From positions 3,712,001 through 3,776,000 of the forward strand of contig OZ245838.1 in NCBI GenBank assembly GCA_965228735.1: a DNA stretch of 64,000 nucleotides, written 5' to 3'. Origin of the DNA: Planctomycetota bacterium. GTDB taxonomy: Bacteria; Planctomycetota; UBA1135; UBA2386. The notes beneath the pieces are model-generated. The model ran no database searches and was not told the DNA's origin. It saw nothing but the letters and a program-made list of their open reading frames with translations. The translations under genes and the position numbers were made by a program. Each line of letters opens with the position of its first letter. Within the stretch, counting starts at the first letter, position 1. Positions 1-64,000 of this stretch are shown here, in pieces.

Positions 1-920
1 ACCGGGCCGGAGACGAGGGTCCGAGGAGTGGGCACGCCGAGCCGGGCCAGCGCTTCGGCCTGATACACCTTGTTCGTGCAGCGCAGTATCGACGTCGGAT
101 CGTCCATCACGACCGCCCCTTGCGTCTCGGCACGCTGCGCGAATCGAAAGGTGTGGTGGTCCACGGCGGTCGTCTCACGGATGAACAGGGCGTCGAACTC
201 GCCGAGGCGACCGTAGTCCTCGCGCCGGATGCGCTCGACGTCGAAGCCGACACTCCGGGCCGCCCGCTCGAACCGCTCGAGCGCGACCGGATCGGACGGC
301 GCCGGATCCTCGTCGGGATCGTGCAGGATCGCGAGATCGTAGAGCGCCGGGCGCCTCGCCTTCTGCGGCGCACTGCGGCGACCGAGGTAGTCCCGCGCCG
401 CCGACGCCACGAACTCACGGTGTGACACGGGCACGTCCGGGAACGCGATCGGGTTGACGCGGGTCATCTTCCAGCGGTCGTCGCGATCGCGGCGGAAGTT
501 GGCGCGCTGCAGCGGCGCCTGGAACGACGAGAACAACCGGTTGGCGAGGCGGGCGTGCCGGCTCGCCAGGTTCTTGCCGAAGTAGACGCTGAGCTCGAAC
601 TCGCCAGCCTCGATCTCCCGCAGCGACTTCTGGATCAGGGAGTCGAGTTCCTCGTCGATCGTGCGCACGAAGTGTCGGCTCTTCATGTCGAGCACGGCCT
701 TGAGATCGGGGAACGGCCGGTGGCCGCGCGCTGTGGCCAGCAACGACACGTAGTAGCCCTCGCTCTGATACCGGTACGACCGGCAGAGATTCACGACGCG
801 CAGGCTCCGCTCGCTGATCCACGCCGGGTCGGTCAGGTAGACCGAAGCGGGGACGACCTCGACCCCGGACGTGTCGAGCGGCCAGTCGTCGAGCCCGTGG
901 CACACGACAATCGAACGCAT
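1..920 (-). CDS. RimK-family ATP-grasp ligase with N-terminal RLAN-type domain (partial, runs off the window start)
   Basis: Not in the ORF track because its stop lies outside the window. Translated by hand from ATG at 920, which overlaps the upstream TGA (TGATG): MRSIVVCHGLDDW...VVNLCRSYRYQSEGYYVSLLATARGHRPFP...VMDDPTSILRCTNKVYQAEALARLGVPTPRT. These are typical RimK-like ATP-grasp motifs. Confidence 0.85.
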   Translation of the reverse strand, partial: MRSIVVCHGLDDWPLDTSGVEVVPASVYLTDPAWISERSLRVVNLCRSYRYQSEGYYVSLLATARGHRPFPDLKAVLDMKSRHFVRTIDEELDSLIQKSLREIEAGEFELSVYFGKNLASRHARLANRLFSSFQAPLQRANFRRDRDDRWKMTRVNPIAFPDVPVSHREFVASAARDYLGRRSAPQKARRPALYDLAILHDPDEDPAPSDPVALERFERAARSVGFDVERIRREDYGRLGEFDALFIRETTAVDHHTFRFAQRAETQGAVVMDDPTSILRCTNKVYQAEALARLGVPTPRTLVSGP

Positions 921-1666
921 CAGCGGTCCTTGCCGCCGGCATCGCGGGCGGGCTCGATGAGGATGACGTTGGCGTCGTACGTGAGCACGCCGAGGTAGAT
1001 CGCGCCGATCAGGCGGTCGACCGGGACCGGGTAGGTGTGGTTCTCGGACAACGGATTCGGATGCATCGGGTCGGTGACGTAGACCTCGCGCTTCTTGCCG
1101 CGATAGCCGGTGAGCACGACGAAGTGGCCGACCGGATCACCGACGATATCGTCGGTGACGTCGTCGGTCGGGCGCTGCCGCGCTTCCCGATAGAGGAACG
1201 TCGCGGACAGCCCCGTCAGCACCGGCACCCCGCGGCGGAGCGTGTCACTCAACAGCCGAGGCGTGAGGTCGCGGAACTCGACCCGGCCGCCGCGATCGAG
1301 GAAGTCGGCGTATGCCCTGGCAGCCCCGTGCAACTTCTCGTCGGACCGGCGCGCCTCGGCGCGCCGCAGCAGGTTGTCCCGCAGCGGCGCAGCACCCGGC
1401 TGGAACCAGGTCGGATCGAACACCCGCAGGTTCCAGGTGACGATCTTCACGCGATAGCCGCGCGACAGCGCATCGGTCGCCAGCAGAACACCGAGCGTGC
1501 CGCCGTCCGGCAACGTCGGCACGCGCGCCGCGATCGTCTGCAACGAACCCTCGTCGCCGTAGTGGCGGTAGACCGCGTGCAGGCAGGTCGGGCCACACGT
1601 GGTGTCGTCCGGCTGCCGCCGGATCTCGAAGGGCAGCAACCGGGTGTCCGGAGTCGTTGACGCCAT
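920..1666 (-). CDS. C39-like (papain-fold) cysteine peptidase family protein
   Basis: QPDDTTCGPTCL (Gln...catalytic Cys), GHFVVLTGY (His) and VTDP (Asp). Translationally coupled to the RimK-like gene. Start taken at the ATG of MASTT. Confidence 0.75.
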   Translation of the reverse strand: MASTTPDTRLLPFEIRRQPDDTTCGPTCLHAVYRHYGDEGSLQTIAARVPTLPDGGTLGVLLATDALSRGYRVKIVTWNLRVFDPTWFQPGAAPLRDNLLRRAEARRSDEKLHGAARAYADFLDRGGRVEFRDLTPRLLSDTLRRGVPVLTGLSATFLYREARQRPTDDVTDDIVGDPVGHFVVLTGYRGKKREVYVTDPMHPNPLSENHTYPVPVDRLIGAIYLGVLTYDANVILIEPARDAGGKDR

Positions 1667-1888
1667 GGCCAGTTCCTCGATCGGCAATCGTAGAGCCGCG
1701 GTCGGCTCGGGCCGAGCGGTATGCTCCAGTTGCCAGGTCGTCGGACCGGATCCGTTTCGGCGCAGCCCGGCCAGCACGAGCGGGCCGGGCGAAGGGTCGG
1801 ATCACGGGAGCGGGCGCGCGTATGTAGGTGCCAGCACCCCGCGAATCCAGTGCCTGCCCGGGCCTATTTCAGGGCCCGGGCGGCGAGC

Positions 1889-2959
1889 CTACTCGCCCTT
1901 CATCGCGGCCAGCAGCTCACGGACGACGTCGGTCGCCTGGTTGCCGTTGTGGCCGCGGTAGCGGATCTTGAAGTCCTTGTCGAGCACGACGATCGTCGGC
2001 CAGCCGCGCACGGCCCAGTCCTCCGAGATCTTGCGCTCGCGACCGGGCTGAACGTTCTGGAAGCTGCGCCAGTTGAGCTCGTTCTCGGCGATGGCCTTCT
2101 TCGCGCGTTCGACGGTCTGGTCACTGTTCACGCCGATCAGCGCGAACGGTTCGTCCTGCAACTCTTCCACGAGCGACCGCTCGTGCGGGTACATGGCCCG
2201 GCAAGGGCCTCACCAGTCGCCCCAGAAGTCGAGGAAGACGACCTTGCCCTTGTAGTCGCTGAGCTTGAACTTCACGCCGTCGAGGTCGACGCCGGCGATG
2301 TCGGGCGCCTCACTGCCGATGCCGAACTTCTCGGTCTCGGTCGTGAGCTGCTCGAACTGCTGCCGAATGCGCGGGTCGTCGCCCTTCTCGAGCGCCGCGA
2401 GCATCTTCGCCTTGGCCTTGCTGTAGGCGCGCAGCTGCTCCTCGGCTTCCATCCACGTGAGCCACGTCATGAGGCGCGGGTTCTCGCTGCCCGCCTTGAT
2501 CTTGGCCACGATCTCGTCGCGGTAGTCCGCGCCGACCATGCGTTCGAGCCGCGGCAGGAAACTGCCGATCAGCCAGATGTCCTCGTCGTCGAGGTGCTCG
2601 TTCACGAGGATGTCGAGGACCTCCCGGTAGTGCTCCGGCTTGCTGCTGTAGTTGAGCGCCGGCACGAGAAAGCGAACGGCGGCGTCGGGATACGTCTCGG
2701 CCCCGGCGAGGAACTCACCACGCAGCGGCGAGAAGTCCGGCCGCATCGCGATCGCCTTGACCGGCTTGCCGGGCTCGGCGTTCTTCGATGCTTCGGAGGC
2801 CTTTTTGATGTCCTCCCGCCATTGTTTGATGATCTTGCCCCGCTTGCTCTCGAGCTCCTGCAGGTGCGCATCCGCGCTCTTCTTCGCGCCAGGATCGTCC
2901 TGGGCGGGCAGGCAGCCGAGGATCAGCGCGGCGGAGAGCCACGTGAGTGTTCGGTTCAT
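1889..2959 (-). CDS. Secreted TlpA/redoxin-family thiol-disulfide oxidoreductase, predicted selenoprotein (UxxC, Sec TGA at 2210-2212)
   Basis: Track ORFs 2210-2962 and 1889-2194 are one reading frame: ...LSDYKGKVVFLDFWGDW-TGA-GPCRAMYPHERSLVEEL...GWPTIVVLD. The TGA sits at the first Cys position of the thioredoxin WCxxC motif. N-terminal signal peptide; SECIS-like hairpin downstream. Confidence 0.9.
2168..2185 (-). promoter_or_regulatory. Putative bacterial SECIS element
   Basis: Minus strand CACGAGC-GGUC-GCUCGUG: perfect 7-bp stem with a GGUC loop starting 31 nt after the in-frame UGA. Confidence 0.8.
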
Positions 2960-3071
2960 CACGGCAGTGTCGCCGGGCCGAGAGCCGGCGGCAACTCAGA
3001 CCCGCTGCAAGACGGCTTCGTGACACGCGGCGCGACGCAATCGGGGCCGAGAACCAGCGCGCCCACCGGCC

Positions 3072-5312
3072 TCACTGCCGCCGCGCCGCGACGTACTGCA
3101 CCGGCCACGCCTGGCTCGCGATCCGGCGCTCGTTGGCCGCCCGCAGCGTCATGCTGCCGTCCTCGAGGTGACCGCGCGCGATCGCGCAGAGGTCGGCGCG
3201 GCCCGCCGCGATGATCGTGTCGACGTGGTCGATGCTCTGGATCGCGCCGACGGCCATGACCGGCACATTGGCCTCGAGCCGGATGCGTTCGGCGAACGGC
3301 ACCTGATACATCCGCCCGTAGACCGGCTCGGACTCGGGCGCGTTACCGGCGGAGCTCACGTCGATCACGTCGCAGCCGCGTTCTTTGAGCCAGCCCGCGA
3401 CGACGACGGCCTCGTCGATCGTGAAACCGCGGCCCTCGTCCTCGAGCCAGTCGCTCGCCGAGATGCGCACGAACAGCGGCTTGTCGTCGGGCCACGCGGC
3501 TCGCACGGCCTCGAGCACCTCGAGCGGGTAGCGCGCCCGATTCGCGAGCTCGCCGCCGTAGTCGTCGTCGCGGTGGTTGCTCAGCGGCGACAGGAAGCTC
3601 GACAGCAGATAGCCGTGCGCCATGTGCAGCTCGATCAGGTCGAACCCGGCACGATCGCAACGCTGCGCGGCTGCGACGAACGCGTCCCGCACGCGATCCA
3701 TGTCGGCGCGCGCCATCGCGCGCGGCGTCGGCCAGCCGGCATCGAACGGCACCGCGGACGGACCGATGCTCGGCCACGCACCCTCGGTCAGCGGCGCGTC
3801 GCCCTCCCACGGCAGGCTGCACGACGCCTTGCGACCCGCGTGCGCGAGCTGCATGCCGATCTTGCTGCCGGAGTGGCCGTGGACGAACTGGACGATCCGC
3901 CGCCACGCCGCTTCCTGCTCGTCGCTCCACATGCCGGCGCAGCCATACGTGATGCGACCGTCCGCCTCGACGTTGGTCATCTCCGTCATCACGAGGCCCG
4001 CGCCGCCCGTCGCGCGGCCGCCGAGATGCACGAGGTGCCAGTCGTTCGGCACGCCATCCGTCGCCGAGTACTGGCACATCGGTGACACCACGACGCGGTT
4101 CGGCAGCGTGCAGCCGCGCACCACGAACGGCAGGAACCCGGGCGGTGTCGCCGCCGCGATCTCCGCTCCCGCGGCCTCTTCCCGCTGCACGGCCGCGTCG
4201 ACGCGTTCGACCAGCGCCGGGTCGCGCAGCCGCAGATTGCCGTAGGTGATCCGCTTGCTGCGCGTCATGAGGTTGAACACGAAGCGCTCCGGGTCCTGAC
4301 CGAGGTAGCGCGCGCTGTTCTCGAACCACTCGAGGCTCGTCTGCGCGGCCTTCTGCGTCTTCGCGACGTCGACCCAGCGCCCGTCCTCGTAGGCGGCGAG
4401 CCCGGCGGCGACATCGCCCGCATGCTCCGTCAGCGCGTCGACGAGCGCGATCGCATCCTCCATCGCGAGCTTGGTGCCGGAGCCGATCGAGAAGTGGGCC
4501 GTATGCGCGGCGTCGCCGACCAGCACGACGTTGCCGTGCCGCCACGACTCGCACTTCACCGTCGGGAACGTGCGCCAGATCGACCGGTTGGTCAGCAGCT
4601 CCTCGCCCTCGAGGTGCTCGGCGAACAGCTGCTTGCAGAACGCCGCGGACTGCGCCTCGTCGAGCTGGTCCAGCCCCGCGCGCCGCCAGGTGTCCTCGTG
4701 GCACTCGACGATCCACGTGCCCCGCCCCTCCTCGAACGGATACGCGTGCACCTGGAACAGCCCCCACTCCGTCTCCGTGAAGACGAACGTGAACGCCGTC
4801 ATCTTCTTGGTCGTGCCGAACCACGCGAACTTGCACTTGCGCCAATCCAGCGTCGGCCGGAACGAGCCCGCGAAGTGCTGCCGCACGCGACTGTTCACGC
4901 CGTCCGCGGCGACGACGAGGTCGTGCTGCGAGGCGAGCGCATCGATGTCATCCACGGTGTGCTCGAAGTGCAGCCCGACGCCGAGCTCGCGGCACCGCGC
5001 CTGCAGGATCAAGAGCAGCTCCTTGCGCGCGAGGCCGCAGAAGCCGTGCCCGGTGCTCGTGACCTTGGTATCGCGATAGAACGTGTCGATGTCGGTCCAG
5101 TAGGCGAACCGCGACTCGATCGCGGCGAAGCTCTCGGGATCCCGGAGCTTGAAGTTGCCGAGCGTCTCGTCGGAGAAGACCACGCCCCAACCGAACGTGT
5201 CGTCGGCCCGGTTCTGCTCGTAGACGTCGATCTCGGCATCCGGCGCGCGCTGCTTGAACAGCAGCGCGAAGTAGAGGGACGCCGGCCCGCCGCCGATGCA
5301 CGCGATCTTCAT
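3072..5312 (-). CDS. Bifunctional FAD-dependent monooxygenase / Old Yellow Enzyme oxidoreductase (salicylyl-CoA 5-hydroxylase / 2-aminobenzoyl-CoA monooxygenase-reductase family)
   Basis: N-terminal GGGPAS FAD motif, TFGWGVVFSD and GDAAHTAHFSIGSGTKLAMED. C-terminal OYE domain with NRVVVSPMCQYSA, QLAHAGRKAS and HMAHGYLLSSFLSP. Confidence 0.9.
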   Translation of the reverse strand: MKIACIGGGPASLYFALLFKQRAPDAEIDVYEQNRADDTFGWGVVFSDETLGNFKLRDPESFAAIESRFAYWTDIDTFYRDTKVTSTGHGFCGLARKELLLILQARCRELGVGLHFEHTVDDIDALASQHDLVVAADGVNSRVRQHFAGSFRPTLDWRKCKFAWFGTTKKMTAFTFVFTETEWGLFQVHAYPFEEGRGTWIVECHEDTWRRAGLDQLDEAQSAAFCKQLFAEHLEGEELLTNRSIWRTFPTVKCESWRHGNVVLVGDAAHTAHFSIGSGTKLAMEDAIALVDALTEHAGDVAAGLAAYEDGRWVDVAKTQKAAQTSLEWFENSARYLGQDPERFVFNLMTRSKRITYGNLRLRDPALVERVDAAVQREEAAGAEIAAATPPGFLPFVVRGCTLPNRVVVSPMCQYSATDGVPNDWHLVHLGGRATGGAGLVMTEMTNVEADGRITYGCAGMWSDEQEAAWRRIVQFVHGHSGSKIGMQLAHAGRKASCSLPWEGDAPLTEGAWPSIGPSAVPFDAGWPTPRAMARADMDRVRDAFVAAAQRCDRAGFDLIELHMAHGYLLSSFLSPLSNHRDDDYGGELANRARYPLEVLEAVRAAWPDDKPLFVRISASDWLEDEGRGFTIDEAVVVAGWLKERGCDVIDVSSAGNAPESEPVYGRMYQVPFAERIRLEANVPVMAVGAIQSIDHVDTIIAAGRADLCAIARGHLEDGSMTLRAANERRIASQAWPVQYVAARRQ

Positions 5313-5386
5313 GGCGTGAGCGTAGCGGGACGGCCGGGCCGATCGAAACGCCGTGCGCGGAGTGACCCCGGCGCTACGCTCGCCGC

Positions 5387-5968
5387 ATGCGAGCCTGGAT
5401 GCTACGTGTCACCCGCACAGCGGCACTCGCCGTCCTCGCGCTCGCCGCGAGCTGCGCGTCGTTCGAGTCCGGCGAACTGCCCCTGTTGGAGAACTGGCCG
5501 CCGCCCGCCAGCGCTGCGCCGACGGCCTTGACGCTCGAGTTCCACGGCATGCCGACGAAGTTCGAGGCCGGATGGGAACGGGTGATGACCGCGACCCTCC
5601 TCGACTCACGACGATTCTCGACGGTGGCCGCGGCCGAAGCCGGCGCATCCGCCGCCGATCGCCACCTGCGCATCGACGTCACGCACACCCGGCCCGACAT
5701 CCGTTGGACCCGCGCGTTCATGTTCCTGTGCGCGGCCACGGCCGGCATCCTGCCCGCGCGCGCGGCCAATGAGTTCGAACTCCGGGTCACGGTGATCGAC
5801 GGGCGCGGCATCGAACTCGGCACCATCGACCGCTCCGTCGGTACAGTGACGTGGGTCGGCTGGGTCTTCGTTCTCGCCCTGCCGTTCGCGGGCGCCGGCG
5901 TGACGCCGCTCATCGAGGACACGACGCGTTCGATCCTGCTCGAAGGGGTCGACCGCGGCTGGCTGTGA
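5387..5968 (+). CDS. Hypothetical lipoprotein
   Basis: Lipobox-like LALAASC after a hydrophobic stretch, plus two further hydrophobic segments. Start may be ATG 5399. Confidence 0.6.
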   Translation: MRAWMLRVTRTAALAVLALAASCASFESGELPLLENWPPPASAAPTALTLEFHGMPTKFEAGWERVMTATLLDSRRFSTVAAAEAGASAADRHLRIDVTHTRPDIRWTRAFMFLCAATAGILPARAANEFELRVTVIDGRGIELGTIDRSVGTVTWVGWVFVLALPFAGAGVTPLIEDTTRSILLEGVDRGWL

Positions 5969-6001
5969 GACGTCGCTCCCGGCCGTCTCGCCCGCGGACC
6001 A

Positions 6002-7894
6002 TCAGCCGCGGCCGCGTTCCGGATCCGCCATGACCTCGGGCGCGATCGCCGCCGCGACCTCGTCGCTGTAGAGGTCGCGCTCCTGCAGCACCGCGGCGAC
6101 CGTGCGACCGGACGCCAGCGCTTCGGCGGCCACGCTCGTCGACACGTCGTAGCCGAGCACCGGCACGAGCGCGGTGACGAGGCCGATGCTGTTCTCGACG
6201 AACTCACGGCAGCGCTCGTCGTTGGCCGTGATCCCGGCGATGCAGTTCTCGCGCAACGTGTGCACCGCGTTGGCGAGGATCTTCAGCGACTCGAAGATGC
6301 TCGCCGCGATCACCGGCTCCATCACGTTGAGCTGCAGCTGGCCGGCCTCGGCCGCGAGCGTGACCGTGAGATCGTTGCCGATGACGCGGTAAGCGACCTG
6401 GTTGACGACCTCCGGGATCACGGGGTTGACCTTGCCCGGCATGATCGAGCTGCCCGGCTGCCGCGGCGGCAGGTTGATCTCACCGAGACCGGCGCGCGGA
6501 CCCGACGACAACAGGCGCAGGTCGTTGCAAACCTTGGACAGCTTGATCGCGAGGCTCTTCAGCGCCGAGCTGAACATCACGAACGCCTGCGTGTCCTGCG
6601 TCGCCTCGATCAAGTCCTTCGCGAGGCCGAGGTCGAGGCCCGTGATCGCGCGCAGGTGCTCGAGCGCCTTCTCGGGATAGCCGCGCGGCGCGTTGAGCCG
6701 GGTGCCGATCGCCGTGCCGCCGATGTTGAGCGTGCGCAGCTTGCCGCGCGCCGACTGCAGTTCTTCCAGCTCCTGCCGCAAGGTGCACGCGAACGCGGCG
6801 AACTCCTGCCCGAGCGTCATCGGCACCGCATCCTGCAGCTGGGTGCGGCCCATCTTGACGACGTCCTTGAACTCGGACGCCTTCAGCTCGCACGTCGCGA
6901 CGAGCCCGTCTACCGACTCGATCAGCCGCTCGCTGCTGAGGATCATCCCGAGCTTGAGCGCGCTCGGATAGACGTCGTTCGTCGACTGCGAGCAGTTGAC
7001 GTGGTTGTTGGGGTGACAGTGTTTGTAGTCGCCCTTCTCGTGCCCGAGGAGCTCGAGCGCGCGGTTGGCGATCACCTCGTTCACGTTCATGTTGGTCGAC
7101 GTGCCCGCACCGCCTTGCAGAACGTCCACGACGAAGTAGTCGTGCAGCTTGTCGGCCGCGATCTCGTCCGCCGCATCCGCGATCGCCTTGGCCCGACGCT
7201 CGTCGAGCACGCCGCAGTCGCGATTGGCCAATGCGCATGCCTTCTTCACCAGCGCGAGAGCGCGCACGAAGTTGGGATAGACGTGCAGGCGCACGCCGCC
7301 GATCTCGAAGTTGCCGAGCGCGCGCATCGTCTGCAGACCGAAGTAGGCCTCCGCCTGCACCTGCCCCTCGCCGAGCAGGTCCTTCTCGGTGCGCGTCCGC
7401 CCGGTCGAGAACCCGTGGGTCACGCCGCTCGTGCGGAACATCAGCTGGTCGTAGCGGCCGACGATCTCGTCGAGCAGGCTCGCGAGCATCCGCTTCTCCA
7501 ACCGGTCGTCGCCCGCGAACACCTCGGCGAGCTTGTCGCGCGTGAGGATCGCCACCTCGGCCGGCGTGATCGCGGTCGCGGTCGTCGAGTGCGTCGAACC
7601 CTCGATCAACATGCCCTCGCCGAGCAGGTCGCCGCGCAGCATCGTCGAAACCGAACGCGCCGTTCCCGTGACATCGAGGCGCGTGAGCGAGATGCGGCCA
7701 CGCAGCACCGCGATGAGCCGGACGCGCGGATCGCCCTCGGCGAACAGCACCTCGCCTTCGGCAAGCGTCTGCGTCTCGACGACCGCGAGCAACCGCTGCA
7801 CCTCTTCCGCCGTCAGGTTGCGGAAGATGTGCGACTGGCTCAGCAGGGCCGCCCAGTCGGAGTCGAAACGGCTCGGTTCTTCGATCGCGCTCAT
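6002..7894 (-). CDS. aspA: Aspartate ammonia-lyase with N-terminal cyclic-nucleotide-binding domain
   Basis: RTEKDLLGE, GGAGTSTNMNVNEVIAN, SQSTNDVYP, KMGRTQLQDAVP and the GSSIMPGKVNP signature. The first ~150 aa are cNMP-like (LFAEGD...GDLLGE...STTATA). Confidence 0.88.
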   Translation of the reverse strand: MSAIEEPSRFDSDWAALLSQSHIFRNLTAEEVQRLLAVVETQTLAEGEVLFAEGDPRVRLIAVLRGRISLTRLDVTGTARSVSTMLRGDLLGEGMLIEGSTHSTTATAITPAEVAILTRDKLAEVFAGDDRLEKRMLASLLDEIVGRYDQLMFRTSGVTHGFSTGRTRTEKDLLGEGQVQAEAYFGLQTMRALGNFEIGGVRLHVYPNFVRALALVKKACALANRDCGVLDERRAKAIADAADEIAADKLHDYFVVDVLQGGAGTSTNMNVNEVIANRALELLGHEKGDYKHCHPNNHVNCSQSTNDVYPSALKLGMILSSERLIESVDGLVATCELKASEFKDVVKMGRTQLQDAVPMTLGQEFAAFACTLRQELEELQSARGKLRTLNIGGTAIGTRLNAPRGYPEKALEHLRAITGLDLGLAKDLIEATQDTQAFVMFSSALKSLAIKLSKVCNDLRLLSSGPRAGLGEINLPPRQPGSSIMPGKVNPVIPEVVNQVAYRVIGNDLTVTLAAEAGQLQLNVMEPVIAASIFESLKILANAVHTLRENCIAGITANDERCREFVENSIGLVTALVPVLGYDVSTSVAAEALASGRTVAAVLQERDLYSDEVAAAIAPEVMADPERGRG

Positions 7895-7911
7895 GGGTGA
7901 CCTTGCTAGGG

Positions 7912-9624
7912 CTACTTGCCGCTCCGGGCCTCGCCGCCCAGCTCACGGGCCAGGGCACCCTCGTCGTAGATGTGCTCGAGCGCGGCCGTGATCGCGCCCG
8001 TGTGCACGCTGACCGCGCGATTGACCCGCTCGTCGAACCAGTAGTTGCCCGGCAATGACTCGATGTTGCCGTCGAAGATCAGCCCGACGACCTCGGCATC
8101 GCGATTGAGCACCGGACTGCCGGAGTTGCCGCCGATGATGTCGGCCGAGCAGACGAAGTTGTAGCGCGTCGACAGGTCGAGCTTGTCGCGCTTCTCGAGC
8201 CAGTGCGCGGGCAGGTCGAACGGCTCCTTGCCGCCCATGCCGGCGTGCCGGTTGTAGAGCCCATAGAACGTGGTGAACGGCGCGACCGCCGTCGTGCCGG
8301 CCTCGTAGCCGGTCACCGTGCCGAACGCGAGACGCAACGTGAACGTCGCGTCCGGGTAGTTGTCGGTGCCGTAGGCCGCGAAGCGCGCCCGCGCGATAAC
8401 TCCCTTCGACTCGGCCAGGTCCTTCTCCGTCACGCGCTGGACCGCGGGCATCATCTGCCGCGGGTCGGCGGCGCCGCCGCCGAAGCGCTCGCGCAGCCGG
8501 GCCATCGCCGCGCCGATCTCGGCGAACGCCGCCTTCAGCTGCGGCTCATCCGCCTGCGCCAGCAGGTCCGCGTCGCGCTGCCGGATCCGCTCGAGCATCT
8601 CCGCGTCCCGCAGGCCGTCGAGGTGGCCCGTGTAGGCCTTGAGCGAGTTCATCACGCCGAAGTAGCGGTCGCGCAGCTCGAACGCGGCCTCCGGGTTCTG
8701 CGCCATCGCGTCTTCGAGCTGCGTCCGGATGGTCGTGAGGAACGCAACGATCCGCGGCGCGAGCACATCGCGGTGAAACTCCATCTCCGCGTGCGTGAGC
8801 AGCCGCTCGGTGCCGCCCGGGTGACCGGAAACGAACACCAGGTCGTCGACCTCCGCGCCCTTCTCGTTCCACTCGAAGTAGTGCTCGCTGCTGTCGATCG
8901 GCTCCCCGTTCTCGTAGACGCGGAAGAACGCGCAGTCGAGGCAGTAGCGCGGGTAGGTGAAGTTGTCGAGGTCACCGCCGTAGAACGCGACCTGCTTCTC
9001 CGGCGCGAACACGACGCGCACGTCGTCGTAGACCTTATAGACGTAGACGCGGTACTCCTCACCGTCGTAGAGCGGCACGAGGTCGGCGACGATGTTCTTC
9101 TGCTTGTCGGAGAGCCGATCCGTCAGCGCCTCGGCCCGCACGCGCCACTCGTTGCCGGCCTCGGTCTCGTCCGCGGCCCTCCACTTCTTGATGTCCTCCG
9201 TGACGTCCCTGATCTCGACGAGCTGCCGCAGGGTCAGGTCGGTGCCCTGCGGCTCGCTGCCGAACAATCGCGCACTGAAGCCGTCCTCGACCCAGTCCTT
9301 CTCGGGAGTCGAGATCTTCTGCAGCGTGGTGAGCGCGACGTGATGGTTGGTCATCACGAGCCCGTTCGGCGACACGAACGATCCCGACCCGCCGGTGTCG
9401 AACCGCACCGACGCCATGCGCACCTTGCGCAGCCACGCCGGGGTCGGCTCGAAGCCGTACTTCTCCTTCAACTTCGCGAGCGGCAGCCCGTCGAACGGCC
9501 ACATGCCCTCGTCGAGCACGCGGGTCACTGCTGCGGCGGAGGCCGGCCGGGCCGTGGCGAGCGGGACGGTCGCGCCGATCGCGAGTGCGGCGGCGAGGAC
9601 ACTGGTCAGGAGGAATGGCTGCAT
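7912..9624 (-). CDS. S46 family dipeptidyl peptidase (DPP7-like), secreted
   Basis: DEGMW, GSGSFVS.NGLVMTNHH (His), DNFTYPRYCLD (Asp), DIIGGNSGSP (Ser) and LIFDGN. Signal peptide present. Confidence 0.88.
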   Translation of the reverse strand: MQPFLLTSVLAAALAIGATVPLATARPASAAAVTRVLDEGMWPFDGLPLAKLKEKYGFEPTPAWLRKVRMASVRFDTGGSGSFVSPNGLVMTNHHVALTTLQKISTPEKDWVEDGFSARLFGSEPQGTDLTLRQLVEIRDVTEDIKKWRAADETEAGNEWRVRAEALTDRLSDKQKNIVADLVPLYDGEEYRVYVYKVYDDVRVVFAPEKQVAFYGGDLDNFTYPRYCLDCAFFRVYENGEPIDSSEHYFEWNEKGAEVDDLVFVSGHPGGTERLLTHAEMEFHRDVLAPRIVAFLTTIRTQLEDAMAQNPEAAFELRDRYFGVMNSLKAYTGHLDGLRDAEMLERIRQRDADLLAQADEPQLKAAFAEIGAAMARLRERFGGGAADPRQMMPAVQRVTEKDLAESKGVIARARFAAYGTDNYPDATFTLRLAFGTVTGYEAGTTAVAPFTTFYGLYNRHAGMGGKEPFDLPAHWLEKRDKLDLSTRYNFVCSADIIGGNSGSPVLNRDAEVVGLIFDGNIESLPGNYWFDERVNRAVSVHTGAITAALEHIYDEGALARELGGEARSGK

Positions 9625-9703
9625 TGGAAGCGTCAACCCGCGGCGAGACGGGCCCGGGATCTTAGCGTGTGGAACCTGTGCCGCCGCGACCTACCATCGC
9701 TCC

Positions 9704-10942
9704 GTGGAATCTCCCCTGTTGCTCCATCCGACCGAAAGCGGCCCGGAGTCGCTCGCCGAGTACCGCGCGCGCGGCGGCTATGACGGTCTGCAGAAGCTGC
9801 GCGAAGCCTCCGACCCCGCCGCGTTCGTCGAGGAGATCGCCCGCTCGGGCCTGCGCGGGCGCGGTGGCGCGGCATTCCCGACGGCGACCAAGTGGCGCCT
9901 CGCGGCTGCGTCCGAGAGCGCCGAGAAGTTCGTCGTGGCAAACGGCGGCGAGCACGAGCCCGGCAGCAACAAGGACCGCCACCTCGTCGAACACCACGCG
10001 CACGCCGTGCTCGAGGGCCTCGCGATCGCGGGGCTCGCGACCGGCGCGACGAAGGGCTGGCTCTACCTCATCGAGGACATGGCCGGGCCGCGCGCGAGCG
10101 CCGAACGCGCGCTCGCCGAGGCCGACGCAGCGGGCCTGTTGCCGTTCCCCGTCGCGATCCACTGCGGCCCGACGACGTACGTCGCGGGCGAGGAGACGGC
10201 GGCGCTCGCCGCGATCGAGGGCGAACCGGCCAAGCCGCGGAAGAAGCCGCCGTTCCCGGGCGACGCCGGGCTGTTCGGCAAACCGACGACGGTGAACAAC
10301 GTCGAGACGTTCGCGCACGTCGCATGGATCGCGCGGAACAGCGCCGACGCGTTCGCCGCGATCGGCACCGCGGAGAGCAAGGGCACGCTGCTCTTCACGC
10401 TGCCGGACACCGTCAACCGGCCCGGCGTCTACGAACTGCCGTTCGGCGCGACCTATCGCCAGCTGATCGACGAGCACGGCGGCGGCATGCGCGACGACCG
10501 CGAGATCCGCGCGATCCTGCCGGCGATGTCGGCCGGCTTCCTGCATCGGGACCACCTCGATGTCGAGATCGCGTACGAGACGCTGCAGCCGCTCGGCACC
10601 TCGCCCGGCTGCGGCGGCGTGCGGATCGTCGACCAGCACACCGACGTCGTCGCGCTGACGATCGAGATCGCCGAGTTCTTCATGCGGGAGCAATGCGGCC
10701 AGTGCCCGCCGTGCCGCATGGAGACCAACCAGTTCGTGCACATCTTGAAGGCCGTGCAGGCCGGCAAGGGCCCCGGCTACGACGACAAGCTGAAGAAGCT
10801 CGCGGCGTTCACCCGCAAGAAGGGCTTCTGCTCGCTCATCGAGATGGCCGCCGCGCCGGTCATCAGCGCCGTCGAGGTCTTCGCCGCCGAGTTCGCGGCA
10901 GCGGCCGGCCCCGGCGCCCCCACAGGCGGGCAGGGCGGCTGA
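9704..10942 (+). CDS. NuoF/HoxF-like FMN and [4Fe-4S] NADH-binding subunit (stand-alone)
   Basis: SGLRGRGGAAFPT, NGGEHEPGSNKDR, YVAGEETA, NNVETF and CGQCPPC...C. Start GTG 9704 inferred because the longer ORF overlaps the S46 gene. Confidence 0.85.
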   Translation: MESPLLLHPTESGPESLAEYRARGGYDGLQKLREASDPAAFVEEIARSGLRGRGGAAFPTATKWRLAAASESAEKFVVANGGEHEPGSNKDRHLVEHHAHAVLEGLAIAGLATGATKGWLYLIEDMAGPRASAERALAEADAAGLLPFPVAIHCGPTTYVAGEETAALAAIEGEPAKPRKKPPFPGDAGLFGKPTTVNNVETFAHVAWIARNSADAFAAIGTAESKGTLLFTLPDTVNRPGVYELPFGATYRQLIDEHGGGMRDDREIRAILPAMSAGFLHRDHLDVEIAYETLQPLGTSPGCGGVRIVDQHTDVVALTIEIAEFFMREQCGQCPPCRMETNQFVHILKAVQAGKGPGYDDKLKKLAAFTRKKGFCSLIEMAAAPVISAVEVFAAEFAAAAGPGAPTGGQGG

Positions 10943-10943
10943 G

Positions 10944-12101
10944 TTGACGCACCGCTACTACGCCGCGTGCACGCTCGGACTGGAGGAGGTCCTCCGGGAC
11001 GAGCTCCACGACCTCGGCGTCACGGACGTCAAGGTCCGGCGCGGCGCGTGCGAGTTCGAGGGCGACCGGGCGCTCGGCTATCGCGCGTGTCTGTGGCTGC
11101 GATCCGCGATCCGCGTGCAGGAGGAGCTGGCGCGCGGACCGGCGCGCAGCCGCGAGGAGCTCTACGCGCTCGTCTGGACCGTCGATTGGTCGCAGAGCAT
11201 CTCGCCCGAGATGACGCTCGCGATCGACGGCGCCGTGCGCAACAGCCAGTGGGCCAACGACACGCGCTTCCCGGTGCTCGTCACCAAGGACGCGATCTGC
11301 GACCAGTTCCGCAAGCACGACGGCGCGCGGCCGAGCGTCGAACGTGACCGGCCGCACCTGCCGGTCAAGCTCGTGCTCATCGACGACCACGCGATCCTCT
11401 ATCGCGAGCTCGGCGGCGAGCCGCTGCACAAGCGCGGCTACCGCAAGATCCAGCACCGCAGCCCGCTCAACGAGGCGACGGCCGCCGGCCTGCTGCTGCT
11501 GAGTGACTGGGATCGCGAGTCACCGGTCGTCGATCCGTGCTGCGGGTCCGCGACGTTCCTCGTCGAGGCCGCGTGGATCGCGGGCGACCGCGCGCCGGGG
11601 CTCGGTCGCAGCTTCGCGTTCGAACACTGGCGCGACGCCGACCTCGACGCGTGGCGTGAGCTGTTCGACGACGCCGAGGCGCGCGCCGAGGCCGGGGTGG
11701 ACCGCATCCCGCGGCTCGCCGGCAACGACCGCCACCAGGGCGCGCTCGGCATCGCGAAGGCAGCGCTCAACGCGGCCGGGCTCACGCAGCGCGTCAAGCT
11801 CGTGCAGGGCAACGCGCGCGACTTCGAACCCGCGTTCACGCCGTCGGTCGTGGTCGCCAACCCGCCGTACGGCGACCGCCTCGGCGACGACCCCGAGCAA
11901 CTCGAAGAGAGCTGGCGCGCGATCGGTGACTTCCTGCACCGCTCTGCGGCCGACCGCGCGTGGGTGCTCTGCGGCAACCCCGACGTGGCGCGGCTGCTGG
12001 GGCTGCGCAGCGACCGCCGCGTGCCGGTGCGCAACGGCCCGATCGAATGCCGCTGGCTGCGCTACGCGCTCGGCGGCAACCCGGAGTCAGGGGTCAGCTG
12101 A
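10944..12101 (+). CDS. THUMP-domain class I SAM-dependent RNA methyltransferase (RlmL-like)
   Basis: GLEEVL..EL, LHKRGYR, SPLNEATAAGLL, DPCCGSAT and NPPYG motifs. TTG start 1 nt after the upstream stop. Confidence 0.85.
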   Translation: MTHRYYAACTLGLEEVLRDELHDLGVTDVKVRRGACEFEGDRALGYRACLWLRSAIRVQEELARGPARSREELYALVWTVDWSQSISPEMTLAIDGAVRNSQWANDTRFPVLVTKDAICDQFRKHDGARPSVERDRPHLPVKLVLIDDHAILYRELGGEPLHKRGYRKIQHRSPLNEATAAGLLLLSDWDRESPVVDPCCGSATFLVEAAWIAGDRAPGLGRSFAFEHWRDADLDAWRELFDDAEARAEAGVDRIPRLAGNDRHQGALGIAKAALNAAGLTQRVKLVQGNARDFEPAFTPSVVVANPPYGDRLGDDPEQLEESWRAIGDFLHRSAADRAWVLCGNPDVARLLGLRSDRRVPVRNGPIECRWLRYALGGNPESGVS

Positions 12102-12909
12102 CGAGCGCGATCGCGCCCGCGGCCGGGAGCGCCAGCAGCACGAGCGCCACGAACGTCCAGCGCTTGGGTCGCTCCTTCGCGAACGACTTCGGCAGCACGA
12201 GCGGCAGGGCTGGCGTGATCGCAGCCAGCGCCGCGACCGTCCATGGCAGGCTGCCGAGCTCGGCACCGGCGATGAGCACGAGCGCGTGCGCGATGCCGAG
12301 CCAGACGCCGTCGGCCGGCGCGAGCTTGAGCGGCTCGTGCCACATCGCGGTCGCGATCCCGGCGACGACGGTCGCGGCACACGCGCCGATCGTCGCAGCC
12401 TGCCAGTAGCAGTCGGTCAGGTCGAGCACCGCGAAGTCGACCGCGAAGGCCGCGACGAACACGAACGCCATGAGCGGTGAATCCGACGCTCGTTCGATGA
12501 GGCTGCGAGACGCGAACACCGCCCCACCGGTGATCAGGACCGCCGCCCCGACGTGCGGCAGGATCCACGCGAAGCCCTCGCCGCGCGCCGCCTGCCAGAG
12601 CACGAACCAGGCCGACGCGCCGCCGAGGAGCAGGCCGACCCATAGCCCGCCGCGCGGCGGCAGCCAGCGCCAGCGTTCGAACGACGTCACGAGCGTCGCG
12701 AAGATCAGGCACCAGAACAGCCACGGGCGGCCGCTCGGGCGCTGCCACAGCTCGTGCGGCAACCGCGGCCAGTCGTGCAGCAGAACGGCCGCGAGCGCGA
12801 GGCCGATCGCCGCGGCAAGCGCGAGCAACCGCCCCCCGCCGACGCTGACGAGCGCGAGGCCCGCAACGAGCGACGGAGCGAACGTCTTGATCCACGACAG
12901 CCAGTCCAC
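12094..12909 (-). CDS. Multi-pass membrane protein, hypothetical
   Basis: About 8-9 hydrophobic segments; last gene of a co-oriented run. Start uncertain (GTG 12909 or TTG 12942). Confidence 0.65.
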   Translation of the reverse strand: MDWLSWIKTFAPSLVAGLALVSVGGGRLLALAAAIGLALAAVLLHDWPRLPHELWQRPSGRPWLFWCLIFATLVTSFERWRWLPPRGGLWVGLLLGGASAWFVLWQAARGEGFAWILPHVGAAVLITGGAVFASRSLIERASDSPLMAFVFVAAFAVDFAVLDLTDCYWQAATIGACAATVVAGIATAMWHEPLKLAPADGVWLGIAHALVLIAGAELGSLPWTVAALAAITPALPLVLPKSFAKERPKRWTFVALVLLALPAAGAIALVS

Positions 12910-12942
12910 GGCGTGGGATCCTGCGCGATCCGGCGACCGCAA

Positions 12943-13944
12943 TCAACGCGGCAGCAGCAAGACGACGCCATGCGCCGCGACGAGGTCCGCGAAGCGCTGC
13001 GACAGCTGATAGCGCGAGAAGCGCACCTCGATCGCCGCCCGGAGCTTGCTCGCAGTGTTCCGCCGAACCACCACCGCGCCGGTCGACCCCTGCCCCAGCA
13101 GCGCGCGCAGCTCGTCCTCGTCGAACACCTCGGGCCGGCGGCCGGAGTAGTAGAGCACGCGCGGCAGATCCGACGCGACCGTCTCGTCCGGTGCGAGGCG
13201 TTCCCCCACGAACTCGCCGAGATGGCGCTCGACGATGACGGTCTTCGAGCCGGCGACGCCGCCGTTCCACGCGAGCCAGAACATGGCCGCCACTGCCAGC
13301 GTGAGCAGCAGGTCGCGCAGGCGAACATGCAGTCGGGAGAGACCGATCGCCGCGATCACGGCAACCGCGAGCATGCCGAGCGGCAACAGCCCGGGCAGGC
13401 CGCCGCGCATCGCGTCGAGGACCGCGAGCCCGACGAGAACCGCACCGAGCCCGAACCGCCGCCGGCTCAGCGCAAGGAGACCCAGCCCCGCGAGCAGGAG
13501 CTGCACCGGCGTCGCGGCACCGCCCGCCGTCGAAAGAGCCGGCTGCGGCACGCTGGCCATGAGCAGTGCCACGCTCGTGCCCGCACCGGCGCCCCGGGAC
13601 CGTTGCCAGCGCTGCGCGGCGATCGCCGCGGGCACGATCCCGAGCCCCGTCAACACCGCGCCGAGCACCATCGCGCACTCGAACGGTTCGAAGCCGAGCA
13701 GAACGCCCGGCGTGATCAGCGCGCTCCAGAGCGGCCCGGACCAGACGTGCTGCAACGCCGTGAAGTCACCGCCGCCGAGCTCGCGCGCGACCCACAGGTC
13801 GAGCACGGCATCCTCACCGGGCAGCGGCGCCCGCACCGCGAGCAGCCAGCGCCAACACACGGTCGCGGCAACGACCCACAACAGGATCCGCCGGTCGCGA
13901 TCGTCGAAGAGTGGCTGTTGCTCGGCTGGTTCGACGTTCGTCAT
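12943..13944 (-). CDS. Multi-pass membrane protein, possibly GT-C (ArnT/PMT-like) glycosyltransferase related
   Basis: Many TM segments, an ED acidic pair after the first TM, and a small soluble C-terminal domain. ATGA overlap with the upstream stop. The family call is weak. Confidence 0.55.
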   Translation of the reverse strand: MTNVEPAEQQPLFDDRDRRILLWVVAATVCWRWLLAVRAPLPGEDAVLDLWVARELGGGDFTALQHVWSGPLWSALITPGVLLGFEPFECAMVLGAVLTGLGIVPAAIAAQRWQRSRGAGAGTSVALLMASVPQPALSTAGGAATPVQLLLAGLGLLALSRRRFGLGAVLVGLAVLDAMRGGLPGLLPLGMLAVAVIAAIGLSRLHVRLRDLLLTLAVAAMFWLAWNGGVAGSKTVIVERHLGEFVGERLAPDETVASDLPRVLYYSGRRPEVFDEDELRALLGQGSTGAVVVRRNTASKLRAAIEVRFSRYQLSQRFADLVAAHGVVLLLPR

Positions 13945-16900
13945 GGCAGCTGGCACCATTGGCCCGGGTCCTCGCCGTCGTCGCCGAAACCGCCGAGGCG
14001 GAACACGATGTCACGGTAGTTGCGCACGTCCAGTACGGCCATCGACTGCACGGCGCGCAACGCGCGGATGTCACGGCGCACGGCCGGCCCCTTGGCATAG
14101 ATCCCGAGCAGGCGCGCAGCCGCGACCTCGGTCGGCGACTGTTCGGGCTCGAGCTCGAGCCAGGCCGAGAGCACGGTGCGGATATCGTGCTCGTTCCGCG
14201 CCCACGCTCGCCGCAGGGGTCGCAGCGCGGTGCGCGGCAGGTCGCGGCCGTGCCGCTGCAGCCAGCGCTCGACCGGGCCCACGCGAAACAGGCCGACGAG
14301 GGCGCGCCACGAGTCGCCGAAAAGGCTTCCGGGCACGCCTTCGCGCACGATTTCGGCCAGGTGCTCGATCCGCCAGCGCTCGGCGTGCAGCAGAGTGCGC
14401 ACGTTGTCGCGATCGGCGATCCACGCGCACGTGACGGCGAGTTCGCCGGCGCGTCGATGGGCCGCGCTGTCGACCGCTGGAAACTCGGGCAGCCACGCGA
14501 TCGCGGCATGCAGCTCGCGGACGTCCCGATGGATCTCGTGCGCACGCTCGCGCAGCTCGACGCACTCGCGTTCGTGCAGATGCAGGAACGCGAGATCGCG
14601 CTCGAAGTCGCTGTCCTCGCGGAAGTCGCTGCGCTCGGTCCAGCCGATCGGTGCGCCCGAGTAGGCCGGGTCGAGCCACAACCGGGTGCGCAACGCCTCG
14701 CGCAGCCCCGGCGCCTTCATGCGATGGATCTTGCGCAGCGCGACGGCGAACGGCGCGATACCGGCCTCGCGGTTCTGCATCGCGACGTGCGGGTCGAGCA
14801 CCTCGCGGACGATCTGGTTGATCCGTCGCACGATCCACGTCACGAAGCGCGCGAAGCGCACCAGCATCAAGAGCGGCGCGAGCAGCACGCGCCCGTGTGA
14901 CATCCGCTTGCGGTAGAAGCGCAGCGGATTGAAGCTGCGCTCGTGCTTCGGCAGGTGGTGCACGGGCCGCGTGCCGAAGATCTCGCGGATCATCGTGCGC
15001 CGGTCGTGCTCGAGCACCTCGAGCACCTCGTCCCCGAAGATGTGCGCGATGTGACCGTCGCGCTCCGGATCACCGCCGACGAAGTCGATCGCGCAGAACT
15101 CGGTCGTCGGATAGGCCTCGGTGCGCACCGTCTCGAGCCCCGCGAGCGTGCGACCGGCCTTCGGATCGCGCCGGCGGTCGAGCCACAGCCCCATCGCCTC
15201 CTGCTGCTCGGGCGAGCTATCGCCGAACTCGGCGAGCGGGATGCAGAAGCGGTTGTAGCCCTCGATGCGCTTCGCGGTCTCGACGGCGATGCTCTCGGTG
15301 ATGAAGCTGAACCACAGGTAGGGCCCGGAGAACACCGTGCCGTCGTCGAGGCGCAGCTTGCGCAGCCGCTTCTTGTCGCGCCGCGTCACGCCGAGGAACT
15401 GCTCGCGCAGATTGACGAGCGCCTTGTTCGCGAGCAGCTGCTCAGTCGTCTTGACGTCGGTGATGTGCAGCGGCGCGCCGTCGAGGAAGTGCAGGTACAG
15501 CATGGCGACGCGGTTGACCCCGAAGCGGATGTGGTCGTCGACGTCGTCGTCGACGGGCACGCCGGCGCGCGCCGATCGCACCTGGTGCTGGAGCAACGGC
15601 AGCGCCTGGGCCTGGATCTCGTCGCCGTCGAACACGCGGCGCGCGAGGAACGGCAGGTCGTCGGCCTCGTAGCGCACCTTCGCGAGCTCGAGCTGCGGCA
15701 GGAAGTGGGCTTCGCTGGTGAGGCGGTACGAGTCGGCGGCCTCGCCAGCGAGGCTCTTGAGCCAGCGTCCGAGGGCGAGGCCGATCAAGCAGACGCTGCC
15801 GAGAACGATCAGTGGGGTCGCGACGATTCTCCCGAGGAAGTCGTTGATGTCTTTCAGGGTGCCCTCGGCCTTGCCGAAGATCAGCTGCAGGAGCAGCGCC
15901 AACCCCCCGAACAGCAACAACCGCACCGCCGGCCGTTGCGTCGCCCGGATCAACGCCGTCGCCACCCGATCGAGAATCTGCGGCCCCGTGACGATCCCGT
16001 GCAGATCCGCGTGGAACAGCAGTCGTCCGTGCCAGCGCTCGAGCCAGTCGGCCACGGCGCGCGCGAACGCGACGACCCGTTCTTCGGGCCCGGGCGGCAA
16101 CGGGTGCACCGCGAAGTTGCGCACGATCGGCAGCCACCGCACGGGCACCGCGGACAGGACCCGCAGCACGCGATCGATCGCGCGGATGTCGGACGGCCGC
16201 AGGTAGCGCGGCACGTCCTGCGGCCGCAGCGACCACAGCACCTCGATCGCGCCCTCGATCGGCACGTCGCGCCGGGACGAGCCGATGCGCAGGCTGCCCG
16301 CGCGAACCGGCCCGAGCATGCTCATCCGCCCGCGCAGCGCCTCGGCGCGCGCGACGATCGCGGCGGCCCGCTGCCGCGGGTCGACGAGACCGAGCAGCTC
16401 GCGCTCGCGTTCGAGCGCCTCGAACAGCACCTCACGCCGGCCGTCGAGGTCGGGCGCGCGGTGTTCGTCACTCGCCGCCGGCACGAACACGAATTCGCGA
16501 TCGAGCAATGTCGAGAAACGCTGCACGAGCCCGTCGAGGCCGCGCACGAGGAACAGGAACAGCCGCAGCGACCGCACGAGCGGCCGCAGGACCTGCACGT
16601 AACGCGCGACCCAGCCGATCCGCAGGATGCGCAGCAGTCGCACGACGACGGAGTTGTCCGCGGCCCCCGGGACGTCGACGGCGGGCAGCAGGAACAGCGC
16701 GGACGGGATCGCCGGCAGCAGGTCGACGAGGACGTGACGCACGAAGAACGAGCTGCGGCGCGGATGCAGCACGAGCTCGAACAGGAACGCGAAGACGAAG
16801 AACAGGCACGCGAGCGCGTCGGTCCACTGCAGCGCGTGCGCGACCGGCTCGGACAGCTCGACGGTGAACTCGATCGTCAGGATCGTGAGCACGACGACGA

Positions 16901-17555
16901 GCAGCGCGAAGTTGAGCGAGTGGAACACGACGACGCCGGGTCGCCCGAGCAGCTTCTCCTGCCGCAGCGCGAGCTCGCGGTCGTCGGCCTGATTGCGCAG
17001 GCGGCGGCCGTAGCCGCGCAGCGTCTTGTCGTCGCAGTGCCGGCCGAGCTCGGCCATCACGTCGCTATTGCATCGCAGCGCCATGATCTGCTGCTCGAGC
17101 GGCGTCTCCTCGACGGCCGCCGTCAGCAGCGCGACGCGTTCGGCCGCCTCCTGCACGAGCTCGGGACCGGCCTCGGCGCACGCGACGCGGTCGCGGATCG
17201 CGACGCTGCACTCGGCGGACAGGCTGTCGAGCCCGAGCCGGATCGCCTCCGCGCGGATGTCCGCGAGGTCGAAGAACGCGGCCGGATGCGTGTCGGCTTC
17301 CGCGACGAGCGCGCGCAGCCGCAGCTCGAGCCAGTCGCGCTCCGCCGCCTCGACCGCTTCGCCGACCTGGGACGAATCGCGTTCGTCCTGCCGCCGGATC
17401 CAGCGCAGCTCGGCCGCCACGAGCTCGTGCGCGAGCGCGTCATCACCCGCGACCCGATCGCGTTCGGCCGCGAGCGCGGCGGCGCGCTCGACCGGCGCGC
17501 CGTGGCCGTCCTGGAGCAGCGTGCGCAGGCGCGCGAGGGGGTCGGGGTGATTCAT
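13941..17555 (-). CDS. Large (1204 aa) membrane protein with an ion-transport S1-S4 (voltage-sensor-like) domain
   Basis: Four TM helices including D.LACLFFVFAFLFEL, VDLLPAIP and Arg-periodic VRLLRILRIGWVARYVQVLRPLVRSLRL. No TxGYG pore motif seen. Long soluble regions. Confidence 0.7.
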   Translation of the reverse strand: MNHPDPLARLRTLLQDGHGAPVERAAALAAERDRVAGDDALAHELVAAELRWIRRQDERDSSQVGEAVEAAERDWLELRLRALVAEADTHPAAFFDLADIRAEAIRLGLDSLSAECSVAIRDRVACAEAGPELVQEAAERVALLTAAVEETPLEQQIMALRCNSDVMAELGRHCDDKTLRGYGRRLRNQADDRELALRQEKLLGRPGVVVFHSLNFALLVVVLTILTIEFTVELSEPVAHALQWTDALACLFFVFAFLFELVLHPRRSSFFVRHVLVDLLPAIPSALFLLPAVDVPGAADNSVVVRLLRILRIGWVARYVQVLRPLVRSLRLFLFLVRGLDGLVQRFSTLLDREFVFVPAASDEHRAPDLDGRREVLFEALERERELLGLVDPRQRAAAIVARAEALRGRMSMLGPVRAGSLRIGSSRRDVPIEGAIEVLWSLRPQDVPRYLRPSDIRAIDRVLRVLSAVPVRWLPIVRNFAVHPLPPGPEERVVAFARAVADWLERWHGRLLFHADLHGIVTGPQILDRVATALIRATQRPAVRLLLFGGLALLLQLIFGKAEGTLKDINDFLGRIVATPLIVLGSVCLIGLALGRWLKSLAGEAADSYRLTSEAHFLPQLELAKVRYEADDLPFLARRVFDGDEIQAQALPLLQHQVRSARAGVPVDDDVDDHIRFGVNRVAMLYLHFLDGAPLHITDVKTTEQLLANKALVNLREQFLGVTRRDKKRLRKLRLDDGTVFSGPYLWFSFITESIAVETAKRIEGYNRFCIPLAEFGDSSPEQQEAMGLWLDRRRDPKAGRTLAGLETVRTEAYPTTEFCAIDFVGGDPERDGHIAHIFGDEVLEVLEHDRRTMIREIFGTRPVHHLPKHERSFNPLRFYRKRMSHGRVLLAPLLMLVRFARFVTWIVRRINQIVREVLDPHVAMQNREAGIAPFAVALRKIHRMKAPGLREALRTRLWLDPAYSGAPIGWTERSDFREDSDFERDLAFLHLHERECVELRERAHEIHRDVRELHAAIAWLPEFPAVDSAAHRRAGELAVTCAWIADRDNVRTLLHAERWRIEHLAEIVREGVPGSLFGDSWRALVGLFRVGPVERWLQRHGRDLPRTALRPLRRAWARNEHDIRTVLSAWLELEPEQSPTEVAAARLLGIYAKGPAVRRDIRALRAVQSMAVLDVRNYRDIVFRLGGFGDDGEDPGQWCQLP

Positions 17556-17644
17556 CGGGAGCGCTCGACCAAGGGCTCCGGGGCACGCTGCCCCACCGGA
17601 CGGCGAAGCGCCCGCTGCGCCGGGTCACGGACCGGCGGATTGAA

Positions 17645-18556
17645 TCACCACGGGCGGTCGTAGTCGACCAGCCCCGACGGTTCTTCGCCGAGATAGTCGA
17701 AGCGGAGCACGCGCAGGACGCCGCGGTTGCTGCCCGTACGCAGGCCGAAGTGGCGAACGAGGCCGGTACGCTCGTCGTAGAGCAGCCACATCGAGCGCAG
17801 CCTGGAGCCGCGCGCTCCGATTTGCCGCCGCGCCTCGAGCCGCACGAGGTCGACGCCGTTCTTGCGTTCGCGGCCGACGACCTCGACCCGGAACTGCTTC
17901 GGCAGCCGCGACAGCAGCGAGTGCACGTCGACATCCACGAGGTCGAGCACGCCGTCGAGCTTCTGCCGCAGCCGACCCTGCTCGCGCAGCGGCAGCACCT
18001 GCCGCAGCTTGCCGTTGCCCGGCAGGATCCAAACCTCGTTGCCGTCGCTGCCGATCCGCAGCGGCACGCGGCGCTCGCCGCCGAACGTGAATCGGCCGTC
18101 GATGCGGAAGCGCGACCCCGGTCGCGTCACGAGCACGAAGTTGTGGTTGGCCTGCAGCTCGCCGCGCGCGACGACGCGCGTCATCACGCGGTAACGCCGA
18201 TCGACGTCGCGCCCGAGCTCGGTCACGATGCGATCGACAGCCGCTTCGGCGGTCGGCAGCTGATCCGGCAACGCGAAGAAGATCACGAACCCGGCGAGCA
18301 GCGCGGCAGCCACGCCGACGATGCCCCAGTGTCGCCGATTGCCGGCAACCTCCGCGGCATCGACGCCGGCCATGATGCGTTCGACGCGGCTCTCGCGCGC
18401 GCCGGCATCCGCCGTGTGCAGCGCCCGCAACAGACCGTGCATGGCGCGCTGCTCCGCGAGCCAGCGCGCGGCCTCCGGCGGCACGTCGGCCGGCGCCGGA
18501 CCGTCCGCGAGCGTGTCGTCGAGCGCCCGCCAATCGTCGTTGACCAGCTCGCTCAT
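17645..18556 (-). CDS. Putative membrane-anchored anti-sigma factor
   Basis: ATGA overlap with the ECF sigma stop; short N-terminal domain, single TM (WGIVGVAAALLAGFVIFF), beta-rich extracytoplasmic domain. Confidence 0.65.
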   Translation of the reverse strand: MSELVNDDWRALDDTLADGPAPADVPPEAARWLAEQRAMHGLLRALHTADAGARESRVERIMAGVDAAEVAGNRRHWGIVGVAAALLAGFVIFFALPDQLPTAEAAVDRIVTELGRDVDRRYRVMTRVVARGELQANHNFVLVTRPGSRFRIDGRFTFGGERRVPLRIGSDGNEVWILPGNGKLRQVLPLREQGRLRQKLDGVLDLVDVDVHSLLSRLPKQFRVEVVGRERKNGVDLVRLEARRQIGARGSRLRSMWLLYDERTGLVRHFGLRTGSNRGVLRVLRFDYLGEEPSGLVDYDRPW

Positions 18557-19095
18557 GGCGCCTCGGCCGGGGTCGGGTCGAGTTTGTTCGACAGACAACG
18601 ATGCAGCGCCGCGCGCGCCCGCTGCAGGTGCTTCTTCACCGCTTCGAGACCGTTGCTCGTGCGCGCCGCGATCTCCTTGCAGTGCAGCCCGTGCTCGTAG
18701 TGCAGACGCACCGACTCGCGCTGCTTGCCGCTGAGCTTGCCGAGGCAGTCACGCAGCGCGTCGAGCCGTTCGTCGAAGTTGTCGCCGGGCGCGCGATCGA
18801 GCGCCGCGAACTCGCCCTCGAGGATCGCCATCACCTCGTCCCCGCAGTAGTGCACCCGGCTGCGGCCGAGCTTGCGGCGGTGGTTGAGCAGCAGCTTGGC
18901 CGCGATGCCGCGCACCCACGGCCCGAACGGCAGCTGTCGGTCGTAGCGGTCGAGGATCTTCCACGCCGTGAGGAACGTCTCCTGCACGAGGTCCTCGACG
19001 GCCACGCCGTCGCGCACGGACGCGAGCAGGAACGCGCGCACCGAGTCGATGTGCTCGCGGGCCAGGATCTCGAAGAGGTCGCGGGAATCCACCAC
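18553..19095 (-). CDS. ECF-type RNA polymerase sigma-70 factor
   Basis: EDLVQETFLTAW, FGPWVRGIA (region 2) and LRDCLGKLSGKQRESVRLHY...EIAARTS...VKKHLQRAR (region 4). GTG start inferred. Confidence 0.88.
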   Translation of the reverse strand: MVDSRDLFEILAREHIDSVRAFLLASVRDGVAVEDLVQETFLTAWKILDRYDRQLPFGPWVRGIAAKLLLNHRRKLGRSRVHYCGDEVMAILEGEFAALDRAPGDNFDERLDALRDCLGKLSGKQRESVRLHYEHGLHCKEIAARTSNGLEAVKKHLQRARAALHRCLSNKLDPTPAEAP

Positions 19096-19205
19096 GGCAC
19101 CATTGTCGCCGGCCCGCGGCGCGGGGACAGCCAACCGCGGATTTCCGCGCCCCGATTTCGGCGCTATCCGTTGCCGAATCGCCGATGCGGCCGAGGATTC
19201 CGGTG

Positions 19206-20285
19206 ATGCGCGTCGCGGCCTACGTCTACACCGGCTGGCACCCGATCGCGGAGCGCGACGCCGCATTCCACCCCGGGTTCACCGAGTGGGAGCTGGTGCG
19301 CGACTGCCGGCCGCGGTTCGCTGGCCACCGCCAACCGCGGGTGCCGGCACTCGGCGAGTACGACGACCGCGACCCCGTCGCGTTCGGGCAACGGATCGGC
19401 CTCGCCCGCGACCACGGGATCGACGCACTCGTGTTCGGCGTGTTCTGGTGCCGCGGCAAGCGCGTGTTCGAGGCCGGGCTCGACCAGGGCTTTCTCACCG
19501 GCCCGCACCGCGACATGCCCTTTGCCTGCATGTGGGCCAATCGCCTGCCGCGGCGCGTGCTGCCCGTGCGGCGCACCGATGCGGCAGTGATCGGCGACGA
19601 TCGGCGCGTGCCGAGCGACGTCGACGACTTCGTGCAGTTCGTCGCGATGCTCGCGGAGAACTACTTCGTGCGGCCCAACTACCTGACCGTCGAGGGCCGC
19701 AGCTACCTGTCGATCTTCGACTCGACGTTCTTCGCGCAGGAGCTCGGCCACGACCACGCGCGCGCCGCGATCGCGGCTGCGCGCACCTGGCTGCGCGAGC
19801 ACGGCCACCCCGATCTGCATCTCGCGGCGATCGAACCCAACGCCGACGTGTTGCCGATCGTGCGCGACCTCGGCTTCGACAGCGTGACGCATTACGTCTT
19901 CCTGCCCGATTGGAAGGGGCCGTTCGAGCAGGACTACACGGAGTACGCGCGGCTGCGGGCGGGCCAGTGGCAGGGCCAGGCCGATCGTTCCGGATTGCCG
20001 TATATGCCTGCCGTGACAACGGGTTGGGACGCCTCGCCGCGCGGCGCCGACTTCGGCCCGGCGCGCCCCGACAAATATCCGTGGGCGCCGGTCGTAACGG
20101 GGGAGCATCCCGAGTCGTTCGGGGCCGCCTTGGAGCGTGCGATCGCGTTCCGATCGCCGGTGGGAGTCGAGGACCCGCTCGTGCTCGTCGCGTCACTCAA
20201 CGAGTGGAGCGAAGGGCACTACCTCGAACCCGACGAGCGGTTCGGGACCGGCTGGCTCGAGGCCGTCCGAGCGGCGCGACGTTGA
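19206..20285 (+). CDS. Glycoside hydrolase family 99-like / WbsX-family protein
   Basis: GFTEWELV, P.LGEYD, LARDHGID, FACMWAN, GWDASPR and NEWSEGHYLEPD..FG..WLEAV are characteristic motifs. Confidence 0.82.
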   Translation: MRVAAYVYTGWHPIAERDAAFHPGFTEWELVRDCRPRFAGHRQPRVPALGEYDDRDPVAFGQRIGLARDHGIDALVFGVFWCRGKRVFEAGLDQGFLTGPHRDMPFACMWANRLPRRVLPVRRTDAAVIGDDRRVPSDVDDFVQFVAMLAENYFVRPNYLTVEGRSYLSIFDSTFFAQELGHDHARAAIAAARTWLREHGHPDLHLAAIEPNADVLPIVRDLGFDSVTHYVFLPDWKGPFEQDYTEYARLRAGQWQGQADRSGLPYMPAVTTGWDASPRGADFGPARPDKYPWAPVVTGEHPESFGAALERAIAFRSPVGVEDPLVLVASLNEWSEGHYLEPDERFGTGWLEAVRAARR

Positions 20286-20319
20286 CCCGCATCCGACCAA
20301 CCACCATCCTCCACGCCCC

Positions 20320-20886
20320 GTGCTCACGTTCCTTGCCGATATCGACATCGATGGCAGCATCGGTGGCAGTCTGCTCTTTGCGATCATCTGCGCCGTGATC
20401 GCGCCGGGCCGCGGGCGCAGCGCGCTCGCCTGGTTCTTCATCGGCCTGTTCCTGAGCTGCATCGGCCTGATCATCCTGCTGCTGATCCCGGACCTGAAGG
20501 AACAGGAGGCGCGCGAACGGTCGCGCGGCAAGAGCGTCAGACGACTGAAGGAGCAGCTGAAGAAGGAGCGTCAGGTCGCCGATCAGCGCCACGCTGCGCA
20601 CGCGGAACGACTCGACGCGCACGACCGCGCACTCGGCATCGATACGCGACCGGAACTCACCCACGAGGAGACCGCCGCGATCGACGCGCCACCGGCGTTC
20701 CCACCCCCGCCGCCGGACCCGGCCGAACGCATGTGGTTCTTCGCGGCGAACGAGAAGCAGCTCGGCCCGGTCTCGGAGTCCCAGCTCAAGGAACTGCACC
20801 GCGGCGGCCAGATCACCGACGACACCCTCGTCTGGAGCGAAGGCATGGCCGACTGGGAACCGTTCGCCGACACCCCCGAACTCTGA
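20320..20886 (+). CDS. Membrane protein with C-terminal GYF_2 (DUF4339) domain
   Basis: Two N-terminal TMs, a coiled-coil, a Pro-rich linker, then WFFA..EKQLGPVS..QL..L...GQITDDTLVWSEGMADW. GTG start inferred. Confidence 0.78.
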   Translation: MLTFLADIDIDGSIGGSLLFAIICAVIAPGRGRSALAWFFIGLFLSCIGLIILLLIPDLKEQEARERSRGKSVRRLKEQLKKERQVADQRHAAHAERLDAHDRALGIDTRPELTHEETAAIDAPPAFPPPPPDPAERMWFFAANEKQLGPVSESQLKELHRGGQITDDTLVWSEGMADWEPFADTPEL

Positions 20887-20915
20887 CGGCCGTACGGTAC
20901 CTGGTTCATCCTGCC
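20887..20915 (+). repeat. Dispersed repeat family B, copy 1
   Basis: CGGCCGTACGGTACCTGGTTCATCCTGCC immediately after the stop codon at 20886. Matches 36997-37025 (reverse) and 54617-54644. Confidence 0.8.
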
Positions 20916-20938
20916 GGTTTCGCCGGCATCGCCACTGA

Positions 20939-21328
20939 CTACCGGGAACTCGATGTGCTGGCGGAGATGTCGTCGGCCGTTCCGAGTTCGGTGTCCGGGC
21001 CGGCACTTGTCACGGTGAACGTCAATGGCGTTCCGGCGGCACTCAATCGGTAGGCCTGGCCCCAGGGGTCCGAGCGCCCCGGCGCAACGAGGTACTGCGA
21101 CCAACGTCCCAGCGGCGGATCAACCAGCAACGCAAGCGTCGGTATGAGGCCGGTCTCGCGGTGGAAGAACACCGCGGCTTGGGAGTAAATCTGGCACCAA
21201 ATCTCGGCGGTCAGGCCCCGAGACGGCACCCTGCTGATCCCGGTACGACTCAGGTCTGCGAGCAGTACGATCGCAATGACTGCCAGCATGACCCCACCAA
21301 GCCAGGCACCCGAGCGCGACGGCTGCAC
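20939..21328 (-). CDS. GspG-like pseudopilin family protein (divergent)
   Basis: N-terminal hydrophobic helix and DPWGQAY...SAGPD..LGTADDI C-terminal GspG signature. No clear prepilin cleavage site; start uncertain. Confidence 0.6.
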   Translation of the reverse strand: MQPSRSGAWLGGVMLAVIAIVLLADLSRTGISRVPSRGLTAEIWCQIYSQAAVFFHRETGLIPTLALLVDPPLGRWSQYLVAPGRSDPWGQAYRLSAAGTPLTFTVTSAGPDTELGTADDISASTSSSR

Positions 21329-21347
21329 TACACCATCCTGCCGACCA

Positions 21348-21749
21348 TCAGCCGTTGCTGTGACGCGACGACACGTCGTCCTCGTCACCCGCGGAGCGGT
21401 TGCGACCGAGGCTCTTCACCTCGAAGTCCGGCGGCATGCCGTCGGCGAGGATGATGTAGTCGCCGCCCCACGGGTCCTTCGGGATCTGCTCGAGGTAGGA
21501 GAAGCCGTTCCTGCGCTCGGTCAGCTCCTGCAGCTCCGGCACACGACCGCGGTCGATGAAGAACATGCGCGCTGCGCCGACGATCGTCGAGCAGTCCATG
21601 CGCGCCTTCTCGAGCTTCGCGCGCTCGCTGCTCTGCATCACGTTGGGCACGATCAGCGCCGCGAGCAGGCCGAGGATCAGCACCACGACCATGACTTCGA
21701 TCAGGGTGAACCCGCCGCTACGGCGGGCCGCGGAATGAAGTGTCGTCAT
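21348..21749 (-). CDS. gspG: Type II secretion major pseudopilin GspG-like protein
   Basis: Prepilin site G|FTLIEVMVVVLILGLLAALIVPNV, then YLEQIPKDPWGGDY and SLGRN...GDEDDV. Confidence 0.82.
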   Translation of the reverse strand: MTTLHSAARRSGGFTLIEVMVVVLILGLLAALIVPNVMQSSERAKLEKARMDCSTIVGAARMFFIDRGRVPELQELTERRNGFSYLEQIPKDPWGGDYIILADGMPPDFEVKSLGRNRSAGDEDDVSSRHSNG

Positions 21750-21817
21750 CGCCGGAATCCGACGGTGACGGCGGCCCCGGTATTCCCGAACGGAGCGGCC
21801 GAACTCAGCAACGCAAT

Positions 21818-23542
21818 TCAGCGACCCAGCGCGGCGAGCACCTTCGCCTTCACGTCGGTCGCCGCGCAGTCGCTCTTCTCCATGCCCTTGCGCACGAGGA
21901 ACTCGACCTGCCCCTCGCCCGCCTTGCGGCCGACGAAGACCTGCAGCGGCAGCCCCATGAGCTCGTGGTCCTTGAACTTGGCGCCCGGGCTCATCTTGCG
22001 ATCGTCAAGGCACACCTCGACGCCAGCGGCTTCGAGTTCGTTGTAGAGCTTCTCCGCAAGTTCCTGCTGCTCCGCGCGCTTGGAATCGAGCATCGCGACG
22101 ACGCATTCAAAGGGCGCGATCGGCACGGGCCAGACCATGCCTTTGTCGTCGAAGTGCTGCTCCACGGCCGACGCGGGCGTGCGCGACACGCCGATGCCGT
22201 AGCACCCCATGACGAACGGCGCCGGCTTGCCGCCCTGGTCCATGAACGTCGCGCCCATGGCCGAGCTGTACTTCGTGCCGAGCTTGAAGATGTGCCCGAC
22301 CTCGATGCCGCGGGCCTCTTCGAGCGGCTTGCCCGACACCGGGCAACCCTCGCCGGCGCGCGCGAGACGCAGATCGTGGAACTCGGGCTTGCTGCAATCG
22401 CGCCCGAGGTTGACGTCGAGGCAGTGATAGCCGGTCTCGTTGCAGCCGGTCAGCAGGTTGGTTCGACCCTCGAGCGAGACGTCGGCGAGCAGCCGAACGT
22501 CCTCGGGCAGGTTCACCGGCCCGGCAAAGCCCGTCTCCGCGCCCGTCGCGGCCTTGATCTCGTCGTCCGTAGCGAGCCGCACGCTCAGCGCGTCGAGCAC
22601 GTTCACGAGCTTGACCTCGTTGATCTCGAGATCACCGCGCATCATCACGGCGACCGTCTTCTCCTCGTCCTTCCACGTGGCGCGATAGAGCACGGTCTTG
22701 GCCATGCGCCCCGGGACCCAGCCGTCGAAGAACTCCTCGAGCTGGGCGACCGTCTTCACGCCCGGCGTCTCGTGCTTGCTCATGTCACGCACGTCACCGC
22801 CGGCCGGCGCGTCGGGCAGCTGGCTCGTCGCCTTCTCGACGTTGGCCGCGTAGCCGCTGTCCTTGCAGAACAGGATCGCGTCCTCGCCCGTGTCGGCGAT
22901 GACCATGAACTCCTCGCTGCCAGCACCGCCGATCGCGCCCGAGTCGGCCTGCACGATCGTGTAGTCGAGCCCGCAGCGCTCGAAGATGCGGCAGTAGGCG
23001 TTGCGCATCTTCTGATACGCGACGTCGAGTGCTGTGTCGTCCACGTCGAACGAGTACGCGTCCATCATGATGAACTCGCGCCCGCGCATCAGCCCGAAGC
23101 GCGGCCGGATCTCGTCGCGGAACTTGTCCTGGATCTGGTAGCAGTTGACGGGCAGCTGCTTGTAGCTGTTGACCTGCGCCGACACGAACGTGGTCATGAC
23201 CTCCTCGTGCGTCGGGCCGAGGCACATCTCGGTGCCCTTGCGGTCCTGCAGCGAGAACATGATCCCGTCGGTCACGTAGCGGTCCCAGCGACCGCTGCTC
23301 TGCCACAGTTCGGCCGGCTGGATGATCGGCAGCATCACCTCGTTGGCCCCTTCGCGGTCGAGTTCCTCCCGCACGATCTGCGCGAACTTCTGCACGACGC
23401 GCCACATCAGCGGCGAGTAGACGTAGACGCCCGCGGCGATCTTCACGATGAAGCCGGCGCGCGCGAGCAGCTTGTGGCTCGGGATCTCCGCGTCGGCGGG
23501 ATCGTCACGCAGGGTCGAGATCAGGATCTGGCTGAGGCGCAT
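21818..23542 (-). CDS. proS: Proline--tRNA ligase (bacterial type with INS editing domain)
   Basis: MRLSQ...DAEIPSHKLL.RAG, LGPTHEE, KFRDEIRPRFGLMRGREFIMMDAYSF, RGIEVGHIFKLGTKYS and MGCYGIGVSR. Confidence 0.97.
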   Translation of the reverse strand: MRLSQILISTLRDDPADAEIPSHKLLARAGFIVKIAAGVYVYSPLMWRVVQKFAQIVREELDREGANEVMLPIIQPAELWQSSGRWDRYVTDGIMFSLQDRKGTEMCLGPTHEEVMTTFVSAQVNSYKQLPVNCYQIQDKFRDEIRPRFGLMRGREFIMMDAYSFDVDDTALDVAYQKMRNAYCRIFERCGLDYTIVQADSGAIGGAGSEEFMVIADTGEDAILFCKDSGYAANVEKATSQLPDAPAGGDVRDMSKHETPGVKTVAQLEEFFDGWVPGRMAKTVLYRATWKDEEKTVAVMMRGDLEINEVKLVNVLDALSVRLATDDEIKAATGAETGFAGPVNLPEDVRLLADVSLEGRTNLLTGCNETGYHCLDVNLGRDCSKPEFHDLRLARAGEGCPVSGKPLEEARGIEVGHIFKLGTKYSSAMGATFMDQGGKPAPFVMGCYGIGVSRTPASAVEQHFDDKGMVWPVPIAPFECVVAMLDSKRAEQQELAEKLYNELEAAGVEVCLDDRKMSPGAKFKDHELMGLPLQVFVGRKAGEGQVEFLVRKGMEKSDCAATDVKAKVLAALGR

Positions 23543-23580
23543 TGGGCGGAGGACTCTACCGATGGCCGCGACACAGAGGA

Positions 23581-23651
23581 ATCTCCCAGCCGATCTCGCC
23601 GCCGATCTCGCAGCGAATCTCGCAGCGGGTCTCGCAATCGGGTCTCGCAAT
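23581..23651 (+). repeat. Degenerate 12-13 bp tandem repeat, about 6 units (core [A/G]TCTCGCA)
   Basis: ATCTCCCAGCCG ATCTCGCCGCCG ATCTCGCAGCGA ATCTCGCAGCGG GTCTCGCAATCGG GTCTCGCAAT, in the divergent intergenic region upstream of proS. Confidence 0.8.
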
Positions 23652-23731
23652 TTGGGAACCGGGCCCGGGCGCTCGCGTCGAAGCCCGGCACGCCTTTCCC
23701 GCAGCCGTCCCGCGCCCGGCACCAACGACCA

Positions 23732-25345
23732 ATGCGCCAATCCGCTTCGACCATTCTGCTCCTCGCCGCCGCCGTCAGCGCGGCCGCCTGCGGCACTTCC
23801 AAGAACGAACCCATCGATCTCACCGAGCCCGCGCGGCACCGCCCCGAACGGCAGAGCCTGCTGCGCGAGCGCGACGAGATCGCCGGGCGGCCCATCGTCG
23901 TCCGGGACCAAAACGGCTGGAGCCAGCGCCTCGTCGCGGGCAGTGGCGGCGCGCGCGCAGGCGAACCATCGCGGCTCGCGAAACTGCACGCGCGCGGCCC
24001 GGGCAGCGCCGGCCCGGCGACCGGCGGACCCGGCGCCGGGGCCGGCGCGCACGACTTCTACCTCGACGGCGCCAAATCTGCCGGCCCGACGACGGGCGGC
24101 CCCGCGGGCCCGGGTGCCGGCGGACCGATGACCCCGGGCGCTGGCAGCCCCACCGCCCGACCGGTCGCCGACCCGGCCAGTCCGGCCGGCTCACCGGTCG
24201 CGACGTTCGGCGCGATTGCGGAAGGCGGCGAAGCCGCACCGGAGGCGAGGCTCGAGGCCCCCCGTGACAACGCGACCGTCGCACCGCTCGCGGCGGGCTC
24301 GACCGACGACAACGTCGAGTTCAGCGACTTCCTCGAGTTCCTCGAAGACGCGCGCAAGAACGCGGGACTGAAGAACCGCTTCGTCGACCTCGACGTCGCG
24401 GGCCGCTGCAGCATTCGCGTCGTCGACCGCGACGGCACGTGCGTGCCGGGTCGCCGCGTCACGGTCGTCAACGAGACGGGCGACAAGATCATCTGGCGCG
24501 GCACGACGCAGGGCGACGGCCGCGTGCCGTTCTACCCCGCCGTGGCCGGCAGCGGTGACGATCTGCTCATCGTCGAGGTCGCGGACGCGACCGGCACGCG
24601 CATGGTGCGCCACGCTTGGGACGGCGCGGCCGACACGGTCGTGCGCCTGCCCGAAGAACGCACAGCGCTCGAGCCGCTGCAGCTCGACGTCGCGTTCGTC
24701 ATCGACACGACCGGCTCGATGCGCGACGAGATCGCGGCCATCAAGGCGACGCTGCTGTCGACGACCGCGCGACTGCGGGCGCTGGGCCGCGAGTTCGACC
24801 TGCGCTACGGCGCGGTGCTCTACCGTGACATCGGCGACGAGTACGTGACCGCGCAGCACCCGTTCACGGGTGACATCGAGGCGTTCGACGAAGTGCTGAA
24901 GAGCGTCACGGCGAACGGCGGTGGCGACGGCCCGGAGTCGCTCAATCAGGGCCTCGCGGTCGCGGTCGACGGACTCGAGTGGCGCGCGGGCGCGGCCAAG
25001 GTCGCGTTCCTCATCGCCGACGCGCCGCCGCACCTGGACTACGAGAACGACGTGCCCTACGGCGACAGCCTGCAGGCGGCCGTCGCGCGCGGCATCCGCA
25101 CGCACACGGTCGCGGCGAGCGGCCTCGACGACGCGGGCAGCGTCGTGATGCGGCAGATCGCGCAGTTCACGCGCGGCGAGTTCGTGTTCATCGAGTACGG
25201 CGGCAGCGTGCAGAAGTCCGCTGCGGCCCACGGCGTGAACAAGGCGACGGGCAACAACCTCGACGACATCCTCTACACGCGGATCCGCGACGAGATCGCG
25301 CACTGGGGTCGCCCCGACGCGGCGCTCGTCGCCGCCGGCAGGTAG
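23732..25345 (+). CDS. vWA-domain lipoprotein
   Basis: Lipobox VSAAAC, a Gly/Pro-rich linker, an Ig-like segment, then vWA MIDAS DTTGSM, GGGDGPES and LIADAPPH. Confidence 0.82.
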   Translation: MRQSASTILLLAAAVSAAACGTSKNEPIDLTEPARHRPERQSLLRERDEIAGRPIVVRDQNGWSQRLVAGSGGARAGEPSRLAKLHARGPGSAGPATGGPGAGAGAHDFYLDGAKSAGPTTGGPAGPGAGGPMTPGAGSPTARPVADPASPAGSPVATFGAIAEGGEAAPEARLEAPRDNATVAPLAAGSTDDNVEFSDFLEFLEDARKNAGLKNRFVDLDVAGRCSIRVVDRDGTCVPGRRVTVVNETGDKIIWRGTTQGDGRVPFYPAVAGSGDDLLIVEVADATGTRMVRHAWDGAADTVVRLPEERTALEPLQLDVAFVIDTTGSMRDEIAAIKATLLSTTARLRALGREFDLRYGAVLYRDIGDEYVTAQHPFTGDIEAFDEVLKSVTANGGGDGPESLNQGLAVAVDGLEWRAGAAKVAFLIADAPPHLDYENDVPYGDSLQAAVARGIRTHTVAASGLDDAGSVVMRQIAQFTRGEFVFIEYGGSVQKSAAAHGVNKATGNNLDDILYTRIRDEIAHWGRPDAALVAAGR

Positions 25346-25369
25346 CGACGCCGCGGGTCGAACCGAGCG

Positions 25370-25695
25370 TCAGCGGCCTTTGTGTTGATCGCGACCCAGG
25401 CCTCGACCGTGAGGTGGCGCTTCGGCAGCTTCGGCTTGGACTGCTTGAAGTCGTCGGCGAGCACGACGCGCGTCGTCTTGCCGTCGAACCACAGCGACGA
25501 TCCCGACGGGCCCTTCACGAACTCCAGCTTGCCGGTGACGCGACCGTCGACACCGAGCAGCGACACGAGCTTGCCGTCCTTCACGAACTTCTCGCCGAGC
25601 CGCCAGCTGCCGATCGGGTCGGGGCCGTCGTGCGGCGTCGCCGACGCGAAGAACGGGGCGATCACGAGTGCCAGAAGGGCGAGGACGTGCTTCAT
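25370..25695 (-). pseudogene. Truncated secreted LamG-like (concanavalin fold) protein fragment
   Basis: Good signal peptide and LamG-type SLWFDG...LTVEAWV. The frame loses protein-like character about 105 aa in and runs into the 3' end of the convergent vWA gene. Confidence 0.45.
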
Positions 25696-25721
25696 CGCCG
25701 CAGTCTAGGCATGATGCAGCG

Positions 25722-27188
25722 ATGCGCCGCATCGCCTTCCTCGTCGCAGCGACCTTTGCCGCACCCTTCACGCTGCCCGCCCAGGATCGCCTGCCCAACG
25801 TCGTCGTCATCTTCATCGACGACCTCGGCTACGCCGACATCGGGCCGTTCGGCGCGGACATCCCGACGCCGCACCTCGACCGCATGGCCGCGCAGGGCAT
25901 GCGATTCACCGACTTCTCCGTGCCGACCGCGGTGTGCTCCGCCTCGCGTGCGTCGCTGCTCACCGGCTGCTACAACCGGCGCCTCGGGATCTCCGGCGCC
26001 TACGGCCCGCGCAGCAAGCGCGGCATCAACCCCGACGAGGTCACGCTCGCGGAGCTCTGCAAGCAGAAGGACTACCGGACCGCGTGCTTCGGCAAGTGGC
26101 ACCTCGGCCATCATCCGAAGTTCCTGCCGCTGCAGCACGGGTTCGACGAGTACTACGGCCTGCCCTACAGCAACGACATGTGGCCGCTGCACCCGGCCTA
26201 CGCGCACCTGCCGACGGCGGCGGAGAAGCGCAAGAAGGGTTACCCCGACCTGCCGCTCATCGACGGCAACGCGGTCGTCGATCGCGAGGTCACCGGCGAG
26301 GAACAGGCGCAGCTCACGACGCAATACACCGAGCGCGCCGTCGACTTCATCGCGCGCAACAAGGACAACCCGTTCTTCCTCTACGTCCCGCACAGCATGG
26401 TGCACGTGCCGTTGTTCGTCAGCGACAAGTTCGAGGGCAAGAGCGGACACGGCCTGTTCGGCGACGTCGTCATGGAGGTCGACTGGTCGGCCGGTCAGAT
26501 CCTCGCCGAGCTCGAGGAACACGACCTGCAGAAGGACACGCTCGTCGTGTTCACGGGCGACAACGGTCCGTGGCTCAGCTACGGCAACCACGCGGGCTCG
26601 ACCGGCGGCTTCCGCGAGGGCAAGGGCACGATGTTCGAGGGCGGCATCCGCGAACCGACCGTCATGTGGTGGCCGGGCCGCATCCCGGCCGGCACGACGT
26701 GCGACGAGTTCGCCTCGACGATCGATCTGCTGCCGACGGTCGCCGCGTTGATCGGCGCGGAGCTGCCCGACCACAAGATCGACGGTCTCGACATCCGCCC
26801 GCTGATGTTCGGCGAGGACGGCGCGCAGTCGCCACACCAGGAGTTCTACGGCTACTACGCCGGCGGCCAGCTGCAGTCCGTGCGCGACCGCCGCTGGAAG
26901 CTGCACCTGCCGCACGGCTATCGCACGCTGAACGGTCGGGAAGGCGGCAAGGACGGCTCGCCCGTGAACTACGAGCAGGGCAAGATCGGCCTCGAGCTGT
27001 TCGACCTGAAGAACGACCCGGCCGAGACGACGGACCTCTCGGCCGAACGACCGGAGATCATGAAGCGCCTCCTCGCCGCGGCCGAACGCGCGCGCACGGA
27101 GCTCGGCGATCGCCTCACGAAGCGCAAGGGCAAGGGCGTCCGCCCCGTCGGCAAGCTCGAGCCCGGCGATGCCGAGTTGAAGTGGTAG
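25722..27188 (+). CDS. Cys-type arylsulfatase family sulfatase, secreted
   Basis: [13 protein letters not shown], formylglycine motif [21 protein letters not shown] and FEGGIREP. Signal peptide present. Confidence 0.92.
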
Positions 27189-27817
27189 AGCGGCCGACGA
27201 TCGACCTCGATCCGGGGCATGGCCTGCTCGACGTCGCGCCGCCGCGGCGGCACACGCTCGGGCGCTGGTTGCAGCTCGCGCACACGAGCGGGATCGGCGC
27301 AGTCGCGCTGGCGCTGGTCGTTGTCGGTGCGGTGCTCGGCGGGATCCTCGTCATCGGCCAGCTCGCGGGCGCCGAGATGAAGGGGCTCGAACGCTACGGC
27401 GCCGCTGGATTCTACATCGCGTGTGCGACGGCGATCGCGGCCGGCTGCGGCTGCTACGCCCTGTTCTCGTGGCGGCGCCGCGAACACTTCCGCTTGTTCC
27501 GGCATGGCGCGGCCACGGTCGGCCAGGTCGCCGCGATCGAGGTGCTGTCGCGTTCGGCGTGGTGGCGGCGTTGGCGCTTCCACCACGACCTCGCGCCGAA
27601 TCCGACGCGCGGGCGCTTCGCGGTGCGCTACCGCTATCGGGTCGGCGACCGGACGTTCGAAGCCGAGGATCGCGTCGACTCGCGCCATGGCGCGCGCGCG
27701 CTCGCCACGCTGCCCGAACCGCGGCGCGGCGATCGGCTCACCGTGCTGTTCGATTCGAACAAGCCGGAGCGGAGCGTGCTGGCCCTCGCGATCGGGGAGG
27801 GTCTCGTCGATCCGTAG
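27182..27817 (+). CDS. DUF3592-like membrane protein
   Basis: Two TMs, then G..TVGQV...[12 protein letters not shown]...[19 protein letters not shown] start overlaps the sulfatase stop. Confidence 0.6.
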
Positions 27818-27846
27818 CGATCGGGGAGTGGCCAGGCGTCGGCCGC

Positions 27847-28668
27847 TCAGCCCCCCTCCGGCGGCGGCGGCGGCGGCGGGAACATGCCCGTGAGCCAGCT
27901 GCACCAGCCGTCCGCTTCGGCGGCGGCGGCCTTGGCGCCGTCGCCGTAGAAGAACACCTGCAGCGTCGCCATCTGCATGCCCATGCAGTCCATCGCGCTG
28001 AGCATCAGAATGCCCGGGTTGGGCTGGTCGACGGCCACCGTGATACCGCGGCCCTGCGGCAGGTCGTCGACGTCGCGCACCTTGCCGGCGATCGGAACGA
28101 GGCCGGCCGGCTCGAGCTCGACCCGCTGCGCGACCTCGGGGTCGCCGCCGAGCTCGTCGACGAGTCGCTGCCAGATCTCGGCCTTCGACTGCGCGGTCGG
28201 CGCCATGCCGACGAACGACGCCGCGGGCTGACCCGCGTAGTTCTCGAGGTAGAAGCGCAGCACGCGGAAGTAGCCGGGCCAGCCGGTCTCCGTGTGTTCG
28301 ATCTGACCGTCCCATTCGTCGGTGCTCGCGAACAGACTGTGCACGACACGGACGACGCACGTCCCGCCCCCCTTGGCCTCGACCGTCCATTCGGTAGCGA
28401 TGGTCGGCCCACCCTGGAGCCACGAGTCGTCCTCGGCGACCATCCGCATCGGCGGCTGCCACTCCGTGATCTTCGACGCCGTGACCATCCCGCCGCCGAA
28501 GTCACACGACAACGTGCCGCCGACCTTGCCTTCAACGGTCGTCGGAACGAACCACGCCGAGATGCCGGGCCCGGAGGCGATCGCCTCCCAGACCTGCTCC
28601 GGGGTGCCGGGGACTTCGACTTCGACCTGGACGCTGCGACGGCCTGAGGCCTCTTTCTTCACACTCAT
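27847..28668 (-). CDS. SRPBCC / AHSA1-like domain protein
   Basis: VEVPGTPEQVWEAIASGPGISAWF...ITEWQPP...VRVVHS...GW. ATGA coupling to the upstream regulator. Confidence 0.8.
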   Translation of the reverse strand: MSVKKEASGRRSVQVEVEVPGTPEQVWEAIASGPGISAWFVPTTVEGKVGGTLSCDFGGGMVTASKITEWQPPMRMVAEDDSWLQGGPTIATEWTVEAKGGGTCVVRVVHSLFASTDEWDGQIEHTETGWPGYFRVLRFYLENYAGQPAASFVGMAPTAQSKAEIWQRLVDELGGDPEVAQRVELEPAGLVPIAGKVRDVDDLPQGRGITVAVDQPNPGILMLSAMDCMGMQMATLQVFFYGDGAKAAAAEADGWCSWLTGMFPPPPPPPEGG

Positions 28669-29333
28669 TCGGGGGCTCCGCTGGTTGGGGGTTGGTGGTC
28701 GGAGGGATCGTTGGTTGATGTCTCGGAGGGTTCGCCATCCGGCGCCGGCACGGGCAACGGATGCGCGACGAGCACGACGCGGTGCCGTCGGCCGCCGGGC
28801 GCCGACTCGTCGTGGTAGCGCGCGGCAAGATCCTGCACGGCCGTGGTGAGCTCGGCGCTGAACGCGGCGCGCTCGGCCGCGCTGCGAAAGCGGATCTCGG
28901 TGTCGATCGACAGCGTCGCGAGGCGCTGCTGGCGCGCAAACGCCTGCCGCACGAGGTCGCCGACCTCACGCACCGCGCGCGCCGCGAGCGCGATGAGGTA
29001 ACTCGCGGACAGCCGATCGGCCGCGTGTTCGGGCACGGCTTCGACCGGCCCCATCGCGCCCGGCGACACCACGTAGGCCGTCGCGGTCGCGACCAGCCGG
29101 CGCTCGGTCAGCCCACCCCACTTGCGCGTCGAGTCCTCGCGCACGAGCCCGTGCCGAGCCAGCGTGCGGAGGTGGTAGTGCACCTTCTGCCGCGGCATCC
29201 CGACCCGCGACGCGAGCGTCGCCGCGCTCGCGGGCGTCGCCAACTCGGCGAGCAACCGCGACCGGATCGGATCGAGCGCGACCGACGCGGCCGCAGGGTC
29301 CTCGATGACTTCGACAGCCTGCACGGGCCCCAT
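28665..29333 (-). CDS. ArsR-like winged-helix transcriptional regulator
   Basis: ALDPIRSRLLAELATPASAATLASRVGMPRQKVHYHLRTLARHGLV...TER. Coupled to the SRPBCC gene. Confidence 0.85.
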   Translation of the reverse strand: MGPVQAVEVIEDPAAASVALDPIRSRLLAELATPASAATLASRVGMPRQKVHYHLRTLARHGLVREDSTRKWGGLTERRLVATATAYVVSPGAMGPVEAVPEHAADRLSASYLIALAARAVREVGDLVRQAFARQQRLATLSIDTEIRFRSAAERAAFSAELTTAVQDLAARYHDESAPGGRRHRVVLVAHPLPVPAPDGEPSETSTNDPSDHQPPTSGAPE

Positions 29334-29341
29334 CGATACCC

Positions 29342-29361
29342 TTGACAACATTATTTGTCAA
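29342..29361. promoter_or_regulatory. Perfect 7-6-7 palindrome, probable operator/promoter of the ArsR-like regulator
   Basis: TTGACAA-CATTAT-TTGTCAA: an AT-rich island about 10 bp upstream of the regulator start, containing TTGACA on both strands. Confidence 0.7.
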
Positions 29362-29362
29362 T

Positions 29363-29483
29363 AGATGGCGGTACCGAACCCGTTTCGAATCCGCCGCGGG
29401 GAACGAACGGTAATCGACTTAAAAGAAGACACTTAGAGAGCCCGGCGGATGGCGGATTCGAAACGGGTTCGGTAACGCCATCT
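29363..29483. repeat. REPIN/MITE-like inverted-repeat element, family A, copy 1
   Basis: 33-bp arms AGATGGCGGTACCGAACCCGTTTCGAATCCGCC and its reverse complement (1 mismatch) around a 55-nt spacer. Confidence 0.85.
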
Positions 29484-29520
29484 CTGGTTAACGGTGCTGG
29501 GGCGACGGCGTCCGGTAGGC

Positions 29521-30792
29521 ATGAAGCCATTCCTGACGGTCTCTCTCGCGGCCCTGCTCGGCCAGACGCTGACCGCGCAAGCTCCCACGCCGGCCGCCCC
29601 GGCAGACTACGTGGTTCACGAATGGGGCACGTTCACGAGCATGACGGACAAGGAAGGCGCCGTGCTCGAGGGGCTCCATCACGAGGAGGAGCACCTGCCG
29701 AAGTTCGTCCACGACCTGATGAAGGTCACGGAGGAGGGCATCCCCAAGAACGTCAAGCTGCCCGCGAGCTACGTCACGCAGAAGATGGAGACGCCGGTCA
29801 TCTACTTCTACAGCGACAGCGATGAGGCGATGCGCGCCAAGGTGCGCGTGTGGTTCCGCGACGGGCTGATGACGCAGTTCTACCCGCTGCCCGCGACGAT
29901 CTATCCGCGCATCACGACCGCGCAGAAGCAGCTCGTCGACATGCGCAAGGTCAAGGCCTCGGCGCTGACGTGGGACGTCGACGTGCTGCCGCGCTCGGCC
30001 AACGAGGGCACGACCGGCGTGCCCGCGGTCGCCGAGGACGACCCGTGGCACTTCGCGCGCCAGACGCGCGCCAACCTCGTGCGCACGCGGTTGCGGCCCG
30101 GCAGTAAGGCCAAGGCCGAAACCGAGCACTACCTGTTCTATCGCGGGCTCGGCCGCTGGCAGCCAGATGTCACGGGGACGGCGAGCACTGAAGGCACGCT
30201 GCACTTCCAGAACCGCATGGGCCAGACCGTGCCGTTCGCGCTCGCGCTGGAGCTCGGCCCCCGGGGCGGTCGCTTCGTCGTCGGATCAGTGATCGCGTCC
30301 GGCGCGACCCACGACTTCGACTTCGACAACGGCACCGGCTGGATCGAGGACCGCGAACACTTCGCCCGCCGCATCGGCGCGCACGTGCTGCGTGCGCTCG
30401 TCGACCAGGGGCTCTACGTCGACGAGGCGCGCGCGATGGTCGCGACGTGGTCGCGATCGTGGTTCCAGACCGACGGCACGCGCGTCATCTACCTGCTGCC
30501 GCGCCAGACGCTCGACGGCGCGCTCATCCTGTCGCTCGATCCGGCGCCCAAGGAGCTCGTCCGCGTCATGGTCGGCCGCCACGAGATGATCACGCCGGCA
30601 GCGCAGACCGAGGTCGAGAACGCGCTCGACCAGCAGGGCAGCAGCGATCCCACCATCGCGCGCCGCGGCGCCGAGAGACTCATGGCCCTCGATCGCTTCC
30701 TCGAACCGCACCTGCGCAACGTCGCGCGCAACGGTCGCTCGGCCAGGACGCGTCGCGCAGCCGAAGCGATGCTCGCGAACGTCACCCGGTGA
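29521..30792 (+). CDS. Secreted hypothetical protein (VHEWGTFTS motif)
   Basis: Signal peptide; motifs VHEWGTFTS, METPVIYFY, LFYRGLG, GLYVDEARAMV.TW and ELVRVMVGR. Confidence 0.75.
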   Translation: MKPFLTVSLAALLGQTLTAQAPTPAAPADYVVHEWGTFTSMTDKEGAVLEGLHHEEEHLPKFVHDLMKVTEEGIPKNVKLPASYVTQKMETPVIYFYSDSDEAMRAKVRVWFRDGLMTQFYPLPATIYPRITTAQKQLVDMRKVKASALTWDVDVLPRSANEGTTGVPAVAEDDPWHFARQTRANLVRTRLRPGSKAKAETEHYLFYRGLGRWQPDVTGTASTEGTLHFQNRMGQTVPFALALELGPRGGRFVVGSVIASGATHDFDFDNGTGWIEDREHFARRIGAHVLRALVDQGLYVDEARAMVATWSRSWFQTDGTRVIYLLPRQTLDGALILSLDPAPKELVRVMVGRHEMITPAAQTEVENALDQQGSSDPTIARRGAERLMALDRFLEPHLRNVARNGRSARTRRAAEAMLANVTR

Positions 30793-30811
30793 CCGGTATC
30801 GTCCCGCGCTC

Positions 30812-31384
30812 GTGCCCGAGGTCAGCGATATCGAGCCGGCGACCAGCGCGGTCGCTCGGCTCGTGCAACGCGCGCAGCGCGGCGACAGCGCCGCGTTCGA
30901 CGCGCTCTATCGCGACTTCGGCCGCGTCGTGCACGGCATCGTGCTCGCGCGCTGCGGGCCCGACGCCGCGGACGATCTGACGCAGGACCTCTTCATGCGC
31001 GCCTACCAGCAGCTCGGTGACCTCCGCGATCCGGCCGCGTTCCCCGGCTGGCTCTGCACCGCCGCACGCAACGCGAGCGTCGATCACCTGCGCGGCAGGC
31101 GGCGCCAGCCGACGACGTCCGCCGACGCCCTGCCCGAGATGGCCGACTCCGAACTCGATCCCGGCGAGAGAACCGCCCAGCGCGACGCCGCCGCGGCCGT
31201 GCTCGCGTGCATCGCCAAGCTGCCGGAGGCCTACCGCGAGACGCTCGTGCTACGCCTCGTCGAAGGTCTGCCCGGTCCGGCGATCGCCGCGCGCACCGGC
31301 ATGACGCACGGCTCGGTCCGGGTCAACCTCACGCGCGGCATGGGCATGCTGCGTCCGCTGCTCACGGAGGCCGGCCTGCCATGA
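30812..31384 (+). CDS. ECF-type RNA polymerase sigma-70 factor
   Basis: GDSAAFDALY, ADDLTQDLF, FPGWL...ARN and LPEAYRETLVLR..EG....IA..G....SVRVNL.RG. Confidence 0.88.
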   Translation: MPEVSDIEPATSAVARLVQRAQRGDSAAFDALYRDFGRVVHGIVLARCGPDAADDLTQDLFMRAYQQLGDLRDPAAFPGWLCTAARNASVDHLRGRRRQPTTSADALPEMADSELDPGERTAQRDAAAAVLACIAKLPEAYRETLVLRLVEGLPGPAIAARTGMTHGSVRVNLTRGMGMLRPLLTEAGLP

Positions 31385-32325
31385 GCAATCGGAAGGACAG
31401 CCACGGGCAGGGCGATGCGCACGCCGACGACCGCTACCTCTGGGACCGGAGCGGCGAGCCGGATCCGACCGTGCGCGAACTCGAGAACCTGCTCGGCCAG
31501 TTCGCCCACGACGGTCGGCCGCTCGCGTTGCCGCAAGAGGGTCGGCCGCGGCCGTTCGTGCTGCTGGCCGGCCTCGCATCGATCGCCGCCGCCGCAGCTG
31601 CGGTCCTCGCGTTCTTCCTCTGGCCGAACGCGCTCGCGCCGGGTGCGGAATCTCGTGAGTTCGTCGCGCAGAAGAGCGCGGTCACCGTCGAGCTCGGCGA
31701 TCTCGCGCGCATCACGCTCGCACCCGGATCGCGCATGCGCTTCGAGCACTGGCGCGAGGACGAGGCGCTGTTTCGGCTGGAACGCGGCGAACTCGAGGCC
31801 TGGGTCGCGCCCCCGCCCGCGGTCCCGCCCGACTTCTTCCGCGTCGACAGTCCGCTCGGTCGCGTCACCGACAAGGGCTGCCGCTTCGTGCTCGGGATCG
31901 ACGGCGACGGCACGCAGCGCGTGCGCGTGACCGAGGGCGACGTGACGTTCGGCTTCGGCGATCGTGAGGTCTGGGTGCCGGCCGGCGCCTCGACGACCGT
32001 GACCCCTGGTGGCCCGAGCATCCCGATGTTCGACGACGCGTCCGAAGAACTGCGGGCCGCCGTCGCGTTGTTCAGCTCGGCCAGCAAGACCGGCCGGAGT
32101 GGCATCCAGGAGAAGGGCGCGTTCGCGATCGGCCAGGCATGCACGACGCCGCGCGACTCGCTCGTGCTCTGGCATCTGCTCTACCACGACGACGAGTTCG
32201 TGCGCGACCGAGCCGAGATGGCGCTCCAGGAGCTCGTCGGCCCGCCCGAGCAGAACCCGGTGAAGGGTCAGATGCGCTGGGATCCGCAGGTCTGGCTCGC
32301 ATACCTGCGCGCGGAAGCCTGGTAG
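31381..32325 (+). CDS. FecR-domain anti-sigma factor
   Basis: ATGA overlap with the sigma gene; DRYLWDRSG N-terminus, single TM, FecR-like LERGEL...F.V.SPLG.V.D.G..F...V.VTEG.V. Confidence 0.75.
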   Translation: MSNRKDSHGQGDAHADDRYLWDRSGEPDPTVRELENLLGQFAHDGRPLALPQEGRPRPFVLLAGLASIAAAAAAVLAFFLWPNALAPGAESREFVAQKSAVTVELGDLARITLAPGSRMRFEHWREDEALFRLERGELEAWVAPPPAVPPDFFRVDSPLGRVTDKGCRFVLGIDGDGTQRVRVTEGDVTFGFGDREVWVPAGASTTVTPGGPSIPMFDDASEELRAAVALFSSASKTGRSGIQEKGAFAIGQACTTPRDSLVLWHLLYHDDEFVRDRAEMALQELVGPPEQNPVKGQMRWDPQVWLAYLRAEAW

Positions 32326-32385
32326 TTCGCAGCGGCTACCGGTCGAACGCGACGGTTCGCCGCGCGCGCCGGCTACATTCGAGGC

Positions 32386-34584
32386 ATGCTCCGCCTGCTG
32401 CCGCTGGTCCTGTTCGCGACGGGCGCCCTCGCCCAGGGCGTGTGGTTCGAGCCGAGCCATCCGATCGTGCACATCGGCGCCTTCGATCTGCCGGGCTGGA
32501 TCGCGGCCGCGAAGCAATCGCGCACCGGCGCGCTCGTCGAGAACGACGAGATGCGCGCGGCGCTCGAGCTCGCGTGGCAGCGCTACCTCGACGGTCAGAA
32601 GCGCCGGCTCGGGCTGCTCGCGGCGGTCGCCGATCACGACCGAAAGCAGCTCGCGTTCGACGAACGCACCGAACTCGCGCTCTACGACCTGCCGTGGCAC
32701 GCCGTGCACGCGTTCGACTTCGCCGTCGCGTGGCCGGCGTCGCCCGAGGGAGCGAGCCCGCAGGAGCGGATGCAGCAGCTCAGCTCACCCGCAATCACGC
32801 TGGCACTGCGATCGACGGCGGCGGGAGAAGCCGAACTCGCCGCGGCCTACGACGCGTTCTGCACCGACCTCCGCACCCACGTGCCGAACGGCTCGGAGGT
32901 CGCCGACGATCTTGGCGACGTCGGCGAGGGCGGTTTCGTCATGCGGCGCGGCGGCACCCCGATCGATCGCGAGTTCATGCCGTTCGGCGAGCCCGAGATG
33001 GCGGACGCGTGGCTCGCGCGCCGACCACGCCTGTTCTTGGGCGGCACGGGGCCGACCATCGCCGGGTCGGTGGTGCCTGCCCCCACCCTGCCGCCAACGG
33101 TCGCGTTCGGTTTCGACCTCGTCGAATACGTCAACCTGATCACCGGCATCATGGGCGGGGACGGACCGACGGAAGCGTTCCGCATCACCGGCCTCGACAA
33201 CAGCTCGATGCTCGAATGGCGTTGGCGCTTCGTCGACGGTGACCTGCAGGAAGACATGGAGTGGGCGTTCGACGGCGAGATCCGCGGCATCCTCGGCGCG
33301 CTCGTCCAGGGCATGGCGCCGTTGCCGGATCAGCCGTTGCCCGAGGGTGCGCTCGTCCAGCTCCGCTGCGGCTTCGACGTGCGCGCGCTCGTCGCGGCCG
33401 TCGACGACATCCTCGAGCTCGCCGACATCCGCACCCTGACCGAGGACGAGCTCAACGAGGACATCGAACGCGCCTGGACCGGCGGCGCCGCGATCGGCGT
33501 CACGCGCCCGCGACCAGGCGCGGTCGTGCCGCGAATCTACGGCAGCTTCGGCATCGTCGATCGCGACGCGCTCGACCGGCTGCTGGCCCGGCTCGCCGAG
33601 CAGCCGTGGATCGACAGCAAGACCCGCGAGTTCGAAGGCGTCGAGTGCACGCTTCTGACGCTCGCAGGGCTCCCCCCGGCGCTCGCGCCGGCCTACTGCG
33701 TCGTGGACGGCACGATGCACGTGGCGGAGAGCCCGACCAGTTTGCGCGACTTGCTGAAGGCCAAGGCGGGCGGCGCCCCCCGCGCGCTGGAAGTCGGCGA
33801 CGCGGCGGCGCCCGTAGGCCCCGGGACGGCGCTCCCGTTGTTCGACCTGCGCTTCGACGGCGGCGCGATCCACGCGGCGCTGCGCGAGGTGTGGCTGCCG
33901 CTGCTGTCGGCCTCGATGGCATTCGCCGCCGGCGAGCCGCTGCTGTTCGACGACGACCTGCCGGAACCCGAAGTGCTCGCCGAGCTGATCGGCAAGGGGC
34001 GCGGCGCGCTGCGCCGCACCGAGAACGGCATCACGCTGAGCTGTCGCAGCGCGCTCGGCGGCCCGCAGACGATCGCGTTCCTGTCGACGTTCTTCACCCA
34101 CATGGCCGGCGCGATGTTCGAGTCGGAGTGGACGACGGACGCGCTCGCCAATCGCGTCGGCGCCGAACGGCTGCGAACGATGCACGCGGCCGTCGAGACC
34201 TATCGGAAGCGCGAGGGCGAGTTGCCCGAGGACCTCGGCACGCTCATCGCCGCCGGTGACCTCGATGCCGCGACGCTGCTCGTGCCCGGCGACGAGCACG
34301 CCGAACCGGTCCTGCACGACGGCGCGCAGGTCGCCACGTCGTCGTTCCGCTACTACAGCAAGCCGCTGATGTTCGAGAACAACGGCGACGAGGTGCGCGC
34401 GCGCTTCGTCGCGCTGAGCTCCGGCAGCTGGGAACGACTCGTCATGGCGCCGGACGGCCAGCTCACGAAGCGTTGGGACGAGTTCGGCGACGGCAACATC
34501 GACGCTCTCGAGAAAGCCGCGAAGGAGTATGCGGCGACGAAGGCTGCCGAAGGGAAGGGCGCCGACCACGATCCCGGCAAGTAG
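32386..34584 (+). CDS. Secreted hypothetical protein with a pilin-like segment near the C-terminus
   Basis: Signal peptide (ALAQ), 732 aa; late segment LRTMHAAVETYRKREGELPEDLGTLI resembles a pseudopilin helix. Confidence 0.65.
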   Translation: MLRLLPLVLFATGALAQGVWFEPSHPIVHIGAFDLPGWIAAAKQSRTGALVENDEMRAALELAWQRYLDGQKRRLGLLAAVADHDRKQLAFDERTELALYDLPWHAVHAFDFAVAWPASPEGASPQERMQQLSSPAITLALRSTAAGEAELAAAYDAFCTDLRTHVPNGSEVADDLGDVGEGGFVMRRGGTPIDREFMPFGEPEMADAWLARRPRLFLGGTGPTIAGSVVPAPTLPPTVAFGFDLVEYVNLITGIMGGDGPTEAFRITGLDNSSMLEWRWRFVDGDLQEDMEWAFDGEIRGILGALVQGMAPLPDQPLPEGALVQLRCGFDVRALVAAVDDILELADIRTLTEDELNEDIERAWTGGAAIGVTRPRPGAVVPRIYGSFGIVDRDALDRLLARLAEQPWIDSKTREFEGVECTLLTLAGLPPALAPAYCVVDGTMHVAESPTSLRDLLKAKAGGAPRALEVGDAAAPVGPGTALPLFDLRFDGGAIHAALREVWLPLLSASMAFAAGEPLLFDDDLPEPEVLAELIGKGRGALRRTENGITLSCRSALGGPQTIAFLSTFFTHMAGAMFESEWTTDALANRVGAERLRTMHAAVETYRKREGELPEDLGTLIAAGDLDAATLLVPGDEHAEPVLHDGAQVATSSFRYYSKPLMFENNGDEVRARFVALSSGSWERLVMAPDGQLTKRWDEFGDGNIDALEKAAKEYAATKAAEGKGADHDPGK

Positions 34585-34692
34585 CTCCCGCTACGATCGC
34601 GCGTCGCGTCGATGGCATCGCGTGATGCCGTTCGCCGTCGCGCCGCGCCGAAGTCGTAGCGCAGACGTGGGGTAGGCTTCTGGCGGCGACCG

Positions 34693-36912
34693 ATGCGTCA
34701 GCCCGCCCAGGTATTCCTGCTCCTCGCGCTCGCGGTCCCCGGCACCGCAACCGCCCAGGATCCGCCCGCACCGCGCGCGACCCTCGCCCGGACCGCGGCC
34801 GTCGCGCCGGAAGTCAGCACGTTCGCCGGCGTGCGCGCGAGCGGCGGCGTGCTGCGAGGCGTCGCGCGGAGCTACCGCGTGACGTTCGCGGAACGCGGGC
34901 TCGAGTTCCGGCCCGCGCTCGGCAAGAACGCGCCGGAGTCGGCGACGTGGCACATCACCGGTCGCACGATCACGCGCGGTGACACGATCGTGCTCCCGGC
35001 GGCGACCCCGATACCAGAACGCACGCACACCAGAGACCGCGTCGACTACCACTGGCCCCGCATCACCGAGCGCTACGACGTGCGCCCGGACGGCGTCGAA
35101 CAGAGCTTCGTGTTCGCGAGCCGACCGCCCGGCCGCGGTGATCTCGCCGTCGACCTCGACATCGCGACCGCGCTGCCGCGCGCCGCGGACGCGATCGCGT
35201 GGCGCAACCCGCGCGGCGGCGGCGTCACCCTGGGCGCCGTTACCGGCATCGACGCAACCGGCCGTCGGTGCGAAGGCTCGGTGATGTTCACGGACCGCGG
35301 CGTTCGCCTCGCGCTGCCCGCGTGGTTCGTCGACGAGGCGAGCTACCCGCTCGTGCTCGATCCACTGATCGCGACCGCGGTCGAAGCGCTCGCGGGCGCC
35401 GACTACGACTTCCCCGACGTCGCGTACGACGACTACACGCAGTCGTACTGCATCGTCTGGACGCAGTTCTTCGGCGGCGGCCAGACGGGCGCGATCGCGA
35501 GCGTGTTCACGTCGCCGACGCTGACCTACGGCTACGCGTTCTCCATCAACCAGCCCGGCGATCAGGACAGCGTGCGCGTCTGCAACATCGCGGGCACGGG
35601 GCTCTACGCGCTGATCTGGGTCAACTACGACCAGCAGGGCTCGAACATCAGCGGCCTCGCGTTCGAGCCGGTCCAGACCAACGCGACGCAGGTCTTCACG
35701 GTCTGGGGCCCGGGTCAGGTCTCGCAGCCCGTCGTGAGCGGCGAGGCGACGTTGTTCGACGACGACTTCCTCGTCGCGTGGCTCGACGGCACCTACGGCC
35801 TGCTGAGCTGCTCGATCGAAATCGATCAACAGTTCCAGGTCTCGGCAACGCCGATCAACCAGGTCGCGGCCGGCCCCGTCACCGAACCCGCGTTCAGCAA
35901 GCAGGGCGGCAACACCGGCCTGCACCTGCTGACCTGGGTCGACCGCCCGCCCGGCGCGCCCGGCTGGGTGCGCGCGCAGGTGCTCGACCACGACGCCAAC
36001 CTGCTCGGTTCGCCGGCGTGGATCCAGAACGGCACGCAGAACTGCGGCTGGCCCGCAGTCGACGGCGACGGCTTCCGCTTCCTGTTCGCCTGGGAGGAGC
36101 AGGAGGTCGGCAACCCGTCCGCGACGGACATCAAGGGCCGCACCGTGACTGTCGGACCGGCCGGCATCACGTCACTCGGTGGCGTCGTCGACCTCGTGAG
36201 CTACGCCGGTGATCTCGACATCGCGCCCGATGTCGCGCAGCTCGGCGAGCAGTTCGGCCTCGTGTTCATGGCGCAGAACCCGCTGAGCCCGTTCTACGAC
36301 GACGCCTACTTCCAGGCGGTCGCGCGCGACGGCACGCTCATCGGCGGCGAACTGCGGCTCGAGCTGACGCCCGGCAACGACTACGTCTACGAGCACGCGC
36401 CGCGCCTGATCGGCCACCGCGCCGGTGACCCGAACACCAACTCCGACGAGGGCCTCGTCGTGTTCGCCGACCAGAGCATCTCGACCGCGGACAGCGACGT
36501 CGGCCTGCAGCTCGTCGAAGCGATCGGCCCCGGTGGCCCGATCGTCGACCTCGGCGGCGGCTGCGGCCCGGGCGGCCTCGCGGTCGGCACGGGCGCGTTC
36601 GCGCTCGGCAACCCCGATTTCCGCTGCGAGCTCTACGGCGCGCAACCGCTCGCGATCCCGTTCCTCCTGCTCGGACTCCCCGGAGCGCAACAGACCTGCG
36701 GCTTCTGCACCTACCTCCAGCCGCTCGGCGTGCTCTTCACGGCCAACACCGCGGGCTTCGCCACGACCCCCATCGCACTACCAGGCGACCCCGGCCTCAT
36801 CGGCGCCGTCATCGAGTTCCAGTTCGCGTCCTTCAACGTGAACTACGTCGGCTGCATCCAGGCCCCCGGCGTCGCGGCGAGCAACATCGTCGCAGCCACC
36901 CTCGACTACTGA
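34693..36912 (+). CDS. Secreted beta-repeat protein with shared C-terminal domain
   Basis: Signal peptide; ERYDV..DGVEQSF...YPLVLDP N-domain; repeated P.VA / L..W beta-propeller-like units; C-terminal Cys-containing domain resembling that of 52621-54612. Confidence 0.72.
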   Translation: MRQPAQVFLLLALAVPGTATAQDPPAPRATLARTAAVAPEVSTFAGVRASGGVLRGVARSYRVTFAERGLEFRPALGKNAPESATWHITGRTITRGDTIVLPAATPIPERTHTRDRVDYHWPRITERYDVRPDGVEQSFVFASRPPGRGDLAVDLDIATALPRAADAIAWRNPRGGGVTLGAVTGIDATGRRCEGSVMFTDRGVRLALPAWFVDEASYPLVLDPLIATAVEALAGADYDFPDVAYDDYTQSYCIVWTQFFGGGQTGAIASVFTSPTLTYGYAFSINQPGDQDSVRVCNIAGTGLYALIWVNYDQQGSNISGLAFEPVQTNATQVFTVWGPGQVSQPVVSGEATLFDDDFLVAWLDGTYGLLSCSIEIDQQFQVSATPINQVAAGPVTEPAFSKQGGNTGLHLLTWVDRPPGAPGWVRAQVLDHDANLLGSPAWIQNGTQNCGWPAVDGDGFRFLFAWEEQEVGNPSATDIKGRTVTVGPAGITSLGGVVDLVSYAGDLDIAPDVAQLGEQFGLVFMAQNPLSPFYDDAYFQAVARDGTLIGGELRLELTPGNDYVYEHAPRLIGHRAGDPNTNSDEGLVVFADQSISTADSDVGLQLVEAIGPGGPIVDLGGGCGPGGLAVGTGAFALGNPDFRCELYGAQPLAIPFLLLGLPGAQQTCGFCTYLQPLGVLFTANTAGFATTPIALPGDPGLIGAVIEFQFASFNVNYVGCIQAPGVAASNIVAATLDY

Positions 36913-36945
36913 CCGGCGTACGGAACCTGACCGGCGTACGGAACC
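36910..36945 (+). repeat. Exact 18-bp tandem duplication, variant of family B
   Basis: TGACCGGCGTACGGAACC twice, starting at the stop codon of the upstream gene. Confidence 0.8.
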
Positions 36946-36996
36946 AGGTACGCGCCGGCATCGCCCCTTGACCTTCCCCCTTCAGGCGGCGCGGAT

Positions 36997-37025
36997 GCCA
37001 GAACGAACCAGGTACCGTACGGCCG
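36997..37025 (-). repeat. Dispersed repeat family B, copy 2
   Basis: Minus strand CGGCCGTACGGTACCTGGTTCGTTCTGGC, 3 nt after the stop of the minus-strand gene ending at 37029. Confidence 0.8.
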
Positions 37026-37028
37026 CCC

Positions 37029-37847
37029 TCAGCGGCTGGCGCGGCGGATCTGACGGGCTGCGGCCGTGGCGCGGGCGCGGACGCCGCGGTCGGCGTGGGC
37101 CTGGAGTCGGTCGAGGGCCACGAGGGCCGGCTCGGCGGCGGCGCCGATGAGGCCGAGGGCCGTCGCGGCTTCGCCCGCGACGCGTGGGTTGCTGCGCAGG
37201 GTCTCGATCAGGTGCGGAACCGCGGGGGCGGCGGCCTCGCCGAGCCGACCGAGCTCGACGATGCGGCGCTGTTGCTCGCGCGCGTCCTTGGCCAGCAGCA
37301 TGCGCCAGCCCTGCAGGCGGACGCGGATCGCCGCCTCGACATCGCGGTCCGCTGCCGTTGCGAGTTCGCTGGCGAGCCGTCGGTCGCGGTTCACGATCCG
37401 CTGCAGCGCCGCGGGCACGTCGTCGGTCGCGGCCGGCTCGCGCTCGTCCTCGGACGGCTCCGCTGGCACGACGACGAGATCCCACGGCTGCAGCTGGATG
37501 TTGCGCGCGGTCTCGCCCTGGAGCAGCATCGCCCGCACATCGACCTCGTGGATCGCCGTCGCCGTCGGCTGCACGCGCAGCACGCACACGTTCTGCAAGT
37601 CCGCGCCCCCGCCACCGCCCGCGAGCAACACGACGTCGAGCAGCGTCAGGTTCTTGCGCCACCGAACGTGCGGGCGCGTCGTCTGGCCGATCACCTCGAC
37701 CCGCGGTCTGAGCTCGACCTTCTCCTGCGCCGGCGCCGCCCGATCCGTCGGCCGTTCTGCCCCCGGCTTTCCGGCCGCGCGGTTCTGGCCGCACAAACCG
37801 GCCGCAACGGCACCTGACAGCAGCAGAACGAGGCTCGCAGTCCGCAT
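37029..37847 (-). CDS. Secreted SLBB-domain plus HEAT-repeat protein
   Basis: Signal peptide; VEVIGQT..P......LTLLDVVLLAGG...NIQLQPWDLVVVP (SLBB, Wza-like); LGRLGEAAAPAVPHLIETL...AATALGLIG (HEAT/PBS repeats). Confidence 0.7.
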   Translation of the reverse strand: MRTASLVLLLSGAVAAGLCGQNRAAGKPGAERPTDRAAPAQEKVELRPRVEVIGQTTRPHVRWRKNLTLLDVVLLAGGGGGADLQNVCVLRVQPTATAIHEVDVRAMLLQGETARNIQLQPWDLVVVPAEPSEDEREPAATDDVPAALQRIVNRDRRLASELATAADRDVEAAIRVRLQGWRMLLAKDAREQQRRIVELGRLGEAAAPAVPHLIETLRSNPRVAGEAATALGLIGAAAEPALVALDRLQAHADRGVRARATAAARQIRRASR

Positions 37848-37943
37848 GGCGCACAGTGTAATCGACGCCCCCGCAGCGGCGTCGAAAAGGGCCCGCTTTC
37901 CGCTCGCACCCGCACCGCGGTTCCGTTGTAGTTGTGGCCCGAA

Positions 37944-41198
<3,255 letters not shown>

Positions 41199-41247
41199 CC
41201 TGCGCCCCAACTCACGATTTGGCCACCCCACGATTCGGGACCAGAGC

Positions 41248-42516
41248 ATGACCAAAGCCCCCCGTCACGATTCCCCGCTCGCCCGCGCCGTCGCGTCGTT
41301 CTGCCAGGACCACGACACCACCGAGCCGAAGCGACGCAGCTCGTTCTCGGGCTCCGAGACGTGGCAGGCGGTGGCCGCGACCGGGACGGGCCTGTGGCTC
41401 GACACGGGCGACATCGACGCGGCGAAGGAGCTCTGGACCAGCGACATGGTCGCGCTGACGACCAACAACACGCTGCTCAACAAGGAGGTCCAGAAGGGCA
41501 TCTACGACGAGCTCGTGCCCGGCGCGGCGAACATGCTGCGCGAGTCGGCGAGCGACATCGACGAGGACCGCCTCGTCCAGGAGGTCGCGTTCATCCTCAA
41601 CGCGGTGCACGGGCTCAAGCTCGTGCGCACGTTCGACGCCGACGTGAGCGTCGAGCTGCACACCGCGATCAGTCACGACATCGACGCGAGCTACCAGTAC
41701 GGCAAGCGCTTCCACGCGATCTGCCCCGATCGCTTCATCGTCAAGGTCCCGCTCACGCCGGGGGGTCTGCTCGCCGCGCGCCGCCTGCACGACGACGGCA
41801 TCCGCGTGAACTTCACGCTCGGCTTCTCGGCGCGGCAGAACTGGCTCATCGCGGCGGTCGCGAAGCCGACGTGGTGCAACGTGTTCATGGGCCGCATCAA
41901 CTCGTTCCTGAAGGACAGCGACCTCGGCGACGGCAACAACGCCGGCGAGAAGGCGACACTCGCGAGCCAGCGGCTGCTGCGCAAGCTGCGCGCCGAGCAG
42001 GGCCTCGACACGAAGCAGATCGGCGCGTCGATCCGCAGCGGCGAACAGATCCGCGACCTCCTCGGCCTCGACGTCTTCACGATGCCGACCGCGGCGGCCA
42101 AGGGCTTCCTCGATCTCGGCCTCGAGCCCAGCGCGATCCAGGACCAGACCGCGACCGACCCGACCGTCGACTTCGGCGGCGCCGACGTCGCGGGCGATCA
42201 TCTCGAGTGCTTCTGGAACGCGACGGACGACTTCGGCAAGGCCGTGGCCGCGACGGCCGCACTCGACGCGGCGACCGCGACCGCGGCGGACGTCACCGCG
42301 GCGCTCGCGAACGGCGCCGGCGACCTGTTCGCCGACCTCTCGCCCGCCGAGGAGGCGCGCATCAGCGACGAGGGCAAGATCCCGGTCTACGGCAGCTGGA
42401 TCGACCGCGTCCGCGCCGGCACCGCGAGCTGGGACGGCCTGCTCTCCGCCGCCGCGCTCGCGAGCTTCACGCAGGACCAGGGCAAGCTCGACGATCGCAT
42501 CCGCGGTCTGGTCTGA
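41248..42516 (+). CDS. Transaldolase family protein
   Basis: LWLDTGD, LTTNNTL, VSVELH, FIVKVP (Schiff-base Lys), VNFTLGFS..Q, NVFMGR and ASIR. Confidence 0.85.
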   Translation: MTKAPRHDSPLARAVASFCQDHDTTEPKRRSSFSGSETWQAVAATGTGLWLDTGDIDAAKELWTSDMVALTTNNTLLNKEVQKGIYDELVPGAANMLRESASDIDEDRLVQEVAFILNAVHGLKLVRTFDADVSVELHTAISHDIDASYQYGKRFHAICPDRFIVKVPLTPGGLLAARRLHDDGIRVNFTLGFSARQNWLIAAVAKPTWCNVFMGRINSFLKDSDLGDGNNAGEKATLASQRLLRKLRAEQGLDTKQIGASIRSGEQIRDLLGLDVFTMPTAAAKGFLDLGLEPSAIQDQTATDPTVDFGGADVAGDHLECFWNATDDFGKAVAATAALDAATATAADVTAALANGAGDLFADLSPAEEARISDEGKIPVYGSWIDRVRAGTASWDGLLSAAALASFTQDQGKLDDRIRGLV

Positions 42517-42534
42517 GCCCCGCGCCGCAACGCC

Positions 42535-42651
42535 GACGGCGGTACTGAACCCGTTTCGAATTCGCCACGGCTCGGGGCAGTAAGCCGCTGATTTGCAGGC
42601 CCTTGCGGAGGAGGAGGGTGGCGAATTCGAAACGGGTTCGGTATCGCCATC
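42535..42651. repeat. REPIN/MITE-like inverted-repeat element, family A, copy 2
   Basis: GACGGCGGTACTGAACCCGTTTCGAATTCGCCAC ... GTGGCGAATTCGAAACGGGTTCGGTATCGCCATC. Confidence 0.85.
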
Positions 42652-42831
42652 ATTGCCGTGCCTGGGCAAGCCGAGGCCGGAGCCGATCCGAAGGGTCGGT
42701 CGGCCCGCCATCGGGACTTTCCGGGTCCGCGGGAACCGAGCGGGCTTTTCCGCATTGCTGTTCGATCGCGACTGATCCGATTTGACTCCGGGCCGTTCGA
42801 ACCACGGTCCCGACCCGAGATCCGAGAACTC

Positions 42832-45800
42832 ATGATCCACCGTTGTCACCGCCTGCTGGCCGCATTGTTCGCCGGCTTCGCGTTCCTCACCGCCACGCCT
42901 GCCCAGGGCACCGAGATCGGCTTCACCGAGACGTGGGCCCTCGCCGAGGACCGCGCCAAGGTCCTCGAGCAACTCATCCCGGGCACGGAGGAGTTCTACT
43001 ACTACGGCTGCCGCGAGCAGCTCGCGCGCAGCGACTTCGCCGGCACTAGGCAGCTGCTCGCGCAGTGGATCAAGCGCCACGGTCGGACCGCGCGCGTCAT
43101 GGAGATCGAGAATCGCGAGGCGCTGCTGAGCTACCGCGAGAACCCGGAACGAACGTTCCGCCACCTGCGCTCGCGCCTCGGCCTGCGCTTCGACCACCAG
43201 CGCACCGTGCCGGGTGAGAAGTCGGACCTGCCGACGAGCCTGGATCCAGAACTGCTATCGCCGGCGCGGCTCACGAAGCGCGCATTCGACCGCCACCGCG
43301 GCACCGTCGACGGCTTCGAGGATCGCGCGCTCGCGGCGCTGCTCGGTACCGACCTCACGAACAACCAGCTGCGCAATCTGCTGCAGCGCCTGCGCCGGCC
43401 CGACGTGCCCAACCTGCCGGCGCTCATCGTCCGCGACCTCGGTCACAAGGGCAGCGGCGGCTTCGGCTCGCTCGGCATCCACGGGGAACTGCGCCTCGCC
43501 CAGCTCGAAGAGTGCGTACGGCTGCGACCGGCCGTGCTCAACGACCCCGAATTCGTCGCCACGTATCTCCGCCGACTGCAGCCGCGCACGGATCTCGCGT
43601 GGCAACGCGATCCGGCGATGCGGCAGGCCCAGCTCGAACGCCTGTGGCGCTTCGCGCAGCGCCTCGCGCCGGCGCACAACTCGCTGCGCGCCCACGTGCT
43701 CTACCACTGGCTCGCCCACGATCTCACGCAGGGCGCGGTCGACAGGGACCGCTTCATGGCGTTCATCCAGCTGCCGCGACGCGACAACTGGGTGGCCAGA
43801 GAGTATCGCGAACGCCAGCGCACGCAGCACAATGAGCTCGTCGACTACGGCCGCGACTACGCGTGCGGCCTGCCGCCGGTCCGCAGCGAACAGCAGCTCA
43901 TCCGAAGCTGCCTCGAGCACTTCTTCCGCACCGAGGACAGCTATGCGCCCTACGCCGAGTACCTCGACGAGAACTGGCTGAAGATCGTGCTCGGCGAGAC
44001 CAAGCTGCTGCTCGGCCAGGGCGACCTCGAGACATGGTACTCGATGATCGACGATCCGCGCCGGCTCGAGGCGCTCGAGCAGCGCGTCGAGCTCGCGTTC
44101 CCGGCCACCCAGAAGACGCGATTCGGCGCCGGCGACCCCGTCTCGATCGAGCTCGACGTCAAGAACGTGAAGGCGCTGCTCGTGAAGGTCTTCGTGATCG
44201 ACAGCTACCGCTATCACACGGAGCGGCAGCGCGAGATCGACGCGTCGATCGAACTCGACGGCCTCGTCGCGAACCACGAGCGCACCTACGACTACAGTGA
44301 TCCGGCGCTGCGCCGCGTGCGGCGTTCGTTCGACCTGCCGATGCTGCGCGAGCCCGGCACCTACGTCGTCGAGTTCGTCGGCAACGGCATCAGCAGCCGC
44401 GCCGTGATCCACAAGGGCGGCCTGCGCCACGTCGAGCGCACGATCGCGGCCGGCCACGCGTTCCGCATCTACGACGATCGCGGCCAACTGCAGAAGGACG
44501 CGATACTGTGGTTCGGCGGCCAGGAGTATGCGGCCGACGACGCGGGCGACATCCTCGTTCCGTTCTCGAGCAAGGGCGGCACCAAGCGCGCCGTCATGCG
44601 CGTCGGCAACCGTTCCGAGCTCATCACGTTCGAGCATTGGGACGAGGAGTTCAGCCTGCAGAACTGGGCGTTCGTCGAGCGCGAGTCGCTGATCGCAGGC
44701 GCGAGCGCGCGCCTCGTCGTGCGGCCGCGCCTCGTGCTCAACGGCATGCGGATCGACCTCGCGCTGCTCGAGCAACCAGAACTCACGATCGTCGCGGTCG
44801 ACATCGACGGCACCCAGCGCACCGAGGAGATCCGCGCGCCGAAGCTCACGAACGAGCGTGAGTTCGTCCACGAGCTGCGCGTGCCCGACCGCCTGCAGAA
44901 CTTGACGGTGACCCTGCGCGGCCGGGTCAAGGACCTCGCCGGCAAGGAGCGCGAGCTCTCCGCCACCGCCCCGCCATTCCCCGTGAACGGCATCGACGGC
45001 ACCGCGATGACGCTGGCCGCCGTGCTCGTCCCGCACCCGAACGGCTACGCCATCGAGGTCCGCGGCAAGAACGGCGAGCCGATTCAGGACCGCGCGTGTC
45101 AGGTGCAGCTGCGGCACCGCGACTATCGCGCACCGATCCTCGCGTCGCTGCAGACCGACCAGAGCGGTCGCATCGAGCTGGGCACGCTGCCCGGCATCAC
45201 GGAGCTGTCGGCCGAGCCCGCCGGCGCGCAGCGCGCGCACTTCACCCTCGACGCCGATCACGTCAATCTGCCGGCCGCCCTGCAAGGGCGCGCAGGCACG
45301 ACGCTGCGGCTGCCGTACTTCGGCACTGCCATGACCCCGCGACGCGCCGAGTTCTCGCTGCTCGCGAACGATGCGGACGCGTTCTCGCACCTCGCGATCC
45401 AGGACGGCTTCCTCGAGCTGCGCGACCTGCCGGCCGGTGACTACACGCTGCACCTGCACGAGCGCGGCCACGAGATTCCCGTGCGCGTCACCGCGGGATC
45501 GCAGGACGCGGGCTGGGTGATCGGCCAGAGTCGCGTGCTCTCCGCGAGCGCCGCACAACCGCTGCACATGCGTGGCCTCGCGGTCGACGGCGCGGACCTG
45601 CGCATCGGCCTCACCAACTTCGGTGAGTCGACCCGCGTGCACGTCGTCGCGACCCGCTACCAGCCGACGTTCGATCCGTTCGCGCGCCTGCGCGCGCACC
45701 GCCACGATCACGCGGCCCAGCAGTCGGTCGATCCGCTGCTCAGCAGCTATCACGCCGGGCGGCGACTCGGCGACGAGTACCGCTACGTACTCGAACGGCG

Positions 45801-48800
45801 CTTCCAGACCAAGTTCGCGGGCAACATGCTCGAACGCCCGAGCCTGCTGCTCAACCCGTGGGCCCTCGAGAAGGACTCGTGGAACTCGGCGATCGGCCTC
45901 GGCGGCGGCGCGGGCGGCAAGTTCGGTGGCCGCGGCGGTCGCAAGCGCTCGTCGCTCGACCGCGTCGAGGGCGAAGCCGCCTCCGGCAGTGCCCCCGGCT
46001 CCGGCACGTTCGCCAACCTCGACTTCCTGCCGCAGGGCAGCAAGGCGCACTACAACCTCACGCCCGACGAGAACGGCGTCGTCCGCGTCAAGCTCGCGGA
46101 CCTCGGCGACGGTCACGTCGTGCACGTGATCGCGCTCGACGGCGACGAGGCGCTCTACGACTCCCTCGTGCTGCAAGAACGCGAGCTCGAGCCGCGCTCC
46201 CGCGCGCTCGCCGAGGCGCTGCCGCCCGAACGCCAGTTCGTCGAGCGGAAGCGGATCGAGTTCGTCGCCGCCGGCGGCGAGGCCGTCGTGGGCGATGCGC
46301 ACTCGGCCGACGTCGAGATCTTCGACTCGCTGACGAGCGTCTACGGGCTGCTCACGACGCTGAGCAACGACGCGCATCTGCAGAAGTTCGCGTTCGTGCT
46401 GCGCTGGCCGCAGCTCGACGACGCCAGTAAGCGGAAGCTGTACAGCGACCACGCGTGTCACGAGCTGCACTTCTTCCTCTATCAGAAGGATCGCGCGTTC
46501 TTCGACGCGGTCGTGAAGCCGTTCTTGCAGCAGAAGCTGCGCCGCACGTTCCTCGACGAGTGGCTGCTCGGCAGCGACCTGCGCGGTTTCCTCGAGCCGT
46601 GGCACTTCGCGCGCCTCAACCTCATCGAGCAGATCCTGCTCGCCCAGCGCCTCGACGGCGCCGAGCGCGAGGCGGTCGGCCGGCTCGTGCGCGAACGTTT
46701 CGAGCTGCAGCCCGTCGACCGCGGCCGGATCGAGGCGCTGTTCGCGACCGCTCTCGCGGCCAACGAGCTGCAGGAACAGCGCAAGGACCTCGGTGTGTTC
46801 TACAAAGGCCCGGGCGACAGTGTGCCCGAGCCGTCCCCCGAGGCCAGCGCCAAGCCGACGGGCGGGCTCCCGGGCCGCTCTGGCCCGGCGACCGCCGGGC
46901 CGCCGCCGGCCGCCAAGCAGGTCTCCCGCCGCAGCCGTGATCGCGGCCTCGCCGACGAGGACGCCACAGCCGACGAGAAGGCCGGTGCCGCCACCGGCAG
47001 CGACGACTTCTTCCTCGGCGCCGCGCGCGAGATGAACAAGTCGGCCGACAAGGAGCTGCAGCGCGGCGCCGCGCTGCGGGAGCAGCAGCGCCGGCTCTAC
47101 CGCGCCGTCGATCCGACCAAGCTGCTCGTCGAGAGCAACTACTGGCGACGCACGATCGCCGAGACGACGCCCGACGTCGTGCGCCCGAACGGCTTCTGGG
47201 TCGACTACGCCACGGCGCCGTCGGGCCGGCCGTTCGTGTCCCCGGCGTTCCTCGAAACCGGCGGCAGCTTCCTCGAGATGATGTTCGCCCTCAGCGTGCT
47301 GGACCTGCCGTTCGAGGCTGGCGAGCACGAGGTCGCGGTCGACGGCAGCCGCCGCACGCTGCGCGCGGCCACGCCGTTGCTGCTCGTTCGCAAGGAGGTC
47401 ACGCAGGCGACCGCCGCCGAGGACGAGGCCCCGCTGCTGCTCGGCCAGAATCTGTTCCGCCTCGACGAGCGCTACCAGCACACGAACGGCGAGCAGCGCC
47501 AGAAGTTCGTCACCGACGAGTTCCTCACGTCCGTCGGCTACGGCGCGCAGGTCGTCGTCAGCAACCCGACCGGTCAGCGCCGCACGATCGACCTGCTGCT
47601 GCAGATCCCGGCCGGCGCGCTGCCGCTCCAGAGCGGGTTCTGGACGCGCAGCCGCCCCGTCGACCTCGCGCCCTACGAGACCAAGGCGATCGAGTACGCG
47701 TTCTACTTCCCCGCTGCCGGTGACTTCGCCCACTACCCGGCGCACGCCGCGGTGCAGGGCCGCCTCGTCGCGGCCGCCGAGCCGCGCACGCTCGCGGTCG
47801 TCGAGACGCCGTCGACCATCGACACGCGTTCGTGGGAACACGTCTCGCAGCAGGGCTCGGCGAACGAGGTCGTGGCGTTCTTGCGGAACAACAACGTCCA
47901 GCGCCTCGACCTGTCCCGCATCGCGTGGCGCATGCAGGACCGCGCCGTCTTCGGCGCCGTTACCGACCTGCTCCGCGCCCGCCACGTCTACGACGCGGTG
48001 ATCTGGAGCTACGGCGTCCTACACCGCCACCCCGAGACGACGCGCGAGTTCCTCGCCCACCGCGAGGACCTGCTGCGCCGCTGCGGCAGCGCGTTGAACT
48101 CGCCGCTCGTCGTGATCGATCCGGTCGAACGCGGCTGGTTGCAGCACCTCGAACTGTCGCCGCTCGTGCACGCCCGCGCGCATCAGCTCGGCAGCAGCCG
48201 CAGCATCGGCAACGCCGACCTCGCGCGCCAGTACGCGACGCTGCTCGACGTGCTCGGCTACCGCCAGCCGCTGCGCAGCGAGGACTGGCTGACCGTCACG
48301 TACTACATGCTGCTGCAGGACCGCATCGAGGACGCGCTCATGGCGCACCAGAAGGTCGTGCCCGCGCAGCTGTCGACGCAGATCCAGTACGACTACCTCA
48401 CCGCGTACCTGAGCTTCTTCACCGCGGAGACCGAACGGGCCCGCGGCCTCGCGGAGAACTACCGCGACCACCCGGTCGAGCACTGGCGCGATCGCTTCCG
48501 CGAGGTGCTCGCGCATCTCGACGAGGCCGAGGGCCGGACCGATCCGGAGCAGGACCCGACGACCGGCGACGCGTTGGCCGCGACCGCGCCCGCGATCGAG
48601 CTCGCGCTCGAGGGCCGGACCGCCCGCATCGCGCACAAGAACGTGACGAGCTGCGAGGTGCGCTACTACGAGCTCGACGTCGAGTTCGCGTTCTCGTCGC
48701 AGCCCTTCGCGGCGACCGACGGCACGACCGCGGCCTACGTGCAGCCCAACCTGCGCGAAGAGCGCGACCTGCCCGCAGACCGCGACGCGATCGAGTTCGC

Positions 48801-49161
48801 GCTGCCCGAGCAGTTCAGCAACAAGAACGTGCTCATCGAGGTTCGCGCCGCCGGCCTCGTCCGGTCGCGCACCTACTTCAGCAACGCGCTCGACGTGCGC
48901 TTCCTCGAGTCGTTCGGCCAGGTCGCAGTTAGCGACCCCGAGGCCGGCCGACCGCTGCCGAAGACCTACGTCAAGGTGTTCGCGCGGCTGCCGGGCGGCC
49001 AGGTGCGCTTCCACAAGGACGGCTACACCGACCTGCGCGGCCGCTTCGACTACGCGTCGCTGTCGGACGATCCGAACGCGGGCGCCAACCGCTACGCCGT
49101 GCTCGTGCTCAGCGACGAACGCGGCGCCGTGATTCGCGACGTCGCGCCGCCGATGCAGTGA
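42832..49161 (+). CDS. Giant (about 2109 aa) secreted hypothetical protein
   Basis: Uninterrupted ORF with a signal peptide ending TPAQG, alternating helical and beta-sandwich-like regions, and C-terminal YVKVFAR...FHKDGYTDLRGRFDYASL. Confidence 0.8.
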   Translation: MIHRCHRLLAALFAGFAFLTATPAQGTEIGFTETWALAEDRAKVLEQLIPGTEEFYYYGCREQLARSDFAGTRQLLAQWIKRHGRTARVMEIENREALLSYRENPERTFRHLRSRLGLRFDHQRTVPGEKSDLPTSLDPELLSPARLTKRAFDRHRGTVDGFEDRALAALLGTDLTNNQLRNLLQRLRRPDVPNLPALIVRDLGHKGSGGFGSLGIHGELRLAQLEECVRLRPAVLNDPEFVATYLRRLQPRTDLAWQRDPAMRQAQLERLWRFAQRLAPAHNSLRAHVLYHWLAHDLTQGAVDRDRFMAFIQLPRRDNWVAREYRERQRTQHNELVDYGRDYACGLPPVRSEQQLIRSCLEHFFRTEDSYAPYAEYLDENWLKIVLGETKLLLGQGDLETWYSMIDDPRRLEALEQRVELAFPATQKTRFGAGDPVSIELDVKNVKALLVKVFVIDSYRYHTERQREIDASIELDGLVANHERTYDYSDPALRRVRRSFDLPMLREPGTYVVEFVGNGISSRAVIHKGGLRHVERTIAAGHAFRIYDDRGQLQKDAILWFGGQEYAADDAGDILVPFSSKGGTKRAVMRVGNRSELITFEHWDEEFSLQNWAFVERESLIAGASARLVVRPRLVLNGMRIDLALLEQPELTIVAVDIDGTQRTEEIRAPKLTNEREFVHELRVPDRLQNLTVTLRGRVKDLAGKERELSATAPPFPVNGIDGTAMTLAAVLVPHPNGYAIEVRGKNGEPIQDRACQVQLRHRDYRAPILASLQTDQSGRIELGTLPGITELSAEPAGAQRAHFTLDADHVNLPAALQGRAGTTLRLPYFGTAMTPRRAEFSLLANDADAFSHLAIQDGFLELRDLPAGDYTLHLHERGHEIPVRVTAGSQDAGWVIGQSRVLSASAAQPLHMRGLAVDGADLRIGLTNFGESTRVHVVATRYQPTFDPFARLRAHRHDHAAQQSVDPLLSSYHAGRRLGDEYRYVLERRFQTKFAGNMLERPSLLLNPWALEKDSWNSAIGLGGGAGGKFGGRGGRKRSSLDRVEGEAASGSAPGSGTFANLDFLPQGSKAHYNLTPDENGVVRVKLADLGDGHVVHVIALDGDEALYDSLVLQERELEPRSRALAEALPPERQFVERKRIEFVAAGGEAVVGDAHSADVEIFDSLTSVYGLLTTLSNDAHLQKFAFVLRWPQLDDASKRKLYSDHACHELHFFLYQKDRAFFDAVVKPFLQQKLRRTFLDEWLLGSDLRGFLEPWHFARLNLIEQILLAQRLDGAEREAVGRLVRERFELQPVDRGRIEALFATALAANELQEQRKDLGVFYKGPGDSVPEPSPEASAKPTGGLPGRSGPATAGPPPAAKQVSRRSRDRGLADEDATADEKAGAATGSDDFFLGAAREMNKSADKELQRGAALREQQRRLYRAVDPTKLLVESNYWRRTIAETTPDVVRPNGFWVDYATAPSGRPFVSPAFLETGGSFLEMMFALSVLDLPFEAGEHEVAVDGSRRTLRAATPLLLVRKEVTQATAAEDEAPLLLGQNLFRLDERYQHTNGEQRQKFVTDEFLTSVGYGAQVVVSNPTGQRRTIDLLLQIPAGALPLQSGFWTRSRPVDLAPYETKAIEYAFYFPAAGDFAHYPAHAAVQGRLVAAAEPRTLAVVETPSTIDTRSWEHVSQQGSANEVVAFLRNNNVQRLDLSRIAWRMQDRAVFGAVTDLLRARHVYDAVIWSYGVLHRHPETTREFLAHREDLLRRCGSALNSPLVVIDPVERGWLQHLELSPLVHARAHQLGSSRSIGNADLARQYATLLDVLGYRQPLRSEDWLTVTYYMLLQDRIEDALMAHQKVVPAQLSTQIQYDYLTAYLSFFTAETERARGLAENYRDHPVEHWRDRFREVLAHLDEAEGRTDPEQDPTTGDALAATAPAIELALEGRTARIAHKNVTSCEVRYYELDVEFAFSSQPFAATDGTTAAYVQPNLREERDLPADRDAIEFALPEQFSNKNVLIEVRAAGLVRSRTYFSNALDVRFLESFGQVAVSDPEAGRPLPKTYVKVFARLPGGQVRFHKDGYTDLRGRFDYASLSDDPNAGANRYAVLVLSDERGAVIRDVAPPMQ

Positions 49162-49311
49162 GGCCGCGGCTGCGGGCGGCGCCGGTTTCGACGCGGACGC
49201 CGCTCGCACGGCCACGCAGTCCCGAATCGGGACCTGTTGGCTGCATCGGGGCGGGTCCATGGACGCGAACGGGAGATGGGGCAGGGTGCCCCACGAAGGA
49301 ACGCGTCCGAC

Positions 49312-49791
49312 ATGCCAATCGACTACTCCACGACCGGTCCGCTCATCCTCGTCCGCAACCGGGCGGGAATCACGGTCCCGTTCTCGACCGGCGCTCTCGC
49401 GACCAGCATCCTGGTCACGGGGGTGCCGACACCGCTCGCGTACGAGATCGCCGACCGGGTCACCCGGCAGCTGCGCGGCAACGCCGTCGAGAACGTCGAC
49501 AGCGACGAGCTGCTCGACCGCACGACGGCCGAGCTCGAGTCGTTGGCCGGCACGCCGGCGGCCGAACGCTTCCGGGCCTGGCAATCGGCGCGGCGCAGCG
49601 GCCGACCGCTCGTGCTCTGTCTCACGGGCGCGCCGGGCGTCGGCAAGTCCACGATCGCGAATCGCCTGGCGATGCGGATGGGCGTCCAGCGCGTGGTGCC
49701 GACTCCGCCACGGAGTCGCGACTCGCTGCGCTGTCGCCGGCTCGCGCGGTTGCAACCCGAACCCGGAGCCCGTGGCACGCGGCCCGCATGA
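49312..49791 (+). pseudogene. Truncated ATP-cone / P-loop kinase (2-phosphoglycerate kinase-like)
   Basis: PFSTGALATSI (ATP cone) and Walker A GAPGVGKST. The sequence degenerates right after RVVPT and stops at 159 aa, so most of the kinase domain is missing. Confidence 0.55.
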
Positions 49792-49977
49792 GCCTGTTCT
49801 TGAGCTGGGCCTGCTTCGGATTCCTGTCGCGGGCCGTGCACTGCAATTCGGGGATACCGGAGCTCTGGGTCCTGCTGCCGTGCGACTGATCGTCTCAGCC
49901 CCCACGTGAGCTCCAGACTCCGGCACGACCGTATCTGCCGAGGCCCTCGGGCCACTGGAATCGCCGATTGTGCGGAT

Positions 49978-49986
49978 TTATCCACA
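49978..49986 (+). promoter_or_regulatory. Perfect DnaA-box consensus TTATCCACA (single copy)
   Basis: Exact 9-mer in the intergenic region about 65 bp upstream of the GGDEF gene. Confidence 0.35.
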
Positions 49987-50050
49987 ACCGGCGGCATCCG
50001 GGAGCACAACCGCCTGCGAAGCGTATGGAGAACCCCACAGGAGGTCAGTC

Positions 50051-50992
50051 ATGCACCTCGAGAGCGGAATCGGAGCGATGCGAAGGACCAAGGCGGAACG
50101 AAGCACCCTGATGCAGCCGAACCTATTGGCGACCGTGCTCGATGAGCTGGGAGACGGCGTCATCGTGCGCCGCGTCGACGACGGTAGCGTCGTCTTCGCG
50201 TCGGACCGCGCCGCGCAGCTGCTCGGAGTCTCGAAGCGCGATCTGGCAACCGCCCCCGAACGCTGGACGAGCAAGGTCCGCGCTGCCGACCGCGCCGCGG
50301 TTCGATCCGCGTTCCTCCTCGAGCGCACGCCGCGCGACGGCCTCCAGCTGCGCACGGCGAGCACCGACGGCAAGGCTCGTTCGCTCGAGCATCGGGCTCG
50401 ACGACTCGAGTGCGACGGCATCGAACTCCGGATGGATGTCTTCCGCGACGTCACGGCCGCGACCGAAGCCACCGCCCGCCTGGTCGAGGCCAACCGCCGG
50501 CTCGAGGAGCTGGCGATGCGCGACCCGCTGACCGGCGCGTGGAACCGCCGCGGACTCGAGCATCTCGCCACGATCGAAGCGCAGCGCGCGCGTCGCTGCG
50601 GCCAGCCCGTGAGCGCGATCTTCGTCGATCTCGACGACTTCAAGGCCGTGAACCAACGCTTCGGTCATGCCAACGGTGACCGCGTGTTGTGCGATACGGT
50701 CAAGTCGATCGAGCAGGTGTTGCGCCCGACGGACCTCGTCGGCCGCATCGGTGGCGACGAGTTCCTCGTCCTCCTCCCCGGCGCCGGCGTCGGCGAAGCG
50801 AGTCGGATCGCCGAGCGCGTGCGCCGCACGATCGAGCGCGGACTGCGCCCGTTCGACACCACGGCGAGCTTCGGGGTCGCGCGCATCCACGAGGCCGAGA
50901 CGACGGTGAACGGCATGCTCAACCAGACGCAGGCGCTGTTGCGACGCAGCAAGCGCGCGGGCAAGAACCGCGTCGTCACCGCGGCCGCCTGA
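50051..50992 (+). CDS. PAS-GGDEF diguanylate cyclase
   Basis: RBS GGAGG before ATG 50051; PAS-like N-terminus; DPLTGAWNRR, DLDDFKAVN..FGHANGD, intact GRIGGDEF and K..GKNRV. Confidence 0.9.
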   Translation: MHLESGIGAMRRTKAERSTLMQPNLLATVLDELGDGVIVRRVDDGSVVFASDRAAQLLGVSKRDLATAPERWTSKVRAADRAAVRSAFLLERTPRDGLQLRTASTDGKARSLEHRARRLECDGIELRMDVFRDVTAATEATARLVEANRRLEELAMRDPLTGAWNRRGLEHLATIEAQRARRCGQPVSAIFVDLDDFKAVNQRFGHANGDRVLCDTVKSIEQVLRPTDLVGRIGGDEFLVLLPGAGVGEASRIAERVRRTIERGLRPFDTTASFGVARIHEAETTVNGMLNQTQALLRRSKRAGKNRVVTAAA

Positions 50993-51076
50993 GGGGCCCA
51001 AAACCGAGAACGCGGCCATCGAGGGCCGCGTTCAGGAGTGCCACCGCGATCGCGCGGTGGCGAATCGAAGTCGAGC

Positions 51077-51772
51077 TCAGCTGCCGGAGCCATCCGGCGG
51101 CGGACCACTGCCCGCGCCGTTACTCGGCGGACCCTTACCCTTCTTCTTGCTGATGCGAGGCCGACCGGCCTTCGTGCCGCAGCCCTCTCATTCACCCGGC
51201 AGGGGCAAGCCCTGCAGATCCTCGATCTCGAGGCGGGCGAGACGGATGGCCGCCTCGAGGTCCTGCTGCCGCTTCGACTTGCTGTCGGCGCTCGACGCGG
51301 TCTCCGCGAGCAGGCGGAAGTTCTGGCGCGCGGCCTCGATCTCCGGCTCCCACTCCTCGCGGGTCACGCCTTCGAGCCGCATGAGCCACGTGCGGTAGAA
51401 CTGCGCGCGGGCGAGCGACTGGCGCGCCTCGCTGAGCAGCTGCGGGTCGGCGTTCTCGTCGGCCGCGAGCGACTCGACGAGGCCGAGCAGTTCTTCGCGG
51501 GCCTCGTTGAGGCCGGCCGCCTGCATGCGAGCCTTGTTGAGCTCGAGCCGGATGCGCATCGACAGCGCGTCCTGATCCTCGGGCAGCTTGGAGAGCGCGT
51601 CCTCGTAGTCCTTGATCGCGGACCGCCACTCACCCGCGGCCGCGGCGTCGTGGGCACTCGAGAACAGCGCGTCGCATTCCTCGAGGGCGAGCCGATCCTG
51701 GCCCGGGCCCTCGTGGTAGGCCCACGCGCCGATCGGCAGCGCGAGCCAGGTCACAAGTAAGATGCTTCGCAT
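51077..51772 (-). CDS. Membrane-anchored helical (TPR-like) protein, predicted selenoprotein with C-terminal UxxC (Sec TGA at 51188-51190), 231 aa
   Basis: RBS GGAGG; N-terminal TM/signal. The track ORF stops at ...QGLPLPGE-TGA, but the frame continues EGCGTKAGRPRISKKKGKGPPSNGAGSGPPPDGSGS-TGA. SECIS-like hairpin 21 nt downstream. Confidence 0.75.
51156..51174 (-). promoter_or_regulatory. Putative bacterial SECIS element
   Basis: Minus strand CG-A-AGGCC-GGUC-GGCCU-CG: GGUC loop starting 21 nt after the in-frame UGA, the same loop as at 2168-2185. Confidence 0.72.
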
Positions 51773-51898
51773 GACGATTTCCTCCGGAGGGGGATCGGTC
51801 GAACGGGGAGTCTATCGGATCGGACGGGGCAGCCGGGCAAGTCCGCCCCGATTCTTGGGACTTGGTCCCGTGGCGCCCAGGGATTACACCCGCGATAC

Positions 51899-52498
51899 AT
51901 GGCCCCCGAACGTCGCTGTTCCCCGTCCCGCCGGCGCTTGCCGCGCGTTCCCGGCCTGGGGATCGTGCTCGCCACGGCGCTCGCGCTGACCTCGTGCCAG
52001 GCCGGGTTCGTGGCCCAGGCCGACGATTTCGACCCGACCGCGCTGCAGACGTACGCGTGGCGCCAGCCGCCGTCGCTCGCGGCCGAGCAGTCGACACCCG
52101 CGGACGAAGCCGTGCTGAAGCGGCTCGAGCTCGCGGTCAACTCCGAGCTCTCGCGCATGGGACTCGACCGCGCCGACGCCGCGACCGCGGACGTGCTCGT
52201 CGACGCCCGGCTGTCCGTCGTCGAACGGCTGCAGAAGAACGACCCGGTCTTCTCGCTCTGGGTCGCCGAGAAGTGGGAAGAGGGCTTCGTCGCCGTCGAG
52301 TTCCTCGAACAGGCGACGATGCGCTCGCTCTGGTTCGGCGAGATCAGCCACCGCCTGCGCTATACGGCGCACGCGATCGGCACGCACGCGCCGACGTTCT
52401 CGCCGACGGACGAAGAGCGGCTGTGGCAGATCGAATCGATCGTCGGGCGCATCCTCGAGCCGCTGCGGGCGGCCCGGGCCCAGACCCCGACGCGTTGA
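51899..52498 (+). CDS. DUF4136-like lipoprotein
   Basis: Lipobox LALTSC; DFDPTALQTYAW...AVNSELSRMG...ADVLV...EEG...V.F......LW.G. Start uncertain. Confidence 0.7.
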   Translation: MAPERRCSPSRRRLPRVPGLGIVLATALALTSCQAGFVAQADDFDPTALQTYAWRQPPSLAAEQSTPADEAVLKRLELAVNSELSRMGLDRADAATADVLVDARLSVVERLQKNDPVFSLWVAEKWEEGFVAVEFLEQATMRSLWFGEISHRLRYTAHAIGTHAPTFSPTDEERLWQIESIVGRILEPLRAARAQTPTR

Positions 52499-52620
52499 TC
52501 ACCACGTGAATCGCGCGACCGCCGGCTCCGGCCACGGAGCGTCGTTACCGGCGGTGCCGAGCTGGCTATGATCCGGATGGTCCCGTCCCTCCGCTCCGTC
52601 CGCATCGCCGAGATTGCCGG

Positions 52621-54612
52621 ATGCGCCTTTTCGTACTTTCGAGCCTCGCGCTCGCTTCTCTAGCCCCCGCCCAGTCCGACCTCGCTTCCGCGACGGTCGG
52701 CGGTAGCCCGATCTGCTTCGACGAAGCCCGGCAACGCCTGACCGCGTTCACCGAGCAGGCCATCTGGGAGTGGGATGCCGGCCGCGAGGTCTGGGGCCGG
52801 CTCGGCGTCGCCCCGGTCGGCCGCGTCGACGCCGCGGTGTATGCGCCGTGGGAACGCAAGGTGGTCCTCGTTGCCGGCGGCCAGCTGCGCGCGTTCGACG
52901 GGCACTCGTTCGAGACCCTCGCGCCAATGCCGGCTACGACGACCAACGGCGTGCCGCGACTGGTCGCCGACACCGGCAGCGCCGAGATCGTCGCGCTCGT
53001 CCCGCAGACGTCGCCGATCGCATTCGCGATCTACCGCTTCGACGGCACCACGTGGCAGCAGGGCACCGCGCTGCCCCCGCAACGAATCCTGCTGGGCGAA
53101 GCGTACGACCCGATTCGCGATGTGCTCGTCGTCGACGCGCTGCAGATCGCGCCGACCGCGTTCGAGACCTGGGAATGGGACGGCACGGCCTGGGCGCTGC
53201 GTTCGGGAACCGGCACGTTCCACGGCCGACTCGCGTTCGACCCCGGTCGCCAACAGGTGATCGGGTGTCGCAGCTCCATCACGTGGGGCTGGGACGGGTC
53301 GACCTGGACGGCACTCAACGTTCTGGGCGGCCCGGGGGCGACCATCAGCATGACGGCCGACGCTGGAGCGGGCCGCGTATTTGCGAGCGGCACGCTCGGC
53401 ACGAGTGCGACGGTGACCTGGCTGCTCGACGGCTCCGGCTGGCGGGGCCTCCAGGTCAATCACGCCAGGGTGAGCGGAGCGCGACAGCTGACGTTCGACG
53501 AACGACGGGCCCGGACCGTGGTCTACAACGGTACGGCCCTGGCCGAGTTCGACGGCGAGCTCTGGGAATCGGTGACGAGCGGCCTGCCGCCCCAACGCGA
53601 GTTCTTCGGCCAGACGTTCGACCCCGCTCGAGGCGAAACGGTCGTGTTCGGCGGGCGCGACCAGGCCCAGAACCTGCTCGGTGAGACGTGGACCTGGGAC
53701 GGCCAGGTTTGGGACCTCGCCACGACAGCAGGTCCGGGCCCGCGAGTCGACGCGCTGATGGCGTTCGACGTCGCGCGCCAACGGGTCATGCTCGTCGGCG
53801 GCCACGACGGCATCATCCCCCGGACCAACTTCCAGGACCACTGGGAGTGGAACGGCGTGAGTTGGATGCTCGTTCAGGCGAACACACCGTTCACAGCATC
53901 GAGCGCCGCGTTCGGCTACGACCGCGCACGATCGCGCGCGGTCCACGTCGACGGGATCGGCGACACGCGGGAGTTCGACGGTGTGCAGTGGACGCTGCGG
54001 AACGCGAGCGGGCTGGTTCCGGGCCGGCGCCGCCTGGTCTGGAACGGGATCTCGCAACGGGTGCACGGCACGCTGCGCGACGCGACCGCCGCCTTCCGGG
54101 AGTACGACTGGGACGGGACAATGTGGAACGTCGTTGGTGCGACCCGCGGCGACCTCGTCTACGACAGCACCCGCGGCGCTCTCCTCGAGTACGACGAATC
54201 CGCGCTGCGGATGCAGGGTCCGATCCTCGCGGCGAGCACCGACTACGGCAACGCGTGCGGCGGCCAGACGATCGCGACGAGCCTCACCGCGTTCGGCCGC
54301 CCGTTCCCGGGCACCGATCAACTGACGCTCGACCTGCGCGCCGACGCCACGCAACGCCCGGCGCTCATCGGGTTCGCGACGAACCCCGGCAACATCCCGC
54401 TCGGCAACGGCTGCACGCTGCTGCTGCAGAACCCGACGGCGTCCGCGATCTGGTTCACGGACCAGAGCGGCGTGCTGCAGCTGCGGTATCCGATTCCGGC
54501 CGACCCAGCGCTGCAGGGTTTCGTCGTGGACGCGCAGGGCGTCGTGCTCGATCCGAACTCGCCGGCCGGCATCGCGCTGACGCAGGGCCTCGAGCTGACG
54601 ATCGGCAGCTGA
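52621..54612 (+). CDS. Secreted Kelch-like beta-propeller repeat protein with shared C-terminal domain
   Basis: Signal peptide (APAQ); about 10 repeats of [FY]D..R...V.FGG / W.WDG..W; C-terminal YGNACGG...IPADPALQG...QG...LTQGLELTIG domain. Confidence 0.8.
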   Translation: MRLFVLSSLALASLAPAQSDLASATVGGSPICFDEARQRLTAFTEQAIWEWDAGREVWGRLGVAPVGRVDAAVYAPWERKVVLVAGGQLRAFDGHSFETLAPMPATTTNGVPRLVADTGSAEIVALVPQTSPIAFAIYRFDGTTWQQGTALPPQRILLGEAYDPIRDVLVVDALQIAPTAFETWEWDGTAWALRSGTGTFHGRLAFDPGRQQVIGCRSSITWGWDGSTWTALNVLGGPGATISMTADAGAGRVFASGTLGTSATVTWLLDGSGWRGLQVNHARVSGARQLTFDERRARTVVYNGTALAEFDGELWESVTSGLPPQREFFGQTFDPARGETVVFGGRDQAQNLLGETWTWDGQVWDLATTAGPGPRVDALMAFDVARQRVMLVGGHDGIIPRTNFQDHWEWNGVSWMLVQANTPFTASSAAFGYDRARSRAVHVDGIGDTREFDGVQWTLRNASGLVPGRRRLVWNGISQRVHGTLRDATAAFREYDWDGTMWNVVGATRGDLVYDSTRGALLEYDESALRMQGPILAASTDYGNACGGQTIATSLTAFGRPFPGTDQLTLDLRADATQRPALIGFATNPGNIPLGNGCTLLLQNPTASAIWFTDQSGVLQLRYPIPADPALQGFVVDAQGVVLDPNSPAGIALTQGLELTIGS

Positions 54613-54616
54613 ATCC

Positions 54617-54644
54617 CGGCGTACGGTACCTGGTTCGTTCTGCC
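54617..54644 (+). repeat. Dispersed repeat family B, copy 3
   Basis: CGGCGTACGGTACCTGGTTCGTTCTGCC, 4 nt after the stop at 54612. Confidence 0.8.
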
Positions 54645-54778
54645 AGCCTGATCCGCCTCGGTCGGAGAGTCCGGCAGGATCTACGCGGTATCGTCCGGGT
54701 CCCTCGGTGGCCGGAGTTACTTGCGCGCGACTTCTACGCTCGAGTAGTGGCCATTACCTAAGTTTGCGTAGGGACCGT

Positions 54779-54893
54779 TGGCGGTACTGAACCCGCTTCG
54801 AATCCGCCACCGGGCAAAGACGGCAACTCCGCAGCGCGAGGCCGGCTGCGTCGTCAGTGAAGTGGCGGAATCGAAACGGGTTCGGTACCGCCA
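54779..54893. repeat. REPIN/MITE-like inverted-repeat element, family A, copy 3
   Basis: TGGCGGTACTGAACCCGCTTCGAATCCGCCAC ... GTGGCGGAATCGAAACGGGTTCGGTACCGCCA, ending 3 nt from the stop of the ATP-grasp gene. Confidence 0.85.
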
Positions 54894-54896
54894 CTC

Positions 54897-55937
54897 TCAG
54901 TCGCTCTCGACTCGCTTCCACTCGGGGCGGTAGGACAGGCCGGTCTTGATCACGAGTTCGAGCAGGTCGCCGTAGTCGAGGCCGACGGCTTCGGCGGCTT
55001 CGGCGAAGTCCTCGATCTCGGTGAGGTCGGCGTTGGTGTTGACCTCGATCACGTAGACGTTCCCGGCATCGTCCATCCGCATGTCGACGCGCGCGTAGCC
55101 CGAAAGATCGAGCGCGCGGTAGGCGCGGCGGGCGATGTTCTGGATCTCGCGCTCTTTCGCCGGCGGCAGGCGGCGCGCCTTGCCGGTCTTGATGCCGATG
55201 CCCTGCGCGTAATCGACGTCCCACTTCACGCGCGCCTCGGCGATCGGCTTGGTGCCCTTCGGCAACTTGGAGTACCAGACCTCCCAGACGGGAAGAACCT
55301 TGAGACGGTCGTTCCCGACGATCGCGACCGTCAGTTCGCGGCCCGCGATGTATTGCTCGACGACGACGTCGTCCTTCTGCGTGCGGTGCATGTACTCGAC
55401 GCGCCGCTGCAGCTGCCTGTCCGTGCTGACGATCGACGCCTGCGAGATGCCGGCGCTGCCGTGCTTGGTCGCGGCCTTGACGATCGCCGGATACCGCATG
55501 TCCGGCGCGAGCTTCGGCGTCTTCGTCCGCTGCTTGACGACCATGAAGTCCGGCACCGGCACGCCTTCGTGCCGCAGGATCATCTTGCTGATGCCCTTGT
55601 CACCCGCGAGCACCATGCCGCGCGGGTTGCAGCCGGTGTAGGGCTGCTTCAGCAGCTCGAGGTAGCTGACGAAGTGCGCCTCGTAGCTGATGACGTCATG
55701 GAAGTCCGTGATGATGTTGAACACGATGTCCGGCTTGAACGAGCCGATCATCGTCTTCACGGGGTTGAGGTCGTCCTCGACGCCGAAGACCTTGACCTCG
55801 TGCCCGAGGTCCTCGAGCGTCACCTTGACGTCGAGTTCCATCTGGTAGGCCCAGGTGTCGTCGGGGTCGAGCTCGAGCGCGTTCGACGGCGGCACGAGGA
55901 CGTCGTGGACGAGGACGAGGACCTTCTGCTTCTTCAT
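54897..55937 (-). CDS. D-alanine--D-alanine ligase-like ATP-grasp protein
   Basis: PYTG...DK..SK, IVK....GSAGI, VEQYI.GRELTV, GYARVDMR and IEVNTN. The N-terminus lacks the canonical Ddl GG.S.E motif. Confidence 0.8.
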   Translation of the reverse strand: MKKQKVLVLVHDVLVPPSNALELDPDDTWAYQMELDVKVTLEDLGHEVKVFGVEDDLNPVKTMIGSFKPDIVFNIITDFHDVISYEAHFVSYLELLKQPYTGCNPRGMVLAGDKGISKMILRHEGVPVPDFMVVKQRTKTPKLAPDMRYPAIVKAATKHGSAGISQASIVSTDRQLQRRVEYMHRTQKDDVVVEQYIAGRELTVAIVGNDRLKVLPVWEVWYSKLPKGTKPIAEARVKWDVDYAQGIGIKTGKARRLPPAKEREIQNIARRAYRALDLSGYARVDMRMDDAGNVYVIEVNTNADLTEIEDFAEAAEAVGLDYGDLLELVIKTGLSYRPEWKRVESD

Positions 55938-56021
55938 CCGCACCACCTGCTGACCGACCGGCTGCTCACAGCGGCGACCGTAGCGCAAGGCCGACGCGAA
56001 CGCGAAGACTCGCCGGCGCGC

Positions 56022-57038
56022 TCAGCGCCCGGACGCCGCCGCGATCGCGGCCGGGACGGGGCGCTCCTCGGGCATCGCGAGCACTCCCGCGCGGTAGCTC
56101 GTGCCGAAGTAGTGCAGCAGCATCGGCAGCAGCGTCAGCAGCGCGCTGCAGAACACGAGCGCGATCATCGCGTACTCGCGCAGCGTGAGCTGTTCGATCA
56201 GCGGCTTGCGCGAGTCCGCCGCCGCCGCGGCGAGCACGTCGCTCGGCACATGCCGGCGGTTGCCGTTGTGAAACTCGCCGCCGAGGCGGATCGCGACCTG
56301 CCGCAGCGTGCTGACGTCCTGCCGCGACTGGCCGCCGTCGATGAACTTGCCCTGCACGTGGTCGCCGACGCCGATGACGAGCGAGCCGCCGAACGACGGC
56401 GGCAGCTGCGGCATCCCCGTGCCGGGCACCGTGTCGCCGTCCGTGACGATCACGAGCATCGCGCTGTCGGCGCGCCAGAACTTGCCGAGCTTCGCGGCGG
56501 CCTCGATGCCGTCGAACAGCCGGGTCTTGCCGCGCTTGAACGCGTACCGCATCTCGACGGCGCCGCTCATGATGTGACGCACGAGCTCGATGTCGCGCGT
56601 GTCCTCGACGACCGGCTTGGCGCCGTTGAACGTCGCGATCACCGAGATCTTGAACTTGCCGATCGGCACGCGCTCGAACAGGGACTCGACGAGCTCGGCC
56701 GCGCGCTCGCGCCGGCTCATGTCACCCGAGCGCCCCGCGTCGCGCAGCATCATGCTCGGCGACACGTCGTAGACGAGCACCAGGTGACGCCACTCCTCGT
56801 CCGGGATCTCGTCGGACTGGTGGATGACCGGTTCGACGAACATCAGCGTCGTGAGCGCCCACGCGAGTCCGCCAGCAGCGAGCGAACGGATGAACGGCAC
56901 GGTTCGCGCCCACGCCGCCGGCCGCTGACGCGGCCCGAACAGCAGTCGCGAGTGCCGCACGAGGCGCCGCCAGTGCAGCACCTCGCCGACCATCACGAGC
57001 ACGGCGGCGACGCCAGCGAGGATCAGCGGCATCACCAT
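56022..57038 (-). CDS. vWA-domain membrane protein (BatB-like)
   Basis: N-terminal TMs, MIDAS DVSPSM, VTDGD and a C-terminal TM. Confidence 0.82.
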   Translation of the reverse strand: MVMPLILAGVAAVLVMVGEVLHWRRLVRHSRLLFGPRQRPAAWARTVPFIRSLAAGGLAWALTTLMFVEPVIHQSDEIPDEEWRHLVLVYDVSPSMMLRDAGRSGDMSRRERAAELVESLFERVPIGKFKISVIATFNGAKPVVEDTRDIELVRHIMSGAVEMRYAFKRGKTRLFDGIEAAAKLGKFWRADSAMLVIVTDGDTVPGTGMPQLPPSFGGSLVIGVGDHVQGKFIDGGQSRQDVSTLRQVAIRLGGEFHNGNRRHVPSDVLAAAAADSRKPLIEQLTLREYAMIALVFCSALLTLLPMLLHYFGTSYRAGVLAMPEERPVPAAIAAASGR

Positions 57039-57943
57039 GGCGTGTACCTCAGCCCGAGCTGAACGAGGCCCCAGATCGCGAGCACGCAGAGCCCCGCGAG
57101 GGCGAACGGCCAGAACCAGTCGACGAGCTCCGCCGCGGTCTGCTCGAGCTCCGCCTTGGACATCTCGTCGATCGTCATGAAGACGTTCTCGAGCGCCGCC
57201 ATGTCGCCGGGGTTGAACACCTCGCCGCCCGTCAGGCGCGCGAGATTGACGATCTCACCGCGCGCGTCGGCGTCCTGGATGTTGATCGCAAAGAGCTTGA
57301 TGCCGTCCCGCTTCAGCGTCTTCGCGATCTCCATGTCGTTGCCGCCCGTCAGGTCCGAGCTCCAGCCGTCGGTCACGAGCACGATCATGCGATCGCCCTC
57401 GCTGCGTTCGTTGAGCAGCTCGCGGCAGGCCATCACGGCCTTGCCGATCTCGGTGCCGCCGAACCCCGGGATCCGGTTCTCGGGCCGCATGAACGGGATC
57501 GAACACTTGAACGCCGACGGGTCGCTCGTGAGCGGCACCCAGTGCAGGTAGCTGTTGCCGAAGAACGTGAGCCCGAAGGCATCCCCCGAGCGATAGTCGA
57601 GGAACTCGTTGATCGCCTTCATCGACGCGTCGTAGCGCGTTCCCGGGCCGAACTGCGCCGTCATCGAACCCGAGATGTCGACGGCGAACTGGATGTTGGT
57701 CAGCTGCCGCTTCTGCCGGGGTGCTGCGAGCTCCTGCGGCAGCGCGATGACGAGCACCGCGACCGCGAGCATGAGCGCGGGCAACGACTCACCGATCCCG
57801 AGGACGGAACGCACCCACCAGCCGCTGCCGGCGAGCCCCTGGTCGAACGGCAACGCGGTTCGACGACCGCTGCGGCGCCACACCCAGACCATCTGGAGCA
57901 GGGGCAGAACCAGCAGGAGCAACAGCCACGGGCGCGCGAACAT
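57032..57943 (-). CDS. vWA-domain membrane protein (BatA-like)
   Basis: MFARPWLLLLL (BatA-type N-terminus), MIDAS DISGSM, GGTEIG and LVTDG. Confidence 0.85.
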   Translation of the reverse strand: MFARPWLLLLLVLPLLQMVWVWRRSGRRTALPFDQGLAGSGWWVRSVLGIGESLPALMLAVAVLVIALPQELAAPRQKRQLTNIQFAVDISGSMTAQFGPGTRYDASMKAINEFLDYRSGDAFGLTFFGNSYLHWVPLTSDPSAFKCSIPFMRPENRIPGFGGTEIGKAVMACRELLNERSEGDRMIVLVTDGWSSDLTGGNDMEIAKTLKRDGIKLFAINIQDADARGEIVNLARLTGGEVFNPGDMAALENVFMTIDEMSKAELEQTAAELVDWFWPFALAGLCVLAIWGLVQLGLRYTPW

Positions 57944-58833
57944 CAGCTCGACGCCCCCTGCGAGCCGCCGGCGGCGGTCGCCGCAGCCGGCGCGTCTGCC
58001 CTGGCCTGGGTCATCGCGCGGTCGAACGCGGCCGCGTCGACCTGCCGGTAGGGCGCGAGCAGCTTCTGCACGTCGACCGCCTGCGGCGGCTCCGGCACGT
58101 GCAGCCACGCCTCGAGCTCGCGCAGGAGCGGGCCACCCTGATCGTGCTCGCGGATCTTGCGGATCGCGCGGTCCGCCTTCTCGTCCTCGAGATCGAGCCG
58201 TTCGCGCCAGAACGCGACGAGCAGGCGTTCGAGTTCGGCCTGCTCCGCGGGTGACGCCTTGCCGTTCGCCGCGGCTTCGACGAACGGGCGCAACCGGTCG
58301 GCGAAGGTCGGCGGCGCCTCGGCAGCCACGACCGCGGCCCTGCGCTTCCGGCCGACGAACAGGATGGCGAGCAGACCGACGACCCAGAGGACGCCGAAGA
58401 CGATCATCTGCGTGCTGTAGCCGCCGGTGTCCGCCGGCCGCACGGGATCGGGCTCGCTCGGCTCGGTCTCACCCGCGGGCAGCACCGCCGCGACGTCGAC
58501 GGTCAGATCCGGCACGTCCCCGAGCTCCGAACCGTCCTTGCGGCGCAGGTAGTCGCGCAGGTCGAAGGTACCGGCCTCGAGCCCGGTCCACTCGATGTCG
58601 TAGCGGAAGCCCGAGCCGTGCGCGCGCGTCGCGATGATGCGCACGACGACCGGCGACTCGAACGTCGTCTCGGCCGTCTCGAGCTCACTGCCCATGATCA
58701 CCACCTCTTCGAGCAGCGACCGCATGCCGACGGTAGACTCGCGACCGACGTTGACCTTGGTCTGAGCCGAGCCGGCCGAAGGCAGCCCGAGCACCGCAGC
58801 GAGAACGAGCAGAACGACTGACCTGAACCTCAT
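57943..58833 (-). CDS. Single-pass membrane protein of the MoxR/vWA cluster
   Basis: Signal peptide, beta-rich domain, TM (IVFGVLWVVGLLAILFV) and helical tail. Overlapping stop/start codons on both sides. Confidence 0.72.
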   Translation of the reverse strand: MRFRSVVLLVLAAVLGLPSAGSAQTKVNVGRESTVGMRSLLEEVVIMGSELETAETTFESPVVVRIIATRAHGSGFRYDIEWTGLEAGTFDLRDYLRRKDGSELGDVPDLTVDVAAVLPAGETEPSEPDPVRPADTGGYSTQMIVFGVLWVVGLLAILFVGRKRRAAVVAAEAPPTFADRLRPFVEAAANGKASPAEQAELERLLVAFWRERLDLEDEKADRAIRKIREHDQGGPLLRELEAWLHVPEPPQAVDVQKLLAPYRQVDAAAFDRAMTQARADAPAAATAAGGSQGASS

Positions 58834-59702
58834 CGCGCCCCCCGACCGGCGACGCCGCGCGACTGCAGGAACAGGCGCAGCTTGGGCAAGAACGGCTGAT
58901 CCGTTCGCACCAGCAGGTGACCGACGCCGCCGCGCCGCAGATCGCCCGCGATGCGCTCGGTGTCGAGCGGCCGGCGCCGGCCGTGCGTCACGAAGCCGCG
59001 GCCGGATTCCGCTTCCTGCGCACGCAGGAAGCCCGCACCGCGCAGCGTGACCTCGGCCGGATCCTGCAGCTGGATGACCGCGACCTCGTGCTGCTGCGCG
59101 AGCATCGCGATCGAGTGGATCGCGCCCGGCTCGTGCAGATCGCTGAGCACGAAGATCAGCGACCGCGCCTTGAGCGTCGGCCGCAGCTCGGCCAGTCGGC
59201 GCACGATCATCGTCGGCTCGTCGAGCCGGTACTGCCGCAGACGCAGCAGCCACTGCAGCACCGTGTCCTTCGCGAGCGTCGGCTCGACGCGGACGTCGCG
59301 GGCGCCGCCGCCGAGCACGCCGACGGGGCTCATGCGATCGAGGCACGCGAGCGCGAGCCCGCCCGCCAGCCGCAGCGCGAGCTCGTACTTGCTCATGCCG
59401 ACCGACGAGACCACCATCGACGCCGAGGTGTCGACGAGGAACCACGCGGGGTAGCGCCGCTGCGCCTCGTACTCCTTGACGTGGTGCTTGCCCGACCGCG
59501 CCGTCACGCGCCAGTCCATCGACTTGACCGAGTCGCCGGGCTGATACGGCCGCGACTGCACGTAGTCGATGCCCGAACCGCGATAGCGCGAGCCGTCGAG
59601 GCCGTACGTGAGATCGTCCGCGAGCTTCTGCACCGCGATGACGAACTTCTTGATGGGCAGCGGATCGACCTGCCCGAGCATGCCCGTGCGGGTCGAGCTC
59701 AT
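58830..59702 (-). CDS. DUF58 domain protein
   Basis: GSGIDYVQSRPYQPGDSVKSMDWRVTAR...VKEYE...VDTSASM...VLSD. Confidence 0.9.
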   Translation of the reverse strand: MSSTRTGMLGQVDPLPIKKFVIAVQKLADDLTYGLDGSRYRGSGIDYVQSRPYQPGDSVKSMDWRVTARSGKHHVKEYEAQRRYPAWFLVDTSASMVVSSVGMSKYELALRLAGGLALACLDRMSPVGVLGGGARDVRVEPTLAKDTVLQWLLRLRQYRLDEPTMIVRRLAELRPTLKARSLIFVLSDLHEPGAIHSIAMLAQQHEVAVIQLQDPAEVTLRGAGFLRAQEAESGRGFVTHGRRRPLDTERIAGDLRRGGVGHLLVRTDQPFLPKLRLFLQSRGVAGRGAR

Positions 59703-60706
59703 TGCACGGTCTCGGACAGGATCTCCTGCAGGACCTGCGGCCCGGTGTGACCCTCGGCGATCGCCTCGTAGGTCAGGCGGATGCGGTGCAGCACGACGTC
59801 CTCCGCGAGCGCGAACAGGTCCTCGGGCAGCACGTAGTCGCGGCCGTGGATCAGCGCGCGGGCGCGCGACGCCTTGACGAGCGAGATCCCGGCGCGCGGA
59901 CTGCAGCCGAGCTCGAGCTTGGGATGCTTCCTCGTGCGATTGACGATCTCGATCGTGTGCTCGAGGAACGCCTCGCTCACGTGCACCTCCTGCACGTCCT
60001 CCATCGCCCGCACGAGCATCTCGGCGCTGCCCTTCATCGTGTCCTGGATCGCGTCGAACTCGGTGCGCGCGACCGCGCCCTTGCCCTCGCGCTTGACGCC
60101 GAGCTTCATGTTGCGGCGCAGCACCTCCTTCTCCTCCTCGGGCTCGAGGTACTCGAGGCGGTGCAGCAGCATGAACCGGTCGAGCTGCGCTTCGGGCAAC
60201 TCGAACGTGCCGGCCTGTTCGACCGGGTTCTGCGTCGCGATCACGAGGAACGGTGCCGGCAGGGCGAAGTTCTCGTTGCCGATCGTCACACGGCGTTCCT
60301 GCATCGCCTCGAGCAAGGCGCTCTGCACCTTCGGCGCGGCGCGGTTGATCTCGTCGGCGAGCAGCAGGTTGGTGAAGATCGGGCCCTTGTGGATCCGGAA
60401 CTCGTTCGTCTTCTGATCGAGGATCTCGGAGCCGACGATGTCGGACGGCAAGAGGTCGATCGTGAACTGAATGCGCGCGAACTCGAGGTCGATCGCCTTG
60501 CTGATCGCGGCGACGAGCAGCGTCTTGGCGAGCCCGGGCACGCCCTGCAGCAGCAGGTGGCCCGACGTCAGCATCGCGATCAAGGCGCGTTCGACGACGA
60601 CGTCCTGACCGACGACGGTCTGGCCGACGCGCGAACGAATCTGGGACAAGAACTCACGAGTCTCCGCGAAGCGGGTCGTGGCCGGGGCATCGGGGGTAGA
60701 GGTCAT
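59699..60706 (-). CDS. moxR: MoxR family AAA+ ATPase
   Basis: HLLLQGVPGLAKT, RIQFT.DLLPSD, LLADEINRA.PKVQSALLEAMQE, ATQNPVEQ.GTF.LPEAQLDRF and SPRA. Confidence 0.93.
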   Translation of the reverse strand: MTSTPDAPATTRFAETREFLSQIRSRVGQTVVGQDVVVERALIAMLTSGHLLLQGVPGLAKTLLVAAISKAIDLEFARIQFTIDLLPSDIVGSEILDQKTNEFRIHKGPIFTNLLLADEINRAAPKVQSALLEAMQERRVTIGNENFALPAPFLVIATQNPVEQAGTFELPEAQLDRFMLLHRLEYLEPEEEKEVLRRNMKLGVKREGKGAVARTEFDAIQDTMKGSAEMLVRAMEDVQEVHVSEAFLEHTIEIVNRTRKHPKLELGCSPRAGISLVKASRARALIHGRDYVLPEDLFALAEDVVLHRIRLTYEAIAEGHTGPQVLQEILSETVQ

Positions 60707-60762
60707 CTCGAGGGGCGGGTGGGTGGGCCAGCGAACCGGCCAGCGAACGAGCCGGCGAGGGG

Positions 60763-63700
60763 TCAGCGAGCGAGAGCGGAAGCGGGGTTGCTGTTGGCGC
60801 GGCCGAGCCAATCACGGGCCACGGCCTCGAGGTCGAGCGATTCGTCCTCGGCCTTGCCGAAGTGCGCGGCCTCGATGCGCGCGATCGTCACATCGAGCTC
60901 CTGCTTGTCGGCCGGCGACAGCGCGGCGCGGGCCTCGACCTCGCGCAACAGCACGAGCACGCGGAACGCGGTGATCGTGCCCGGCATCGTGATCAAGGCA
61001 GTGCGCTGCTCGACCGAACCGCCGCCGGGCTTGACGCCGAAGAACCAGATGAAGAACAGGACCGACGCGATCCCGATCACGACCCAGAACCACGCGGGCA
61101 CGGCCTCGGGACCGGCCATGCGCAGCGCGATCCGCGGATCGACCGTCATGAGGTCGGCGTCGGCGTAGCGCTGGTAGACCGCGGTCACGTCGTCGCGCGT
61201 CGGCCGCGCGAACACGAACTCCTCGCCGAACTCCTCGCCCTCTTCGGGCTTGAGCGACAGGATCCAGACGCGCTCCGTCTCGACGAGCAGCTGGTCCTCG
61301 GCGAACTTGCTGATCGTCGCGCCCTGATCCTCGCTCTTGTCGATGCGGTAGTCGGGGAAGTCGGTGTCGAGGAAGTCATCTAGGTCGGGCACGAGACCGT
61401 TGGCCTTGGCCTTGATCTCGAGCGTCAGCTTGCCCTCGTCGACCTTGCGTTCGTCGAGCAGCTGCGTGACCGTGAGGTCCTCGAACGGCCGCAGGCGGGA
61501 CGGCGGCGCGGACGCGTCGATCGCGACCGGCGCCGAGCCGATCGGCAGCACCGCGTAGCCCGACGTGTCCATGAAGTCGAAGTCCATCTGGATCGCCGGG
61601 ATCCGGTCGACCTGCGCGCCGCGCGCCTTGAGCAGCAGATACGCGTACGGCGTGCGCCGCCAGCCGGCCTCGTCCGTCGGCCAGCTCGCCATGGAGTCGC
61701 CGTTCCACGTGACCGACAGCACCTCGAAGTGCTCGCTGAGCGCCGTGTTCACGGCCTCGTCGAAGCGGTCGCGGTAGTTCTCCAGCGGGCGGCCGTAGTT
61801 GAACGCGTAGTTCATGTTGTTCTGGTTCTGCGCGTACTTCGCGAACCCGCCGCTCTCGCGTTCGATCTCCGGCGTGTGCACGATGTCGACGCGCACGCCG
61901 AACTCGCCCGTGCCGACCTCGGTCGGCCCGTCGACCACCGCCTCGAGCTTGAGCTCGCGCGTGAGGTCGCCGTAGTAGTTCCAGACCTTGCGCGCCTCGG
62001 CCGCCTGCGGGTGATCGCCGGCGATCTCGAAGCCCGCCTCGAGGTAGCGGAACTTGATCTGCGGCTTGACGGACGACATCCGCGTGAACAGCGCGTTGGC
62101 GAACATCGCCTCGTGCCGCTCGCGGCTGCCCTTCGGCAGGCTCGCGAGGGCCGCCTTGATCTTGGGCAGCTGCGTCTTGGCGACGACCGTGCTCTCGTCG
62201 ATCACGCCGAGATCGCACGCGCCGAGCGCCGCGTAGAACCACGTGTCGAACGCGTCGAGCTTCTCCTCGTCGACGCGCAGGTCGGGCGCCCGCTCGATGT
62301 AGTCCGCGGCGGCCTGCTCGAAGAGCTCGAACGCGTACTTGCGCGCCTCGGCGAAGCCGCTGTCGCGCTTCTGCTCGCTGCTGAAGTTGTTCTGGTCGTG
62401 CAGGATCGCAGCCGTGAGCGCGAGCAGCGCCCAGTGCTCGCCCTTCTTCGTCATCACGTCGCGCGCGACGGTCAGCGCCGTCGCGTATCCGCGCATGACC
62501 TCGGCCATGATCTCCTTCTCGCGCCGCCCCGTCTTCTTGTCCTCCTGCACGGCCGGCACGCGCCAGACCGTCGCGAGGTTGGCGCGCATCTTGGCGAGCA
62601 GCTCGCCGAGCAGCTCGGGCTCGAGGTTCTCGACGCCGCCGAACACCTGCTCGATCGTCTCGAGGCGGTAGACCTCGGCCGTGCTGTGCGCGGCGATGAA
62701 CGCCTGGCTCAGCAGCTTCTGATCGACCGGCTCCATCGGCAGCGCGCGCATGCGCGAGACCCACTTCGACAGCTCTTCGAGGTTGCGCTCCTGCTTGCTG
62801 CGCGTCAGCGGGATGCCGCGCGCGCGCTGGTTGAAGCCGTAGACGAACATGTAGGGGTTCGTCCGGTTGTTGTTGACGTTGGGGTTGTTGTTGCGCATCC
62901 ACACGCGCAGGAACTCGTCGGCGAGATCCTTGGCCTTGCGCGGATTGACGGTCGCGAGCTTCTCGATGAACGGGAACGCCTTCTCGTACTCGTTGACCTT
63001 GAGGAACAGCTGCGCCGACACCGTCTGGAAGTGCGGCGCGAGCGCGCGGTCGAGCATGTCGACCCAGCGCGGGCCGGGCTGGCTATCGATGAGATCCGCC
63101 GGCTCGATCGACTGCACCTGCCCGCCGCCGCCGAGGCGCTGGTTGCTCCAGAAGATGTTGCCGAACGAGTCGCGCTGCATCATCGGACCGTAGCGCGTCG
63201 TCTGACTGTGCTGGTTGGTGTAGGACGCCTCGACGATCCAGCCGGACGCGAGCAGCGCCAGCGTCGGGCGCCAGTCTTCGGCGAGCTCCGGCGCCGATTC
63301 GAGCAGCGCGTCGACAGCGACCTTCTGCAGCTTGATCACCTTGCTGCGATAGTCGGTGTCCTTGGCGTGCTTCTGGAAGCCCTTGGCCGCCTCGCCGCCG
63401 ATCGTCGCGATGATCTCCATGCCGCGCTGCGGCATCTCGGTGAAGCTCTGCGCGAGCCACTTCGGCCCGAGCTCCTCGCTGACCTTGGGCGCCAGGTCGA
63501 CCGCGCGCAGCAGCGCCTCTTCTTTCTCTTCCGCGCTGACCTCACCGCGCTTCAGCACGGCCTGCGTCACGCGCCACGCGCCTTCGAGGTACTCGTTGCG
63601 CTGCTCCTCGGCGAACTTCGCGAGGTAGAACCGCGCCAACAGATTGAGCGCCTCGCGGTCGTTGTCCTCGTCGGCGTTCTCCGGCGTCGGCAGGAACGGC

Positions 63701-64000
63701 CCGAGCTCACCATCGAGCTTGACGGCCGACAGCAGCAGCGCCGCCTCGCGACGACCGAGGCGCCGGTCTTCTTCGGCCTGCTCGACCTCTTCGCGCAGCA
63801 GCCGCACGAGCTCCTCGACCACGCTGCCGAACTCCATCGCCCGCTTGACGAGCGGCGCGAGCAGCTCGACCTGCTTCTTGTCGAAGCCGCCGGGCGCCAT
63901 GCCCGCGAGGATCAGCGTCTCCTGGAACGAGAACCGGTTCTTCTCCTGCAGGTTGGCCGGCACGCGCCGATCGGCCGGCGTCTGCGGATGCCGCGGCAGC
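60763..64000 (-). CDS. Large membrane-anchored protein heading the MoxR cluster (partial, more than 1075 aa, start outside the window)
   Basis: The frame stays open to the window edge (LPRHPQTPADRRV before the track start). Long helical-repeat region, two BatD-like beta domains and a C-terminal TM (WFWVVIGIASVLFFIWFF). Confidence 0.78.
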   Translation of the reverse strand, partial: LPRHPQTPADRRVPANLQEKNRFSFQETLILAGMAPGGFDKKQVELLAPLVKRAMEFGSVVEELVRLLREEVEQAEEDRRLGRREAALLLSAVKLDGELGPFLPTPENADEDNDREALNLLARFYLAKFAEEQRNEYLEGAWRVTQAVLKRGEVSAEEKEEALLRAVDLAPKVSEELGPKWLAQSFTEMPQRGMEIIATIGGEAAKGFQKHAKDTDYRSKVIKLQKVAVDALLESAPELAEDWRPTLALLASGWIVEASYTNQHSQTTRYGPMMQRDSFGNIFWSNQRLGGGGQVQSIEPADLIDSQPGPRWVDMLDRALAPHFQTVSAQLFLKVNEYEKAFPFIEKLATVNPRKAKDLADEFLRVWMRNNNPNVNNNRTNPYMFVYGFNQRARGIPLTRSKQERNLEELSKWVSRMRALPMEPVDQKLLSQAFIAAHSTAEVYRLETIEQVFGGVENLEPELLGELLAKMRANLATVWRVPAVQEDKKTGRREKEIMAEVMRGYATALTVARDVMTKKGEHWALLALTAAILHDQNNFSSEQKRDSGFAEARKYAFELFEQAAADYIERAPDLRVDEEKLDAFDTWFYAALGACDLGVIDESTVVAKTQLPKIKAALASLPKGSRERHEAMFANALFTRMSSVKPQIKFRYLEAGFEIAGDHPQAAEARKVWNYYGDLTRELKLEAVVDGPTEVGTGEFGVRVDIVHTPEIERESGGFAKYAQNQNNMNYAFNYGRPLENYRDRFDEAVNTALSEHFEVLSVTWNGDSMASWPTDEAGWRRTPYAYLLLKARGAQVDRIPAIQMDFDFMDTSGYAVLPIGSAPVAIDASAPPSRLRPFEDLTVTQLLDERKVDEGKLTLEIKAKANGLVPDLDDFLDTDFPDYRIDKSEDQGATISKFAEDQLLVETERVWILSLKPEEGEEFGEEFVFARPTRDDVTAVYQRYADADLMTVDPRIALRMAGPEAVPAWFWVVIGIASVLFFIWFFGVKPGGGSVEQRTALITMPGTITAFRVLVLLREVEARAALSPADKQELDVTIARIEAAHFGKAEDESLDLEAVARDWLGRANSNPASALAR

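Follow-up and report, generated by a model that had tools for sequence, protein, structure and literature searches.

A candidate TPR-type selenoprotein family linked to a MoxR-DUF58-VWA operon in Planctomycetota and Verrucomicrobiota

A short gene in the 64,000-nucleotide stretch of planctomycete DNA analysed here (the window) raises the question of whether an in-frame TGA ends its product or is read as selenocysteine (Sec) and, in the latter case, what such a residue would do in a protein of this build. The first-pass annotation, made from the letters of the window, had proposed a 231-aa selenoprotein with Sec195, and this proposal is borne out by comparative evidence from TGA/Cys pairs, from the downstream tail, from a hairpin and from the Sec machinery of the genome. 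Our preferred reading is that of a 231-residue selenoprotein in which a TPR scaffold would carry a flexible U-x-x-C tail. The protein would belong to an envelope complex of MoxR, DUF58 and VWA proteins, and the tail is predicted to serve that complex as a redox arm. Taken as a whole, we give this reading a probability of about 0.5.

The reading frame and its in-frame TGA

The target gene lies on the minus strand, from 51772 to 51077 (the annotation had given no strand), and starts with the ATG at 51772. Right behind the codons for ...DLQGLPLPGE stands the in-frame TGA (51190-51188), followed by GAG GGC TGC and by 33 further sense codons up to a final TGA at 51079-51077, the same layout as had been described at first. 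Readthrough gives 231 aa with U195 and C198 in a U-E-G-C motif, and a stop at TGA195 would give 194 aa. Four sequencing runs from three studies carry the target stretch without any differing letter, and these runs may be the source of the assembled DNA; no RNA data set was listed as carrying the stretch. A plus-strand reading of the same coordinates was rejected as a shadow frame. The features of the gene and of the operon discussed below are collected in Table 1.

Table 1. Features of the target gene and of the neighbouring operon, in window coordinates
Feature	Coordinates	Strand	Basis
Whole target CDS, 231 aa with TGA195 as Sec	51077..51772	-	Frame reading; GC3 0.91 before the TGA, 0.78 after
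N-terminal basic-then-hydrophobic helix, residues 1-21, signal anchor or signal peptide	51710..51772	-	Model helix 2-21, alignment
Predicted TPR domain, residues about 28-183	51224..51691	-	AlphaFold2 model and structural matches
In-frame TGA, inferred Sec195	51188..51190	-	Homologue column: TGA in 85/111, TGC/TGT in 26/111 distinct loci
Cys198 of the U-E-G-C motif	51179..51181	-	Frame reading and homologue position +3
SECIS-type hairpin AGGCC[GGUC]GGCCU, loop 21 nt past UGA	51158..51171	-	Sequence and hairpin comparison
36-residue tail, Lys/Gly/Pro-rich, predicted disordered, conserved end ...PPPDGSGS	51080..51187	-	Homologues and model
Terminator-like hairpin 3' of the second TGA	51008..51033	-	Consensus match alone; 0.5 expected by chance
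VWA protein B (BatB position), DxSxS intact	56022..57038	-	Operon gene comparison
VWA protein A (BatA-like, three hydrophobic helices), DxSxS intact	57032..57943	-	NCBIfam best match Leptospira BatA, 83.8 bits vs cut-off 380
Conserved membrane protein, signal and one TM helix, without Pfam family	57943..58833	-	Neighbour clusters
DUF58 protein	58830..59702	-	Family match
MoxR-type AAA+ ATPase (AAA_3)	59699..60811	-	Family match
Giant exported, C-terminally anchored protein, about 1275 aa, start beyond window end	60763..64000	-	Operon comparison

Evidence for recoding of the TGA

A protein search returned 2,798 relatives of the target. Among the best 120 of these, 110 end in LPLP[SG]E, seven end in LPLPGC and three are full length with CxGC at the site, so that 117 of the best 120 database homologues terminate at the Sec site; these ends are gene-caller output, and the truncation is the one that the annotation had foreseen. 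The seven proteins ending in LPLPGC suggest, by their sequence, another CU form among closer relatives. The site was then read in the DNA of 120 loci, drawn from a phylum sample (48 of 401 genomes matched), from 17 further regions and from named genomes (73 loci). We left out L047 (G356), a weak unrelated match, L026, which is cut by a contig end, L029 and L046, for want of an anchor, and five duplicates, leaving 111 distinct loci. The site column holds TGA in 77 of them (the main TGA forms), C-TGA in eight and TGC or TGT in 26, which makes 85 with TGA in all; none of the 111 distinct anchored homologous loci has TAA or TAG there. The final stop varies among the 81 loci counted (TGA 52, TAG 25, TAA 4). 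Both Planctomycetota and Verrucomicrobiota (all named records) have TGA forms and Cys forms, and on a quick tree the U label requires five changes, two of them forced by well-supported branches. A class sample of 201 genomes gave a strong target match in 100, with a TGA inside in 94 of those 100 and two TGA in 22, as counts in which each case was not read singly.

Three positions past the site, the 77 main TGA forms have C in 65, U in six, N in three, S in two and T in one, and four of these 77 forms have a second TGA six codons on; UxxU, CU and U-x5-U spacing variants all occur among the homologues. The tail was followed in 20 close loci of equal length. Substitutions by codon position amount to 0.19/0.19/0.33 in the 36 codons past the TGA and to 0.24/0.19/0.41 in the 37 codons before it, against 0.68/0.70/0.69 beyond the final stop, and frame 0 of the tail is free of stops in 20/20. 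Of the 111 loci, 58 have SGS at the very end of the protein and 31 have GGS. Judged by this substitution pattern, the tail is evolving as coding sequence. Two matches among 8000 scored looked like longer fused forms, and the one joining the target to the giant protein (P0123) is an apparent frameshift, so it was not taken as a fusion. Among 23 candidate stretches from viral contigs, we found no relative of the target.

The hairpin AGGCC-GGTC-GGCCT (51171-51158) begins its stem 16 nt and its loop 21 nt past the TGA, in the place where it was first noticed, and its loop is indeed identical to the one that follows the TGA at 2212-2210 at a distance of 31 nt. Loops of the form C[GGUY]G on a stem of at least four pairs are present in 76 of the 77 main TGA forms versus none of the 26 Cys forms, these counts not being independent events, since related genomes are not independent and clades share stems. 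In the 76 hairpins, stem pair 2 is C-G in 31 and G-C in 43, pair 3 is G-C in 42 and C-G in 34, and pair 4 is G-C in 44, C-G in 25 and U-G in seven. Pairs 2 to 4 thus switch between C-G and G-C while all 76 hairpins remain paired, as expected for covariation. The distance from UGA to loop is 21 nt in 50 cases, 18 in 13, 27 in eight, 39 in four and 24 in one, and the 39-nt cases lie 21 nt from their second TGA. The eight CU forms lack an exact GGUC-type loop and have a GUU-loop hairpin instead, which is the best structure at a similar place in six. A looser first scan found four hairpins of any kind among the 26 Cys forms, two of them stable. Cys or TGA at the site, a conserved tail and a covarying GGUC hairpin in the TGA copies alone were what the annotation had expected of a real selenoprotein family, and TAA or TAG ends without a conserved downstream peptide what it had expected otherwise; the loci present the first picture. 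A true stop, with a 194-aa protein and a relic tail, would agree with the truncated database homologues, but those ends come from gene callers, TAA and TAG are absent from the site, the tail is open with a coding pattern and the hairpin covaries, so that we give this possibility hardly any credence.

Two groups of loci depart from the common arrangement. In L009, L081, L097 and L098, which have two TGA six codons apart, a second covarying hairpin carries the second UGA on its top, ahead of the GGUC hairpin, and L036-L043 form a clade in which C-U replaces U-x-x-C and the SECIS loop is different.

The published model of bacterial SECIS elements (PMC13188914, section 5) has a loop of 3-9 nt with G in the first two places, a stem of 4-16 bp, a distance of 16-37 nt from the UGA and an energy of at most -7.5. 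The target element, for which the annotation had recommended a bacterial SECIS prediction, fits this model with its 4-nt GGUC loop, 5-bp stem, distance of 21 nt and energy of -7.5 kcal/mol bare or -10.1 extended, though competing folds exist: when the 60-nt stretch from the UGA is folded alone, the best structure is other than the GGUC hairpin (z 0.20). The loop-closing pair has a probability of 0.16 when folding starts from base 0, of 0.95-1.00 without the first 6-12 bases, which are presumably those that a ribosome would cover, and of 0.06 in a longer folding window. As a measure of chance, 64 of the 45,242 TGA codons that close frames of at least 60 codons in the genome (0.14%) have such a hairpin 16-37 nt downstream, and the same scan gave 11 of 14,305 for TAG and 0 of 1,974 for TAA. 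Among these 64 TGA codons are those of four TlpA-like genes with W-U-x-x-C and of two GSYT-U-PPF genes.

One TlpA/ResA-like thioredoxin-fold gene lies in the window itself (1889-2962, minus strand), with W-U-G-P-C and the hairpin CACGAGC[GGTC]GCTCGTG 31 nt on, and three further genes elsewhere in the genome have exactly this hairpin. The two GSYT-U-PPF genes (G000:C1:2174543 and 2539130), which we take to be deiodinase-like, have the hairpin GGCC[GGTC]GGCT at the 21-nt spacing of the target. The hairpin behind the TGA at 41182 belongs to an antisense frame and was taken as chance. The SelD gene (G000:C1:122771) has its own TGA and, since no GGUC tetraloop follows it, the genome would seem to have more than one type of SECIS.

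The host genome has selA, selB and selD over cut-off as well as tRNA-Sec, so that all four components of the Sec machinery for which the annotation had proposed a search are present. Among genomes with the TGA form, selA is over cut-off in 31 of 32, the exception being a genome that is 83% complete. Twelve genomes have Cys or Cys-free forms, with selA absent from six and present in six, and selA is found in 5/5 further non-TGA genomes. As far as these genomes go, the TGA form needs selA and selA does not force the TGA: Sec is optional, since 11 genomes with selA (6 + 5) have retained a Cys-only subfamily.

UGA readthrough by other tRNAs occurs in some bacteria, and the site column holds Cys in homologues, as would be expected if the TGA were read as Cys or Trp by another route. 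This alternative is, however, very hard to uphold: tRNA-Sec is the sole gene with a TCA anticodon among the 67 tRNA genes found by ARAGORN, the TGA forms track selA, and the hairpin agrees with the bacterial SECIS model and is common to six TlpA-like and deiodinase-like genes of the genome. TGA195 is almost certainly a selenocysteine codon, in our judgement, because of the Cys/TGA column, the hairpin, the coding tail and the Sec machinery, and the comparative tests make it nearly as good as certain that SelB bound to the GGUC hairpin would insert Sec at UGA195.

Operon context and comparison with Bat systems

In Stieleria mannarensis and in genome G056 the gene order is MoxR, DUF58, membrane protein, VWA-A, VWA-B, target and giant protein. 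At least one operon gene lies in the fetched flank of 111 of 119 loci. VWA-B is directly upstream of the target in 62 of the 111 loci with 1 kb of flank, and a VWA gene is found within the flank in 95 of these; the giant protein is directly downstream in 76 of the 104 loci with enough flank, and MoxR is present in 52 of the 67 with 4.5 kb upstream. In the class sample, a stricter first look (E 1e-50) found VWA-B in 102 of the 201 genomes, including all 100 with a strong target match, kin not being independent, and in the two genomes with VWA-B but without a strong target match VWA-B sits at a contig end. This tight linkage of the target family to the MoxR-DUF58-VWA-VWA operon, which the annotation had missed, is the best clue to its function. 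The copy in the window occupies the minus strand and stretches from beyond 64000 down to 56022, the giant protein gene being followed by MoxR, DUF58, the membrane protein, VWA-A and VWA-B. The target lies 4.2 kb past VWA-B, behind an ATP-grasp gene and two plus-strand genes, and this distance, with two opposite-strand genes in between, speaks against a role in the complex.

The ATP-grasp gene directly behind VWA-B (54897-55988, minus strand) is D-Ala-D-Ala ligase-like, and other small membrane genes stand here in other close relatives. VWA-A ends in R-Y-T-P-W (57032-57046, minus strand), with R, P and W invariant among 41 sequences. On the plus strand, a 2167-aa frame (42658-49161) has a GC3 of 0.92 and begins like a signal sequence, and it matches no family in Pfam or NCBIfam; according to the cluster output, its product also adjoins the target in about 20 close relatives.

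The order of the target operon matches that of Bat operons, as given in the available text of PMC5700661 and PMC3557215. Like BatC, the target comes behind MoxR, DUF58, an accessory gene for a membrane protein and a pair of VWA genes, and ahead of a large exported protein, and both have a hydrophobic N-terminus, TPR, a low-complexity tail and conserved last residues. However, the same genome has a canonical Bat operon (C1:6495381-6504105) with MoxR, DUF58, an accessory gene, BatA, a BatB-like gene, a TPR gene with a Gln-rich tail and BatD, with Pfam matches for BatA and BatD, and the target profile has no match to the protein in its BatC slot (E 10, Z 100), a single BatC-like sequence labelled by position and build, whose long Gln/Glu-rich tail has no Cys, unlike the target. 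As the genome has both operons, the target operon is a paralogous system built like Bat, and we do not file the target as BatC. None of 42 giant-protein C-termini matches BatD (PF13584), which matches another locus of the genome. The BatA N-terminal domain (PF07584) gives weak matches on 7 of 41 VWA-A proteins (best E 0.0015), VWA-A is absent from its five own-genome matches, and VWA-A matches Leptospira BatA weakly along the full length.

Other MoxR systems offer a looser comparison. NorQ/NorD and RavA/ViaA share with the target system a MoxR AAA+ ATPase with VWA partners that keep DxSxS, but the target system has in addition DUF58, a pair of VWA proteins in the membrane, the TPR selenoprotein and the giant exported protein. 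In its available text, PMC3495828 treats another MoxR system.

Protein body, tail and possible roles

The AlphaFold2 model, built with 32 sequences, is all-helical (mean pLDDT 83.6), with a helix at residues 2-21, helices from 25 to 187 and no beta-strand, and becomes a low-confidence coil from about residue 190 on, where the U-E-G-C motif lies. The best structural matches of residues 28-183 are TPR domains (Z 15.2, rmsd 2.9, 139 aligned); no thioredoxin-like chain stands among the 50 structural matches listed, which excludes nothing by itself. Pfam TPR matches stay below cut-off, NCBIfam 20.0 has no family near cut-off for the target and gives weak sub-threshold TPR-type matches for 32 members, and sequence comparison with solved structures yields generic TPR alone. 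According to the model the body is a TPR domain, a common fold that gives no function, and the description of the body as all-helical or TPR-like rather than as a thioredoxin fold was correct. The UxxC thioredoxin-fold selenoproteins, such as the TlpA/ResA-like gene of the window, resemble the target in having UxxC with UxxU, UxxS and UxxT variants, a GGUC SECIS loop and probable export; they differ in that the target has an all-helical TPR body and its motif in a predicted disordered tail, and the alpha/beta fold with the motif at a helix start, for which we looked, is absent from the model.

In the N-terminal region, W9, H20 and G22-P23-G24 are invariant among 32 sequences, the net charge is positive in 108 of 110 sequences, and small-x-small precedes Y-H in 68 of 110. 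The target had been called membrane-anchored from the outset: its basic and hydrophobic N-terminal helix agrees with this, but the segment is moderately hydrophobic (below a hydropathy of 1.6 over 19 residues) and, judged by sequence, may be an anchor or a cleaved signal peptide, invariant W9 favouring the anchor. Either way, the rest of the protein is likely to be outside the cytoplasm. The segment would probably send the protein across the inner membrane with its N-terminus in, and the TPR and tail would then face the periplasm like the VWA domains; the available text of PMC5700661 places the BatA-like VWA domain of Borrelia BB0173 in the periplasm. Gene order and co-occurrence make it very probable that the TPR domain docks on the VWA proteins or the giant protein, or holds a client.

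Near the site, 83 of the 85 Sec forms have two Cys/Sec residues and 2 of the 77 main TGA forms a single Sec without Cys nearby, and the Cys forms have two to six Cys in variable CxC, CC and CxxC spacing, 23 of the 26 having at least three. The SECIS-coded G-R aligns with the last Cys of the Cys forms. One homologue, L029 (G173), from a genome without selA, has no tail Cys at all and keeps the operon and the G-S end. We favour a redox arm, because the first position of the motif is fixed while the second tolerates S, T, N and U and because the extra Cys are missing from the Sec forms; a single reactive pair seems to suffice, given that the Sec forms keep two Cys/Sec residues while most Cys forms have three or more. 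By a slight preference over its rivals, the tethered selenolate would attack a disulfide or an oxidised Cys of a client or partner, Cys198 would resolve the bond and a TlpA-type reductant would recycle the pair. Against this, the motif, placed in a disordered tail, is not surrounded by a thioredoxin fold that could tune it, L029 does without any Cys, the Cys-only subfamily persists in 11 genomes with selA, and bat deletions in Leptospira biflexa had no oxidative-stress phenotype, according to the available part of PMC3557215.

The same selenoprotein and complex could instead use the tail as a metal carrier, in which a soft metal ion would be bound by Cys/Sec ligands and passed on to a client remodelled by MoxR and the VWA proteins. 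The Cys-rich tails of the Cys forms, with their number and variable spacing of Cys, look in sequence more like metal sites, the UxxU, CU and U-x5-U variants shift the spacing freely, as suits a flexible chelator, and both VWA proteins keep DxSxS; MoxR/VWA pairs are described as inserting metal into clients, as NorQ/NorD do for FeB (PMC9976466, available text). On the other hand, the Sec forms lose the third and fourth Cys and have the SECIS-coded Gly-Arg in their place, two forms are left with a lone Sec, and MoxR resides in the cytoplasm, beyond which the tail probably lies. On balance we hold metal carriage to be less likely than the redox arm, though it is the main rival. A structural or regulatory tail, either cross-linking subunits or present as a ...GSGS extension of the TPR form only when selenium supply allows it, is more doubtful still. 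A stop at the site would fall just past the folded domain and leave the TPR intact, and the conserved last residues are found even in the Cys-free L029; yet the Cys forms always make the tail, and the presence of Sec in two phyla at one and the same column suggests that the chemistry of that atom matters.

Returning to the redox arm, Sec is carried on a mobile C-terminal arm of a body with another function in mammalian thioredoxin reductase and in SelK/SelS, a likeness that is meant as an analogy and not as homology. SelK and SelS are, moreover, anchored in the membrane and belong to a protein-handling complex that includes an AAA+ ATPase. That a MoxR AAA+ chaperone system in Planctomycetota and Verrucomicrobiota has a selenium redox arm of its own, borne by a TPR subunit, is a tentative idea, to which we assign somewhat less than even odds; if true, it would be the first selenoprotein in a MoxR/VWA machine and a bacterial parallel to SelK/SelS beside p97. 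It would also offer a first chemical approach to the proposal, reportedly made by Tang et al. in 1999, that periplasmic proteins are reduced by complexes of the Bat type. Because Sec usually marks a reactive residue, its presence directs attention to chemistry within a Bat-like MoxR/VWA system, a kind of system whose role has been a question since 1999. For Bacteroides, the reduction of periplasmic proteins by Bat proteins is mentioned as a proposal in the available text of PMC3557215.

From its sequences, the target family is in all likelihood real and so far uncatalogued as a selenoprotein family. Its homologues are named 'hypothetical' or 'tetratricopeptide repeat protein' in databases. Besides the NCBIfam result, Table 1 of PMC13188914 (119 families) has no TPR or MoxR-linked row and the available text of that paper contains neither 'TPR' nor 'Planctomyc', in line with the initial view that the target fits no recognised family; a search of deep-Sep (PMC12013277) by terms gave nothing on it, the available part of BSepDB (PMC13326102) holds known families alone, this one not among them, and literature on a selenoprotein with MoxR and von Willebrand domains was not found, nor did the target family appear in the selenoprotein surveys covered. 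The bacterial selenoproteome would gain a widespread family, truncated in databases, with the TGA form in 94 of the 201 sampled class genomes. Most catalogued selenoproteins are oxidoreductases or metal enzymes, and a TPR scaffold with Sec in its tail is a different build. The cultured planctomycetes Stieleria, Rhodopirellula and Rubinisphaera have the Cys form of the family, so that the tail can be mutated and assayed there.
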